From positions 32,001-96,000 of the IMG/VR virus record IMGVR_UViG_3300001598_000001: a stretch of 64,000 nucleotides of DNA; one strand, 5' to 3'. Made by a program: the position numbers and the translations under genes. Shown here piece after piece: positions 1 to 64,000 of the stretch; positions within the stretch are counted from its first letter, which is position 1; each line of letters opens with the position of its first letter. This DNA comes from a virus (taxonomy: Duplodnaviria; Caudoviricetes). The notes beneath the pieces were generated by a model. That model was not told the origin of the DNA, ran no database searches, and worked only from the letters and a program-made list of their open reading frames with translations.

Positions 1-134
1 GTGGTAGTTTTCTCTTCTTTTTGTTTTAGAAGTTCACCAACCTCTCCTGAATTAAGTAATTTAGCAATTTGTGCTAGAGTTTTTACATCTACATCTTTTT
101 GCATTAATAATTCTTTTAATTCTTCTTTTGTCAT
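1..134 (-). CDS. Hypothetical protein, partial (runs off the left edge)
   Basis: ATG at 134 preceded by AGGAGG; MTKEELKELLMQKDVDVK... stays open to the window edge. Confidence 0.6.
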   Translation of the reverse strand, partial: MTKEELKELLMQKDVDVKTLAQIAKLLNSGEVGELLKQKEEKTT

Positions 135-150
135 ATTTTTCCCTCCTTTA

Positions 151-336
151 TTAATTTTCATCAATTTTAAATTCACCAACACGGTTGCCATTATAATCAA
201 TAATAGCTCCATTGGTACGACCATTTTTAATTTGCTCTACTATGGTTTGTAGAGTTATAGCAACAGCTTCGAGACAAAGGTTTTCATCTTCATCTCTAAA
301 AGCTGCATTACCAGTAGTAAATACTATAGTTACCAT
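151..336 (-). CDS. Small phage hypothetical protein
   Basis: 61-aa ORF, GGAGG RBS, TAA stop, tightly packed in the operon. Confidence 0.75.
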   Translation of the reverse strand: MVTIVFTTGNAAFRDEDENLCLEAVAITLQTIVEQIKNGRTNGAIIDYNGNRVGEFKIDEN

Positions 337-348
337 ATTTATACCTCC

Positions 349-2835
349 TTATCTATTAGCGCATAAAGCACCATATTGTCCTTTAATAGATGTCTCAACA
401 ACACTATTTTTATGAGCCTTAGCCCATCTTAATAAAAATTGTACAATTTCAGGTGTTGGATTACAATTTTGTAAACCATGAACTTGTCTTACAGTCCCGT
501 CATTTAAAATTTCCATAGTAAAATATGGAGTTTCAATATCATTTTTCTTACGAATAAATAATACATTAGTAGTACCATTTGCAATTGGTTCTACGAATCC
601 ACCTACACAATGATGTAATTCAGATCCTTCACGAGTTAAATTTGCAATTGATTTAGGAGGAATAATACAAAGATCTTCTTTTTCATCGATCCATTCCCAA
701 TCTTTAACTCTTTTAAGAGCTTTGTCAAAAGCAGCAGCTTTAGCAGCATCTTGATATCTTGTAATTATATCACTTATATAATCATGCAGATGTTGTAAGT
801 GCTTGTCATCATTTGGTCTAACAAGATAAACTTTAGGATCCCAAAGATCTGGTCTGTTGATTCTTGTTGCTAATAATTCTAAACGCTCTCTCATATTGAG
901 ATAATCATTATAAGTTGTAGGATCGGAGAATTTTACCATGAATTTAATTTTATCTTTTGGAGATAATTTATCCATGATTTCTTTGACCCCTCCACGAGAG
1001 TAATCAGACAAATTATGAGAACCATAATAGTTTCTTCGATTTACCATAGCCTCTCTATTATTTTTAATAAAATTTAATACTAATTGAAACGTATCTAAAT
1101 CTAAACAATTTAGATCTCCAATTATTTTACTTATATTATATAATGGTGGAATAACACTATCATCACTGAAACAATCTCCATCTGGATGATCAATCATTTG
1201 TTTATTAATTGATTCTTGACAAAAATTATTTACTAAACTTAATTGCTTATTAGATAGTAAAAATACTTCTTTCGCATTTTTACCCTTGGAATTAATTGCC
1301 ATTTGTCCATGGTAATCGCCATAATATTTCTTTGTATTGCTTAAGTCTCTTAAACAATCAGCAGAAGTTAAACCTCCTACTAACAATATAGCAGCTAATA
1401 ATCCAATATTGTTGGTTTTAATTAATTGTTCACACACAACATCTTTTTGGGAACATAATAAACTAAATCCAATACTAGACCAGGTATTAGGAGTAATTGC
1501 ATCTTGAATTTTAATCCATTTATTAGAAGATGTACTAACCCAATTACTCGTATCATTATATCTGTAAATATGTTTAGTAATAAATAATACTTCTGGTTTT
1601 TGATCTAATAATAATTTAATATTAGTATTGTCCCAAACTTCATCAAATGATTTTAAATAAGTTATACTATGTGGAATAACATTATCATATTTTTGATGCC
1701 AATTATTATCATTATTGTTTTTAGTGGCAGTAGAAAATAATTTTGTAATAGTTCTTTCACTAGCGACACTACTAGTATAACAACCATGAGGATTTCCAGT
1801 AATTATTTTCTTTTTACCTGTGATGGTATTTAAAAGTAATAAATTCTTTTGATGACTTTGTCCTGATATTTGAGTAATCAAGATATATTCATTTTGTCTA
1901 TCAAAATATAATTCTAATGTACGTTCTGGATATTGAATATTCAAAGAATTAATTAAATTGTCTAAATTAGTTTTTGCAGTTTGACTGCTTTGTGTTACAC
2001 TTGTTCCGTTAGGACAGTATAATAAAGTTAATAGGTCTGTCCAATTGGTAATAACTTCTTTATCAGTTTTTGCAACATAATTGGCACTAATAGTTGGTTT
2101 GTCATATGAACTTAGTTGAAAAAATTCTTTTAACTTTTCTTGAGTTTCTGGAGCAAAATCAAGATCTTTATCATTTTTATCGTATGATTTAACACCAAAA
2201 ACTTTGTTATTGGCCAAGTCTGGAATGTATCCATCATAAACCCCAACATATTTATTACCTTGTTTGCTTTTTACACGATAATATTCTGGAATTTCTTCGA
2301 CATTTTTAACTATAAGAAAAACTTTGTGTCCATTCTGATCTAACTTTTTTAACATTTCAGCATTACGCTGAGAAGTAAGAGATTCATTGTCTCTTAATCT
2401 ATTATAACGACTACCATTTGGAGAAATTACATATCTTACAATATCTCCATTAATATTAGTCATAGTTTTTAAAAAGACAGCAGTACCATCTTTAAAAATG
2501 ACTAAACCACCGCCATAATATCCTGGTCCAGAATAAAGATGAGGATTTTGTTTATAATCTCCGACTCTATTTAGAACCATATAACGCTGTATTTCAATAC
2601 AATTTTCATAAAATATAAAACTACAGCTTGTTAACGTCCAAAATCCTTGTGTTTGATGTATAACAATTGGATTCTTCAAATTTTTACAAACTCTTTGATT
2701 GAAATAGTCTGTACGAGACAAACGGCCAAAAGGTTCTTCGGATTTTTTGCTGCGATCAAACCTGTCTCCTTTACTGGTATAATAAATACCAGATTCTGTT
2801 ACTAAAACAGTGTCTCTTTTTGTAATATCTATCAT
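349..2835 (-). CDS. PcfJ-like domain protein
   Basis: 828 aa. C-terminal LCIIPPKS..LTREGSELHHCVGG..LFIRK..PYFTMEI..VRQVHG matches the PcfJ-like domain pattern. All 11 Trp are TGG. Confidence 0.75.
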   Translation of the reverse strand: MIDITKRDTVLVTESGIYYTSKGDRFDRSKKSEEPFGRLSRTDYFNQRVCKNLKNPIVIHQTQGFWTLTSCSFIFYENCIEIQRYMVLNRVGDYKQNPHLYSGPGYYGGGLVIFKDGTAVFLKTMTNINGDIVRYVISPNGSRYNRLRDNESLTSQRNAEMLKKLDQNGHKVFLIVKNVEEIPEYYRVKSKQGNKYVGVYDGYIPDLANNKVFGVKSYDKNDKDLDFAPETQEKLKEFFQLSSYDKPTISANYVAKTDKEVITNWTDLLTLLYCPNGTSVTQSSQTAKTNLDNLINSLNIQYPERTLELYFDRQNEYILITQISGQSHQKNLLLLNTITGKKKIITGNPHGCYTSSVASERTITKLFSTATKNNNDNNWHQKYDNVIPHSITYLKSFDEVWDNTNIKLLLDQKPEVLFITKHIYRYNDTSNWVSTSSNKWIKIQDAITPNTWSSIGFSLLCSQKDVVCEQLIKTNNIGLLAAILLVGGLTSADCLRDLSNTKKYYGDYHGQMAINSKGKNAKEVFLLSNKQLSLVNNFCQESINKQMIDHPDGDCFSDDSVIPPLYNISKIIGDLNCLDLDTFQLVLNFIKNNREAMVNRRNYYGSHNLSDYSRGGVKEIMDKLSPKDKIKFMVKFSDPTTYNDYLNMRERLELLATRINRPDLWDPKVYLVRPNDDKHLQHLHDYISDIITRYQDAAKAAAFDKALKRVKDWEWIDEKEDLCIIPPKSIANLTREGSELHHCVGGFVEPIANGTTNVLFIRKKNDIETPYFTMEILNDGTVRQVHGLQNCNPTPEIVQFLLRWAKAHKNSVVETSIKGQYGALCANR

Positions 2836-2855
2836 ATTGTTGTTTCCTCCTTATA

Positions 2856-3284
2856 TTATTGGACTCTAGTAAGTCCTCCTCCAAACGCTTGAACGCAAAT
2901 GGTTCCATATTCTGAAAAGTCAGGAACACTTTTATTCCAAACATAAGCATATGGAAAGAATTTTGTTCCATTGGCTTCTAATTTATCATCTACTTCATCT
3001 TCTCTATATTTAGAAACGATGAGTAATGAATAACATTCGCCAAATTCAAATATTTCGTGAGTAGCGGCATATACCATGTCTCCTGTTCTTTCTTCATAAG
3101 CACAAATATAATCTTCTAATTCTTTTTCGCCGTTATCAGCGGTTGCATAATAACCACCGAATCTTTCAAAAAAGGTAATTACACCCTTTTCTTCAAAAGC
3201 TTTAATATATGGTTTATAAATATCCATTTGTTTTAATCTAATTAAAGCTAATGTTTTTTGTTCTTCTTTTGTTAATAATTCCAT
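2856..3284 (-). CDS. Phage hypothetical protein
   Basis: ORF with AGGAGG RBS before MELLTKEEQ. Confidence 0.75.
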   Translation of the reverse strand: MELLTKEEQKTLALIRLKQMDIYKPYIKAFEEKGVITFFERFGGYYATADNGEKELEDYICAYEERTGDMVYAATHEIFEFGECYSLLIVSKYREDEVDDKLEANGTKFFPYAYVWNKSVPDFSEYGTICVQAFGGGLTRVQ

Positions 3285-3435
3285 AATTTTAATTTCCTCC
3301 TTTATGAAATGTAACAAACAACAAATGAACCTAATTGGTTCTTCAATCGTCTGTATAAATAAAACGTTCTTTTTATTCTGGGAACGTTATAGACCAGAGA
3401 ATATTTTTATAGAATATTCAAACTATTGATGAAAA

Positions 3436-4020
3436 TTACCAATCTTCTTCTTCATCATCGTCATAGTCGTCGTAATCATCGTCGTAACAATCATCACAAT
3501 CACAACTACAGGCAGCTCTTTCTTCAAGAATAGCAGTTTTTGCTTTTTCAACTAATAAAGCATCAATTGCTTCTTCTGGTAAAGTAATACCAGTTAATTC
3601 TTCTGGAAGGCAAGCAAGCTCTTCATTGTTAAGAGTGTAAATTTTATTAGTTTCATAACTAATCATTAATTTAACTCCTTCAACTTCAACTTCTTTGGAT
3701 GGTTTAATACCAGCTTCAGTAGTTTTACAAGCAGTTTGAATATAAGACATTGTTTTATAAACATTTCCACCTGTGGCTTTTAAAGCTTCTCTTAAAAGCT
3801 TTTCACAGGCTTTCTTATCACTTTCGGTAACATAACCAAAAGCTAAAGCTTTACATGGTTCACCATCAATAACTGGTGTACAATATCCATATCCATTGCT
3901 TTGAAATTGGATGGTAAATTCAGTTTGATTGAGTTCACCTTCATGTGTGTTGATTTCAACACTAGTTGCAGTTGCAACTGCTTCTTCTGCGTCAACTAAG
4001 ACTTTCTTTTCATTTTCCAT
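3436..4020 (-). CDS. Hypothetical protein with Cys/Asp-rich acidic tail
   Basis: 194 aa, GGAGG RBS, ends CSCDCDDCYDDDYDDYDDDEEEDW. Confidence 0.75.
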   Translation of the reverse strand: MENEKKVLVDAEEAVATATSVEINTHEGELNQTEFTIQFQSNGYGYCTPVIDGEPCKALAFGYVTESDKKACEKLLREALKATGGNVYKTMSYIQTACKTTEAGIKPSKEVEVEGVKLMISYETNKIYTLNNEELACLPEELTGITLPEEAIDALLVEKAKTAILEERAACSCDCDDCYDDDYDDYDDDEEEDW

Positions 4021-4206
4021 ATTAATACCTCCTATATTGTATCAGTTCTTGAAATTATCTCCGCTGCCTGGTCGAATGGATCGCCAGGATTTATTGCCTT
4101 ATTCTATGGTAACTGACATAAACCCATATTAATATTAATTATTTAACGACGCTAATATTAAAACGTCTATATAATAACAGAGATATAATCCCTGGGGTTT
4201 TAATAC

Positions 4207-4389
4207 CTATTGTATTGTAAAACCACTTTTAAGTATATCTACCAACTCCCAAACCATTAGTGTATCTGTTAAAATAGGACTATAGTTTTTACAAAACAAT
4301 CCATCATCCTGTTTAATAAAATCAGTTTGATCGTTGTGATATTTCAATATTGTACCATTTGGTAATGCTTTAATTTCTTCTAATGTCAT
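4207..4389 (-). CDS. Small hypothetical protein
   Basis: 60 aa, AGGAGG RBS. Confidence 0.65.
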   Translation of the reverse strand: MTLEEIKALPNGTILKYHNDQTDFIKQDDGLFCKNYSPILTDTLMVWELVDILKSGFTIQ

Positions 4390-4407
4390 AGCTTTTCCTC
4401 CTTATTT

Positions 4408-5988
4408 TTAATTTAAACTTTGTAAAATTAATTCTATTGGTTCATAATTTTCTGTTGAACCTATCAAAGTAATAATACCATTTTCAATATGATAATTATA
4501 ATTTGTTGTGGATAAAACATCAAAAGTTTGAATTGTTCTATTATTAATTAAAACCAAATCTTCTCCAATAATTTCAGACAATACTTCTTTTTCTCCACCA
4601 CTACAATGATCAATAATATTATAATAAGCTATAATACTATTATTACTGTATACTAATAAAATATCATCACTATGCATAAAACATGAATTAATAGCATAAT
4701 TATGTAAATCAAATGGATATATATCTTTTTGTTGATATACACCTGTAATTATATCAATTGTAGCAAACAATGTAGTAAAGACATTATATCCACTTTGATA
4801 ATGTTTATGTTGATTGGTTAAATAAATTAATCCATTTTCAATTTTATATGGATGTTCATTAACGAATCCATCTTCTAAAAATCTATTTGGAATTTTAAGT
4901 TGATCAAATATGTCGGTAGTAGTTAAATCGCGCATTGTGAAATCTTCTTGCATTAATTTAAAACTATCATATGCGTTTCCGTCCCAGTGACCTAAAATCA
5001 TTTCATGGGTATTAGTCATAAAAGGAATATTAGATACTGAACTAGTATTACAATTCTTTTCTTTTACAAAAACAAAGTGTTTTTCTGTATCTATTCTATC
5101 AATTTTATCATTCCAAATGTAATAGAACCCATATTTATCCTTCCAAATATCATAAACTATAACATTTGGATTTTGAATTACTGGAATGATTTTTAATTCA
5201 TCATTTTCTAAAACAAAATCATAATAACTATTACTATTTGATTGTATTTGAACCAAACCATTATAGATATTATAAATGTGTTCTTTGATTGAATAAATTT
5301 TTCCAGTAGTATTGTTTATCAAATATGATTGTCTAGTGTTATCAGAATAATAATCACATAAATCATATAAATCTATTCCATCATCATTCATTCCTAAACT
5401 ATGTCTTTGACTCATACCCATTGGTACAAATGACATAAATGTAAATTTAGTACCAACATAAAGTTTATCAATTTCAGAACTCAACTCCTCTTGAGTGATT
5501 TCAATTTGATCATCTGGATCAACTCCATTAACATCTCTAGAAATATTTGTAATAGTTTTAGTAAAAGTAATTTCTATTAATTGGTTGTTTTCAATTATTG
5601 GATCATCAGCAGTAATTTCTTCTGTTGATCCTACTAAAACATATCTTGGTAAAATTTCTTCTTCTGGAGTTTCTTCTTCGGATTCACTTTCATTACCCGA
5701 TTCTGGTTCAACTTCTGCACTTAGTTTTTTAATTCCAAGTTGTTTCATACCTGATATATTAGCAGTTAATCCTTCTAGGGTATCCAAGGTTTCGATTGAA
5801 GCATTAGATACTGTAGTTGTATTAGCACTAACATGGTCTTTTATTGTACTAATGGTATTGATAATTGTGGTGGTGTTGCTTGGTGTACAACATACACTTA
5901 TCATACTTAAACCTATTAAAGTACAAATAATTGAGTGTTGCAAAATTTTCTTTGCAATATTTGTGTTTGTATTATTTTTCTTATTCAT
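4408..5988 (-). CDS. Putative secreted or membrane-anchored (lipoprotein-like) protein
   Basis: 526 aa. Basic N-terminus, hydrophobic stretch ending in Cys (LIGLSMISVCC), Thr-rich and acidic linkers, beta-rich body. Confidence 0.6.
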   Translation of the reverse strand: MNKKNNTNTNIAKKILQHSIICTLIGLSMISVCCTPSNTTTIINTISTIKDHVSANTTTVSNASIETLDTLEGLTANISGMKQLGIKKLSAEVEPESGNESESEEETPEEEILPRYVLVGSTEEITADDPIIENNQLIEITFTKTITNISRDVNGVDPDDQIEITQEELSSEIDKLYVGTKFTFMSFVPMGMSQRHSLGMNDDGIDLYDLCDYYSDNTRQSYLINNTTGKIYSIKEHIYNIYNGLVQIQSNSNSYYDFVLENDELKIIPVIQNPNVIVYDIWKDKYGFYYIWNDKIDRIDTEKHFVFVKEKNCNTSSVSNIPFMTNTHEMILGHWDGNAYDSFKLMQEDFTMRDLTTTDIFDQLKIPNRFLEDGFVNEHPYKIENGLIYLTNQHKHYQSGYNVFTTLFATIDIITGVYQQKDIYPFDLHNYAINSCFMHSDDILLVYSNNSIIAYYNIIDHCSGGEKEVLSEIIGEDLVLINNRTIQTFDVLSTTNYNYHIENGIITLIGSTENYEPIELILQSLN

Positions 5989-6059
5989 ATTCTTTCCTCC
6001 TTTTAATTACAATAACAAACAGATTTTAGTTAACGTCGACAATCCTAACCGACACAAGA

Positions 6060-6245
6060 TTACCAACACTTTCTGTTATTCTTAGCTTTTTTCTTAGCTT
6101 TAATTGTTTTATCAAAGTTAATTTTTGCGTAATCTTTTTTACCGTAAGATTTTGCATTTTGTGCGGTTTTGGACCCAGATTTTCTGGTCTTTACAAAACC
6201 ACCAACTTCATAATCTTCATAATCTTCATAATTAAAGTACATCAT
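6060..6245 (-). CDS. Small protein with acidic N-terminus and basic C-terminus
   Basis: 61 aa, GGAGG RBS. Confidence 0.65.
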   Translation of the reverse strand: MMYFNYEDYEDYEVGGFVKTRKSGSKTAQNAKSYGKKDYAKINFDKTIKAKKKAKNNRKCW

Positions 6246-6360
6246 TGTTATTTCCTCCTATAGATGTATATAATTCTTTATATGGTAGAATTACACCACT
6301 TGCTATAACGGGCAGGTCCCAGTGTTGTTTCCAACACTAAAAAATATAATGTATAATAAA

Positions 6361-6690
6361 CTAATTCCAGTAGTCTGCTTCAACAGTTTCATAAAAACCA
6401 CCATCTTTTAACAGCTCTGTTTCTCCATATTCATTAATACGACTCAATGGTAGCATTAATGATTCATCTTCCTCATCATTAGATATAAGAGCAATCGATT
6501 CTCGATCAATATAAAATCTTATAACATCTTCTCCTAAAGTATATCCATTTATTTTATATACTTTGTATAAAAAACGCATAAATGCTTGATCAATTGAAAC
6601 GGCTTGTACTATCATTTCAATATAATAAGCATTTTCATGATAGTCATAATAATAGCCATTATAGCTATATGACTGTAGTTCTTTTTTCAT
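6361..6690 (-). CDS. Hypothetical protein
   Basis: Likely start MKKELQ at 6690 after AAGGAA; TAG stop. Confidence 0.65.
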   Translation of the reverse strand: MKKELQSYSYNGYYYDYHENAYYIEMIVQAVSIDQAFMRFLYKVYKINGYTLGEDVIRFYIDRESIALISNDEEDESLMLPLSRINEYGETELLKDGGFYETVEADYWN

Positions 6691-6701
6691 AGAATTCCTT
6701 T

Positions 6702-6878
6702 CTATTCGACAGGTTTTTCTTTCCATGGAATAAAAAATAAAATATTCTTTATTTCATTAAACAAAAACTTATTGAATTTTTTAAAGTCACCTGTAAACAA
6801 TGTGACTATTTCGATTAATACCAATGCAAATAAAGCATACATACATGCTATTAACCATAGATAGAATAAAGTTTTCAT
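6702..6878 (-). CDS. Small membrane protein (missed by the ORF track)
   Basis: MKTLFYLWLIACMYALFALVLIEIVTLFTG..., 58 aa, AGGAG RBS, fills the gap between neighbours. Confidence 0.55.
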   Translation of the reverse strand: MKTLFYLWLIACMYALFALVLIEIVTLFTGDFKKFNKFLFNEIKNILFFIPWKEKPVE

Positions 6879-6879
6879 T

Positions 6880-7197
6880 TTATTCTCCTTTCTTGTTTAC
6901 GCTTAAAAGCGTATAAATGTCGTGCATTTTGTGAACAGCGTTTTGATAGTGTTGTTCAATTTCTTCTAGTTGCATAATGGCAACATTGATGCCTAGTGTA
7001 GTTAAATCTACATTAAGACATTCAGTTTGTAGGAAATCTGGATGTTCATCTTTTAGTGTAAGACTATTATAATCCTTAATTTCCTTAGATTGTGGGTAAT
7101 TAACCCAGAGTTGAGCTTTTTCTGTGCCAAGTGTATTGGCTTTAATTGAAAAACCAAGCTCTTTTAATTTTTCAATCTTTTCTTTTAAAGTACACAT
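6880..7197 (-). CDS. Hypothetical protein
   Basis: 105 aa, GGAGG RBS. Confidence 0.7.
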   Translation of the reverse strand: MCTLKEKIEKLKELGFSIKANTLGTEKAQLWVNYPQSKEIKDYNSLTLKDEHPDFLQTECLNVDLTTLGINVAIMQLEEIEQHYQNAVHKMHDIYTLLSVNKKGE

Positions 7198-7597
7198 GTT
7201 ATATTTTTCCTCCTTTGTACTTATTGAGCTTTATTCGCTCATTAAAACCCTCAATATATTTTAATTGAAAGTTTTAATGAAGGAATAAATCCTTCATTTA
7301 AGCAATAAAATTATTAACTTCGGAATTATTTTGAAAACTCCAAAAGTTATTATTCCATATTAAATTTACTTCTAAATATTCGTTAGATTTAATTAGTGTT
7401 AAATCGGAGTGATTTTTATTTAAAACAAAATCAATATGGTTTTTGTTTAGCCACTCTATTAAACTTGCTAAACAACTTTCATTAAATACTCCATTAAAAT
7501 GTCTAATTTACATTTTTCATTTCATTAAATGATTCTATTTTATTCTTATCTGGTCTCCGTCTCCACCCGACATAAAAAAAAGAAGGGTTCTCCCCTT

Positions 7598-7780
7598 CTA
7601 TATCTCCTCGACTTCCCCTGTTACCTCTTCTAAGAATTCTGAAAGCAAAAGCATAATCATTCCTTCTTTACTGTATATTTCTTCTGAGTCATATTCTACC
7701 TTCCTTGGTAATTTAAATGTACGACCATAATATGTGACATTTGTAATATAGCGTTTTGATGATGTATTATTATCCTTCAT
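7598..7780 (-). CDS. Small hypothetical protein
   Basis: 60-aa ORF overlapping the upstream stop. Confidence 0.55.
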   Translation of the reverse strand: MKDNNTSSKRYITNVTYYGRTFKLPRKVEYDSEEIYSKEGMIMLLLSEFLEEVTGEVEEI

Positions 7781-8024
7781 AATCTTCCATCTCCGCTATT
7801 TCCATAGCTTCATTATATAACTCTTCAGGTGTAAGAAGAGAATAGTCTTCGTCATGATAAGATCCTATTTCCTCTCCATAAATATAAACTGTTAAATATC
7901 CGAAACGGTCAACAGAGTAAGTTACATCTGGGACATCATCTTCTAAATCAAACTCTGCATTTCTTTGTTGTGCGGTAAGATCAAAGATTTGTTGCTCCCA
8001 AGTTTTTTTCTTTTTTCTGCCCAT
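7770..8024 (-). CDS. Small acidic protein, apparent paralog of 8782..9018
   Basis: 84 aa; shares the Y-x-VD-x-x-G-x-L-x-VY-x-x-G-x-x-(I/L)G pattern. Confidence 0.7.
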   Translation of the reverse strand: MGRKKKKTWEQQIFDLTAQQRNAEFDLEDDVPDVTYSVDRFGYLTVYIYGEEIGSYHDEDYSLLTPEELYNEAMEIAEMEDYEG

Positions 8025-8025
8025 A

Positions 8026-8337
8026 TTATTTGGCCTCTTTTAATTTATCGATAATATGTTTAAGCATACTGTTTTCATCATCGCGTCTCCAACAATAATC
8101 TTGTAAATCGGAAATTTGATTATTTAAACCTTGAATACGACGTTGAGATTCTACCAATGCTGTTTGCTTGGTGGCAAGTTCTTCGACAAGCATTACTATA
8201 AGTTCTCTGTAATGTTGAATAGCAGCATAATCTTGATTGTAATCACTGCCGTTGCAACACTCGTTGCGTTGATATTTAGTGTCATCGTCGTCTATCAAGC
8301 CAAGTTCTTTGGCTAATTCATAATATTCATCATTCAT
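8026..8337 (-). CDS. Coiled-coil hypothetical protein
   Basis: 103 aa, heptad-like C-terminal half. Confidence 0.7.
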   Translation of the reverse strand: MNDEYYELAKELGLIDDDDTKYQRNECCNGSDYNQDYAAIQHYRELIVMLVEELATKQTALVESQRRIQGLNNQISDLQDYCWRRDDENSMLKHIIDKLKEAK

Positions 8338-8338
8338 A

Positions 8339-8686
8339 TTATTTTTCTTCCTCCTGATTAATATATAAAGTTCCTGTTAATTCTTGAGAAGTGTGATGTC
8401 CTTCTTTGACAAGAATGAATTGAGAATAACTTCCGTAGTCGCAAGAAATAACCGAATCACTAAATAAGATGGAACGGGTATAGTGAGACGATGCTTGAAG
8501 TTTTGGATCTAAAATTAATAATGGATTAACGCGGTGAATATTTTCTTCATAAACATAAGAAACTTTTAAAACCGTGTCAACATAATCAACAGATCCCGAA
8601 TACCATGCAACAGTATATTCTTTGAGTTCCGAAGATTCAAAATCTAAAAACTCGACTGATTTAAGTTGAACATTTTTCTCTGCCAT
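8339..8686 (-). CDS. Hypothetical protein
   Basis: 115 aa, AGGAGG RBS. Confidence 0.7.
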   Translation of the reverse strand: MAEKNVQLKSVEFLDFESSELKEYTVAWYSGSVDYVDTVLKVSYVYEENIHRVNPLLILDPKLQASSHYTRSILFSDSVISCDYGSYSQFILVKEGHHTSQELTGTLYINQEEEK

Positions 8687-8781
8687 AAATCGGATAACCT
8701 CCTTTGAGTATTATTTAAAACAAAACGTAATATACATTTATTGAAATAAAATGTAATTACAGTTATATAATATGCTAATTT

Positions 8782-9018
8782 TTAAAATAGAAAAGAATCA
8801 ATAATATCTTCAACCTCTTGTTCTAAATCTTGTTTAGTCATTGAAGCGTATTTTTTCTTTTTAAATGTGCCAAGTAATTTACCATCTAAATAAACATAGA
8901 GTACACCATTTTCATCTACATAGTATTGACCTGGGCCTGTGCTGTCCAAATCAGCAAAACCGCCTGTATTAACATCTTGAGTAGAACAAAGTAGGCGACG
9001 AAGTTGAAATATTAACAT
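8782..9018 (-). CDS. Small protein, apparent paralog of 7770..8024
   Basis: 78 aa, AGGAGG RBS. Confidence 0.7.
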   Translation of the reverse strand: MLIFQLRRLLCSTQDVNTGGFADLDSTGPGQYYVDENGVLYVYLDGKLLGTFKKKKYASMTKQDLEQEVEDIIDSFLF

Positions 9019-9104
9019 AAATAATTATCCTCCTGTATATGTGCTTTGAAACCTATATTTAATTATTTTTTTATTTTTTGAATTATATATAAGTAGTAAT
9101 TATA

Positions 9105-9158
9105 ATATACACGCGCATCGCGTATATGTGTGCGTATATATACGTACGCGCATACGTA
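9105..9158. repeat. Alternating purine-pyrimidine tract
   Basis: 9119-9158 is a perfect 40-bp YR alternation (cgcgtatatgtgtgcgtatatatacgtacgcgcatacgta). Confidence 0.8.
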
Positions 9159-9176
9159 AATGAAAAGTTAATTTAA

Positions 9177-9503
9177 TTAAATATCTGTACTTTGAACATT
9201 TACCAAACTAATACCCAATCTAACTAAATCACGAAAGATTGGATAATCATTTGCATCAACATAATCTATACAACGAATACCGACAGGACTTAAATATGCC
9301 CCTTCGTCTGCATCATAATAAATAAATGTTAAAACAATATAATTTGGTTCTTTGTCAGGATTAAAATGATTACAATTATATTCAATACTTAATCCTTCAC
9401 AAACAGGAAGGGTAACGAATCCTTCCGCATTGTCGCTGATTTTAGTAATATTACAAATACGGAAAGGACCTCTAATTATATCGATAGTAGAACCCGATAT
9501 CAT
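9177..9503 (-). CDS. Hypothetical protein
   Basis: 108-aa ORF within the operon. Confidence 0.7.
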   Translation of the reverse strand: MISGSTIDIIRGPFRICNITKISDNAEGFVTLPVCEGLSIEYNCNHFNPDKEPNYIVLTFIYYDADEGAYLSPVGIRCIDYVDANDYPIFRDLVRLGISLVNVQSTDI

Positions 9504-9505
9504 AA

Positions 9506-9724
9506 TTATTTACCTTCTTTTTTTACGGGATGATCAGCAGGTGCAACAGTTGGTTGAACTTCAACATAAGAATTAACAACTTGTTCAATTTGTGTTAAAG
9601 CATCTAAAGCACCAGCATAATAATCATAATTTTCTTTGGTACAATTACGATTACTAATAGAAGGGTAAATATTATTTCTTAAATTAGAAATAGTTTGTAA
9701 TAAAGTTTCTTTTAATGTGGCCAT
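9506..9724 (-). CDS. Hypothetical protein
   Basis: 72 aa, AGGAG RBS. Confidence 0.7.
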   Translation of the reverse strand: MATLKETLLQTISNLRNNIYPSISNRNCTKENYDYYAGALDALTQIEQVVNSYVEVQPTVAPADHPVKKEGK

Positions 9725-9747
9725 ATGTTTCTTCTCCTTTTATATGT

Positions 9748-10440
9748 TTAATTTAAAATATGCGAATCGACGCCATTATCATTTTCATGGTCGTCGTAAT
9801 CACTGTGATTGGGATCAACAGGTTTATTAAAATGTTTGTCAATATTATCTTGAAAAATTTTTAATTCATCGGTTGAAAATTCATATCCTTTACTTTTTAA
9901 CAAAGTTAGATATAATGGATCAAATTTTGTAATATCTAAAGACGTAATATACATTGGTTCTTCCTCGGGTGCAGCAAAAGAAAAATCTAACGGTACACAA
10001 TTATAAAACATTCTCATCATTGATGCAACCTCTACGGCAGATAAATGCATTTTAGCAATACTGTAAATATTTTTTGGATCATCTGGGTCTAAACAAGAAG
10101 TTAGATATTCATTCCAAAGTTCAGAAGTGTAAGACGGAATCTTTGTGTCATCTTTAACATGTTGCACACACCAGCTTTTAAAATGATCATAATTATTATA
10201 ATAAGTAAAACGACCGATAGCTTCTGTGGCTTCTTCTAATGAAGATACTACACATAATAATTTGTTAGAATTATGTGATGGAAAAATACCATAACAAATA
10301 ACGCTGTCTTTTGCAACAGCAGATGTTTTACCACGCTTCTTGGCTTTTTTAATATTCGATTTTGGCTTACAACGAAACAATGTGGATAATAACAATTTAA
10401 TTTTTACTAATGATATCATACTAATTTTTTCCTCCCACAT
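9748..10440 (-). CDS. Hypothetical protein
   Basis: Up to 230 aa; start may be the Met at 10419. Confidence 0.65.
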   Translation of the reverse strand: MWEEKISMISLVKIKLLLSTLFRCKPKSNIKKAKKRGKTSAVAKDSVICYGIFPSHNSNKLLCVVSSLEEATEAIGRFTYYNNYDHFKSWCVQHVKDDTKIPSYTSELWNEYLTSCLDPDDPKNIYSIAKMHLSAVEVASMMRMFYNCVPLDFSFAAPEEEPMYITSLDITKFDPLYLTLLKSKGYEFSTDELKIFQDNIDKHFNKPVDPNHSDYDDHENDNGVDSHILN

Positions 10441-11116
10441 TTTGAGTATCTATAATATATTTATAAATTATTTTAATAGTATTTGGAGTATAAGGTCCAA
10501 AATATATTTTTTCATCATCTTTTTGAGACTCTAATATATCATGACACCACTCCAAAGTAAAACAAGGAATTGGTTGCTTAGAACCCACTACTTCCATATT
10601 TAAATTATAATGGGAATGCAGGTAACTTGTCAATTGGTTTTGCTGAGTAGTGGACAAACGAGTAATATCTGCTAAATAGAATATAACTTTACGATCGTAA
10701 TATACTCAATGAGATGAGTGAAAAAATTTACGATAATATACTGTAAACGCAATTAATAATTGTAAAATTTTAGAATCAAAATTATGTGCAGGAGAAGAAT
10801 TATATAATTCTTGTGCAAAAGTTATTAATTGTTGTACATCACTATTATATAAAAATATTTGACCTTCATCGGACTGAGCGACATCTAAAAGACAGACGTC
10901 TAAAAATTTATCATAAAATTCAGGAGCTGTTAAACGATCATAAATTAAATTAGCTATTGGAGCAACAGAAGAAACTGGAAACGAATAATCTGTAGTAAGA
11001 ACAGAAATAATATTATTAACGGTTTCTTCTTTAGAAGTGTTAGCAGTTAAATGATTGCGTACTAAACGATACATTTGTTGTCATTCAACTGGTTGTAGTT
11101 CAATAAGTTCTTTCAT
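10421..11116 (-). CDS. Hypothetical protein (TGA=Trp)
   Basis: ORFs 10706..11074 and 10421..10657 join in frame through TGA at 11081-83 and 10706-08; GGAGG RBS; 231 aa. Confidence 0.75.
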
Positions 11117-11118
11117 AA

Positions 11119-14019
11119 TTATTCGCCTCCTTCATCATCATCTTCTTCAATATTTAAATCATCATCTTCCACGTTATTATAGTTTGATCAATTAAACATA
11201 GCTTCAATTAATCGATCTACCGCAATACTTGTGGTATCAGATACATCTTTTAAATAATATTTATTTCCTAAATATTCATATGTACCTTCTTCATTATCTT
11301 TAACAGGTGCAAAAGTTGGACCAGGAGGAATTAATTCAACAATCTTTTCTCCTATAATTTCCCAAGCAAATCCTCAGTTAAAATTAGACAATGTTTGAGA
11401 TAGTTTGTGACAATAGAATAAGAACTCCTCATATGATAAACCAGTATCTAATAATTGGATTTGTAATTCTTTGATAATAGCATCATAGATATTAGAACGT
11501 AATTCAATATAGTCATCATCAAAAGTGTCCTTATTATATAATGCAGTTAAACGTTTAATTTGTTTTTTAGATGTGTAGGATGAATACATCTTTTTAACCT
11601 TTGCTAATTTAATTTCGTCAAAACTATTTTCATAATCTTTTTCATATGTTGGTAGTTTTGATATTTTATATTTCTTATTTCCTGTTTGAACATCTTTTGC
11701 AAATTTAATATCAAAATCAATTGATTCAAATTCACGACAGAGTCTATTCATGGTACAATCAGAAGTGATTAAAGGAGAATATTTTTGATAACGACGAATT
11801 AACATTTTTTCTTCTTCTGTTTGATTTTCTTTCTTTAATAACTTTTTAAATTTAATTCCAAACATATCACGACTGATTTGATTATAAGAATCTTCAAAAC
11901 GTTTAAATTTTTGATTTAGTTCTGGATATAAATATCTAAAGAAATAAGGTTTTTTAGCAACAACAATAGCATTGTTTTTAATCTTTTTTAAACGGGTTTC
12001 AGCATCGTCTTCAGGATCTATTTTTTCAAATTTCTTTCATTCTGAAGGTAAGAATGGTTTATCTGCTCCTTTAATACGGTCAATTTCCTGTCCAACAATT
12101 TCACGTAATAATTTAATACGAGTCATGATGATATTATATTGATCTTCATGTCCTGGTTTATTAAAGATTGCAGCCATTGCATAAAGTATAGTTGCAGTAT
12201 TAGAAAATCCACCAACTCCAGTACCAAAACCTTTCATAACTGTTTTTGTAATATTGTTAACCGTCATTTTTGCTGGAACGGCTAATCCTTTTTCATAAGT
12301 GATAATACTGTGATCTTTATGAGAACCTTTAATAAAATATTCATTATCAGTAGATAATACAATATCTCCATCAAAGTCAGCGTCTTCGGCTCTAAATACA
12401 GCAGTGTCGTATGTAGAAAAAACAATACCACTGTTTAAATAACGCAACCAATAATCTGCTTCGTCATTATGTAACAAAACTTTACTTGGATTATGTTCAT
12501 GGACATCAATCATTGGGCTACGACATAAATCAACGATATCAGCATTTCTTTTATTTCAGAACGATGACCAAATAGTGTCTTTTGGAACAATACCAACTGG
12601 ATCTAATCCCAAAGCAGCTTGACACTGAGCTACAGGATCGCTAACCATAAATTGATAATTTCCTTTGATTCATATTTTTCCTAATTTAGCATGATTAATA
12701 GATTCGGCAATATTTTTATAAATTTTATATTGAACATAACTATCTTGTAAAAAATCAACATTTTTCACAACAGCTTTCATTGCTGATGTTTGAGCAATAC
12801 TGTACATTGAATCATAATCTACGTCATTGTCTTTTACACCAAATGAATATAATAATGTTGGTAATAATTCACCAGAACAAATTTGTTGAATTCAATTTAC
12901 TGTAGGTTGAATTAATTGCTTAATATCTTCTTTACTCAACTCAAGAGATTGAATATATTGATAATTAGCTAAAACATATTCTTCATCTTGACGTTTGTTG
13001 TATCTAGCTACACCTCAATGAATTTCACCTTGTTTAGCATATTCACAATATTCTTGCCAACTATTATAATATTTATAAGTTTTAAATTGTGATTCGGAAA
13101 GTAAAACATCAATATCATTGATATTGTATTCTACACCCCAACGATCTCTAATGGTGAAGATATTATGTTTATGAGCATATTCTTTAAAATCAAATGTTGC
13201 TAAATTACCTTTAATAAAACAAGATCTTGCTACAAATGAACAAGGGGTATAAGATAAATTCATATCTTGTGCCCAAAGCTCAGCAAAATAAGGATCAATT
13301 AATCCTTGTCCATCAGCACAGTTTAATTCTAAGTCCATAATTCTTGGATCAATATATGATTTACCATTTTCATCTTTACAAATAAAATCCACTTTTTCGT
13401 TTGGTAAAGTACGATAAAAATCTTTTATTACACAAACTCTTGGTGTTCTTACCCAAAGAATAGAGGAAAAAGCTAATGCAAAATAAGCACTATACTTAGC
13501 TAAAACAAATTGAGAAGTTTTTTCATCTAATCCACAATTTAATCTTTTAACTAAAAAATCATACAATTCTTCATTTACAAAAGTAGCTGTGTTACGTCTA
13601 ATTTGTCCAGACCCAGAACATAAATAAACATAATGAATTCCATTAACATTAAATCCATTGACACGAAATTTATGAAAGTCAGATTTTTTACCGTCTAAAT
13701 AAACGTTAATAATATCTTTAACAAATAATTTTTCAGTAATCGCTCTATCTAAAATATGTGCTTCTTTATACTTACCTTGCTTTTTATAAATATGCATGGT
13801 ACTACGTAATTGACTAATTTTATTAAAAAGTTTATTATGTTCTTGATAATTTCCATAGTAATATCTGATTTGTTGAAAAATTAGATTATCACCAATTGAA
13901 ACAATATTTTCTTCTTTTTCTCCACGTGATATGGTATAATTTTCAATTTGACAATTGTTAGCAACTATAAACGAAGCAGGTAATTTAAAGACTTGATATA
14001 AGTTTTGACAAACTGCCAT
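11119..14019 (-). CDS. YonO-like single-subunit DNA-dependent RNA polymerase (cellular RdRP fold), TGA=Trp
   Basis: Three track ORFs fuse into 966 aa through ~7 TGA. Motifs CADGQG, FIKG, RSP, DADFDGD, VGGFSN, GQEIDRIK. Context matches SPbeta yonO. Confidence 0.9.
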
Positions 14020-14030
14020 TGCTTTCCTCC

Positions 14031-14396
14031 TTAATTATTATCAATTGAAATTCAATCAGAATCTAATGCATCTAAATTTTCAGCATCATATTTTTTATAA
14101 TATATTTCTGTGTGTTGTATCATAAAATCTATCATCTCAGATAATTCTTTGTCGTTTTTAACATAAAAAACATTATCATAAATATTATTATTTTTATAAT
14201 TATTTAAAGGTGATATATTTAATAAAATAGTGTAATTGTTTTCTTCGAATGGTGTATTATTATTTAAAATAAAAATATATTCTTTGTCTGAACTAGCATC
14301 AATAATATTAATGTTTAATCAGGTATTTTGTAATTTTTGATTATATTTATTATTAATTTCATTTAACACGGTTTGTATTTCTTCTGGTGTAATCAT
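14031..14396 (-). CDS. Hypothetical protein (TGA=Trp)
   Basis: MITPEEIQ..., 121 aa with 2 TGA, GGAG RBS, TAA stop directly before the RNAP RBS. Confidence 0.65.
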
Positions 14397-14487
14397 AGTT
14401 ACCAATCTCCTCAAAATTTATATTTTATATCATAATTTGTTTGATTTTTTAATTAACTATATAATATAGTTAACCTCATCTATTAAT

Positions 14488-14516
14488 ATTATATTGGGAA
14501 AAATTTTATTGTGCAA
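14488..14516 (-). promoter_or_regulatory. Sigma70-type promoter for the leftward RNAP operon
   Basis: TTGCAC-17 nt-TATAAT with CCCAA immediately upstream of the -10. Confidence 0.7.
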
Positions 14517-14826
14517 GTAAAATTGAATAAAAAGAAAGAAAAAAAAGAAAAGTAACAAAAGAAATAAATAAAGAAATAAAAAAACAACTCATACTTCGTA
14601 TTCGTTGTAGTGCCTACGGCGTGGAGTGATTTTTTAAATAACTCATATATTCGTTATTATAAAAAATAACGTTATATTTGGTGGTGATTAATTATTATAT
14701 AAAATATATAAATAATATTAAAGATAATAAAAAAATTTTTAATTATTTTAATAATAATTAGATAAAAAACCTAATGTTTAAAAAAAGAAAAATAAAAAAA
14801 AGAAAAAAATAAAAAACTATTTTATC

Positions 14827-14855
14827 TTGACATTCTTGTAAAAACCCATTATTAT
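14827..14855 (+). promoter_or_regulatory. Sigma70-type promoter, probably giving a leaderless mRNA
   Basis: TTGACA-17 nt-TATTAT; ATG 8 nt downstream with no SD. Confidence 0.7.
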
Positions 14856-14863
14856 ATTGGTGT

Positions 14864-15694
14864 ATGATACTTGATTGGTATAGTTATTGTGAAACAGTTC
14901 ACAGTACAAAAAAATTATTAACAAAAGATCCTGCTGATCACAAGAGTTTATTTAAGCAGGAAATTTTCTATGTTCGTTATTTAATTTATAAAAAACATTA
15001 TACTAAATTACAATGTTATACAGAGTGGCGTAAAATTAAAAATGGAAGAGCAAATATTTTGAAAAAAGATCCCGATCAATTAGCTATAGAATTTTTTAAT
15101 ATTTATCAAGCCGCTAATAGGATAAATAGAATTCCTGGTCCTTTATCTGAAATTATAATTTTTAAAGATGAAGTAGATTATTTGAATTCTCTTCAAGTTC
15201 CTAAATGGATTAAAGAATTTTGGATGGCAGAGCTAATATATTATAAGTTTGCTACACAAATTTATAGTCAGGTAGAGTTAACACCAACAGTATTGTCTTG
15301 GTGTCTTAGACAGGTTACTGATTTAAAAGCTTCTAATAGAACATTTTTTGACCATCGAGATCAAATCGGAAAATACAATGCTCAGTTTGAAGTTATTAAA
15401 ATTAACAATTTAAACAATCATGAATATAATATTATGACACCAAAATTTTTAAACACCGACAATAAAAGTCCTGTATTAATTATTAATAACTTAGATCAAA
15501 TTAAGACAGGAATTAAATTAATTAAAGATAATTATGAAATTTGTGAAAATTGTGGTAAAAAATTTATTAAAAGTTCCAAGAGTCAAACACAATTATGCAC
15601 AGGATGTTATAAAAAATATCGTCGAAAATACAAAACCGAAAAACAAAAAAAATATGACGATCAAAAAAGTCTTGAAAAAATCAGAGAAAATTAA
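14864..15694 (+). CDS. Zn-ribbon-containing putative DNA-binding or regulatory protein
   Basis: 276 aa, C-terminal CENC...CTGC plus basic tail; no TGA. Confidence 0.65.
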   Translation: MILDWYSYCETVHSTKKLLTKDPADHKSLFKQEIFYVRYLIYKKHYTKLQCYTEWRKIKNGRANILKKDPDQLAIEFFNIYQAANRINRIPGPLSEIIIFKDEVDYLNSLQVPKWIKEFWMAELIYYKFATQIYSQVELTPTVLSWCLRQVTDLKASNRTFFDHRDQIGKYNAQFEVIKINNLNNHEYNIMTPKFLNTDNKSPVLIINNLDQIKTGIKLIKDNYEICENCGKKFIKSSKSQTQLCTGCYKKYRRKYKTEKQKKYDDQKSLEKIREN

Positions 15695-15817
15695 GTTTTC
15701 TGGACAGCTAAATCATGTTTACTCTTTTATGGAAGAGGAGTAATAAAAATTGGTTTTATATTTATATAAAACCTTACGAAATGAAAAGAAAAAAGGATAA
15801 AAAGGAGAAATAAACAA

Positions 15818-17053
15818 ATGACAAAAAAAGAATTTTTAGAGTATGTTGACTCTTTTGATAGAGATACTGGTGAATTTACTGAAGAAGAATTATATGCTAT
15901 TGGAACACAATATAAGGAATTACCAGTTTCAGAAAAAAATTGGGAAGAATTGGTTAAAATACTTGGTGTTAATAAAACAGGTGAAAATTTTAGAACTTGG
16001 ATTAAAAGCAGACAATATGCCGATGGAACAATTAAAAAGAATATTCAATTATTATCTGGTCAGACAGTTGAAGATTTAAGTTTTCCAGAAGCTGAAGAAA
16101 AAATTGAAGAAATTAAAAGAGATTTATACAAACAACAAGTAAAAACTAGAGATACTTGAAACGCTTATAGAAGAGATGTACGTAAAGATGCTCGTGAAGA
16201 AAATTTTTATGATATGTTTGCGGAAGCTGTTAAAACATATCCAGCATTACCTCAATATAAAACATTACCAGTTATTTCTACTGATAACGAGGCTGTAATG
16301 TTATTATCAGATATTCATTTGGGTATGGAAATTAATAATTTCTTTAATCATTATAATTTAGAAATTGCTAAAAAAAGATTTGATACTTATATTGATGAAG
16401 TTATTAAAATGTGTCAATTACATCAAGTTCGTAGATTAAATATTTGTAATCTTGGTGATTGTATTCACGGTATTATTAATGTTACTGGTAGAATTGAAGC
16501 CGAAATGAATGTAATTGATCAAGTTATGCAAGTTGCAGAAATGTTAGCTCAAGGATTAAATAAATTACAAAATGCAGCTTCTGAAGTTATTTACAGAAGC
16601 GTTACTGATAATCATAGTAGAGCTATGGCCAATTTCAAAGAAAATATGGAATCTGAAAATCTTAGTAGATTAATTGATTTTTATCTCAAGCCAAGATTAA
16701 AAGATACTTCTATTATTTTTGCTGAAGATAATTTAGATTACGATATTTCATTCTTTGAATTATTAAATGGTCAAAAGGTTATTTGTTCTCATGGTCACCG
16801 TGATAATATTAATGTAGCGGTACAAGGATACTTAGGTGCCACTAAACAATTTGTTGATTATATTTGTTTAGGACACTTCCACGAAAGCAAAATGAAATCG
16901 TTCCAAGGCGCTAAAGTAATTGTAAATGGTAGCGTTTGTGGTTCTGATTCTTATGCTCAATCTAAGAGATTATATGGTGATCCAGAACAAACTTTAATAA
17001 TTATAGATAATAATTCAGTTATTATAGATAATGTTAAGCTAAATATTCAATAA
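15818..17053 (+). CDS. Calcineurin-like metallophosphoesterase (YonJ-like), TGA=Trp
   Basis: Two ORFs join through TGA at 16157; motifs SDIH, LGD, DNH, SHGH, GHFH; 411 aa. Confidence 0.85.
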
Positions 17054-17056
17054 AAC

Positions 17057-17084
17057 AAAACCTCTCGATATCGAGGGGTTTTTA
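17057..17084 (+). terminator. Intrinsic terminator
   Basis: aaaacctctcg-atat-cgaggggtttt followed by a T run. Confidence 0.7.
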
Positions 17085-17106
17085 TTATAAAAGGAAGTGA
17101 AAAGGT

Positions 17107-18204
17107 ATGATAGAACAAGAAAAAGAAATAAATGAAAATATTGAAGTTGCTGAAGAATTAGAAGAAAACGTTACAGAAACACACATTGAGACGCCAGAAC
17201 ACCAAGAGTTTGCTCAATTATATTCTAAGAACAACGAGGATTTTGCTAAAGCTGTTTTTGAATATTGTTTTTTACACAACCTTTTCTTTCATGAAGTTTA
17301 CGTTAATAAGATTATTAGTAGTGATATAGAAAATAAATTTTTTAATATGCCTGAATTATATATTGATATGATTAATAATGATTTTCGTTGTAATGGTTTA
17401 AATTTTTTTGATCAATTAAAGATTGAGAATTTTGAAAAAATTTATAGTGAAGATTTAAATTTATTAATGTTATCAGAAGATGATAAAAAAAACAGACAAG
17501 CATGTCTTGATATTATTGGCTATGATCCTTTTAAAGATGAAGCTATTGAAGATCGTCCACAATTATATAGAGATTTAACAGGTATGTTGACTGATGCAAT
17601 GAGAAAAGATATTGCTAAGTCTAAAGCTGCTTTATCAATTGTTCGTTCATATCAAAATATTGAAAAATATCAACGTAAGGTTACTGAACTTACGTCTAGT
17701 GGTAAAGTTGATGAAGATACTCAAAAAACTTTAGATCAATATTTAAAAGTTATTGCCACCATACAAACCACTATTAACCAAACAGCAGAAAAAAATAATT
17801 TTACTGTTAGAGGTATTGGTTCTAATGGCAAGGGTATGTTGTCAGATGTTATGAATCAAATAGAAGACATGGGAATTGATGAGGGTATTACAAATTTTTA
17901 TGATATTGAAACCTCTAAATCTATTGAAGAAGTTGCTAATATTAGTTTTAAAGCTCAATTAAATCAATTAAATTTATCTAAAACTGATTATGTAGAGATT
18001 TTATCTGCTCAAGCACAAGCTGTTAAAGAAGCACAAAAGACAGCAGCCAAAGCAAATGAAGCATTACGATTAGCTAAAGAAAAAATTACTAAACAAGAAT
18101 TGTTAATTGAACTTGAAAAAGATTATCGTAAAAAAGGAATATCAGAAGAAGAAATTACAGAGTTTATTGGTAGAGAATATAAATTATATGATGGAGAAGA
18201 ATAA
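17107..18204 (+). CDS. Pre-terminase protein (terminase small subunit / YonG-like)
   Basis: 365 aa directly upstream of the large terminase; GYDPF motif and helical body. Confidence 0.5.
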   Translation: MIEQEKEINENIEVAEELEENVTETHIETPEHQEFAQLYSKNNEDFAKAVFEYCFLHNLFFHEVYVNKIISSDIENKFFNMPELYIDMINNDFRCNGLNFFDQLKIENFEKIYSEDLNLLMLSEDDKKNRQACLDIIGYDPFKDEAIEDRPQLYRDLTGMLTDAMRKDIAKSKAALSIVRSYQNIEKYQRKVTELTSSGKVDEDTQKTLDQYLKVIATIQTTINQTAEKNNFTVRGIGSNGKGMLSDVMNQIEDMGIDEGITNFYDIETSKSIEEVANISFKAQLNQLNLSKTDYVEILSAQAQAVKEAQKTAAKANEALRLAKEKITKQELLIELEKDYRKKGISEEEITEFIGREYKLYDGEE

Positions 18205-18206
18205 TT

Positions 18207-20126
18207 ATGATTAGTATTTATAAACGTAAAATTAATAATAATTTAACCATACGTGATTATGACTCTATGAAGAAATATATTCGACTTATACAATGGGGAC
18301 GTAAGAATCCTGTACAATTTATAGAAAAAATTTTTGGTATCACTTTAATGGATTATCAAAAATGATTAATTGCAGAGTCTTGGACCAAAGAGTATGTTGT
18401 TTGAGCTTGTAGTCGTAATGCTGGTAAATCATTTTTAATTGGTTTGTTTATTATGGCTCGTAATTTGTTATTTCCAAAATTACAAACTCAAATTATTTCT
18501 GAAAACTGACAAACTTGTAATGATACTTTTTTAACAATGGAAAAAATTGCCACAAACAATATCAAAACCATTATTAATGACAATACTGTATTTATTGATG
18601 AATTATATAAAACTAAATCTGATTCAGACGGATTTATTCACGATGCCAAAGGTGGAAACAAGTGTAAATTATCAAACGGATCATCTATTTCGGCAATTGC
18701 TGGATCATCTAGATCTGCCAGAGGCCGAAGATCAAACTTAAATGTTTATGATGAAGCTGGTTTTATTGGTAAAGATACTTTTGATATTACTGAACCTTAT
18801 ATGGGTCAATCTTCAGAATTTAAATTAGGTTCTTCTTATGATCCAGAAGTTTACCCAAGAGAAATACCTAATATTCGTTTGTATATTGGTTCAGCATCTG
18901 ATACTAATTCATTGTTTTATGAAAAATACAAAGAAGGGGTTAAACAAATGTTAGCTGGAAGTAATAAATATTTTGTTGCTGACATTAGTTGTGAAATTCC
19001 TAAACATCCTACTGTTAAAGGAAAAGAAGCCAAACCTTTGCTTTCTCAAGAAGAAATTGATCGTAAGATGAGAGAAAATGAAATTGTCGCTATGAGAGAA
19101 TATTACAATATTTTTGATCATTTTGATTTAGAAGATTCTATTGTAACTCGTTCTGACATTTTTACAAATACTGAAACATTTGTTCCAGCAATTACTTGGG
19201 GTGGTAAAAAACATAAATATATTATTTCATATGACCCAGCATCTAAAAACGATAACGCGCCTGTACTAGTTACAGATATGTTTAAAAATGAAGATGGAGA
19301 AATTTGTGGTCGCTGTGTCCATATGGAGAATTTGATTGTTACTTATGGTGATGGATCTAAACGCCCCATGAGAATTGATGAACAAGTTCAGAGATTACGA
19401 GAAATGATATATGAATATAATGGTCGAGAAAATATTGCACCATATGAAAATGTTGTTGTCTTATTAGATTTTGGTGTTGGTGGACAAGCTAGTTCTATTT
19501 GTCAAGAGTTATGTAAAGATTGGACCGATAGTAAAGGAAAGGTTCATCCAGGAATTTATGATGAAGAAAATGAATTTAGCAGATTATGGGCTGAAAAATT
19601 TCCTCATGCAGTTCCAGGGTGTCTAAAAATGGTTGAGCCACGTAAATTTAGAAATGATTTATTTACATCTGCAAAAACATTGGTTCCAATGGGTGCTATT
19701 AAATTTTCACCAAAATGCCCAAAATATGATATTTTGGTTTTAGATGATGGTACTGAAAGAAAATTAGGTAAATCTGAACTAAACTCTTTAATTCAGATGG
19801 ATTTAATGAAAGAAGAAATAGCTTCAATTGTTAGAATCAAAAACCCAACTGGTAATATCACTTTTCAGTTACCACCAGAAAAACGTGGTAAAATGCATGA
19901 TGACCGTTGTTATGTTTTTGTATTAGCATGTTGATGGATTCATCAACAGAGAACTAATGAAACTTTTGGAGATGATGGTGTAGGTTTAGATTATAGTAAA
20001 TTAATCGGTGCTACTCCTGTTAGGTCTCAAGTTTCTAATGATGATCCTTGATTAAAAGGATTATCGGGAAATAAATCTACTATTAAAAGGAGTCCGTTCC
20101 AGGGTAAATCTCCATTTAGTAGATAA
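18207..20126 (+). CDS. terL: Terminase large subunit, TGA=Trp
   Basis: 639 aa. Walker A VV[W=TGA]ACSRNAGKS, ARGRR, Walker B VYDEAG, nuclease SYDPA...HDDR. Confidence 0.9.
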
Positions 20127-20373
20127 ATTTCATTTTAATAATTTCAGTATAAAAAATATACTGTTATTATATATTATTAATATCATTGATGTACAGATGA
20201 TATCGCTTTTTATTGTAAAAAATAAAAAGAATAGAATATATGTTGCCCTTAAATATTTATTATTTTTGGGCAACAGTGTAATATTATTAATTAATTGATT
20301 AAAACAAATGAGAGTAGTTGTTTGTTTTACTGAATTAATTAATATATTTAAGAAAGTAAAAAGGAGTAGAGAT

Positions 20374-20766
20374 ATGATTTGTTGTAAAATTATTTTTGAT
20401 TATCAAAATCCTCAAGGGGATTTTAAATTATTATTAGAAAAATTAGGATCTTATGGTGATGTTCTATGAGATCAACATACTTTATATTTTAGTGACACAT
20501 CTGGCAATATAACTGAACAACAAATTGTATCGGTTATACAAAGCTGTAAATATAGTAAAATTTTTATTGACAGTTATGATCGTAACAATCAACCAAATTA
20601 TGAAAACGATTATGTGATGGGATGACTTACAGATCATTTAATGAAAATTTCTTATAATTTATGTGAGCAAGCTAGTCAAAAAACTTTTCAAGACATATCT
20701 AAAGGATTAGACATTTTAAATGAACAATTAGATAAACAATTAAGTGAACAAAAAAACAACATTTAA
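20374..20766 (+). CDS. Hypothetical protein (TGA=Trp)
   Basis: 130 aa, AGGAG RBS, two TGA, TAA stop. Confidence 0.65.
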
Positions 20767-20795
20767 AATAGATCAATACTATAGGAGGTTACAAT

Positions 20796-22628
20796 ATGGA
20801 AAATGAACAAGAAAAGAAAAAAGTTGGACGTCCAAAAAATAACCCAATAGTTCAAGAAGTCGTCGATGAAAAAAATCAAGATCGTTTAGATATGGAAAAA
20901 CGATCTCAAGAAGAATATATCACTATTGATGATTTGGGAAAACGTTGGAGTGCTACTTTTCAAAAAATTGCTGCATTAGATCAAACTACTGGTATTGGTA
21001 CTGTAGCAACACAATGAAATAAATTAAATCCATTTTTACAAAATCAAAGAATTAAAAATTTATATAGTACAGCACGTACTTATAACAAAGCTAATATTAG
21101 TGAATTTTTAGCTAATCCAGCTAATTTTGAAAAAGAGTTACGTAGTCTTAGCTGGGCTAATAGTAGTAGTCAACAAATTTATTATAATATTTTAAGACGT
21201 GCTAGTGATATTCCATTATATAATTATTATTTAATACCAGAATTATTAGATATAGAAGAATATAATGATAAAGATTTTCAATCTGAAGATAGACTAATTC
21301 ATGAATGGGTTGAAACTTTTAATATTCCTAATACTTTTAAAACAATGGCTTTAGAAATTAAGAGAGAGGGAAAGTCTAGCTATTTATTACGAAATAAATT
21401 TATTGGAGAAGGTAAAAACAAACATGTTGGTTTTACTACTTTACAAAAGTTACCAAGTGATTGAGTAAAAATTACTGGTAAATCACAATTAGGTTTTACC
21501 ATCTCATTTGATATGATGTATTTTCTTAACATTGCTAATTCACCAGCAGATTTTGGTGATTTTATGGTCAAAGCTTGAGCTGATATGGTAAATAAAGGTA
21601 TTGTTACTAATACTGACAACCAAGGAAAATGAGAATTTAATTCTGGTAAAGCTGCAAATTATAGTTTTAATTATGGTAATAATAATTATGCTTCTACGAT
21701 TGAAATTATGAAGAAAGGTCGTAAGATGAACTACATGTTCTGGTTAAAATTACCTTTTGATATTTGTTATACTTTTGGAAGTGATAATTCACAACCTTGG
21801 GTAGCGCCAGATACTATGGGATTAATGTTGAAATTACAAGAATTAACTGACTATGGACAATTAGCTGGTTTAATAGCTAGCACACCTTTAACTGCTGTAT
21901 TAACTGGAGAAATTGAAACAATTGATAATCCAAGAGCTGGTAAAAATGAATCAGTATATAGTCCAGAAGTATTACAAGGATATATGACTCAATTTAATCA
22001 AGCCACATCAACAAATGTTGAAGCCTGGTTATGGCCAGCAAAAAATATTAAATTACAACAATTATCTTCAGATGTTAATTCATCTGAAATAATTTCTTCA
22101 GCAACTGAAAATTTTGTTTCTACAGCTGGAGAAGGTGGTTTAACTATTACTACTGAAAAACCTAACGTTGCACAAGTTACTGTTACAAAACAATTAGCTG
22201 CGGCACAACAAAATTATGTTACTTTACAATTTGAAAATGTTTTAAATTATATTATTAAACATAAATTAGGTTTTTCTTATGCATGAAAAATTAAAATTTG
22301 AGGAGATGTTTTTAATCACGAAAGCGATCGTAAATTTTTAAAAGAAGTTGTCGCTAATGGTAATATTGCATTATTACCAAAACTAATGTCCGCAGAAGGA
22401 ATTTCTATTCGAGATACTAAAGCAATGACGGAGTATATCAAAACATTTGATTTTTATAAAGATTTTATGACTTATACTCAAACAACTCAAATTGCTCAAA
22501 AAGAAGAAGATGAAGCACAAGGAGCGGTTGGAAGACCTGGTTTAGACGATGAAGAAATAGACAATGATGCAACAGCTGCATCTAAAGAAGCTGGTACTAA
22601 TACTAGTGATAATCGTGACCAGGAGTAA
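20796..22628 (+). CDS. Portal protein, TGA=Trp
   Basis: Three track ORFs in one frame fuse to 610 aa; position after terminase; C-terminal GRP motif typical of SPbeta-like portals. Confidence 0.75.
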
Positions 22629-22641
22629 TGGGGGTATAAAT

Positions 22642-23136
22642 ATGAGAATGACAGAAGAAACTTATAATAAGTTAAATTTATTAATGGCCGAATGTTTTGA
22701 TGGAAATGCGGTAATTGATAATTTGGCATATAATTTAGATTTTTATTATTTTAATGAAATTGCTGATATTGTACATCATCAAATTGCACACATATTACCT
22801 GAATGGGCTGATATGATTAGTAATAAAATGTTAGAATTATCTGCAAGACCAATTAGATTAGACATTGGTGGTTATCAAGATGATATATCAAATTTAACTG
22901 AAATTTTTACTATTTTGTATAATACAATAAGAAAAATTTTAGAAGATACAAGGTCATTAATCGCCACAGCAGATATGAACGGTGACGATGAAGTTAGAAT
23001 TTTTGCAGAAAGTTTTTTAGAAAAAGTGAGTTCCTATGTAAAACAAGGAGAAGAGTGGGTTAATTCTTCAAAAACATTAACTCCTGCTGAAATGAATATA
23101 CACATTAAACAGTATACTCATTTTATTAAATTGTAA
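22642..23136 (+). CDS. Ferritin-like four-helix protein
   Basis: 164 aa, helical, with HHQIAH and E/D spacing plus ADMNGDDEVRIFAE resembling the ferritin-like fold. Confidence 0.5.
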   Translation: MRMTEETYNKLNLLMAECFDGNAVIDNLAYNLDFYYFNEIADIVHHQIAHILPEWADMISNKMLELSARPIRLDIGGYQDDISNLTEIFTILYNTIRKILEDTRSLIATADMNGDDEVRIFAESFLEKVSSYVKQGEEWVNSSKTLTPAEMNIHIKQYTHFIKL

Positions 23137-23140
23137 AACT

Positions 23141-23590
23141 ATGGAAGCTAGTCAAATTATTTCACTAGTTATAAGCATTTTATCTTTTTTCGGAATAGGC
23201 ACTATATTTGCCCAATTTTGAAAAGATAAATATGAAAAAAAACAACAAGAAACTCAACAAGCTAAAGAACAACAAAAAAGACAAAAACAAGAAGAAATGC
23301 GTGAAGTAATTCATCAAGAAAATGTTGAGATTATCAAACGTATTGAAAAAATTGAAAGAAATACAGATTTGTCTCTTGAAGCTGATGTATTAGCTTTAAG
23401 ATGTAATATGAAAGCTATTATGGAAAGATGTAAACACCAAGGTTATTCAGACATTGGAGATAAATCAACTATGAAACAATTAAGGAAAAAATATGAAGAA
23501 CTTGGTGGTAATGAATTTAAAAATTACGTTGATCATTGGTGTAATTTAGTAAAAACATTACCAGATAGTAAAGAAGAAGGAGGAAAATAA
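23141..23590 (+). CDS. N-terminal TM, coiled-coil, holin-like protein (TGA=Trp)
   Basis: MEASQIISLVISILSFFGIGTIFAQF[W]K... joins ORF 23297; YEELGGN motif. Confidence 0.55.
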
Positions 23591-23592
23591 TC

Positions 23593-25212
23593 ATGGAAAC
23601 TAAAAAATTATATTTTGATATTGATGCTAGTACCATAGATATTAAGCCTCTATTACGTAAAGATTTTTTAGAGTTGTCAATGAAAGCTATCAGTAGTGCA
23701 AATCCTAATAGAAACAATTCTTGGTTTACTAGAGAATCTATGGAAAAATCTATTGACACCTTTAGAAACAAACCAATTTTAGGTTATTTTGAAAACGGAG
23801 ATTTTGTTAGTCACAACGGTGAATGAACCAGTGATTCCGAAACTCAAATGGAATATTGGGACACATTAGGTAAAAAAGGAGAAAGAATTTTAGGACTTAT
23901 TCGTAGTGAAGATGAAGTTAAAATCGTTGAAGATAAAAACGGATTATCTTGAATTTGTCTTTCTTGTGCTTTATGAACTCAATATAGTTTTAAACAAGTT
24001 AAGCGTTTATTAAAAGATGCAAAACGAGCAAAGCAAACAGGTGAAGCTACTAAAAATGTTTCGGTAGAAGTAGATATCACTGATTATGAAATGCTTGAAA
24101 ACGGCGTTATGAAAATTAACGCGTTTAATTTAATCGGTATTACTATTCTTGGTTCTAGAAATGGTGTAAAAGTAGAACCAGGTATTGAAGATGCTGAATT
24201 ATCTGTTGTTGATATCATGGGTAGAGAATTATATGAAAGACAGGCAAATAGTATAAGACTTGCTTATGAAAGATTAGACAACAAAGTACAAAAGGAGGAA
24301 TTTTCTCAAATGGATAACGAATTAAAAACAGAAAACATTGAACAACCAGTTGTTCCAGAAAATTCTGATGTCATTGTTAACGATGTTATAGTAGAAGAAC
24401 CAAAAGAAGAAAACATTGTTATCGAAGAAGCTGAATCCACAGAACCTGTTTCTGAAGAACCAAAAGCAGAAGAAGTTATCATGGAAGAAAAAACTGAATC
24501 AATTGAAAATGTTGAAACAGATAATTCTGTAAACGATTCAGAAAACGTTCCAGAAGAATCTACAGTTATTGTAGAAGAAAAAACTGAAGAAATTAATGAA
24601 CATCTAGAAGAAAACAACGATTGTCATTGTGAAGAACATGATGAAAATCCCGATGAAGAAGAAAAAGATGACGAAGATGAAGATGAAGATGAAGAAGAAA
24701 TAGAAGAACCAAAAGAAGAGGAACATGAAGAAGAAGAAATTTGCCCTGGATGTGGTAAAAATCCTTGTGAATGTGAAAAACATACTTGCGAAGAGCAAGT
24801 AGATTCTGTTGATTCTATTGAAGTCATTAATTGGGAAGAAAAATATGGTATTCTAGAGCAAGAATTTAACACTTTAAAAGAACAATATGAAAATGTTGTT
24901 AAAGATTTAAGTATTTATAAAAAAGCTGAATTTTTAAGTCATGCTAAAGAATTATTAATTCAATCAAAGATTACTGAAAAAGCTGTTGAAGATTTTTACA
25001 CAGCATGTGAACAAGATGAAATTACTAATTTAGATGATTTAAAAGTTAAAGTTGCTTTGTATATGCTTGATAAAACTATTAAAATTGAAGAAGTTGGTTT
25101 TGAAACTTCTGCAATTATTACACCAGACACTAAATCTGCTTTTGAAACAAACAAAGGCAAAGAAGCAAAGAAGACAAATTGGTCCACTTTGCAAGAATAT
25201 ATTGGTAAATAA
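23593..25212 (+). CDS. Prohead protease-scaffold fusion (YonD-like), TGA=Trp
   Basis: 539 aa. NRNNSWF, KPILG, SH, VSVEV and GITILG protease-like N-terminal half; long acidic linker; coiled-coil C-terminus. Confidence 0.75.
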
Positions 25213-25231
25213 AAAAGATCTTTTATTTAAT

Positions 25232-25260
25232 TTGCATTTTTTATAAAAACCCAATATAAT
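25232..25260 (+). promoter_or_regulatory. Promoter upstream of the capsid genes
   Basis: TTGCAT-17 nt-TATAAT with ACCCAA before the -10. Confidence 0.6.
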
Positions 25261-25447
25261 ATTATTATATTAGAGCTAGGAACTCGTTAAACTCATCTCG
25301 TATATTTTATTTATACGTATATTTATGGATTAAAACATTAATTATATTAATTATTATTTTTTATAGAGCCGAACTATAAAAAATTTTGTATTATATATAA
25401 TAATGATTTTAATATTTTTAAAAAATTTTTTAAAAGGAGAAACAATT

Positions 25448-25987
25448 ATGGCATATGTTTTTAAAAGAGGCAAAATGGCTAGTGGCGTTTTAGATGTCAT
25501 GTTAGCTAATGCTGTTTGTACAAGCGGTGTAAAAGATGGTTCTTTACTAGTTCTTGGAAACTTAGCTTCAGATACTACTTACAGTGCTACAGGTGTTGAA
25601 TATGACACTTATGTTGCTACTGCTCCAGCTGCAGCAACAAACGAAGTTGTTATTTGTGATTATGCTGGAATTTCAGAAGGCATTATTTCAGGTAACGAAT
25701 ATAAAATGGGAAATAAATTATATGATTTAGAAGTACCAGCAGGTGAAATCTTCAGAGTTAGAAGATTAGGATTACATGATAAATTCTGGTTAGGCGAACA
25801 TAACTTTGTTGGAAATTCTCCAGTTGTTGGCGAATATGCAACTGCAACTGCAGGTGACTGCAGACATACTCCAGCTGCATCATTACCAGCATCAGGTTAT
25901 GCAGTTAAAATTTTATTATCAGAAGATTTAACAGCAGGTATGGCTTCAAAAGGATTAATTTATCTTTGCGAAGTTGTCCAATTATAA
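25448..25987 (+). CDS. Capsid decoration / minor head protein
   Basis: 179 aa, Ala/Gly-rich, between scaffold and MCP; AAGGAG RBS before MAYVFK. Confidence 0.6.
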   Translation: MAYVFKRGKMASGVLDVMLANAVCTSGVKDGSLLVLGNLASDTTYSATGVEYDTYVATAPAAATNEVVICDYAGISEGIISGNEYKMGNKLYDLEVPAGEIFRVRRLGLHDKFWLGEHNFVGNSPVVGEYATATAGDCRHTPAASLPASGYAVKILLSEDLTAGMASKGLIYLCEVVQL

Positions 25988-26006
25988 TTAGGGAGGGCTT
26001 AGAGTT

Positions 26007-27834
26007 ATGAAAAAATATTTTGGATACACAAAAAGCTCTGATGAAGTTTTTAATTCATTAGTTGAAAATACCCTTGAATTAGCTAGAGAAGCTCACGAAG
26101 GTAAAAAATCAGCAAATTATGCTGAAAAGAATTCTGACTTACTTGTTGCTATGGGTAAGAAAGCTATTGAAGGTACTAGATTTGAAGCTGATTTTGAAGC
26201 TGAAGGTTTAGCTATCTACAATAAGCCAATGGTAAAATCTAACACCACAGTTAGAGAAAACTTCAACGCAGTTATTGCACAAGTTGTTACTGCAATAGTT
26301 CCTGAAGTTGTCAACGATACTTTCTCACAATTTATCGCTGAAGTTCACCAAGTTGGTTATGGTGAAACTGCAAGATTCATTATTGAATCTAACGATTTAT
26401 TCAAAGTCAATTCTAAAGCTGAAGGCGTTAGAAAAGGCGTTGATCAACCTATGTTTGATGATGAAATTACTGTAAATGCAAAACCAGTCACAGTCGATTA
26501 ACCTGTTTACTGTCAAGTAAACTAACCAGTCGGCATATACAGAAATGTGTATGTAGTGCTAAGAGTTATTAGTCTTAGCCAACACTATCTTAATTGCTGG
26601 AAATCCCTAAAGCTATATAAACTACAACGTAAAACCTATTATTAGGTTTAAGCGTGAATGTTACGAAAGTAGAAAAAATTATATAGATGGCGCATGGTCA
26701 AATCCTAAACGCATATCCAATCATAAAATGGGAAATCAGCATCCAAGCTCGAAAGAGAAGGTTCAACGACTATCTCCCGTGAGGAGAGTAGGATCAAGTG
26801 ATCCGAAAGAGATAGGCCTTAACGTGTCATGACGAAGGATATAATATAGTCTATGCTTATATGAGAATATAAGAAGTTCACTAAAGAACTGTGTGAAAAA
26901 TAACGAATTCACATGAATTATGAAATATTTGAATATATGAATAAATAATCTTTATATATATTACAATTAAAAATAAAATAAACCCACTATAAAATGAAAT
27001 ATAGTAGTGGGACAGCAGGTTCGAAACTGTTTTCAATGACTTATCTAGTTGAATTACCACTATTATTATATTTACCTGATAAACAGTCTGCTGGAGAAAA
27101 TAAACGTATGCATGATTTAGGTTATCACAAACTTTGTGATTGTGGTACAAAAACTTGGGTGTATACTAAATATTGCAATTAATAACAATAATTAATTGTA
27201 GTATATATAAAGATTATTAAATATATTCAAAATTTCTCAGTGTTGTATTGATTGGTACCCATTTGCTGCTGGAATTTTCGACATGGGTAACTTTGCCCTA
27301 AAGATCGGTAGATCTTTCATGGCATACATTTTCTTAAAGGCTGTTAGAGGTATGACAGCTGCAACTAGTGCTTATGGTGCTGCTTATACTGTTGCTGGTG
27401 TTACACCAACTTTATTTGGTACTTTAAGAGAAAGAGTATCAGCTGCTAATGGTGGTATGAATGTTATTGCCATTGGTACTGCTGTTGCTTTAAGCCAATG
27501 TTCATTAGGTGGAAACTATCAAGTTGAAATTGGTGAAGAAATGAACAAAGTTGGATACTTAGATCAATATCTTGGTGTTCCATTAATTGGTTTAAAGAAC
27601 GTTTTAGTTCCAGGAACTACTAACACTACTGCTCAACTAGCTTTACCAGATGACAAGATTTATATGATTCCTGTCGGTGGAAGCAGACCAGTTAAGATCG
27701 TCTTCGAAGGCGACGAAGTTAGCGTTATGTTCAACCCAGAAACTACTTCTGACAAGAGATATGGATTATCTGTTGAATTAAGAGTTGGTGTTGAAGCTGT
27801 CTTAGGTGCGAAGTACGGAACTATCACTTTATAA
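26007..27834 (+). CDS. Major capsid protein, spliced (exons 26007-26498 and 27241-27834)
   Basis: Exons join in frame as ...KPVTVD|CCIDWYPF..., giving 361 aa; position and composition fit an HK97-type MCP. Confidence 0.8.
26499..27240 (+). mobile_element. Group I intron (IA-like) in the major capsid gene
   Basis: Exon ends in U and intron ends in G. P1 is GUCGAU/GUCGGC (26529-34) with U.G. Core elements AATTGCTGGAAA, AATCAGCATCC, TTCAACGACTA, AATATAGTCT. Confidence 0.85.
27077..27182 (+). pseudogene. Remnant of an intron-encoded homing endonuclease (C-terminus only)
   Basis: KQSAGENKRMHDLGYHKLCDCGTKTW matches QAAGEVARMHNKGYYRICDCGTKTW at the end of 27962..29497. Confidence 0.8.
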
Positions 27835-27835
27835 T

Positions 27836-27928
27836 TTGTAAAATTATAAAAAACCCGTTATAATATAAATAAGTGGGACAGTGGGTTGCAAACCATTTCT
27901 AAATACCTATATTATTTAGATTACCACT
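27836..27928 (+). promoter_or_regulatory. Promoter and structured leader of the endonuclease gene
   Basis: TTGTAA-17-TATAAT, then an AGTGGGACAG...TTACCACT three-way-junction motif that also occurs at 27006-27061. Confidence 0.65.
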
Positions 27929-27961
27929 TTTTTAAAAATCTATATAGGAGAGGAAAATACA

Positions 27962-29497
27962 ATGATAACCGTTGATAAAGAAGACATAGTAGAATATTAT
28001 ATTAATCAAAACCATTCAGTCCAACAAACAGCTGAACATTTTAATATTAATTGTAAAACTTTTTTTGGATGGCTACACAGATTAAATATTCACAAAGACA
28101 AAACATTAAGTCAACAAAATGCACAAAAAGCATTAAAAGATAAGCACATTATGGAAAATAATCATCCAACTAAAGATGAATTATATCAATATTATATTGT
28201 TCAAAATCATTCTGAAACAGAATGTTGTCAATATTTTTCAGTATCACGTTCGTCTATTCAACGTAGGATTAAAAAGTATCAATTAAATAAAGATACACAA
28301 CAAATTCAAAAATGTACCCAACATACTGTTTTAAATAAATATGGTTATAATTTTGTTTTACAAGATCCACAAATACAAAAAATAAATAAAGCACGACTAC
28401 AAGAAAAATACGGTGTACAAAATATTGCACAGCAATATATTCAACATTTAGATATATGGAATGATAAAGATAAATTTGTAAAATTTTTAAAACAGCAAAA
28501 TGTAAAAATGACAGCAGTAAGTTTGGGTAGATATTTTAATGCTCATATAAGTACTTGTTTGAGAAAAATCCATAGTTTGGGGTTAGAAAATCTTATTGAT
28601 ATTAAGCCTGCTACATCGCAATATGAACAAGAAATTATTGATTTATTACATAATGAGTTTAATATTGATAATATTATTCAAAATGATAGAACAGTATTAA
28701 ATGGGAAAGAAATTGATATTTATTTACCAGATTATAATTTTGGAATTGAATTTAATGGTGAATATTGGCATTCAGAAATTGGTCACCCTCATTATGCTGA
28801 AAGAAATGGTAGATCCACTTATCACCAACAAAAATCTTTAGAGGCAGAACAAAAGAATGTTTTTTTATTTCATATTTTTGAACATGAATGGTGTGAACCA
28901 TTTACAACTGTAAATCCTAAATTTACAAATAGTCGTAAAAAAATTATTAGTCGTTTAAGATCAATATTACATTATAATGAAAAGACTATAGGTGCTCGTC
29001 AATGTGTAATAAAAGAATTAAGTTATGATGAAAAAACACAATTTCTAGATTGTAATCATTTTCAAGGTAATGATATATCTAGTAATTATTATTTAGGATT
29101 ATTTTATCAAAATGAGTTGGTTAGTTGTATGACTTTTGGTAAATCTAAATACAAAAAATATACCTGGGAACTAAGTAGATTTTGTAATAAAGAAAATTAT
29201 CAAATTCTTGGTGGTGCCTCAAAGTTACTTAAATATTTTGTAGATAATAAAATGTGTAAAAATGATATTTTAGTTTCTTACAGTGATATTACTAAAACTA
29301 GTGGAAATTTATATAAAACATTGGGTTTTACTAATACTCAAATTAATGATCCTAATTATTGGTGGGTTAATTTTAATACTGGTGATGTAAGAACTAGATA
29401 TCAAGAACAAGCTGCTGGTGAAGTAGCGCGTATGCATAATAAAGGATATTATAGAATCTGTGATTGTGGTACAAAGACATGGATTTTGAAAAAATAA
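27962..29497 (+). CDS. Free-standing homing endonuclease (Hef/Vsr-like PD-(D/E)XK) with N-terminal HTH repeats
   Basis: EIDIYLPDYNFGIEFNGEYWHS, FHIFEHEW, WELSRFC, GGASKL, DCG motifs; two N-terminal YYI..NHS HTH repeats; no TGA. Confidence 0.8.
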   Translation: MITVDKEDIVEYYINQNHSVQQTAEHFNINCKTFFGWLHRLNIHKDKTLSQQNAQKALKDKHIMENNHPTKDELYQYYIVQNHSETECCQYFSVSRSSIQRRIKKYQLNKDTQQIQKCTQHTVLNKYGYNFVLQDPQIQKINKARLQEKYGVQNIAQQYIQHLDIWNDKDKFVKFLKQQNVKMTAVSLGRYFNAHISTCLRKIHSLGLENLIDIKPATSQYEQEIIDLLHNEFNIDNIIQNDRTVLNGKEIDIYLPDYNFGIEFNGEYWHSEIGHPHYAERNGRSTYHQQKSLEAEQKNVFLFHIFEHEWCEPFTTVNPKFTNSRKKIISRLRSILHYNEKTIGARQCVIKELSYDEKTQFLDCNHFQGNDISSNYYLGLFYQNELVSCMTFGKSKYKKYTWELSRFCNKENYQILGGASKLLKYFVDNKMCKNDILVSYSDITKTSGNLYKTLGFTNTQINDPNYWWVNFNTGDVRTRYQEQAAGEVARMHNKGYYRICDCGTKTWILKK

Positions 29498-29569
29498 ATA
29501 TAATATTGTACTATGCCTTCTTTATTGAAGGTGTTTTTAATTAAAAGGAAACAAAAGGAGAAAAAAATT

Positions 29570-30250
29570 ATGGCTGAAACAAAAAATACTACTGCAGTAA
29601 AAACTGCAACTACTAAAACTACTACATCTACTAAAGAAAAACAATTAGAAGAACAAGTTGCTCAATTAATGGAACAAGTTAAAATTTTAACTTCTGCATT
29701 AAATGCAACTGCACAATCTAGCAATGTTGTAACTACTCCAACAGCAGTTAACAGTAATTCAGATGTTTCTTTAGTTTATATGTCTGATAGTTTAGGTGTT
29801 ATTCGTTATGGTAATGGCATTGAATTAAATTGCACTAGATTTGGTGAAGAATTTGTCATTACTCGTTCTGCTTTCGATGAAATCGTTGGAAGATATAGAA
29901 AGTGGTTCGATGCTGGTATGTTAGCTGTCTCATATAAAAATGTTGATGTAGCTGCTGCTAAAGGTGTTAGAACTGATAAAGAATATGCTTTAAGTGCGGA
30001 AAAATTACATGATTTAGGTAAAATATCTGTTCAAGATATTGAAAAATTATGGGAAGAAAACCCTACTGAAGCACATAGATTAAGTATTGTTACTTATTTT
30101 AAGAGAAAATTTATTGAAGGTAAAGAATCTGGATTCCGTGATAGAAGCAGAGTCGATTGCTTAAATAGATTAACTAACGGTGGATTTGCTCAAGAAAGCA
30201 GAGAATTAGGTGGAGATTATAAAATCAGACCTACTAATATGAACGATTAA
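29570..30250 (+). CDS. Head-associated structural protein
   Basis: 226 aa, AAGGAG RBS, follows the MCP/HEG. Confidence 0.6.
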   Translation: MAETKNTTAVKTATTKTTTSTKEKQLEEQVAQLMEQVKILTSALNATAQSSNVVTTPTAVNSNSDVSLVYMSDSLGVIRYGNGIELNCTRFGEEFVITRSAFDEIVGRYRKWFDAGMLAVSYKNVDVAAAKGVRTDKEYALSAEKLHDLGKISVQDIEKLWEENPTEAHRLSIVTYFKRKFIEGKESGFRDRSRVDCLNRLTNGGFAQESRELGGDYKIRPTNMND

Positions 30251-30315
30251 TAATAGTATTATAAAAGATAGATTATATAACTTAAATAACTCTTGTTAAG
30301 TAGGGGGTAGAGCAA

Positions 30316-31008
30316 ATGATTTATTTTTATGATATTTTCGAACGCGCTTTCAATTTATTTGATGACCCCGACATAAGTCGTAAATATTTTTGTGACCAAG
30401 CAGGTTTTCAACATGATATGTTGGATTATTTAATTAATGGCAAAAATAAATTTACTTTCCCTACAGCTATTACAGATAAATTGGTTATTTGTGATGAACC
30501 TGAGGGACGACAAGAAATTATTGAGGGTGAAGGCACAAATACTTATGTACTAGTTACTACGCCAAAAGAGGGATCGGGTTTCACTTATCGAATTGGTGAA
30601 GAATTAGTTCAAGGACAATATATTCCAGAAACTAATTCAGTGGTTTTTCCACGCACTATTGAAGTTGGTCAAACCTGTTCTGTAACGTGGTACTATGCTG
30701 GTGCGTTTTCAGCGGACTTTTCTAATTGTTTACGTTCTGATTTTCCTATAGATGCAATAATAGAAAAAGTAATTACTATATTAGCATACGGATTATTATC
30801 AGCATGAGGAGATAAGGAAGTAGGCAGAGTATTAGAAGTTCGTAATATATTAACTGATACAGATTTTAATATGTATTCGCCAGCGAATTCGGCAAAAGCA
30901 AAAGTAGAGTGGCGAGATAAGATGAATGAAAACATGGATACCTTGATTTCGGAGTTAAATTGACGAATCATGGCTACTCCTAGAGGAGGAACTCGTTTTG
31001 GAAAATAA
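30316..31008 (+). CDS. Head-tail adaptor-like protein (TGA=Trp)
   Basis: 230 aa via two TGA; DFNMYSPAN motif lies after the first TGA. Confidence 0.6.
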
Positions 31009-31357
31009 AGAATGTTTAGATACAGAAATCAGTTCAGTCTCAATTCGTTTCTCTCTAGAAGAAGAAAAGGAATGATATATTAATTTACGTGGACAATTAA
31101 TTAAATTATTGTATATGATCGAAGCGGAACAAAAGGGCGAGTGTACAGCAGATTTATGATTTTATGGATTTATGCACGAACTTACATCATCAAATTCGCT
31201 TTGTCAAAATAAATTAACAAAAGTTGTTGTAAAAATTTTTGGTTTATTTGAAGACAATAAATATAAAACCATGTCTCACGAACAAATTAAACGTCAAATC
31301 ATGGAATCGAGAGGAATTGTTGACCATTTAATTAAAGAAATGGAAAAAGAAAAATAA
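30998..31357 (+). CDS. Hypothetical virion-module protein (TTG start, TGA=Trp)
   Basis: GGAGGA RBS, two TGA, joins ORF 31172. Confidence 0.6.
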
Positions 31358-31380
31358 GTAGTACAGGGGGAAGAGCTAAT

Positions 31381-32649
31381 ATGGCACGTAAAGTTATCGA
31401 TGTTACTCGTTCTGTTGATAAATACGACATATTATCACAGACACCTAATAACTACAATTCTCAAAATTATTATTTAAAAGAATTACAAGATAAAGTTAAC
31501 GCTGAATGGAATTATCGTCCAAACAGAGTTACGGTTGAATATGAACATATTTGGGGCAGTCAGCAATATTCCCCACTCGAAGTTGTTGTACAAACTGTAA
31601 AATCAGAAAAAGGTACAGTAATTTCGGATGATTGTAAAAGTTTGGTTTTTAGAGATATTTCTGAAGACAGATTTAAAATTGGTAGTAAATTTAGATTTGC
31701 TCCTAATTTTAACAATCGTGCTGATCAAGTTCTTGGAGTCGATATTAAAAAGAATGTTGATGATATTGATGAATATGAAGATGTTTATATGGAGAATGAT
31801 GGTACATTAGTTGAAGATCTCATTCCTGTAAAATATCGTACTAATATTAAATATAAAAATGTATGGTTAGTTACAAATACTAATACAGCTAAGATGACTT
31901 CTAATGTCATCATCCAACGTTGTAATGGTACTCTTGGTAGTACTTATAAAGACAGCCAAGGAATTTCACACAGACATTATGAACCTGTTATTCAAGGCCA
32001 AGATGTTTCTAGTACCGCTTTGCGTTACAGTGAAACTGCTGTATTACCACAATCTCAGTTATTGATAATTTGTCAACATAATGAAACTACCAAAAACTAT
32101 TTTATAAACCAACGTTTTATTATTGGATATGATAAAGTTTATAGAATTACTGCAATTAATAAATTTTATAGTAATTCTACTTATGATCCTGAAAATGTTG
32201 GATTAATGCGTATATATTTAGAATTAACAGAGGCTTCACCTTATGATGATTTTAAGAAACGCATTGCTTATCAAAAAACACCTGAAGTTATTATTGATAC
32301 TGATGATAATTTAGCCGCACTTAGTATTAAATTTACTAAGCCAGATAAAATTCCTACAACTTTAACTGAAGAACCTATTACATTTGTTCCTGTTTTATAT
32401 GATGAAGATACTAAAAAAGAATATAATGGTAGTAAGGTTGAGTTAGAGTATGTATTAGAAAATTTACCAGAATCTATTGACCCTAGTATTTATATTAATT
32501 GTCAAGATAATGGTGATAATACATTCACTTTATCAAGAAAACGTATATATTTAAATGGAAGTTTAAAATTAACATTTAAAGTATTAGCAACAAATTCACC
32601 TTCAGGGGAAGATATAAGTGTAACATTTACTATGTTAACACGTGGATAA
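31381..32649 (+). CDS. Head closure / neck protein
   Basis: 422 aa; WLV...IQRCN..L and NQRFII patterns; synteny. Confidence 0.55.
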   Translation: MARKVIDVTRSVDKYDILSQTPNNYNSQNYYLKELQDKVNAEWNYRPNRVTVEYEHIWGSQQYSPLEVVVQTVKSEKGTVISDDCKSLVFRDISEDRFKIGSKFRFAPNFNNRADQVLGVDIKKNVDDIDEYEDVYMENDGTLVEDLIPVKYRTNIKYKNVWLVTNTNTAKMTSNVIIQRCNGTLGSTYKDSQGISHRHYEPVIQGQDVSSTALRYSETAVLPQSQLLIICQHNETTKNYFINQRFIIGYDKVYRITAINKFYSNSTYDPENVGLMRIYLELTEASPYDDFKKRIAYQKTPEVIIDTDDNLAALSIKFTKPDKIPTTLTEEPITFVPVLYDEDTKKEYNGSKVELEYVLENLPESIDPSIYINCQDNGDNTFTLSRKRIYLNGSLKLTFKVLATNSPSGEDISVTFTMLTRG

Positions 32650-32667
32650 TCAAGGGGGTATGTAACT

Positions 32668-33396
32668 ATGGCTAATAACGAACCTTATGATTATAGTGAA
32701 TTTAGTGAATTCAATCGATTTCAAAATATCGATGGAATAGAATGAAAAGTGATTGATCATTTGGTTAAGTCTAAATCCAAACACGCAGATTTACTTTGGA
32801 AAATTTTAAAATATGATACATTAGATGCATTAAGCAAACCTAGTGTGCCAGAAAATGAACGAAGAGAATTAGTGTGCACTGACAATGGCGACCAAACAAC
32901 AAAAAGACTATTTATGTCTCCAATTATGGATGATGCGCTCACACAACAATGTAGCTTTGTCCGTATTTATGTTGAAGATATTTTTCCTATAGATCACTTA
33001 AAAGCTACAGTTGGTGTTACGGTTGAGGCGATTACACATCAAAAGGTATCTTTAGTCACAGGAGATGGAGATCCATTTCTTAATCCTAAAGCTAATCCTA
33101 ATGATTATGCTGCCGATGATCAAAGCTCCATTGTTGTGTGATACAAAAATCGTTTAACAGTTTTGTTAAAATGTATTTTAGCAGAATTAAACGGTTTGTA
33201 CTTGGATGGTATCGGATACTTACAATTAAATGATAAATTGCAATGATATAATGATAATAATACACCAAATAGTGGTAAATCATTTGATGGTGGATATTTA
33301 CGTTATGATTCATTCTCAGAAGCTTTTTATAGATATCGAGTTACTTTTGGTATGGTAATGGCTGGAATGTCTAGTAATTCAGATATAGGTTATTAG
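32668..33396 (+). CDS. Tail completion / terminator-like protein (TGA=Trp)
   Basis: 242 aa through TGAs to TAG; position before tail genes. Confidence 0.55.
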
Positions 33397-33411
33397 AAGG
33401 AGGCTTTACTT

Positions 33412-34371
33412 ATGGCAGAAGTAGAAGGATTTGATAAATATAAAGGTTTACCGCAAGATATTGCGGAAGAAATACGTGGTTATGAAACTACTTATTTCAA
33501 AACTGATAAACCAATTCCATTTTGTGGATTGTTAATTTATCCAGTTACCGTAGAAGACTATGAAATTTTTTCTAGTTGTTCTACTTGTCTTACATTAAAA
33601 AAGAATGAAGATCCGAAAGGAATCGTGATGTCACATTTAGATTATTTAATATCTAAAACTCAAGATCCTCAAGAAGGATCTTTATGATCATATAAAATTC
33701 AGAAATTATTTGAAATTATATTTCATATTAAAAATGGATTAAAATGTAAGGGTTGTGGTCAAATTATTGAATATTCTAGTAATGAATTTAAAAAATTTAT
33801 TCATGATATTCAAGAGGCCCAACAAAATAATACTCCTATTCAAACACTTCAATGTCCAGGGTGTAAAGGAGAAGATTTTTTAGAAATGATTAAAATTTTT
33901 AAAGATGAAACAACCAATAAATATTCTTTATTGATTGATGGACATATAATTACTAAACAAGATTTTGATAGATTAAGACAAATTATATTATTTCAAAATT
34001 TTCCAGACTATCAAGATGATTCATGGGTTGATCCAGAAGTTAAGAAGGATTACGAAGAACGTGTACGTCTTGAAGCCCAGAAAAATGATACTCATGCAAC
34101 TATTGAAAAAAAGATTGTATGTTTATCAATAGCAACTAATTATAAATTTGAAGATATTTATCGAATGAGTATTAGGAAATTTACAATGGCTTTAGCCACT
34201 GTAGATGATTTGATTAATTATAAAATTACTCGACAAGCTATGATGAGTGGTTTTGTGTCTTTTCCAAAAGATTATAAACCAGAACACTGGATTTATAAAC
34301 CAGACAAAGATATGTATGGTGATGGATATAAGAGCACAGATCAAGTTCACAATGATATGAGTAATTTATAA
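33412..34371 (+). CDS. Tail-region protein with CxxC...CxxC insert (TGA=Trp)
   Basis: ORFs 33412 and 33886 join through TGA at 33685; 319 aa. Confidence 0.6.
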
Positions 34372-34400
34372 TAAATAAATATTAAAAAGGAGAAAAAATT

Positions 34401-35384
34401 ATGGCAAAATATTTTTTAGGTTCTGTTGGTAAAGCAGAAGCTTTCCGTTTTAATGGTGAATCATTAGAATTAGCTTTTGTCTCTAAAACTTTAACAGATT
34501 CAGGTTTAAATATTTCTACAACCAAAGACGATATCCGTGGTGGAGAAGGTGCTCCTATTCAATTCAGCTTCTACCATGATCCAAATGTTGAAATTACATT
34601 AACAGATATTCAATGGAAGAAAGAATATTTAACAGCACAATTAGGTGCCAAATTTGATAAGGAAAGAGTTTCTTATCAAACTAAAGAAATTACTCTTAAC
34701 GCAGCAGGAAAAATTACTGTTGCAGAAGCAAAACCATTACCTATCTCTTGTGGAGATAGCGACATTGCTGCTTTATGGGCTGCTAAAGCAGGTACTGAAG
34801 ATTGGTTTATTGTTGATCCAGAAGAAGACTACGCTGTAGGAAAATACTGTGTACGTTATTTAGGAGATGACGACAGAGCAGAAGTTGCTGAAATTACTTC
34901 AACAATCATTCCTGAAGAATTATTCTTAATCATCACTGCTCCTATTTTTGCTGGTGATGCTTGTGCTGCTTCTAACGGAAGAGCTGCTGGACACATCACA
35001 TTTGAAGTTCCAAGATTCTTATTAAATGGTGGACAAGAATTCTCAATGAACATGAGTTCTAATCAAACTATGTCATTAGCAGGTATTGCCTTAGCCTCTG
35101 AATCTGCAGAATGTGAAGCTAACGGTGGTAAATTATTAAGAGTTATCGAAGTTATTTACGATCGTAAATATTCTGATGGTGTTGAACAAATCATGGCTGA
35201 CCCAGATTGTTTACACGAAGGATATGTTCCAGAAATTTATGGTATTAAGAAAGATGGTAGTGTTACTAAGATGGATAACAAAGATTTAACTTTCACTCCA
35301 GCTTTAACTAGTGGTAAATTTGCTACAGGAAACTATACTATTGCTTTCGGATTAGTTGATTCTATTCAAGTTACTGTTGAATAA
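34401..35384 (+). CDS. Major tail tube protein
   Basis: 327 aa; SKTLTDSGLNIST..DIRGG..FYHD pattern; strong RBS; no TGA. Confidence 0.7.
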   Translation: MAKYFLGSVGKAEAFRFNGESLELAFVSKTLTDSGLNISTTKDDIRGGEGAPIQFSFYHDPNVEITLTDIQWKKEYLTAQLGAKFDKERVSYQTKEITLNAAGKITVAEAKPLPISCGDSDIAALWAAKAGTEDWFIVDPEEDYAVGKYCVRYLGDDDRAEVAEITSTIIPEELFLIITAPIFAGDACAASNGRAAGHITFEVPRFLLNGGQEFSMNMSSNQTMSLAGIALASESAECEANGGKLLRVIEVIYDRKYSDGVEQIMADPDCLHEGYVPEIYGIKKDGSVTKMDNKDLTFTPALTSGKFATGNYTIAFGLVDSIQVTVE

Positions 35385-35404
35385 ATAAATTAGGATAGTT
35401 ACTT

Positions 35405-35554
35405 ATGTGTAAATATGTTCAAGGTAACGGTACAACATGATATACATGCTCTTTATTTAAAAAGAAGTGCAAATATCAACAATATTGTACTGTAAAACAC
35501 CAATATGTATTAGACAAGTGTAAGAACTGTCCCGCTTATAAACCTAATAAATAA
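35405..35554 (+). CDS. Small Cys-rich protein (TGA=Trp)
   Basis: MCKYVQGNGTT[W]YTCSLFKKKCKYQQYC...CKNCPAY, 49 aa. Confidence 0.55.
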
Positions 35555-35559
35555 ACGTT

Positions 35560-35596
35560 TGGGCTTGGGTATATCCCAAGCTCATTTGTTTATTTT
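35560..35596 (+). terminator. Intrinsic terminator
   Basis: tgggcttggg-tatat-cccaagctca followed by a T-rich tail. Confidence 0.65.
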
Positions 35597-35663
35597 CTAC
35601 ACAAGGTTATCAAGCGAGTTAAATAATTTTGTGTAGAAAGTAAATAAATAGGAGGAAACTATA

Positions 35664-36038
35664 ATGTTTATATTATCAATAGAGAACATTTCAAATATTT
35701 GCACTTTAATTGGTTTAATTGTTGGTTTAGTTGGTGCTATTGCTGCATTAATTCCAACACTTATTAAACTTGGTAAAGCATTAAAAGAAATTATTAACGA
35801 TAAAAATTGGACTAAGATTAAAGAAATTGCAGATGCTGCAATGAAAGTTGCAGAAGAAACTGGCGCTAGCGGAGCTGATAAATTAACTATGGTTATTGCT
35901 TCTGTTAAAGCAGGTTGCGAAAAATGTGATATTATATTAGATGAAAATTTAGTAAATAATTTAATCACTTATATTAATAATACTATTGCATGGTTTAATA
36001 GTATGAAAGAAATTACAGAACAAACAGAAGGAGAATAA
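35664..36038 (+). CDS. Holin, LL-H family-like
   Basis: One N-terminal TM helix, then A..AM..AE..G.SGADK. Confidence 0.65.
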   Translation: MFILSIENISNICTLIGLIVGLVGAIAALIPTLIKLGKALKEIINDKNWTKIKEIADAAMKVAEETGASGADKLTMVIASVKAGCEKCDIILDENLVNNLITYINNTIAWFNSMKEITEQTEGE

Positions 36039-36043
36039 CTATT

Positions 36044-36328
36044 ATGACATTAGCAGAATTGTTAAAAAAACAAAAACTATATGAGGATCAACACAAAGAA
36101 AAAAAGCCTATTAAGGAACCAAAAAAGAAAATAGAGCCAAAAGTTGAAGAAAAACCAATAGATATAGAGGAAAGTAAAAAGGAAGAAGAAAAAAATATAG
36201 ATGATAAACCTGTGAAAAAGGAACCAAAAAAGAAAGTTGAAAAACCTGAATCACGTGTTTATATGGTAACAGAAGATATTGATCACGTTAATGAAGAAAA
36301 AGTAGAAGAAGATCACTTTGAATTTTAG
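36044..36328 (+). CDS. Lys/Glu-rich low-complexity protein
   Basis: 94 aa, GGAG RBS, duplicated KP.KEPKKK.E. Confidence 0.6.
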   Translation: MTLAELLKKQKLYEDQHKEKKPIKEPKKKIEPKVEEKPIDIEESKKEEEKNIDDKPVKKEPKKKVEKPESRVYMVTEDIDHVNEEKVEEDHFEF

Positions 36329-36337
36329 TTTACCATT

Positions 36338-36370
36338 TCCTCTCGCCTAAGGGCGGGAGGATTTTTATTT
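36338..36370 (+). terminator. Intrinsic terminator
   Basis: tcctctcgcc-taag-ggcgggagga followed by a T run. Confidence 0.65.
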
Positions 36371-36389
36371 ATTACAGGAGGGCGATTTT

Positions 36390-37334
36390 ATGGATAAAAT
36401 CAGAGAAAATAAAGCTGCTGATGAACTTGTAACTATTATTCGTGAAATCGTTCAAGAGCAGTTAAATCAAAAAGATACAACCGTATTAGGCGAGGTTATT
36501 CAAAACAAAGGCAATAATCATGTCGATGTCTATATTTATCCTGATCGTGAGACAGTGGTACATAATATATTAAATAGTAGTGGATATAATTTATTACCAG
36601 GAGATTTTGTTCATATTTATAAGGTTGGAAATCAAATTTCAAAAGCTTTTATTATTAGTAAAATTGTTCCATATACTGGTATTATTAATAACACAATTAA
36701 TCCAGTTGGAAACTCTAATACTGTTATATCTATAACTTCTGATTATTGGATTAGTTGAGAGAACAATCAATGGATGTTAAATATATCTCCAAAATTAATT
36801 AATAATATAACTAATTCTACTAATGTAGAATTTGGTATTATTCGTTATTTGACATCACAAACACACCAAGGTAACAAATATCGTAATTATAATAAAAAAG
36901 GTTATACTAAAACCAAAATAATTAATTTTGTTAGTAATCAAAAACAGACACGTCCACGTGCTCAAGATTGGGTTGGCGGGACCTTTAAGAACATTGTTAT
37001 AGATGTTGTATCAGGAATATATAAACTGAATATTACTGATTATATTAATAATTTAATTTATTATGATATAGGCAGTACTCGTAAAAGATCTTGGATTAAT
37101 AAGAATTCACGTGCGCGATATAATACTTATTTAAAACAGGGATATTGATATCGTAAATATGGATTTTGATTTAAAATTAACAATGGTAGAGAATATGTTG
37201 AAAATCAAAAAATTTTTGAAATTAGAAATTTTGATCAAAAAGTATTAAAACATATAACTGATTATGATAATTATATAATCGAGAATAATAATAATCTTGA
37301 ACAAAATATAATTATCAAATTGATTAAAAGATAA
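36390..37334 (+). CDS. Hypothetical protein with N-terminal OB-like domain (TGA=Trp)
   Basis: ORFs 36390 and 36774 are in frame; 314 aa to TAA. Confidence 0.6.
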
Positions 37335-37474
37335 TTATTAAAGAAAGAATATTTTGTAAGCGCGCCAGGCGTCGGCCAGTAGTAGTCATTTTTGTTTTCA
37401 CACATGAGGGGTGGGGTTTAAATTATATTCTTTCTTAATATTATTATATATGAAATAAAAGGAGCATTTTATTT

Positions 37475-38152
37475 ATGGAGATTAAATTTAAAAAAAATAT
37501 TGATCAATATAAATATTTAGTTATGTTTGATTTAGCCAGTAAAATTACTGGTGTCTGTTTATGAGATATTCAAAATCATAAACCTATAGAAACACAAATA
37601 TTAAAAGTTACAGGAAAATACGAATTACCTGTTGCAGAATTATTTGAATTAATTCATAATTATTTTGGTTATTTACAACACGAATATCATATTGATTTAA
37701 AAGATGTTCTTGTTGGAAAAGAAGCTATGCCAAGTCAATTGCATGGCGGATCATCTACTGTACAAACATTTATTGCACTTTCACGTAGTCACAGTATTTT
37801 AGATAATTATTTATATCAACATAATATTGATTGTTATGATTATAAAGGTGTCGCTCCAATTACAACACATGCTTATTATAAGCAACTAGCAAATCTTGAT
37901 AGTAAAGCTAAAGTAGATAAAGAAATGATTAGACAATATTTGTATAATTTATATAATTTGACTACAATTACATTAGATGAATCAGATGCTATATTTTTAG
38001 CGAAGACTTTATTAGAAGTTAAATGAAATCGAGATTTAGACGAAGCAATTCGCGAAGAAAAAAGACACCGTAAAACATTAAAAGCGGCTCATGCGATTAA
38101 TTTATCAGAAGAAGAAATAAAACGTCTTAAATCGCTTAAAAATGCGTTTTAA
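37475..38152 (+). CDS. RuvC-like Holliday junction resolvase (TGA=Trp)
   Basis: MFDLASKITGVCL[W], GKE, DK..I, DESDA; 225 aa. Confidence 0.75.
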
Positions 38153-38183
38153 GAGCATATTATAATTTACAGGAGGCCAGTTT

Positions 38184-39191
38184 ATGGGACGTAGTACAGT
38201 ATATAATGATAATTTGACTCAAAATTGGTCAAATGTATCACAACAAAATAAAAGATTAGTTAAAGACTTTTTACAATATTGTAAATCCAATGATAAAAGT
38301 CCACAAACTCTTCATCAATATGAAGAGTGACTTAAAGTTTTCTTTTGTTGAAATTTTCAAGAAAACGAAGATAAATTTTTTATTGATTTAAAAAAGAGAG
38401 ATTTTGTTTATTATTTTGGATGATGTAGAGAGTTAGGAATGAGTGCAAATCGTATTGCCGCACTTAAGTCTGTTCTTAGTAGTTTATCATCTGAAATTGA
38501 ATTATTATATGAAGATTTATATCCTAATTTTCATAATCAACTTAGAGGATTAGAACCTGTACATATTACTACTGTTCGTGAAAAAACAGTTTTATCAACA
38601 GAAGAAATTAATAACATTCTACAAACATTGGTAGAAAAGAAAGAATATCAATTAGCTTGTTATTTAGCATTGTTGTGTGCTTCTGGTGCTCGAAAAGCAG
38701 AAATGCTACAAATGCGACCTGATTTTTTCACTGAAAGCCACGAAGTTTTCGATGGATATATGTATTGCACTCCACCTATTAGATCTAAAGGAAGGGGAAA
38801 ACAAGGAAAAATTATTAAAAAATATGTGATTAAAGAATTTTTTAAACCTTTTTTTGATTTATGAATGGAAGAACGTGAAAAAGAAAATATTACATTGTCG
38901 AATTTATTTGTAACTAAAAAAGATGGTCAATACGTGGAAGCTACCACATCAACAGCTAATAGTTTTGCTGCAAAAATTTCGAAAATGTTTAATATAGATT
39001 ATTATAACCACTCTGGTAGACATTATTTTTGTACATTATTAAAATCAATGAATTTACCAGATGATGTTATAGTACAAATTTTTAGTTGAAGTGACGGATC
39101 CATGGTTAAAATTTATGATGATACGCCAGTCGAAGAAAAATTAAATAAATTTTTTATGCAATTTAAAAAGGAAGAAATAAAAGGAGAATAG
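38184..39191 (+). CDS. Tyrosine recombinase (YomM-like), TGA=Trp
   Basis: 335 aa. SGARKAE, RSKG, HSGRH, IFS[W=TGA]SDGSMVKIY give an R-K-H-R-W-Y catalytic set. Confidence 0.85.
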
Positions 39192-39193
39192 AT

Positions 39194-39832
39194 ATGGAAG
39201 AAAAAATTTTATTATCAGAGATATTATCTTTAGCTGTTCAAATGAGAACCAATCCTTCTGATGAAACAGCTAAACAATTAGATTCTATTATTAATAAGTT
39301 AATAGTACGTACATACATACCTACCGCTAGCAAAGGGACAATAGCTGCTGCGATTATTGATTTAGTTGTTACACAACCTGAGCTTGATGCTATTACTGGA
39401 AGTATGCAATTATATATTGGTAAATATTTTTATGGAATTCTAGGTTATTTAGTTAATTGTGAAGACGATGTTAGTGTAAAACCAATTACTACAGGTGTAG
39501 TTGATAATATGTTTTCTTCTGGTTTAATTGATTATGTTTTAAGATTTTGTAATAATGATTTCCAAAAACTAGAACATATGATTGATGATTGTATGAATTT
39601 TAATAATATATTACGATTATTAGAATCTTGTTCTTATTTTAATAATGATAATTTAAATAAATATGAACAATTAATAAAGGATTTCCAAGAAACATTAACA
39701 GAACCTAAATTAAAATATTTAAATGATTTATTTATTAATCAATCAGATGATTTTAAGCAATTAAAGCAGTTATTAAGTGAAACTGCAATGGATAGAGTAA
39801 ATAATATTGAATTAGATTCTGTTAAAAAATAA
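39194..39832 (+). CDS. Hypothetical protein (possible tail assembly chaperone)
   Basis: 212-aa helical ORF, AAGGAG RBS. Confidence 0.55.
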   Translation: MEEKILLSEILSLAVQMRTNPSDETAKQLDSIINKLIVRTYIPTASKGTIAAAIIDLVVTQPELDAITGSMQLYIGKYFYGILGYLVNCEDDVSVKPITTGVVDNMFSSGLIDYVLRFCNNDFQKLEHMIDDCMNFNNILRLLESCSYFNNDNLNKYEQLIKDFQETLTEPKLKYLNDLFINQSDDFKQLKQLLSETAMDRVNNIELDSVKK

Positions 39833-39855
39833 AATATAATTTAAGGAGATTTTAT

Positions 39856-40173
39856 ATGATTTACCTCGGACCAATACAAAATTATGCTCCGAAAAAAGCG
39901 AAATATATTAGTTATCTATCACGTAAAATGGTAGATTCTTATGCGCAATTAAAATATGAAGTTTATCAAAATAAAAATAATACGCAGATTAAAGAATTTG
40001 TAATTATTTGGTTTTGAGTTGACGACGGAGTATATTATTCTCATGTAATTCAATGAAACGAAAAGCATAATCATTGTATTAAGCACAAAGTTCATGAAAT
40101 TATAACTGGAACAAATGATAATGATGAAAAAATATACGCATTTGTTAAAAGGAATTGAAAGAAGATTTGGTAA
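39856..40173 (+). CDS. Hypothetical protein (TGA=Trp)
   Basis: 105 aa with 3 TGA, AAGGAG RBS, TAA stop. Confidence 0.55.
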
Positions 40174-40220
40174 AAAAAGGTAAAAACAAACAAGAAGGAA
40201 AACTTGTAAAAACCATTTAT

Positions 40221-40294
40221 GTTGATTTAATTTAATGGAAGAATAGTTGTTCAGTAAACAATGCACATTGGTTCGATTCCAATAATCAACGCCA
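40221..40294 (+). tRNA. Atypical tRNA, anticodon AGT (Thr by anticodon; identity uncertain)
   Basis: GTTGATT/AATCAAC acceptor, ATTGG-TTCGATT-CCAAT T arm, GTTGT-TCAGTAA-ACAAT anticodon arm, G-CCA end; C at position 33. Confidence 0.65.
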
Positions 40295-40311
40295 TTATAA
40301 AAAAAATACAC

Positions 40312-40340
40312 TTGACAGTTTTTTAATTACCCAATATAAT
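40312..40340 (+). promoter_or_regulatory. Consensus sigma70 promoter of the tRNA(UCA)/ncRNA operon
   Basis: TTGACA-17 nt-TATAAT with ACCCAA before the -10. Confidence 0.8.
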
Positions 40341-40547
40341 ATTAATGTAACCGTTAAAAGGTTAAAATATTTATCAATACTTTTACTTATCGAAATGAGT
40401 TTGATCAACTATGTTAATTGATAAGAGAGAACGCTGTAGAGTTGACACTACACTGGTATGAAAATTCGTATCAGATAAAAACAGAGGTTCGGATATGAGA
40501 AGAGTAATTATCTTCCTAAAAGATTAGTTCAAAGATAAATATTATAT

Positions 40548-40642
40548 AGGGGCTTAGTGTAGTGGTAGCACACGAGACTTCAAATCTCGGGTAACAGCGT
40601 CCAAAGCTGCGGGTGTGGGTTCGATTCCTACAGCCCCTGCCA
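40548..40642 (+). tRNA. Opal-decoding tRNA-Trp(UCA) with a 25-nt variable region
   Basis: AGGGGCT/AGCCCCT-G-CCA acceptor (Trp-like), GTGT/GCAC D stem, CGAGA-CTTCAAA-TCTCG anticodon arm, GTGGG-TTCGATT-CCTAC T arm. Confidence 0.9.
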
Positions 40643-40650
40643 TATATTTA

Positions 40651-41183
40651 AACAGTATAAATTTAAATATATTAGATCTCGGTGTAAACCAGACAATCTG
40701 GCCGAGAGTTACAAAGTAATGGATAGGTTTAGAGGATACCCTAAACTGAAAACCAAGATTATTATAGTGATATAATATGAGAAGATACCAACTAGTATCA
40801 ACAACGGGTAACGTGCTAATATAATATCGGAGATAAAACCTAAATCCAACGCTCTCGTAATAACTCGTCCATATGCTCATACCAGGTGGTGCTGATGGTC
40901 AACATATGGAAAAACCAACAAGAGAGAATGCCTTGATGTCTAGTAAGTAGACTATAAGTTGGGATAAGGACAAGTAGCTGAATGGCGGTTCGTATGAAAA
41001 AGTACATATTTCAAAATCTGAAAGTCGGTGAAAGTTAGAGGTACCCAGTCCTCTCGATGGTAAAAAGGGCAAGAAGCTTTATGGTCGCAACTTAAAGCTC
41101 AGACTTGTTCTATTCGTAGTTTAACAATCAGATATTATAAGTGGTAAGACGAAGGTCTCTAATACATTTAAATTTATACTGTT
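40651..41183 (+). ncRNA. Large structured ncRNA, ROOL-like
   Basis: ~530 nt closed by a 26-bp near-perfect terminal stem; many internal hairpins; no credible ORF; tRNA-adjacent. Segments resemble ROOL from memory only. Confidence 0.65.
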
Positions 41184-41202
41184 AAAGAGCAGTTTAAGAT
41201 AT

Positions 41203-41272
41203 GGTTTTGGCAGGATTCAGTTAAGACATCTGCAGTAAATCTTAATGGTTGGTTCAACTCCAACAAAAACCA
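41203..41272 (+). tRNA. D-armless tRNA-like element
   Basis: GGTTTT/AAAACC acceptor, perfect GTTGG-TTCAACT-CCAAC T arm, TTAAGA/TCTTAA stem with 13-nt loop; no D stem, no encoded CCA. Confidence 0.45.
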
Positions 41273-41339
41273 CTTATTCGGGTTCGGGATATGTCCATAA
41301 GCATATCAGCTCGTTAGTCCTAAGGAGAAAAACAAAGTT

Positions 41340-41606
41340 ATGGATGAAAACAAAATTTTAACAGCAGTTGAAGCTCGTACATTAGTACAAAAATCAACAA
41401 CATTAAGAAATCGTATTTACAAGTTTATTAATGAAGAAGCTCGTGAAGGTAGAACAACTCTTGAATATGGTCTTACTTATGAAGATTTTAATTTAAGACA
41501 AAGTTTAATCGCAGATTTAAGATCTAATGGTTACACTGTAGATTTAATTATTGAAGAACCATTTGATAGCGGTTTTGCTATGATGAAAATTTCTTGGGCA
41601 GAATAA
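41340..41606 (+). CDS. Hypothetical protein
   Basis: 88 aa, AAGGAG RBS. Confidence 0.7.
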   Translation: MDENKILTAVEARTLVQKSTTLRNRIYKFINEEAREGRTTLEYGLTYEDFNLRQSLIADLRSNGYTVDLIIEEPFDSGFAMMKISWAE

Positions 41607-41679
41607 TAAATAATAGTAATAAATATCGACAAGATCTCTAAGATGAGATCTTGTTTTTATATCTAAGGAGGTAATTCTT

Positions 41680-42891
41680 ATGAGTAAAAAAATTAAATTA
41701 AATGAAATGAAAAATGTGGATCGTAAATTAGAAACTCCACTATTTGGAAGAAATGCTTATGTGCAATTATCTCCAATATCACAATTTCTATATGATATTA
41801 CAATTGATTGTGTAGATTATGATTATGCTAATAATTATTTTAAGCAACGTCAGGTTCCAATCAATAATAGTGGTTGTAGTGTAGTTTGTACCGATAATTT
41901 TACTGGCAGAGATTTAGATTGGTTTTACAATTGAGATTGTGAATTTTGGGTTCACACACCAGCATGTGATGGACGTTATGCCTCAAATGGTACAGCTAGT
42001 TCTGTTCCTGGTCTTACTAAACAAATGGTAGAAAGCGGGCAATATTTATCTGCTTACAATATTTTACCATTTTTTATGGTAGATGGTATTAATGAATATG
42101 GTGTTTATTGTAGTACTAATGTTGTTCCTGAAGAAAAAGGTAATACTACTATAACTATACCTACTGAATCAAAGACAGCAGAAATTTCTATGAATATGGT
42201 AGTACGTTATGTTTTAGATCATTATAAAACCGCTCAAGAAGCTGTTGAAGATTTACAAAAACATATAGCAATTTATAAAACCACTGGTTTAAAAAAAGTT
42301 GGATATGATGCTCATTATGAAATTCGTGATACACAACATAAATATGTAGTAGAAATTATTGATAATCAAGTTCAATATCAAGAACAACCTTATATTACTA
42401 ATTTTCATTGTATAGGTGTTACTACTAATAGTGATGGAAAAGTTTACACTCCAGCCACTCAAGATGATAGTCACAATGCATATATTACTAATCATATTAC
42501 CAAGCACGGTAGTGGACTAGAAAGATGAAATGTAATAGTTGATAATTACAATACAGCGGATAATAAAGAAAACATGGTTGCTTTAATGAAAGATTCTCTT
42601 AATTATAAAAAAGCATATAGTACTTTTGAAGAAGTATCTGACCCATTTTGGAATACAGAATTTGTAGGGGTTAACTCTCATGGAGATTTATGTGTAGATA
42701 GTCCAGAGGCTGATTATGATTATATTAAACAATACACTGGACAGTTGTTTATTAATAGAAATAGAAATCAAGATAAAATTGGTACTTGACATACCACTCA
42801 CACTTGTATTTATGATCACATAGAACATAAAACATATTTTTATGATTCTAGCGAAGATGGTGTTGAACATATAATTACTTGAGATTTTTAA
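41680..42891 (+). CDS. Ntn-fold linear amide C-N hydrolase (choloylglycine hydrolase / acid ceramidase-like), TGA=Trp
   Basis: 403 aa. G|CS nucleophile site, GRDLDW, DGINEYG, AHY.I.D, TNF, GLER. Confidence 0.75.
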
Positions 42892-42907
42892 AATTTTCCA
42901 TTATAAT
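42879..42907 (+). promoter_or_regulatory. Sigma70-type promoter for the second RNA cluster
   Basis: TTGAGA-17 nt-TATAAT with TCCAT before the -10. Confidence 0.55.
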
Positions 42908-43168
42908 AATATTAGATAAAAATAGGTGAAAACATACATAACTTAACAATAGACCCTATAATAGTATAAGATGGTAAGAGGCTTGTACTGATAGTTATGA
43001 CGAAAGTATAATTCAAGATGGAGATTAGATCCTCGTTCAATTATATCACATCGGTGAAAAGGGTTTCCCTATATTAGGTAGACAAACACCGTAAGAAACA
43101 TCTATTATTTGGTGAACTGTTGAAGGTTTTAAATGTAAGTTAGGTTGACGTGCTTACAGCCAAATCAT

Positions 43169-43241
43169 GGGGATGCGTAGATCGTCTGTTATATTCATGT
43201 ATAACAAAAACAAGAGGGGCAGCTCCTCTTCATCTCCACCA
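43169..43241 (+). ncRNA. tmRNA tRNA-like-domain mimic lacking the mRNA domain
   Basis: GGGGATG/CATCTCC-ACCA acceptor with G3.U70, no D stem, one 7-bp hairpin, T arm AGAGG-GGCAGCT-CCTCT. Confidence 0.6.
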
Positions 43242-43440
43242 AAAAGCTGACCGACAAAAGTCATTAAACTGCTCCATACATACTTTCATGCGATGGTTAA
43301 TTGAGAAGAGAAAGCGAAGTTAGAAGATTAAAATATCATTCTTCAAATTAGGTACTTTGGATAATTAAAAGCCTATATTTCATTATATGTAATAAAAATA
43401 GGATTTTATTACAATCATTAATCAACAGGAGGATTTAACA

Positions 43441-43776
43441 ATGAAATATTATAGTGAAAAAGTAAAAAAACTTTTTGATTCTGAAAAAGAATTAGAAACA
43501 GCAGAAAAAGAATTTGATGCTAAAGAATTAGAAGAAAAGAAAAAATTAGAAGCTAAAAAAGCTAGAGCAACTGAAGTAGAAGATGCCTATAAACATTCTA
43601 TTGAAGTTAGAAAAGAAGCGCAAAAATTAATTGATGAAGCTGATAATGCTTATTATGATTTAAGAGATGCTTTTGTTAAAGATTATGGTTCTTTCCATAT
43701 GACATACAAAGATTCTAGCGAAAAACCAGTTACATTATCTTCTTTTTTTGATATTTTTGATAAATTTTGGTTTTAA
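43441..43776 (+). CDS. Coiled-coil phage protein
   Basis: 111 aa, AGGAGG RBS. Confidence 0.75.
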   Translation: MKYYSEKVKKLFDSEKELETAEKEFDAKELEEKKKLEAKKARATEVEDAYKHSIEVRKEAQKLIDEADNAYYDLRDAFVKDYGSFHMTYKDSSEKPVTLSSFFDIFDKFWF

Positions 43777-43780
43777 TTAT

Positions 43781-44332
43781 TAAAGTGGTGTTCCGCTACC
43801 ATTAAAGGCGAATTATGATGATGAATTAAAATTGGTGAAAACAACCAACCATTTCTCAGGTAGAGATAGACTGAATCGTTAGCGAAGGATAGGTCGAGAA
43901 CAAGTGTGATAGCATGCATACCAGAGGACCGAATGAGGGTGCATGTGCTGGCTAGAGGCAGAGAGCCCTGAAGAATATGCCGATGAGGAACTTGCAACTA
44001 ACTTTGATATTTTATGTGGTTGAGAACAAGTTTAGGTAGATGCTGAATTCCACGTTATAGCGAGATTACAAAATCACGTGCGAACCCATAAAGCAGCCAA
44101 AAATATCTCAATTCTTCTGAATGATCGTTGACGGTCTATAATAGATAGGACTTATAGAAGAGAGATTCAGCCAAGAGGTGTTTGTGAGAAGGAAAACTCA
44201 CCCTATCAAATAAACCTCTCAAATTGGAGCAAAGTAGTGACCACTTACGGCATAGCGGAATGGACTGCTGTATAAAAGGTCGGTGTTATTCCTACCCGCT
44301 TTCATGGCAATGCAAAAAGGAATTACGTTTTA
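43781..44332 (+). ncRNA. Second large structured ncRNA, family unassigned
   Basis: ~550-nt GC-enriched interval without a credible ORF; nested helices such as CTGAATC/GATTCAG and GATATTTT..TGGTTG/CAGCCA-AAAATATC; ends 6 nt before tRNA-fMet. Confidence 0.6.
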
Positions 44333-44338
44333 ATATAT

Positions 44339-44412
44339 CGCAGGGTAGAGTAGTGGTTACTCAGTGGGCCCATAACCCACTCAGGCGAGTTCAATTCTCA
44401 CCCCTGCAACCA
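44339..44412 (+). tRNA. Initiator tRNA-fMet(CAT)
   Basis: C1:A72 mismatch, GGG/CCC anticodon stem, CAT anticodon, ACCA end. Confidence 0.85.
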
Positions 44413-44553
44413 ATTATTATTATTTTTCCAAAGGAAAGATAATGAATATTAATTTTTTGTGGAAAAATAATAATTATTTAAATAATTATTAATATAATAT
44501 AAGTCGCTTAAATAAAAGCGGCTTTTTATTTAGTAAAATAGGGGGTATAGACC

Positions 44554-47500
44554 ATGAAAGAAAAAATAATTGAATATACAAACCTTAGTGATATTGATTT
44601 TAGTAAAAATAGCACGTTATACAAAGATATTAGTAGTATGGATAAGAAAGTCCGTGCTTTTGACGCTAGATCCAATGAAATTAATGATAAAATAAGTAAA
44701 GAAATATTCAGAGACGCTTTAGTAAGTGGTGGTAACAATAGTATTTTAGATTCTTTACATGGTATAGAAAACCTATGTCGTAGTAACGGAATTCAAACTA
44801 AAGTAACAGTAACAAACGATGGAATTAGTTTAGTGGCTTATGATGAAAATAATCAAGTTGTACCAGTTATCTCTTATATGGCTGGTTCAGATGGATTAGT
44901 AATTCGTGATAATTTAGTAGTATTAGATTCTTTGTATTATAGTCAAAATAATGCCACTGGTAAATCTCAATTAATTAATGGAACAGTTGCTTATTTAAAT
45001 GAGTTTAATAAAATTTTAAAAACTAATTGAAGTAAGTTAAAATCACAAAAACAAGATTTTAGTTCTATTTTACAGTTTGCTCGTAATGAAGCTAATAAAC
45101 AAATTCCTATAACTAATCAAGGAACTTATAAATTTGTTGGTAATTCTGGAAAAGAGATTTTATCAAACTTAAAAAAACAAAAAAATGTTTTTAAAAACAA
45201 GAGTAAGAGTTTCGATGTTGATCCTAGTGCGTTTTGAGAAAATATTATTTATGACACTGTTAGAAAATCGGTAGCTCCTGGGGTTACTTCACAAGATCAA
45301 TCTTGAGCACAAAAAGAACGTGAAATTCGTCCAATAATAGAAAAACTTGCTAAAGAAGCTTCTAAACTACCTTCTGTAAAACAAGCAACTCGATTATTTA
45401 GTGAAGATTATGATATTAGAAAATTAATTACTAAAGACAGTAATCTAAAAGCTAAGATTATGGAAGCGGTTAGATTTTTTTCTGAAATTACTTGAAATCA
45501 ATCTAATATGTCTGAAGCTGATGCCCATAAAGGTAAAGTGGCAATATTTGGCGATAGTAGAACTGGTATTTCTGGTCAAGAATCAATTACTAAAAAAGAT
45601 CAAGGTAGTTCATATTTAAAACGAACTAAAGCTGGTCAACACAATACTTATGCACATGTAGCTGGTGGTATTTTAACTTCTAAAACAGGTTTTAAAGGTA
45701 ATTCTGCAGATTATGATTTATTTACTATTGCTCCTGTTGAATCTGAAGCAATTTCTGAAGGTATGAATAATATGTTTAAAGCAGCCGTAGAACACGAAAA
45801 GGTTGCTCGTGAAAACATTAAAAAATACGGAGAAAATATCAAACACAAGGCAGAATTAATTAAAATATTAAAAAATAAACTTGATACTATTAAAAAAGAT
45901 GACTATAGTGATTTAGAACATGAAATGATTTCTCAAATTATGGAAATTTATGAAAATTATCGCACTGTTCATGATACAGGTAATAATCAAGTGCAATTTG
46001 ATACTCCTGAAGAATTTAGAGATTATTTAGTTAATGAAGCTAATAAACGTTTTGCTCAAAAAGTAAAACAACGCAAAACTTATAATAAAGAAAGAAAGAA
46101 ATCTTTAACTAGTGAAATTGCTGATATTAAAGTTGCAAACACAGACGCTAAATATAAACAAGCAGCAGCTAAAGCTTATCATAAAATTAATGAAGAATCT
46201 GTAGAAGATTTTGCTTTAGACAAATTGCGCAAACAATATCATATGGATTTTAATCCTAATAAGCCTCATTCTGATGTGTTGGATGATCAAATCATTATAG
46301 TTAAAGAAGCATTAGCTGAAATACAAACACAATTAATGCAACAACAAGTTTTTACAGAAAAAGATATTAAAAAAGCTATGAAAGCTGGAAATTATCAAAT
46401 TTCTGAAGAAGCTGTGTTGGCTAAAATAAACGAACAACGAAAACAGCAAGGTTTAGATCCTGTTTCTATGAAAGACCTAAAAGTTGGACTTAATAAAGAA
46501 AAAGGTGTATTTACAGCACAATATACTGAAGATTTTATTATCAAAGAAGGAACTAAATTATTAAATTATTTAGGTAGAGAACGTTGATCTTCTTCAAGTT
46601 TACCAGCAGATGTAATGAAATCTGTCTTAAAAGCACAAGCACGATTAATTGCTTCTGTTAAATCTGGTACTAATGATGTTAATGACACTAAATATCAAAA
46701 AGAATTTGCAAAAGCCAATTCTATGTATTTTGATTCCAATGATAATCTTAAAGTTGCAGGCGTTAGTGGAATTAGTTCATCTATTAAAGGTGAAAAATTT
46801 TATGGTTGAAGCCAAGGTGTTATGTCCTATGCTTTAGGTGAATTGTTTAATCAAAGTTATAAAAAGAATATTTCTAATGGTCAAGAAAAAGCAGTAGCTA
46901 AGTCTGAAGCTATTAATAAAGTTCGTGAAAAATGAAATGAATCTGTAGATAAACTAGTCGCACAAGGACAATTAACTACAGAACAAGGTGAAAAATTTAA
47001 ACAATTAGTTACAGGTGTTAATGAAAAAACTGGAAAAGTAAATTTTAATACTGATTCAAAAATTACAGATTTTGTTAATAAAAATTTAGTACATTACGTC
47101 AAGTTAATTAATACTGTTTACAAAGATAATACAGGCCGTAAACTTGGTACTTATAAAAATAATAAAAATGAAGGAGAAGTTTTTGAACTTGATCCTTATG
47201 CTTTATATGATATAGGTATTAATCCGTCTATAGTTGCCGAGGGAGATTGGGATCCACATAAGAGAGTTTCAATGGCTCATAATGAAAGACAAATTAAAGA
47301 AAGAGAAAATGAACGTTTAGCAGCTATGGGTAAAGACGTCACTGTTGAAAGAGCTATGCTTGATGTTCAATATGAACAAGCTATTGAAAAAAATACTAAA
47401 TATCAAAATAAATTAAAAGCTGTTAGAGACGCAGTTACTAATAATTTTAATGCTGATAGAATTGATGTTGAAGACAAAGATAAAGATATCACAGCTATTG

Positions 47501-50500
47501 TAAATTTAGCTGATTTAAATAATGCTAAAAATGTTGAAAGAGATGTTATTGACCCTGCTACATTTAATTCTAAAGATTTTACTCAAACTAAAGAGGGTAT
47601 TATTTGGACAGCACAACAAAATAAATATCAAGAATTATTAAATGAGTTTATTGATCCAAATAAAATTAAAGAAATTGAAGAATTGCGTAAAGCTAAAAAA
47701 TATAAAAAAGCAAAAGAATTAGAGGTACTAGAACAACAAAGAGTACAAAAAGCCGTATTAGATAAATATAAAGTTGAAAGTGCCAAAGATATTAAAATTG
47801 CTGGAAAAACTAATATTCAAGGATATTTAAATAAGAGTGTATCTGGATTAGATTATGATGCTATGACAGGAGAGCTTTTAGATCTTGCTGGATACGATAT
47901 AGAACAAGATGAAAATGGCAATTATCGTATTAACAACACAGCAGACTATGAATATAATCGTAGTATTCTGAGATCTTATGAAAACGCTCTTAAAGAAGAT
48001 ATTTTAGAAGATAGACAAGCAAAATTTGGAACTGGAATTTATAAAGCTGGTCTTGAACGTGAGCGAGCTTACGTAGAGAAAAAAGGTTCGGAATTTGAAA
48101 AATTTGCTAAAAAAGAAAGAACACATAGTAAATTTTTAAAAACTAAAGATTTAAATAATGCTGAAAAAGATACATTATATACTAGTAAGAGTGATATTAA
48201 TGAAATGATTTCTCAACGAGAGAATGAAACTGATGAGGAATATAATAAACTTATTAAAGGTATATACAAAGATACTTTAGGTGTTAATAATGCTCCAAGA
48301 AGAAAACAAAATGAAACTCTTCAAGATTATAATACTCGTATTAAAGATAGTGTATTAAAAGCTATTATAGAAGACGATAAAGATCTTATCATGGATGTCA
48401 CTAGAGATCCTAATAATACAGCTATGGCTGGTATGAAAGTTAAAATTAAACATTTAACTGGTATAGGCGAAGGTGTAGTTGGAGGAGATCCAGCTTTAAT
48501 TAAATTTCTTAAAGGTGACTATGATGGTGATAGATTAGGTTTAGCTTTAGATGCTGATGGTAATATTATTGGTGCTGTTCGTATGACTCAAAAACAAGTT
48601 GACGAACATATGCTAAAAGAAAGAATATTAGCGGAAGAAGATGCTGAAGTATTACGTTTTATTACCAATCAAAAAGGTGGAAGTACTTTACCGTCTGCCA
48701 GCACAGCTATTAAAATAGACAAAAATGGTAAAAAATATATTGAAAATACTACGTTAGATGTAGCTGATTTAACAGGACTTGAACGTAATGCTTCAACACA
48801 ATTATTATCATTTGAAGCAAAACAAAATAAGGATGACTATGTTGGACTATATTCTAATTTTAGAACTAGTGCAACTACTGGATTAGAAGAAAAATTTGGA
48901 AAAGGTTTAGGTAAAACAGTAAATACTGCTAAAACTGGATTAGCTATTGAAGCCTTATCTTTATTATTGGCTCGTCCAGAACAAGCTGCAATTTCTTCTA
49001 AACACTTGAAAAATTTAGCAGCCACTGATCCTGAATTATTTAAACAGTGATTTGAATGAGAAGAAAATGAAAATGGTGAACTTATTCATAAAAAAGATGA
49101 AAATGGCAATGTTATTTTCAAACAAGCTTATTTAGATCGTTATGAAAAATTAGCTAAAGATTTAAAGAATTCTGATAATTGAAACAGTGAAACTCAAAGA
49201 GAAGCATTATTACAAGAAATGGTTAATCTTGGAATGATTGAAGGTAGTGGTAAATTTACTGACGATCAATTCTTTGGTGAATTTTGAAAACTTGCTAATA
49301 CTGAATTAGGACGTAAAGGTTTAACTGGTATTAACAAACGTTATAATAAATTATACGGAAAAGATGGTAAATTAAAAGCTGGTGCTGATTTAAGTATCAT
49401 GGATCTTGATTTTATCAGAGATATGTTAAATTGGTTATCAGTTCAAAGTGCAGAACTTGCTCCTAATGAAACATTGGGACATATAGTAACTACTGGTAGA
49501 CAATCTGCTCTTGATAAACAACGTGTTTATGATCAAAAAAATTTAATTGAAAAACCAACTGAAAAACAAATCAAAGAACACAAAGAATCCTTGGGTAAAG
49601 ATGTCGAAGTAGAAATTCTTAAATCTATTAATTTATTAATTGATACTATTAGACAGTCTAGTGGAGTCATTGCTCAAGCAGCAGGTATTAGTGGTGGTAA
49701 TGGAAATCGTTTTGCTTATAATATTTCTAATATTACAGATAATAATAAGAGAAATGTTTTAGCTGCTGCATCCAGAGCTGGTGGCTATACTAATAAAATT
49801 ACACCTACTGAGATTGCTCGAGTGAATGCTCGTAGTGGGGATAAAATTTATAGTAATTGAGATGAAATAATTAAAATTTTAGAAGATCCTACTGTAGATG
49901 TTAAAGAGAAACAACGTATTATTGGTCAAATGTCCGATGCTGACAAAAATTGGGCATTAGCCACTCGTCGTGGTAAATTAGTTCACCAATTTAGTGAAGA
50001 TCAACGTTTAATTGAAAAATATAATTTAACTAACGTAGATCCAAATAAATGAAATGAAACATTAATTAATCAATTTAAAAACACCAATGATATCAATGAA
50101 AGAAAAGAAATTTCTCAATTTTTAGGTATTTTAAACAAAAAATCTGACGAATTAAATCATGAAAATGGTGGTTTTGTAAAACAATATAAAGAATTTAGTG
50201 AATTAAGTAAAATTTTAGATATCAAAGATACAGATTGATTATCTAAAATTATAGCATCAGCTCAAATTTTAAATAAAATGTCTTCCAATGAAACAGTTAT
50301 TGGTAAAGAAGTTGGTATGCATAATTATATTAATGTTAATGGTGAAGATACTGTTGAACATGGATATATTGACCAAATTACCAGAGCGGCTGTTAAGAAG
50401 GCCCAAACAGATATTAATGGTGAAAAATATGAAGTAGATGCTAATCGTTATACAATGGAAGATTTAAAAACTACTTCTGGAACAGGGGTTGATCTTTCAT

Positions 50501-53500
50501 TAAAAGACGCAGAACAAGTTCTTCGTTATATTAATTATGGTAGTCAGGCTAATAAACAGTTTAAAGAGGAATTAGGTGGACTTGCAAAAGTTCCTACCAC
50601 AGCCAAAGAGTTAAAAGATTTTTTAGCCAATGAAAAAGATTTAAATAAATATGCTGCAATTCGTCAATTTGTTGATGATATTGAAGAAAATGGTGGGGTA
50701 CTTACTGACGATCAAGTTCAAATGTTAGCAGATAAAAATGCTATTTTTGAAGGACGTATTAAAAAAGTAGATACTCAAACAAATGAAGCTGCATCGTATC
50801 GTATTGGTGCAAGTCAAGCTAAAGAACTTATTCAAAGATCACAAAACGGAGAAGATATTAGTGGATTTTTAGGTAATTTTGTTGAAGAAAGACAATTTTA
50901 TCAAGCTGGTAATTCTGTTTCTGAACTTAAAGAAGAAATTACTTTATTAAAACAAAAATATGAATTACAGTTAAAAATTAATAAAGCTTTATTAGAAGGA
51001 AAAGATAATGAAGCTGCTGTTCTACAAGAACAAGAAAAAGAAGTTGATCTAAAACTTAAAGAAGCTCAGAAATCAACTAATAAAATTGCTGACACCACAG
51101 AAAGAAAAAAATATGTTCGCGATACTCGTAAGGAGATTGAAGAACAATTACAAAAAGAAAATGATCAAGCTTTAAAGTTGTTACAAGCTCAAAAGAATGA
51201 TAAACAAAAAGCTGGTCCTAATAAAAATATATTAGCTCGTTTGAGCACGGGATTTGATGAGGGAATTACTCAACGTTTGAATCGTGCATTTAGTGGTTAT
51301 GCTATTTTTGCTAAACTTACTCAAGGGATCCAAACCGTTAAAAAGAATGTTATTGATTTAGATAAAGTTTTGACTAATCTTCGTATTGTCACTCAACAAA
51401 ATGAAGAAAGTACTCGAAACTTGATTAAGGGGTATTCAGAACTTGCAGGAGAATTAGGTGTGTCAACAACAGCTGTTGCTACAGCTGGACAAGAATGGCT
51501 AAGACAAGGCTATGATATAGCAGAAACCAACAAATTAATTGAAGCTTCAACTAAATTAAGTATTTTAGGTATGATGTCTTCTGCTGATGCTGTTAAATCA
51601 TTAACCAGTGCAATGAAAGGATTTAAAATGGAATCCTCAGAAGCAATAGATATAGTAGATAAATTAACCAAATTAGATGTTAATGCTGCTACTACTGCTG
51701 GTGAAATTGCTAGTGCATTATCAGAATTTGCAAACGCTGCAAGTTTAGGTGGCTTAAATATTGATCAAGCTTCAGCAATGGCAACTACTATCATGGATGT
51801 TACTCAAAATAGTGGTTCTCAAGCTGGTAATGCTCTGAAAATGATGTTATCAAGATTTGGTAATGTTAAATCTGGTGCCTATTCAACTCTTAATATTTCT
51901 GGCGATGCAGATACGGAAAGTGCTAGTCTAAACGATGTAGAAAAGGTTTTAAAGAATATTGGTGTATCATTAAGATCATCAAATTTAGAATTCCGTTCAT
52001 TTAGCGAAGTTTTAGATGAAATTAGTGAAAAATGGGTTAATTTAGATAATGTTAGTAAGAATGCAATTGCAACTGCTTTTGCTGGAACAAGACAACGTGA
52101 ATCTTTCCTTGTCTTGATGGAAAACTATGATAAATATCAACAATTACTAAAAGTATCTGAAAGTGCCGCTGGAACTTCTGAAGAAAAAATTAAATCTTAT
52201 CAAGAATCTATTGCTGCTTTACAAGAAGAAATAAAAGCCGCATGGGAAAATTTAGCTAATAATAAATCTATTTCTGACTTCTTAAAACTTATACTTAGTA
52301 CTACAACCCAACTTATTAAATGATTACCGTGAATAGTTAATATATTAAAACCATTATTAGCTACTAAAACAATTAGTATCGCTTCCAACTTTTTTGGTAA
52401 TGGGTTAAAAAATGGATTTTCTGGTTTATTTAAAAATGTTACTGCTACACAAAAGAATACAACAGCAATTGAAAAATTAACTACAACTTTAGAAAATACT
52501 TCGAACACTTCTGGAAACGGCGTATATAGTCGTAATAATATTGCAGTTGGTGCTGCGGGTATTACATCTACAGGTGCATTAACTTATGGTAATAAATCTG
52601 TCGGTCTTGGTGATGATGGTAAGTATTATTATTTAAAGAACGATGGTTCTTTATCTAAAAGATCAGTTAGTGCTGCGGGACAAAAAGAAATTCAACAAAC
52701 CGCAGAAAATAATAAAAAGCTTAAAAAAGCTGGTAGTTGAAGAAATAAAACGGGTGGTGAAAAAGTTGCTGCTGGTGCAGCTGCTGGATTATTAGCTGGG
52801 TTAACAGCTGATACCGATACCAAAGATATATATGGTACAGGAGACACAACCGTTAATTCTACATTACAAACTATAGATAAAGTTGCTACTGGTGCGGTAA
52901 CTGGTATAGCTACAGCAATTGGCGGACCTATTGTTGGGGGTATTGCTAATATATTAATGGAAGTTGCTACAAAATATGCAATGCCATGATTAGAAAAAAT
53001 TTTCTTCAAACGCGATTTTGAATTAAAACTTTTAAATAAAAGTATTAATGAAGCAAAAGAAAATATTGAAAAAATTAATAATATTCAAAACTCTTTAAAT
53101 ACTTTAGTAGAATTATCAAATAAAAACATTTTAATTGGTGAAGATTATACCAAAGCTGTTGATGAATTCAATAAAATATCTGCAGCACTGGTTGATGACC
53201 CTAAAACACTTAGTGTTTGAAATGAAATTTTACATAATACAGATGATTTATTAGATGGTGTAGATAATGAAACGCTTTCTTTGTCTACTTTACGAGAAGC
53301 TTATTTAACTGGTAGTGCTCAAGAGAGAGCTGAAATAGCTACTGCTTTACGTGCATCATCAGAATTAGTTGAAGCTAGAGAATTCCAACGAACTTATTCG
53401 GCAAAAATGTATGAAGTTAATGAAACTATTAATAGTGCTCGTCAATATGATGCTGAATTTTTAGAGAAAAACGGAGTTTTAGATCAATATAAACAATATG

Positions 53501-56289
53501 CTAAAAATAAATATGCACAAATGAGTGATGCCGAAATTATTAAACAATTTGGCAGTGTTGCAAGCGAATTAAAGTATGGAATAAATTGACTTGGTGGTTG
53601 GACAAATTTTAACACTAATAAAATGACTTCTTTAGACGTTGTTGCTCAGGAAGTTAGAAAATATTTAGAAGATAATGTTGATAAAACTTTCCAAGACAAT
53701 TTTAACTCTGATGTTCATTTACGCGAAGAATTATCTACTTTATTAAATGAAAGTGTTCTTGTTGATTATTGAAACCAAACTATTGAAAGTTTAACTAAAC
53801 AATTGGAACAAGGTGAAAATGTTAGTGAAGAACTACGCAAAGCTAATAACGAACTAAACAAAGTTCAAAATGCTATTAATTTAAAACAAAACTATACAGA
53901 TGAAATTAATTATAAATATGCTCAAGCAGCATTATCTGCTTCTGGTTTAGAAAATTTAACTCAAGCACAATTAAATAATATGGGTTATAAAGATAAACTT
54001 AATAAAATTGCAGAAAATATGGAGTCTTATGGTTATTCTGTTTATAATTCTGATGGTGTGTTATCAGCTCAAGCTCAAACATATATTGAAAATGCTATTA
54101 GAAGTAATAGTAAAATATATGGATCTGTTAGTGGTCAAGTCTATTCATTAGCTGAAGTTTTAAACAAAGATAATGAAAATTTATTTAGAAATTATCAAGA
54201 AATTCTATGGCAGTGATCAGAAGCTTTGGGTGTAAGTGTTGATGAATTAGATGATTTAAAAGATACTTTAGGAGATATTACCTTAGCTCAAGTTTTAAAA
54301 ACTCCAGACGAAACACGTCAAAATATTTCTGAACTAACTTCTATGTTCACATCTATTTCTTCTTCTACTGGTATTACCGCTGAAAATATAGAGAACATTA
54401 TTACAAAGTTCCCACAATTATTACCTTATGCAAGTAGTGTTGGTGATTTAATTGGGGGGTTAACCAAAGGCATAGAACAGTATAGTAAATTATATGCATA
54501 TCAGATCACTAATCAAATTTTAAATAGTGAATCTGTACTTTCAGATATTCAAAAAAATATGAGAGAGGGTACTGTAGATGTTGATATAAGTGAAGATGAT
54601 CAAAAACAATTATATGAAACATTGTTATCTAACTATTCATTTGGTAATGGAAGTGTTTTAAATGATATGCTTGGTTTAATATGGGGTAATGCTGAAGAAA
54701 ACGGTATAAGTGAGGAAAATCAAGAAAAATTACGAACTATTGTAGAATCTTATTTACCAGATATAGAAAATACGCTTGAGCGAGATTCTATTAAGCAACA
54801 AATAGATTATCAACAAAAATTATTTGATCAACAAATTAATAATTTACAAGAACAAAAAGAAATGTTAGATAATATAAATCATCAACGTGAGTATGAAAAT
54901 AAATTAATCGAAGCTAAACTCAAATTAGAAAATTCTCAAAAAGAAAAGAAAAGAGTTTGAAGATCTGGAGTTGGTTGGACTTATGAAGCTGATCAAAACA
55001 GTATTTTAGAAGCCCAAAAACAATTAGAAGATGTTGAAAATGAAAAGAACGTCTCTAAAATTGATCAAGAAATTCAATTATTGAATTCACAAAAAGAGTT
55101 ATTAGCTAATATTGCTAGTAGTGAAGAATTTGAAAATATGCGAGATTCGTGAAAAGGTTGGTCTGAACAAATGAAGCTTTATAATGAAGATCAAGAAACC
55201 ATAATCACTAATTTATCAACTTTATATAGTTCAATTAGCAAAATTTCTACTAAGGATATAGCTGAAGACATAGCTGATGCTGGAGTAAATAATGCTGATG
55301 AAAAATTAAATACATTAGATACTTTATATAATACAGCTCAATCTTATATAACTGGCGAAAATAAAAATGCTCCAACTACAGTAACTGCTTCCCAAGAATA
55401 TGCAGATTGAGAAAATAATCGAAATAATGCTCTAACAGCTTATCAAACAAAAGCCAATGAGTATAAGAACGTTATTACTCAAGATTGACAAACCAAACAC
55501 TCAGATCATGCAGCCATTATGAAAGCTTCTCAGCTTCATAATCAACAAGATACTATCATGATTGATGGAAAAGCCTATACTGTTGGCAATCAACCATTAA
55601 GTGACACAGATCCTTACTATCAATGAGTACAAGATGACCTTCGCGCAGGCGAAAAAGGCCCTCAAGACAGTAATGGTAAGGGTAAAGGTAAGTATGTTAA
55701 AGTATTTGATCCAAAAACAAGTACAGAGACAAACGAAGATGGAATATTAAATTATTCTCGAAGTAAAAGTAAAACATATGGAGAGGTTAATGGTTCTGAT
55801 GATAAAAAAGATTATAGTAGTTTAGTGTTATCAGATGTGGCAGCAAGTTTGAGTGATGGTACTATTTTAAGTAGTGAAAGTGGAACCGTAGAATATGTTA
55901 TGGTTATGAACCATCAACTTAGACAATTAGATCCGAAGGCCAAAGGAACTTTAGATTTAAATAGTCATGGCGTTTTATTGAATGAATTAGGAACAGAAGC
56001 AATTGTAACACCTCAAGGTACAATTACAGCTCTTCCTTCTCACTCAGGTATTGTGCCAGCTGATATTACTCGTAATTTATGAGAATTAGGAGAAATTTCT
56101 CCTACACTTACACATTTGCTTGATCATTTGAATAATCAAATGGTTCCTGGAAAGAGTGTATTTGGTAATGATGAATCATTTAATATTAATACTATTAATA
56201 TGACAGTTAATGCTGATAATAGTTTTGATGCTCAAAAATTTATTGAGAGTGTTAGACAACGCGCAGCTTTAACAAAACATAATCGTTAA
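44554..56289 (+). CDS. Giant tape-measure protein with N-terminal RNA-polymerase-like and PD-(D/E)XK nuclease-like domains (TGA=Trp)
   Basis: All track fragments share one frame: 3911 aa with ~28 TGA. TP901-type TMP core at ~51340-52260 (EWLRQGY, GNALKMMLSRF). GDYDGD at 48514; DLKT at 50461. Confidence 0.85.
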
Positions 56290-56316
56290 AAAAAGAAATA
56301 CAAGGATGGTGGTAAT

Positions 56317-57231
56317 ATGATTAAAGATTATTATATTTATGATGGTACAACTTTATTAGGATTGTTGTATATTCCCGTTGGAGTAAGTTCAGATAAAATT
56401 ATTCCTTCGTTTATTACAACACTTGGTAAAGGATGTTTTAAAAATCAAAATTTTTCTACTATCATTATACCACCATCCATAAAAATTATTGAAGATAATG
56501 TTTTTGAAAATTGTAAATTTTTAACATCACTAGAAATTCCATCTACAGTTGAAACTGTTGGAAATAATATTTGTTGTAATTGTAACAAATTACAAACTTT
56601 TAAATATTCATCCACAACACAAATGGGTAAATTTATTTTACAAAATTGTTATATGTTAAAAGAGTTAATCATTAATGATGAAAATTTTCGTGTTTGATAT
56701 CACAATTCTGAAAAAGTATTCGGAATAGGTGTTTTAGATTATGTTACAGATAATGGATATAAAATTTATAAAGGACACTGAAGTATTGAAGAATTATTAG
56801 GTTGGGGATTACCAGTCGGTAAAGAAAATTTAATTTATTTTGTAGAATATAATAATAAAGTTTGGTATGATCCTTCTTTAGAACAAGCTTATAAAGGATG
56901 TCAATATCTTAATAGTAATATGTCGATTTGTGATTTTTTTCATAAAAAATTTTTACCTATGGATACAATCACATGATCGGAATTTTCTATTATATTGGGC
57001 ATTTGTTCGCAAGGAAAACCATTCTGAGATTTAATGTGTCATAAAGATTTAAATACTAACAATGATAATATTTCTGTAAATGACTTAATCAAAGTTTTAC
57101 AAAAACATCAATTTTTATCTCCTATATTGTTAAGATGAGTAGAAGTGTTACAACATAAAAATGAATGTTTTACAAAGTTTACAGATATTAGTTATGAAAA
57201 TATAAATTTATCTCAATATTTTCAATTATAA
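56317..57231 (+). CDS. BspA-type leucine-rich-repeat protein (TGA=Trp)
   Basis: IPSFITTLGKGCF / IPPSIKIIEDNVFENC..L / IPSTVETVG repeats; 304 aa. Confidence 0.7.
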
Positions 57232-57485
57232 TTTAGAGCGAGATAGTTAATTCTATCTCCTCTAATATGAAATTTTATTTTTACTTAAAATATCTATATA
57301 TTATATTAGTGGTAAAAATCGTTAGTAACTAACCTTATACGGTAAATTACTTGATAAAATTTCCACTATTAATATCAAGATGTTTTAATTAGACTATAGA
57401 TATTTTAATTAAATATATAATTTATATTATAGACTCAATAAAAGAGTCATTTTATTATACGCTTAAGGGCAAGGAGGAAAAAATT

Positions 57486-60400
57486 ATGGCAGTTTATAAA
57501 CCAACATATTGTTACCCTTTTTTAAACACAATTGATATTCGTTTAGGTATAACACAAGATAATAATCTTCCTTGCGAATTTTTAAAATGTAAAGTAGATT
57601 CATCTAATATAAATATTACGGGTTATAAAATTAGATTATTAGATGGTAATAACAACCAAATTTTCCCTATAGCTAACAATGGTGAAGGATATATTTCTTC
57701 CGTTGATGGATTATCAGGTGAAAGTGGTAGCGCTATTGTACCATTTGATAGACAAGGAATAAATTCTGGATTAAACGGAACATATTTACAAATACCTTTT
57801 TTCCAAAATTATAATCACCCAATATATTTTAAACATCCTAAAAACGAACAATCTGCTGCTGCTTATAGTTCTCATAATGCTATATATTATCGAGGAGATT
57901 ATGTGGTTGATTATGTTATAGGTTTCGACTCAGAAGATCGACAAAGCGGTGATGACGCAGCAAATCCAAATAATTGGGTAGTTAGTCCTACAGATAATAA
58001 TATACTTTACTATAAACCAAGTGTTGAAAGTGAAACTCCTTTTGATAATTTTCAAATTAATGGAGACACTCCTATTTTAGGTCAAACTATTTTATACATA
58101 GGTCCGATATCAAATGAAGAAACATCAGAAACCCCTAATAATGAATACAATGGGGTTTATCGTTTGGGTAAAACCACTTATGAGGATAAAATTATTGTTA
58201 CTTTAACCAAAGTATTTAATTTATTTCACGCTGTTGGTAAATGAAGTATTATTAATACCAGTACTTCTATTACTCCAAAAGAAGGGGTGCTTTGGAACGA
58301 TTTACGTGTTGAACAAACAATTGGTCTAGACACTGGTTTAGGACAATTGCAACAATGAACATCTGGTGCATGAGCACCTGTACCTGTAGAAGATTTTTTC
58401 CAAGTTACAGACAACGTATTTACCCCTGATCGTCGTTGAAATCCACCTTCTGGTGCTATTTGGGCTAATAAAAATAATCTTTCAGAAAACAATGATGCTT
58501 TTCGTTGGCAATATAAAAAATATTCTTCTGGATATGAATATATTACTGTTTTAAAAGGTTATATGCACAATACTATATTTAAATCATCTGGAAGTAATAT
58601 GGTTAAAGATTCAACAATAGTCATGTGGGTAGATTCTGAAGGCAATGACTTGCCAGGAATTGCTTCTGATTTACGTAGTTATAAATGAGAAATAACTTTA
58701 TATCAAGGCAATTATGAACCTGGTCACGAATCTAATTATAGAAGTATTCAATATACTAATATTAATCCACAATATTTAGACATGGTATTAACCAGTGGAA
58801 CTATTTTAGGTTCAAGACCATCTCGTATTCAAATTGCTAGTTCAAACGAGGATAATGCAATTTTACCTGGTAACAATAAAGATACTTTAGTATTACAAAC
58901 ACGTTATATGCAATTGTATAATTTTGCACCTACAGACAATAATCCTGAAAATTTATCTAATATTGGTAACAGGTTTTATGTATCATCTTATGATTCTGCC
59001 TATGGACATGTTTATCCATTAGAAGGTAGTATTGATGGTAATATTTTATCGAACATTACTTCTCCTGGTAACGGAAGATGTCAATTTTTCAAGCATTCAA
59101 ATGATCCAACTGCTATTTTAGATGGCGAAATTGTAGATTATTGTATTGATATTGATAATAAAAACATTGTCTTTAAAGGATGAGAAGATCAAAGTGTTAC
59201 TAGTGCTCGTTTAGTACCTGTTAATCCTAATGATGCAACTTCTCCTGATGTTACTTTATCTACTTATGGTTTAGGTTATACAGTTAAAACAGGCGATCGT
59301 GTTTTACTTATTAATCAAACTAATCCAGAACAAAATGGAGTTTATAGAGTTAATATTGAAAAAACTGGTTCTGGATCGGCTGTTACTGATTATACAGGAT
59401 GATCTAGAGATGCTTCTTACGACTCATGGGGCAAGTATTTAGGAGCGATTATTTATGATCGCTATACTCATAAAAATTATGAATCTTTAGCTAATTCTGG
59501 TGGCACTTTATGAAATCCTAAAGCACAAGGTAGTGGAGATTCTTATTTATTCTTCTCTGAAGAAAAACCTATTATCTTGTTTAATGATAAAATTAAAACT
59601 GTTGTTACTTTTCTAGGAACTTTAAAAGAACCTACTATTGACAGTATAAAAGTTCAAACTGGAAATAGATTATTAATTAATGAAAATGGCCAATGAAAAA
59701 TTTATACCGCAACAGTAAATGAATCTATAACACCAAGTACTGTTGATTGAACTGAAGATCAAAGTGCAAAAATTACTAATACTGATTATATTCAAATTAC
59801 CGATGGTCGAGTATATGGTCATAATATTGTTCAAAATGGTGTTGTTACAGACGCTTTAAGTACAGCATGTGTATTACAAAATACAGTAAACTATACTTAT
59901 ATTTCACCTTATATTAGTATTACTAAAAACATGTATTTAAAAATAATTGGACATAATATTGATTATGCTAATAAAACACCAAGTGCATGGTTAAAAATTA
60001 ATGATATTGATACTAAGATATGAAGAATTAAACACGATACATTGTCTCAACCATTATTATCATATAGTAATGAAGATAATAATATACCTTATAAATATGA
60101 AGTTCGTTCATATTTTAAAGTTTCAGATGAGAACCCAGTATATTTTTATGAGACACCATATTTAACTATAGAAATCAATGGTAAAAACGGTGAGTTGTTA
60201 ACTGGTACTACTTATGGACCTTTATTAACTGCTGAGCAATTAGATACTTATGCAGTTCTTGAAGGTGGAGAAATATATAATCCTTTTTATACTATTATTT
60301 ATTTATCAAAAGCAAATGTTAATGGTCGAGCTGTTCGTTTAACTGCTCATTATACTCAGTTTGAATCAATTTCTTGGGAAAATTATCGCTGAGTTTTATT

Positions 60401-62033
60401 AGATTCTAATGGTAATATTTTACAAGATACAGGTAAACGCTATGATAAAAATATGGAAGTTATTTTCTATGGTTTATCTAATGATCATGTTAATTCAAAT
60501 AATAATTATTATAGTGTTATTTATGTAGAAGACAACGCAGGTAATATATTACGTTATACTTTGAAATTAGTAATTACGCCTCCACAAAATACTGGAGACA
60601 ATCTTGTACCATTTACAGCATGTTTTGATCAAGCTACTCATTCAGTTAAATTAAATTATCAAGATTATTATTTAACTTTACCTACTGTAAAAGATAGTGA
60701 AAAAGCTTTTATTAATGATCAAAGCGAATTATTTAGACAAGATAAAAGTATTATTTATGAAACAGATAAAATTTTAGATAATGATGTGTCATATATGAAA
60801 ATTACTCATTATCAAGCTGATACTGGAGTTCCTATTTATTTTGGAAATTTAGGTGAAGATTATCAAAGTTCATATAATACTTCATTGGGTCTTGCTAATT
60901 TTAAAGGAATTAATTATCAATATGGTTTTGTAAGAAATGAATATACTATTGACCCAAATTATGTTTTAACTTTATCAGGCGATGATAATGGTCAATTATA
61001 TTATCAAACTGAAATTGAGCTCAATGATAATTATTGTGGTCAAATTTTTGATTTATCAATAGATAAAAGTGAAAACAGTCCAACTAAATTACATTTAATT
61101 ACATTTTTACCTGATAATTTTAGTGATGATGTTAATAACGAATTAAATTCTTTGAGAAATCAAATTGGGTTATTTGTAGACACTACTGAAGCTGATAATA
61201 TTACAATTGATTTTGATCGTGCTCAATATAGCAACGATTTAAATTTATTTAATATTAATACTGAAGATGCTGTTCCATATTATTATTTACAACCATCAAC
61301 TGCTACAGTTAATATAGAAAAAGGTGAATTTTTACATTATAACTTAAGTGATTTTGATTCTAGTGATGAAATTATTAAAAATAAAAATTTATACATTTTG
61401 GGTCAAAATGATAGTAAATTTAATTCTGAAATATTAAATGGACAAACTTTTAGTAATATTAATATATATAATAGTGCTACTAAATTTTTTGGAAATTTAA
61501 ATTTAATTTGTGAAAATGACGTACCTGATAATTATTTTATATTAAACAATAATAATAAAAATATATCTAATATAAGTACAAATGCTCCTTCATATTGAAT
61601 GGAAAATAATAAATATATTATTATGGATTCAAATCAATATATGGGTCAAAATAATAACGATAATATTTTCCTAAATTATGAAGTTACTGATACAGATGGA
61701 AATATATGGCCAAGCTCTAATGAAGAAAACTATTATTGGAATGAAAATAGTGAAACAATTACACCTAATCTTAATGCACCTAGTATTAAAAAATTTTTAT
61801 TAAATTCTAATAAAGATGAGACTAGCGTTGTTCAAATGATACCTTATGCTCGTCATAATGGTTTGCATAATAAAACAATAAGTTTTATAGTAAAACTTTA
61901 TGATGTTCGACAAATTTGTAATTTATTAGATGCTGGTACTTGCGATATTGTTTATGAAAACAATAAATTTATAATTAGCGATGCTAGCAATAATAAAGAA
62001 TTAGGTGTTTGTATTATACAAATTAATATATAA
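57486..62033 (+). CDS. Large tail tip / baseplate protein (TGA=Trp)
   Basis: Five track ORFs in one frame give 1515 aa; contains GDRVLLINQTNPEQNGVY, a phage tail motif. Confidence 0.7.
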
Positions 62034-62047
62034 GGAGGACAAGAATA

Positions 62048-63217
62048 ATGGCAAATATGCGAAAAGTTAAATTAACATTATCTAATGTTTCTTCTAGTAT
62101 GTATCACGATGGTCAACTTAAAAGTTTATATAATTATTTATGAAACGATGCTGATGCTGACCAAATTATTAGTGGAATCACAAATTCGAATGGTAAGTAT
62201 ATAAAAAATACTAATTACGAATCATTGATTTCACAATCATCTAATAAAAGTCCTATTATATTAAATTATCAAAAAGACGAAGCACATAATATTGATTTAT
62301 ATGGTGGCTATGTTCAAAATAATTATAATACTGGCATGTATATGAGTTATTATCGTCGTGAATATGATAAATATACTTATGACGGTAATAACTTTGAAGA
62401 ATATAAAGGTGAATGAGAACCAGTAGCAGTTAAATTTTCTAATGGATATTTTAGAGATTTTAATATTAAAAACGATCATATTTATCAATATATTGCTTAT
62501 AATCACATTAGTTTAGAACCTAATGTGATAGAAACAGATGTTATACAAATTTTTGCTAATAATATAGATCCTCAACAATCAGCTTTGTTTGGAGAGCCTG
62601 TGTTTTGCAAATGAAATGAATGAAGTATTATTGAATTGTTACCTGTCGAGAATCCTATCGATGCTCCAATAGTTAAAAAAGCTTATAAAGCTAATTTAGA
62701 TCAACTATGATTATTTAAATACGATCTTCAAGTTGGACCTCAAACTCAGAATATTTCTCGAAATGATATTCAAACATTAGGTCAATTTAATAAATTAGGT
62801 TATAGTGAACAGAATTTTATTTCTGGGGATGTAACCGCATTAATGGGTTCAGAAATTGTTGCTTGAAATAAACAAGTATATACTGAGCGACTATGGCGTA
62901 GTCGTGAGAATCCATTATCTACCAATGAAAAAGTAAAAATGTTAGAACAATGAAGAAAACTTGTTGCTTCTAAAAATCCTAAATTATTAAAAGATATGAA
63001 GGGACAAAGTTGAATTGTTCAAATCGTTGGTAGTTCAAATACGCCAAAAAATGGTTATTATCAACAACCAGATTCAATAAGTTTTCAATGAAAGCAAATA
63101 GAGTCTTTAGATCACGTAATTATTTATGGAGATTCTGTTGATATTCCTAAATCTGGATGTTCTAATTCAAAAAAATATACTTCTTTTTATCGCAATCCTT
63201 CCTGTTGTCAAAAATAA
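62048..63217 (+). CDS. Tail protein with fibronectin-like and distal-tail-like parts (TGA=Trp)
   Basis: 389 aa, AGGAGG RBS; YYRRE..F.DFN...YQY and PKLLKDMKG patterns. Confidence 0.6.
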
Positions 63218-63320
63218 AGAAGTTAATATAAAACAGGAATATTTTTAAATATAAAAATAAGATGGATAGAAAGTTTGCGATTAGAAATAAAAGGTTTAGA
63301 ATTTAATAAGGAGGATACTT

Positions 63321-64000
63321 ATGGACAATATAATATTACACCATGGTTTTGATGCTAAAACAAAAATTACGATGGCCAGTGGTTCTCGTAAGAATATTGA
63401 AAATTTAGTTGTTGGTGATAAAATTAAATCTTATGATATTCAAACTGGTGAAAACTCCATTGGTGAAGTAATGAATGTCACACGACAAATATGTCCAAAT
63501 GTAGTCAAGTTTGTTTTTGAGTCTAAAGAATTAATAGGATGTAGAGACACTTTGTTTAGAATAGATGAACAATGAAAACAAATAGAAATTGGCGATTTGG
63601 AATTAAAAGAAATTATTATTTTAGAAGAACAAGAACTAATTGAGTTAACTGTTGAGCCTAACCATAATTATTATGTAAATGGTTTGTTGGTTCATAATAG
63701 TGGCGAACCATCTCCAAACGATGTTGTCAGTAAAAAAATTCAATTAAAAAATCGTAGTGGAGAAATTTTATTTCCAACTACAAAATTAGAATTAGTTGAA
63801 GGTTTATTATCAGCTTTGACAGGAAAACAACCTACATTAGATTTTCAAACACCTTATACTCAAGTAGGTAGTAAAAATAAAATACCTCAAATTACGACTA
63901 ATAATTTAGGACAAGTTACTAGTATTACTGAAATAGAAATTGAAGGTGGGGGTGGTGGTACTCCTAGTAGTTATCTTAAAAATGCTTTTGTCAATCAAAG
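63321..64000 (+). CDS. Hint-domain protein / tail fibre, partial (TGA=Trp)
   Basis: GFDAKTKITMASG..K.IE.L.VGD.I and ELTVEPNHNYYVNGLLVHN|S; open to the window end. Confidence 0.75.

Follow-up and report, generated by a model that had tools for sequence, protein, structure and literature searches.

A diverged RecB-type nuclease domain, probably active, beside an RNA-polymerase-like module in a giant phage tape-measure protein

It is established that phage tape-measure proteins can bear cell-wall hydrolases. Among the closest described systems to the one considered here is that of Thermus phage P23-45, whose tape-measure protein gp96 has an N-terminal virion RNA polymerase, as is also the case in P74-26, G20c and TSP4 (PMC10770324). 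The main text of that paper does not mention a nuclease (PMC10770324), and neither our family HMM nor our motif pattern found a nuclease domain in P23-45 gp96. A conserved nuclease in the same ejected tape-measure polypeptide was not found in the searchable literature. Here we describe a tape-measure protein that appears to carry both a polymerase-like module and a nuclease domain, the latter having the same ordered motifs (G-x-x-x-H, E, G-x-h-D, h-h-D-x-K-T and Q-x-x-x-Y) as the RecB-AddB-Cas4-Exo5 group represented by PF12705 (PDDEXK_1).

The window is a stretch of 64,000 nucleotides (positions 32,001 to 96,000 of IMG/VR record IMGVR_UViG_3300001598_000001), and all positions below are counted from its first letter. 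The source is an uncultured phage of 131 kb, available as a metagenome record only. When TGA is read as tryptophan, a single tape-measure ORF of 3,911 residues with 28 in-frame TGA codons is obtained; a tRNA whose anticodon is UCA speaks for the decoding of TGA as an amino acid. The TGA codons also align with tryptophan in standard-code relatives; residue 3843, for example, is W in 8 of 8. The identity of the ORF as a tape-measure protein rests on a PF10145 match of 96.6 bits together with matches to tape-measure PHROGs.

44554..56289, plus strand: tape-measure ORF (P0001), 3,911 aa, with polymerase-like module, predicted nuclease domain and tape-measure core
40548..40642, plus strand: tRNA with UCA anticodon, labelled SeC by ARAGORN
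47077..49509, plus strand: two-barrel RNA-polymerase-like module, with GDYDGD at 48514-48531
51439..52086, plus strand: tape-measure core, PF10145 PhageMin_Tail (Pfam), aa 2296-2511
11119..14019, minus strand: separate 966-aa RNA polymerase of QDE-1/YonO type (PF05183, 32.8 bits, cut-off 23.8), candidate non-virion enzyme

The R-x-P and DxDGD elements of the polymerase module are invariant in 10 relatives, and when a profile of the module was compared with the PDB all nine matches were to the RNA polymerase beta'/largest subunit at the DxDGD motif (best E 0.005). The two-barrel signature (R-x-P...DxDGD) and the PF10145 core lie in one polypeptide, as is characteristic of a tape-measure-fused polymerase.

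The preliminary description of this DNA had placed a RecB/Cas4-like PD-(D/E)XK nuclease between the polymerase module and the tape-measure core, citing a string of six motifs. Its location is borne out by the coordinates, the domain lying after GDYDGD (aa 1321-1326) and before the PF10145 core. Five of the six motifs are where they had been placed; the sixth, ITPTEI, is present, but it falls where the family sequences are neither aligned nor conserved, and we reject it as a family motif.

49756-50658, plus strand: family-aligned region around the nuclease domain
49951..50568, plus strand: predicted RecB-type PD-(D/E)XK nuclease domain, aa ~1800-2005, supported by alignment A3, leave-one-out HMM and hhalign comparisons, and the Pfam, PHROG and NCBIfam matches of homologs
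49798-49815, plus strand: ITPTEI, aa 1749-1754
49969..49986, plus strand: RGKLVH, the G-x-x-x-H helix motif, aa 1806-1811 (family consensus G-T-x-A-H)
50299..50316, plus strand: IGKEVG with E1919, the acidic residue of the first core strand, aligned in the four closest relatives
50359..50379, plus strand: HGYIDQI, motif II, aa 1936-1942 (G1937 invariant, D1940 nearly invariant)
50455..50472, plus strand: MEDLKT, motif III (D-x-K), aa 1968-1973 (D1970 and K1972 invariant)
50512..50529, plus strand: EQVLRY, the Q-x-x-x-Y motif, aa 1987-1992 (Q1988 invariant, Y1992 in most members)

Searched directly, the phage's own nuclease-region sequence has no match in Pfam, PHROG or NCBIfam (for PF12705, none at E values up to 10), and when the genome is searched in six frames with PF12705, two other places only are found, the nuclease domain not being among them. 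No homolog of the region was found by exhaustive phmmer against 1.84 billion representatives or by a word-index search of 5.8 billion proteins; nothing was returned by comparison with PDB sequences, by tblastn against GenBank phages, by pattern scans of viral contigs, or by translated search of five related records. A first protein-language-model search of the Atlas gave unnamed clusters only. The nearest named Atlas clusters found by protein-language-model search are restriction-endonuclease-fold families, at a score (0.83) that is too low to be used alone, and Flu_PA appears in this weak list.

Relatives were instead located via the portal (65-70% identity) and via the tape-measure core (35-48% identity); among GenBank phages the portal matches a single record, at 24% identity. 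In the relatives, 2,050-2,660 residues precede the tape-measure core within the same ORF, and each has a DxDxD motif followed, 472-698 residues on where measured, by G-x-h-D, h-h-D-x-K-(T/N/S) and Q-x-x-x-Y. Fourteen homologous regions, at about 12-22% identity to this phage's sequence, make up alignment A3. Its only invariant columns are G1937, D1970, K1972 and Q1988, with D1940 and G1956 nearly invariant. The string had been read beforehand as a RecB/AddB-family signature, and the residues then proposed as catalytic are the only columns that are invariant or nearly so in the 14 homologs; variability of these residues among homologs, named in advance as evidence against a nuclease, was looked for in A3 and not seen. 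The predicted catalytic set E1919, D1940, D1970-x-K1972, Q1988/Y1992 and H1811 is, as the alignment shows, conserved.

A search with PDDEXK_1 and Cas4 profiles had also been suggested at the outset. It leaves the phage's own region unmatched, but two relatives exceed the PF12705 cut-off of 22 bits (L030 with 41.9, L031 with 40.7), while the region of a third, L027, scores 15.4 bits against the same cut-off. Three members match the PHROG 'exonuclease' family phrog_69 (best E 8.4e-12), and the NCBIfam Cas4 and AddB models give weak matches in two members, with E about 4e-4 (3.8e-4 for Cas4). An HMM seeded without L027, L030 and L031 recovers all three in the syntenic position, with E from 2e-7 to 5e-5. 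Homology of the phage's domain to PF12705 is transitive, by way of L030 and L031. Beyond these relatives, GenBank phages searched by tblastn with the nuclease regions of L030 and L037 gave nothing, and pattern scans with the relatives' regions returned the same or near-identical records and no others.

A reading of the motif string as a chance match, or as a dead, non-catalytic remnant in a mostly helical tape-measure spacer, could draw on the lack of any direct library match and on the frequency of the core triple in shuffled protein: G-x-h-D...(D/E)-x-K-(T/S/N)...Q-x-x-x-(Y/F), spaced as is usual in the family, arises in 114 of 5,000 shuffles (2.3%), and when the triple must be preceded by G-x-x-h-H and E, in 2 of 5,000, both patterns having been composed after the sequence had been inspected. 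The spacings from G-x-x-x-H to E (~110 aa) and from motif II to motif III (30 aa) exceed those of most relatives. Structure prediction could also be cited in its favour, since the fold model of the phage's own sequence made without an alignment is all-helical and of low confidence (pLDDT 49.5). With A3 supplied the model improves slightly (pLDDT 55.1); it shows four strands and a helix after them, each motif lying where it would be expected, an arrangement compatible, though at low confidence, with the restriction-endonuclease-like alpha-beta-beta-beta-alpha-beta fold. Foldseek found no match with this low-confidence model, and a VIA-align structure search ranked the RecB/Cas4-type EXO5 (7lw7) fifth, with Z 5.1 over 114 aligned residues, which is at the tool's noise level. 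Profiles of 4 and of 14 sequences gave no significant nuclease match in the PDB. Among the weak PDB matches of the A3 profile are Cas4 (4ic1) and a pair of AdnAB-type helicase-nucleases, all located at motifs II-IV; the top rows of that search, to CylK, we regard as spurious matches to a Gly/Asp-rich beta-propeller.

Against a chance match or remnant, the columns that have stayed invariant despite great divergence coincide exactly with the catalytic positions, homologs score above the Pfam cut-off, and a leave-one-out HMM, from which the phage's own sequence was omitted, matches at the right place (aa 1737-2027, 16.9 bits, against at most 12.7 among 999 shuffles). Aligned by hhalign to the phage's region, the same leave-one-out profile gives a probability of 78% and P 1.9e-5, and every motif is in register. 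We therefore consider a chance or remnant origin highly improbable and, on these comparisons, close to refuted. Residues ~1800-2005 very probably constitute a genuine, though very diverged, Cys-free RecB-family nuclease domain of the PDDEXK_1 type, and it is likely, with somewhat less assurance, that this domain is catalytically active.

The family assignment can be narrowed further. The sole cysteine of the 3,911-residue protein is residue 75, leaving the nuclease domain without any; with no cysteine there can be no Fe-S cluster, which makes the domain RecB-like rather than Cas4-like. We thus retain the RecB part of the initial RecB/Cas4-like assignment and reject membership of Cas4 (TIGR00372), whose four Fe-S cysteines are absent. 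Insertion of a mobile homing endonuclease is likewise rejected, given the constant location of the domain in all the diverged relatives and its membership of an exonuclease family.

The distribution of the domain follows that of the polymerase module. Among the loci covered, the polymerase motif is always accompanied by the nuclease, at 16 loci (A3 together with the spacing set) and in addition at L033, L046/L049 and L048; L032, L036, L041 and L043 have neither. Judged from sequence, the predicted nuclease and the two-barrel polymerase-like module that precedes it are a conserved two-part cassette, forming an N-terminal extension of giant tape-measure proteins. Public metagenomes contain the cassette commonly: in one subfamily, that of the L037 type, more than 100 clusters have 'tape measure protein' as their sole annotation. 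The clade that bears it consists of uncultured phages of ~100-170 kb.

Such strict co-occurrence, at a roughly fixed distance after DxDxD, is what would be expected if the nuclease served the adjoining polymerase on RNA or RNA-DNA hybrids, in transcript 3'-end processing, termination or R-loop removal. Influenza and bunyavirus polymerases, with their built-in PD-(D/E)XK endonucleases, offer an analogy, and the presence of Flu_PA among the weak Atlas matches points the same way, as does the unusual termination motif of the P23-45 tape-measure-fused polymerase (PMC10770324). However, the G-x-x-x-H and Q-x-x-x-Y signature and all the library matches of the homologs are those of DNA exonuclease families, and P23-45 gp96 functions without such a domain, and we hold an RNA target to be quite improbable.

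Our overall best explanation, in which we have considerable confidence, is of a genuine, probably active nuclease in a conserved cassette; as its role, our preferred reading is the processing of DNA ends or single-stranded DNA at the site of entry. Being embedded in the tape-measure protein, the nuclease would probably be carried into the cell along with the DNA, and on balance we favour delivery at ejection. As part of the tape-measure protein the domain would reside in the virion and, in the manner proposed for P23-45 gp96, exit the tail immediately before the DNA; it would refold where the tape-measure conduit opens into the cytoplasm, and there act with Mg2+ on DNA ends or single strands. 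Its likeliest substrate would be the end of the phage genome that enters first, that being the sole free DNA end available to a tethered, end-dependent enzyme at time zero, and the outcome would be either resection of the terminal repeat or a template made ready for the adjoining polymerase. Genome-end processing as such we put forward tentatively, as a role that may well prove not to be the right one; circularisation and attack on host DNA, also suggested at the outset, are likewise hypothetical.

Alternatively, an active nuclease might be directed at the host, whether at its chromosome, at plasmids, at a resident prophage or at the nucleic acid of a defence system; once injected it would serve as weapon or counter-defence, possibly after being cleaved from the tape-measure protein. 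Such an enzyme would be available at time zero with no gene expression required. The N-terminal 2,100 residues, moreover, diverge much faster, at 12-22% identity, than either the portal or the tape-measure core, and fast divergence is typical of host-interface proteins. Recombination could be covered by the separate PDDEXK_1 that the phage encodes elsewhere in its genome (79.5 bits). What argues against a host target is that helicase-free domains of the RecB/Cas4/AddB type are mainly end-dependent or single-strand enzymes, and that a domain anchored in a tape-measure protein spanning the membrane would have little reach; we regard it as unlikely.

More speculative than entry-site processing as such, and in our estimation improbable, is that polymerase and nuclease work as a single machine coupled to injection, the tethered exonuclease resecting the leading end of the genome as it enters. 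The exposed single strand would serve the QDE-1-like polymerase as template for the very first transcripts, and pre-early expression would then proceed with neither host factors nor a duplex promoter.

If active, the domain would be an enzyme encountering DNA just as the DNA enters, with a bearing on the start of transcription, the processing of terminally redundant genomes, and competition with host DNA and defences. There is also a lesson of method, in that a putative catalytic domain missed by every direct search was recoverable through synteny with relatives.

Compared with known nucleases, the domain's homologous regions in relatives match the phage 'exonuclease' PHROGs 69, 1218 and 3953, and the phage's own standalone PDDEXK_1 shares with the tape-measure domain a motif III of the VEDLKT type; hhalign of A3 against that standalone enzyme aligns motifs II, III and IV (P 0.001). 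Unlike the PDDEXK_1 group, the domain is neither a free enzyme nor the partner of a helicase, but lies mid-way in a 3,911-residue predicted virion protein; it is too diverged, with longer inserts between its motifs, to match the PDDEXK_1 models directly, and in contrast to Cas4, AddB and Exo5 it has no cysteines and so lacks their Fe-S cluster. P23-45 gp96 and the present protein can also be compared. Both are giant tape-measure proteins with a DxDGD two-barrel polymerase part on the N-terminal side, both phages have a second, separate polymerase gene (PF05183 in the present phage), and both proteins are nearly or wholly devoid of cysteine (0 of 5,002 residues in gp96, 1 of 3,911 here). The annotated metallopeptidase domain of gp96 has no counterpart in the phage's protein by Pfam, and whereas polymerase activity and virion location have been demonstrated for gp96, we infer both for the protein described here.

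The source record is complete at 131,489 bp, with direct terminal repeats. In the standard code the region of interest is split into short ORFs; with TGA read as Trp, positions 44554-56289 form a single ORF of 3,911 aa with 28 in-frame TGA codons. We read TGA as Trp because a tRNA with the matching anticodon lies nearby, because, in standard-code relatives, the residues aligned to TGA codons of the window are Trp or aromatic (Trp in 8/8 at aa 3843, and in 5/8 at aa 3469), and because the full-length protein is present in a public protein collection.

40548-40642: tRNA with UCA anticodon, called tRNA-SeC by ARAGORN

The SeC call points to a long variable arm, and the tRNA is likely the TGA decoder. 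Pfam places the PF10145 tape-measure core at aa 2296-2511, tape-measure PHROGs match across aa ~2000-3600, and terminase, portal and further virion genes lie upstream; no competing long ORF was found opposite the nuclease region. The virion-gene block also holds a homing/HNH-endonuclease-like ORF (window 27962-29497; phrog_3339, E 7e-80) and an integrase-like ORF (window 38184-39191; phrog_1, E 1e-22). Cysteine is scarce in both giant tape-measure-polymerase proteins, at 1/3,911 residues here (window 44554-56289) and 0/5,002 in gp96 of Thermus phage P23-45 (L051:13288-28296).

Every one of the motif letters on which the preliminary description had based a RecB/Cas4-like PD-(D/E)XK nuclease was found in its place.

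49798-49815: ITPTEI
49969-49986: RGKLVH
50299-50316: IGKEVG, with the acidic residue E1919
50359-50379: HGYIDQI
50455-50472: MEDLKT
50512-50529: EQVLRY

In shuffles of the tape-measure protein the core triple at family-typical spacing recurs in 2.3% and a fuller pattern in 0.04%, both patterns having been composed after the sequence was seen. Searches with the window's nuclease region gave no match in Pfam, PHROGs, PDB sequences, a word index of long proteins, 1.84 billion representatives (exhaustive phmmer), GenBank phages or IMG/VR pattern scans. A six-frame search of the genome with PF12705 (Pfam PDDEXK_1) did not detect it either, and returned two other sites.

Genome 115554-116336 (L002:1480-2469), outside the window: standalone PDDEXK_1 nuclease, 329 aa, PF12705 79.5 bits
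Genome 110616-110861: second, weak PF12705 site

Motif III of the standalone nuclease, VEDLKT, is much like the MEDLKT of the tape-measure domain. An alignment-free fold of the region was all-helical (pLDDT 49.5). Judged on the direct searches and this fold alone, a RecB-type nuclease would be rather unlikely.

Relatives of the phage provide a different view. Nine viral contigs are related by portal protein (65-70% identity); for three long contigs among them, PF10145 pinpointed the tape-measure gene. One of the three reads TGA as Trp in this gene, as the window phage does, and two read TAG as Gln; the standard code is found in many relatives at greater distance. Their tape-measure proteins are extended at the N-terminus by roughly 2,000 aa each, and BLAST similarity to the window's protein is confined to the tape-measure core. 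Even so, each extension carries D-x-D-G-D (aa 1169-1311), followed ~470-620 aa later by G-x-h-D, h-h-D-x-K-(T/S) and Q-x-x-x-Y. The conserved beginning of the core, once aligned, served to retrieve 25 viral loci; in most of them the ORF extends 2,050-2,660 aa ahead of the core, many are in standard code, and the same motif series recurs. In an alignment of 14 nuclease regions, with 12-22% identity to the window sequence, G1937, D1970, K1972 and Q1988 are invariant, D1940 and G1956 nearly so, and RGKLVH aligns with a G-T-x-A-H motif. These conserved columns coincide with the positions, catalytic and structural, by which RecB-family nucleases are recognised; the catalytic residues are therefore not variable among homologs, and the nuclease reading withstands this comparison.

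The tape-measure gene of several relatives consists of two ORFs, parted within the PF10145 core (L021:13405-14677; L019, L020); the Pfam match is interrupted at ~62/61, and 0.14-2.1 kb separate its two parts. In the first of these (G004) a 367-aa ORF, for which there was no Pfam match, occupies the gap, and a search for Rfam introns was negative. No such break occurs in the window's gene.

The family can also be tied to known nucleases. The PDDEXK_1 profile does not match the window's own region; two homologous regions exceed its 22-bit cut-off (L030, 41.9 bits; L031, 40.7 bits), with L027 at 15.4 bits. An HMM built from seven Pfam-negative sequences retrieved these three in syntenic position (E 2e-7 to 5e-5). 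From another locus, L037, more distant public proteins were reached whose precomputed annotation includes PF12705, in one case alongside PF10145. PHROG searches link members to the phage 'exonuclease' families 69, 1218 and 3953 (best E 8.4e-12), and NCBIfam gives weak matches to its Cas4 and AddB models. An HMM of the 13 relatives, made without the window sequence, matches window aa 1737-2027 at 16.9 bits (best of 999 shuffles, 12.7), and hhalign aligns their profile to the window region (probability 78%, P 1.9e-5), pairing E, G-x-x-D, D-x-K and Q-V-x-x-Y with their counterparts. The 14-sequence alignment also aligns with the phage's standalone PDDEXK_1 at motifs II, III and IV (P 0.001).

With that alignment the predicted fold remains poor (pLDDT 55.1): helices, four strands (residues 186-235 of a 301-aa stretch), then a long helix, with E1919 opening the first strand, D1940 between strands two and three, D-x-K closing the fourth and Q/Y on the helix. 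Foldseek found no match for this model. A VIA-align search placed human EXO5 (7lw7), a RecB/Cas4-type nuclease, fifth (Z 5.1, 114 residues), noise level by the tool's own note, and in a protein-language-model Atlas search the nearest named clusters were restriction-endonuclease-fold families, at a score (0.83) too low to count. The model is thus no more than compatible with a restriction-endonuclease-like fold. Our conclusion is that a RecB-type nuclease domain is supported. The Cas4-like half of the proposal we reject: an Fe-S cluster defines Cas4, AddB and Exo5, and the protein's single cysteine, at residue 75, leaves the tape-measure nuclease without one.

Judged by its motifs and profile matches, the module upstream is polymerase-like. 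R-x-P and D-x-D-G-D are invariant in ten relatives, and all PDB matches of the module profile (9/9) fall on the Mg-binding loop of RNAP beta'/largest subunits: AR9 scores best (E 0.005), followed by phiKZ, vaccinia and ASFV. A further polymerase, with 7 in-frame TGA, is encoded separately.

11119-14019, minus strand: QDE-1/YonO-type RNA polymerase, 966 aa, Pfam RdRP PF05183 32.8 bits

Among the loci examined the polymerase motif is always accompanied by the nuclease, 472-698 aa downstream in the 13 loci with D-x-D-G-D; in L027 and L029 the motif is a variant, D-x-D-x-D, and L033, L046/L049 and L048 are further cases of the pairing. Four relatives by tape-measure core (L032, L036, L041, L043) have neither domain within 10 kb upstream. 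Present or absent together, module and nuclease therefore behave as one cassette, and it diverges much faster (12-22% identity) than portal (65-70%) or tape-measure core (35-48%).

These comparisons establish a conserved catalytic set, in a domain homologous to DNA exonucleases, within the tape-measure protein and adjoining its polymerase-like module. Going by what is known about the tails of siphoviruses and by the model for P23-45, the protein's N-terminal part would leave the tail last, beside the leading DNA end, and come to rest where the tape-measure conduit meets the cytoplasm. RecB-type domains without a helicase mostly require ends or single strands. The host chromosome offers neither, so the first end to come within reach of a tethered enzyme would be the leading end of the phage genome itself. 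A role against host DNA, plasmids or components of defence systems ranks second and is unlikely. Service to the adjoining polymerase on RNA or a hybrid, ranked third, is less likely still. Because the phage's leading end would be met first, we tentatively favour resection of ends or processing of single-stranded DNA, which may be coupled to first transcription or to terminal-repeat annealing.

In P23-45 the tape-measure protein gp96 is a virion polymerase and gp64 a non-virion polymerase, and pre-early genes are proposed to be transcribed by gp96 while DNA passes through the tape-measure pore (PMC10770324). The window phage, known from sequence alone, is alike in having a polymerase-like part fused to the tape measure and a second, separate polymerase. 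It differs in its added nuclease domain: neither the family HMM nor the motif pattern found a nuclease in gp96, the main text on gp96 makes no mention of one (PMC10770324), and our literature search found no description of a nuclease within a tape-measure protein. What is new relative to the literature searched is the addition of a nuclease to the already known design of a tape-measure-fused polymerase.
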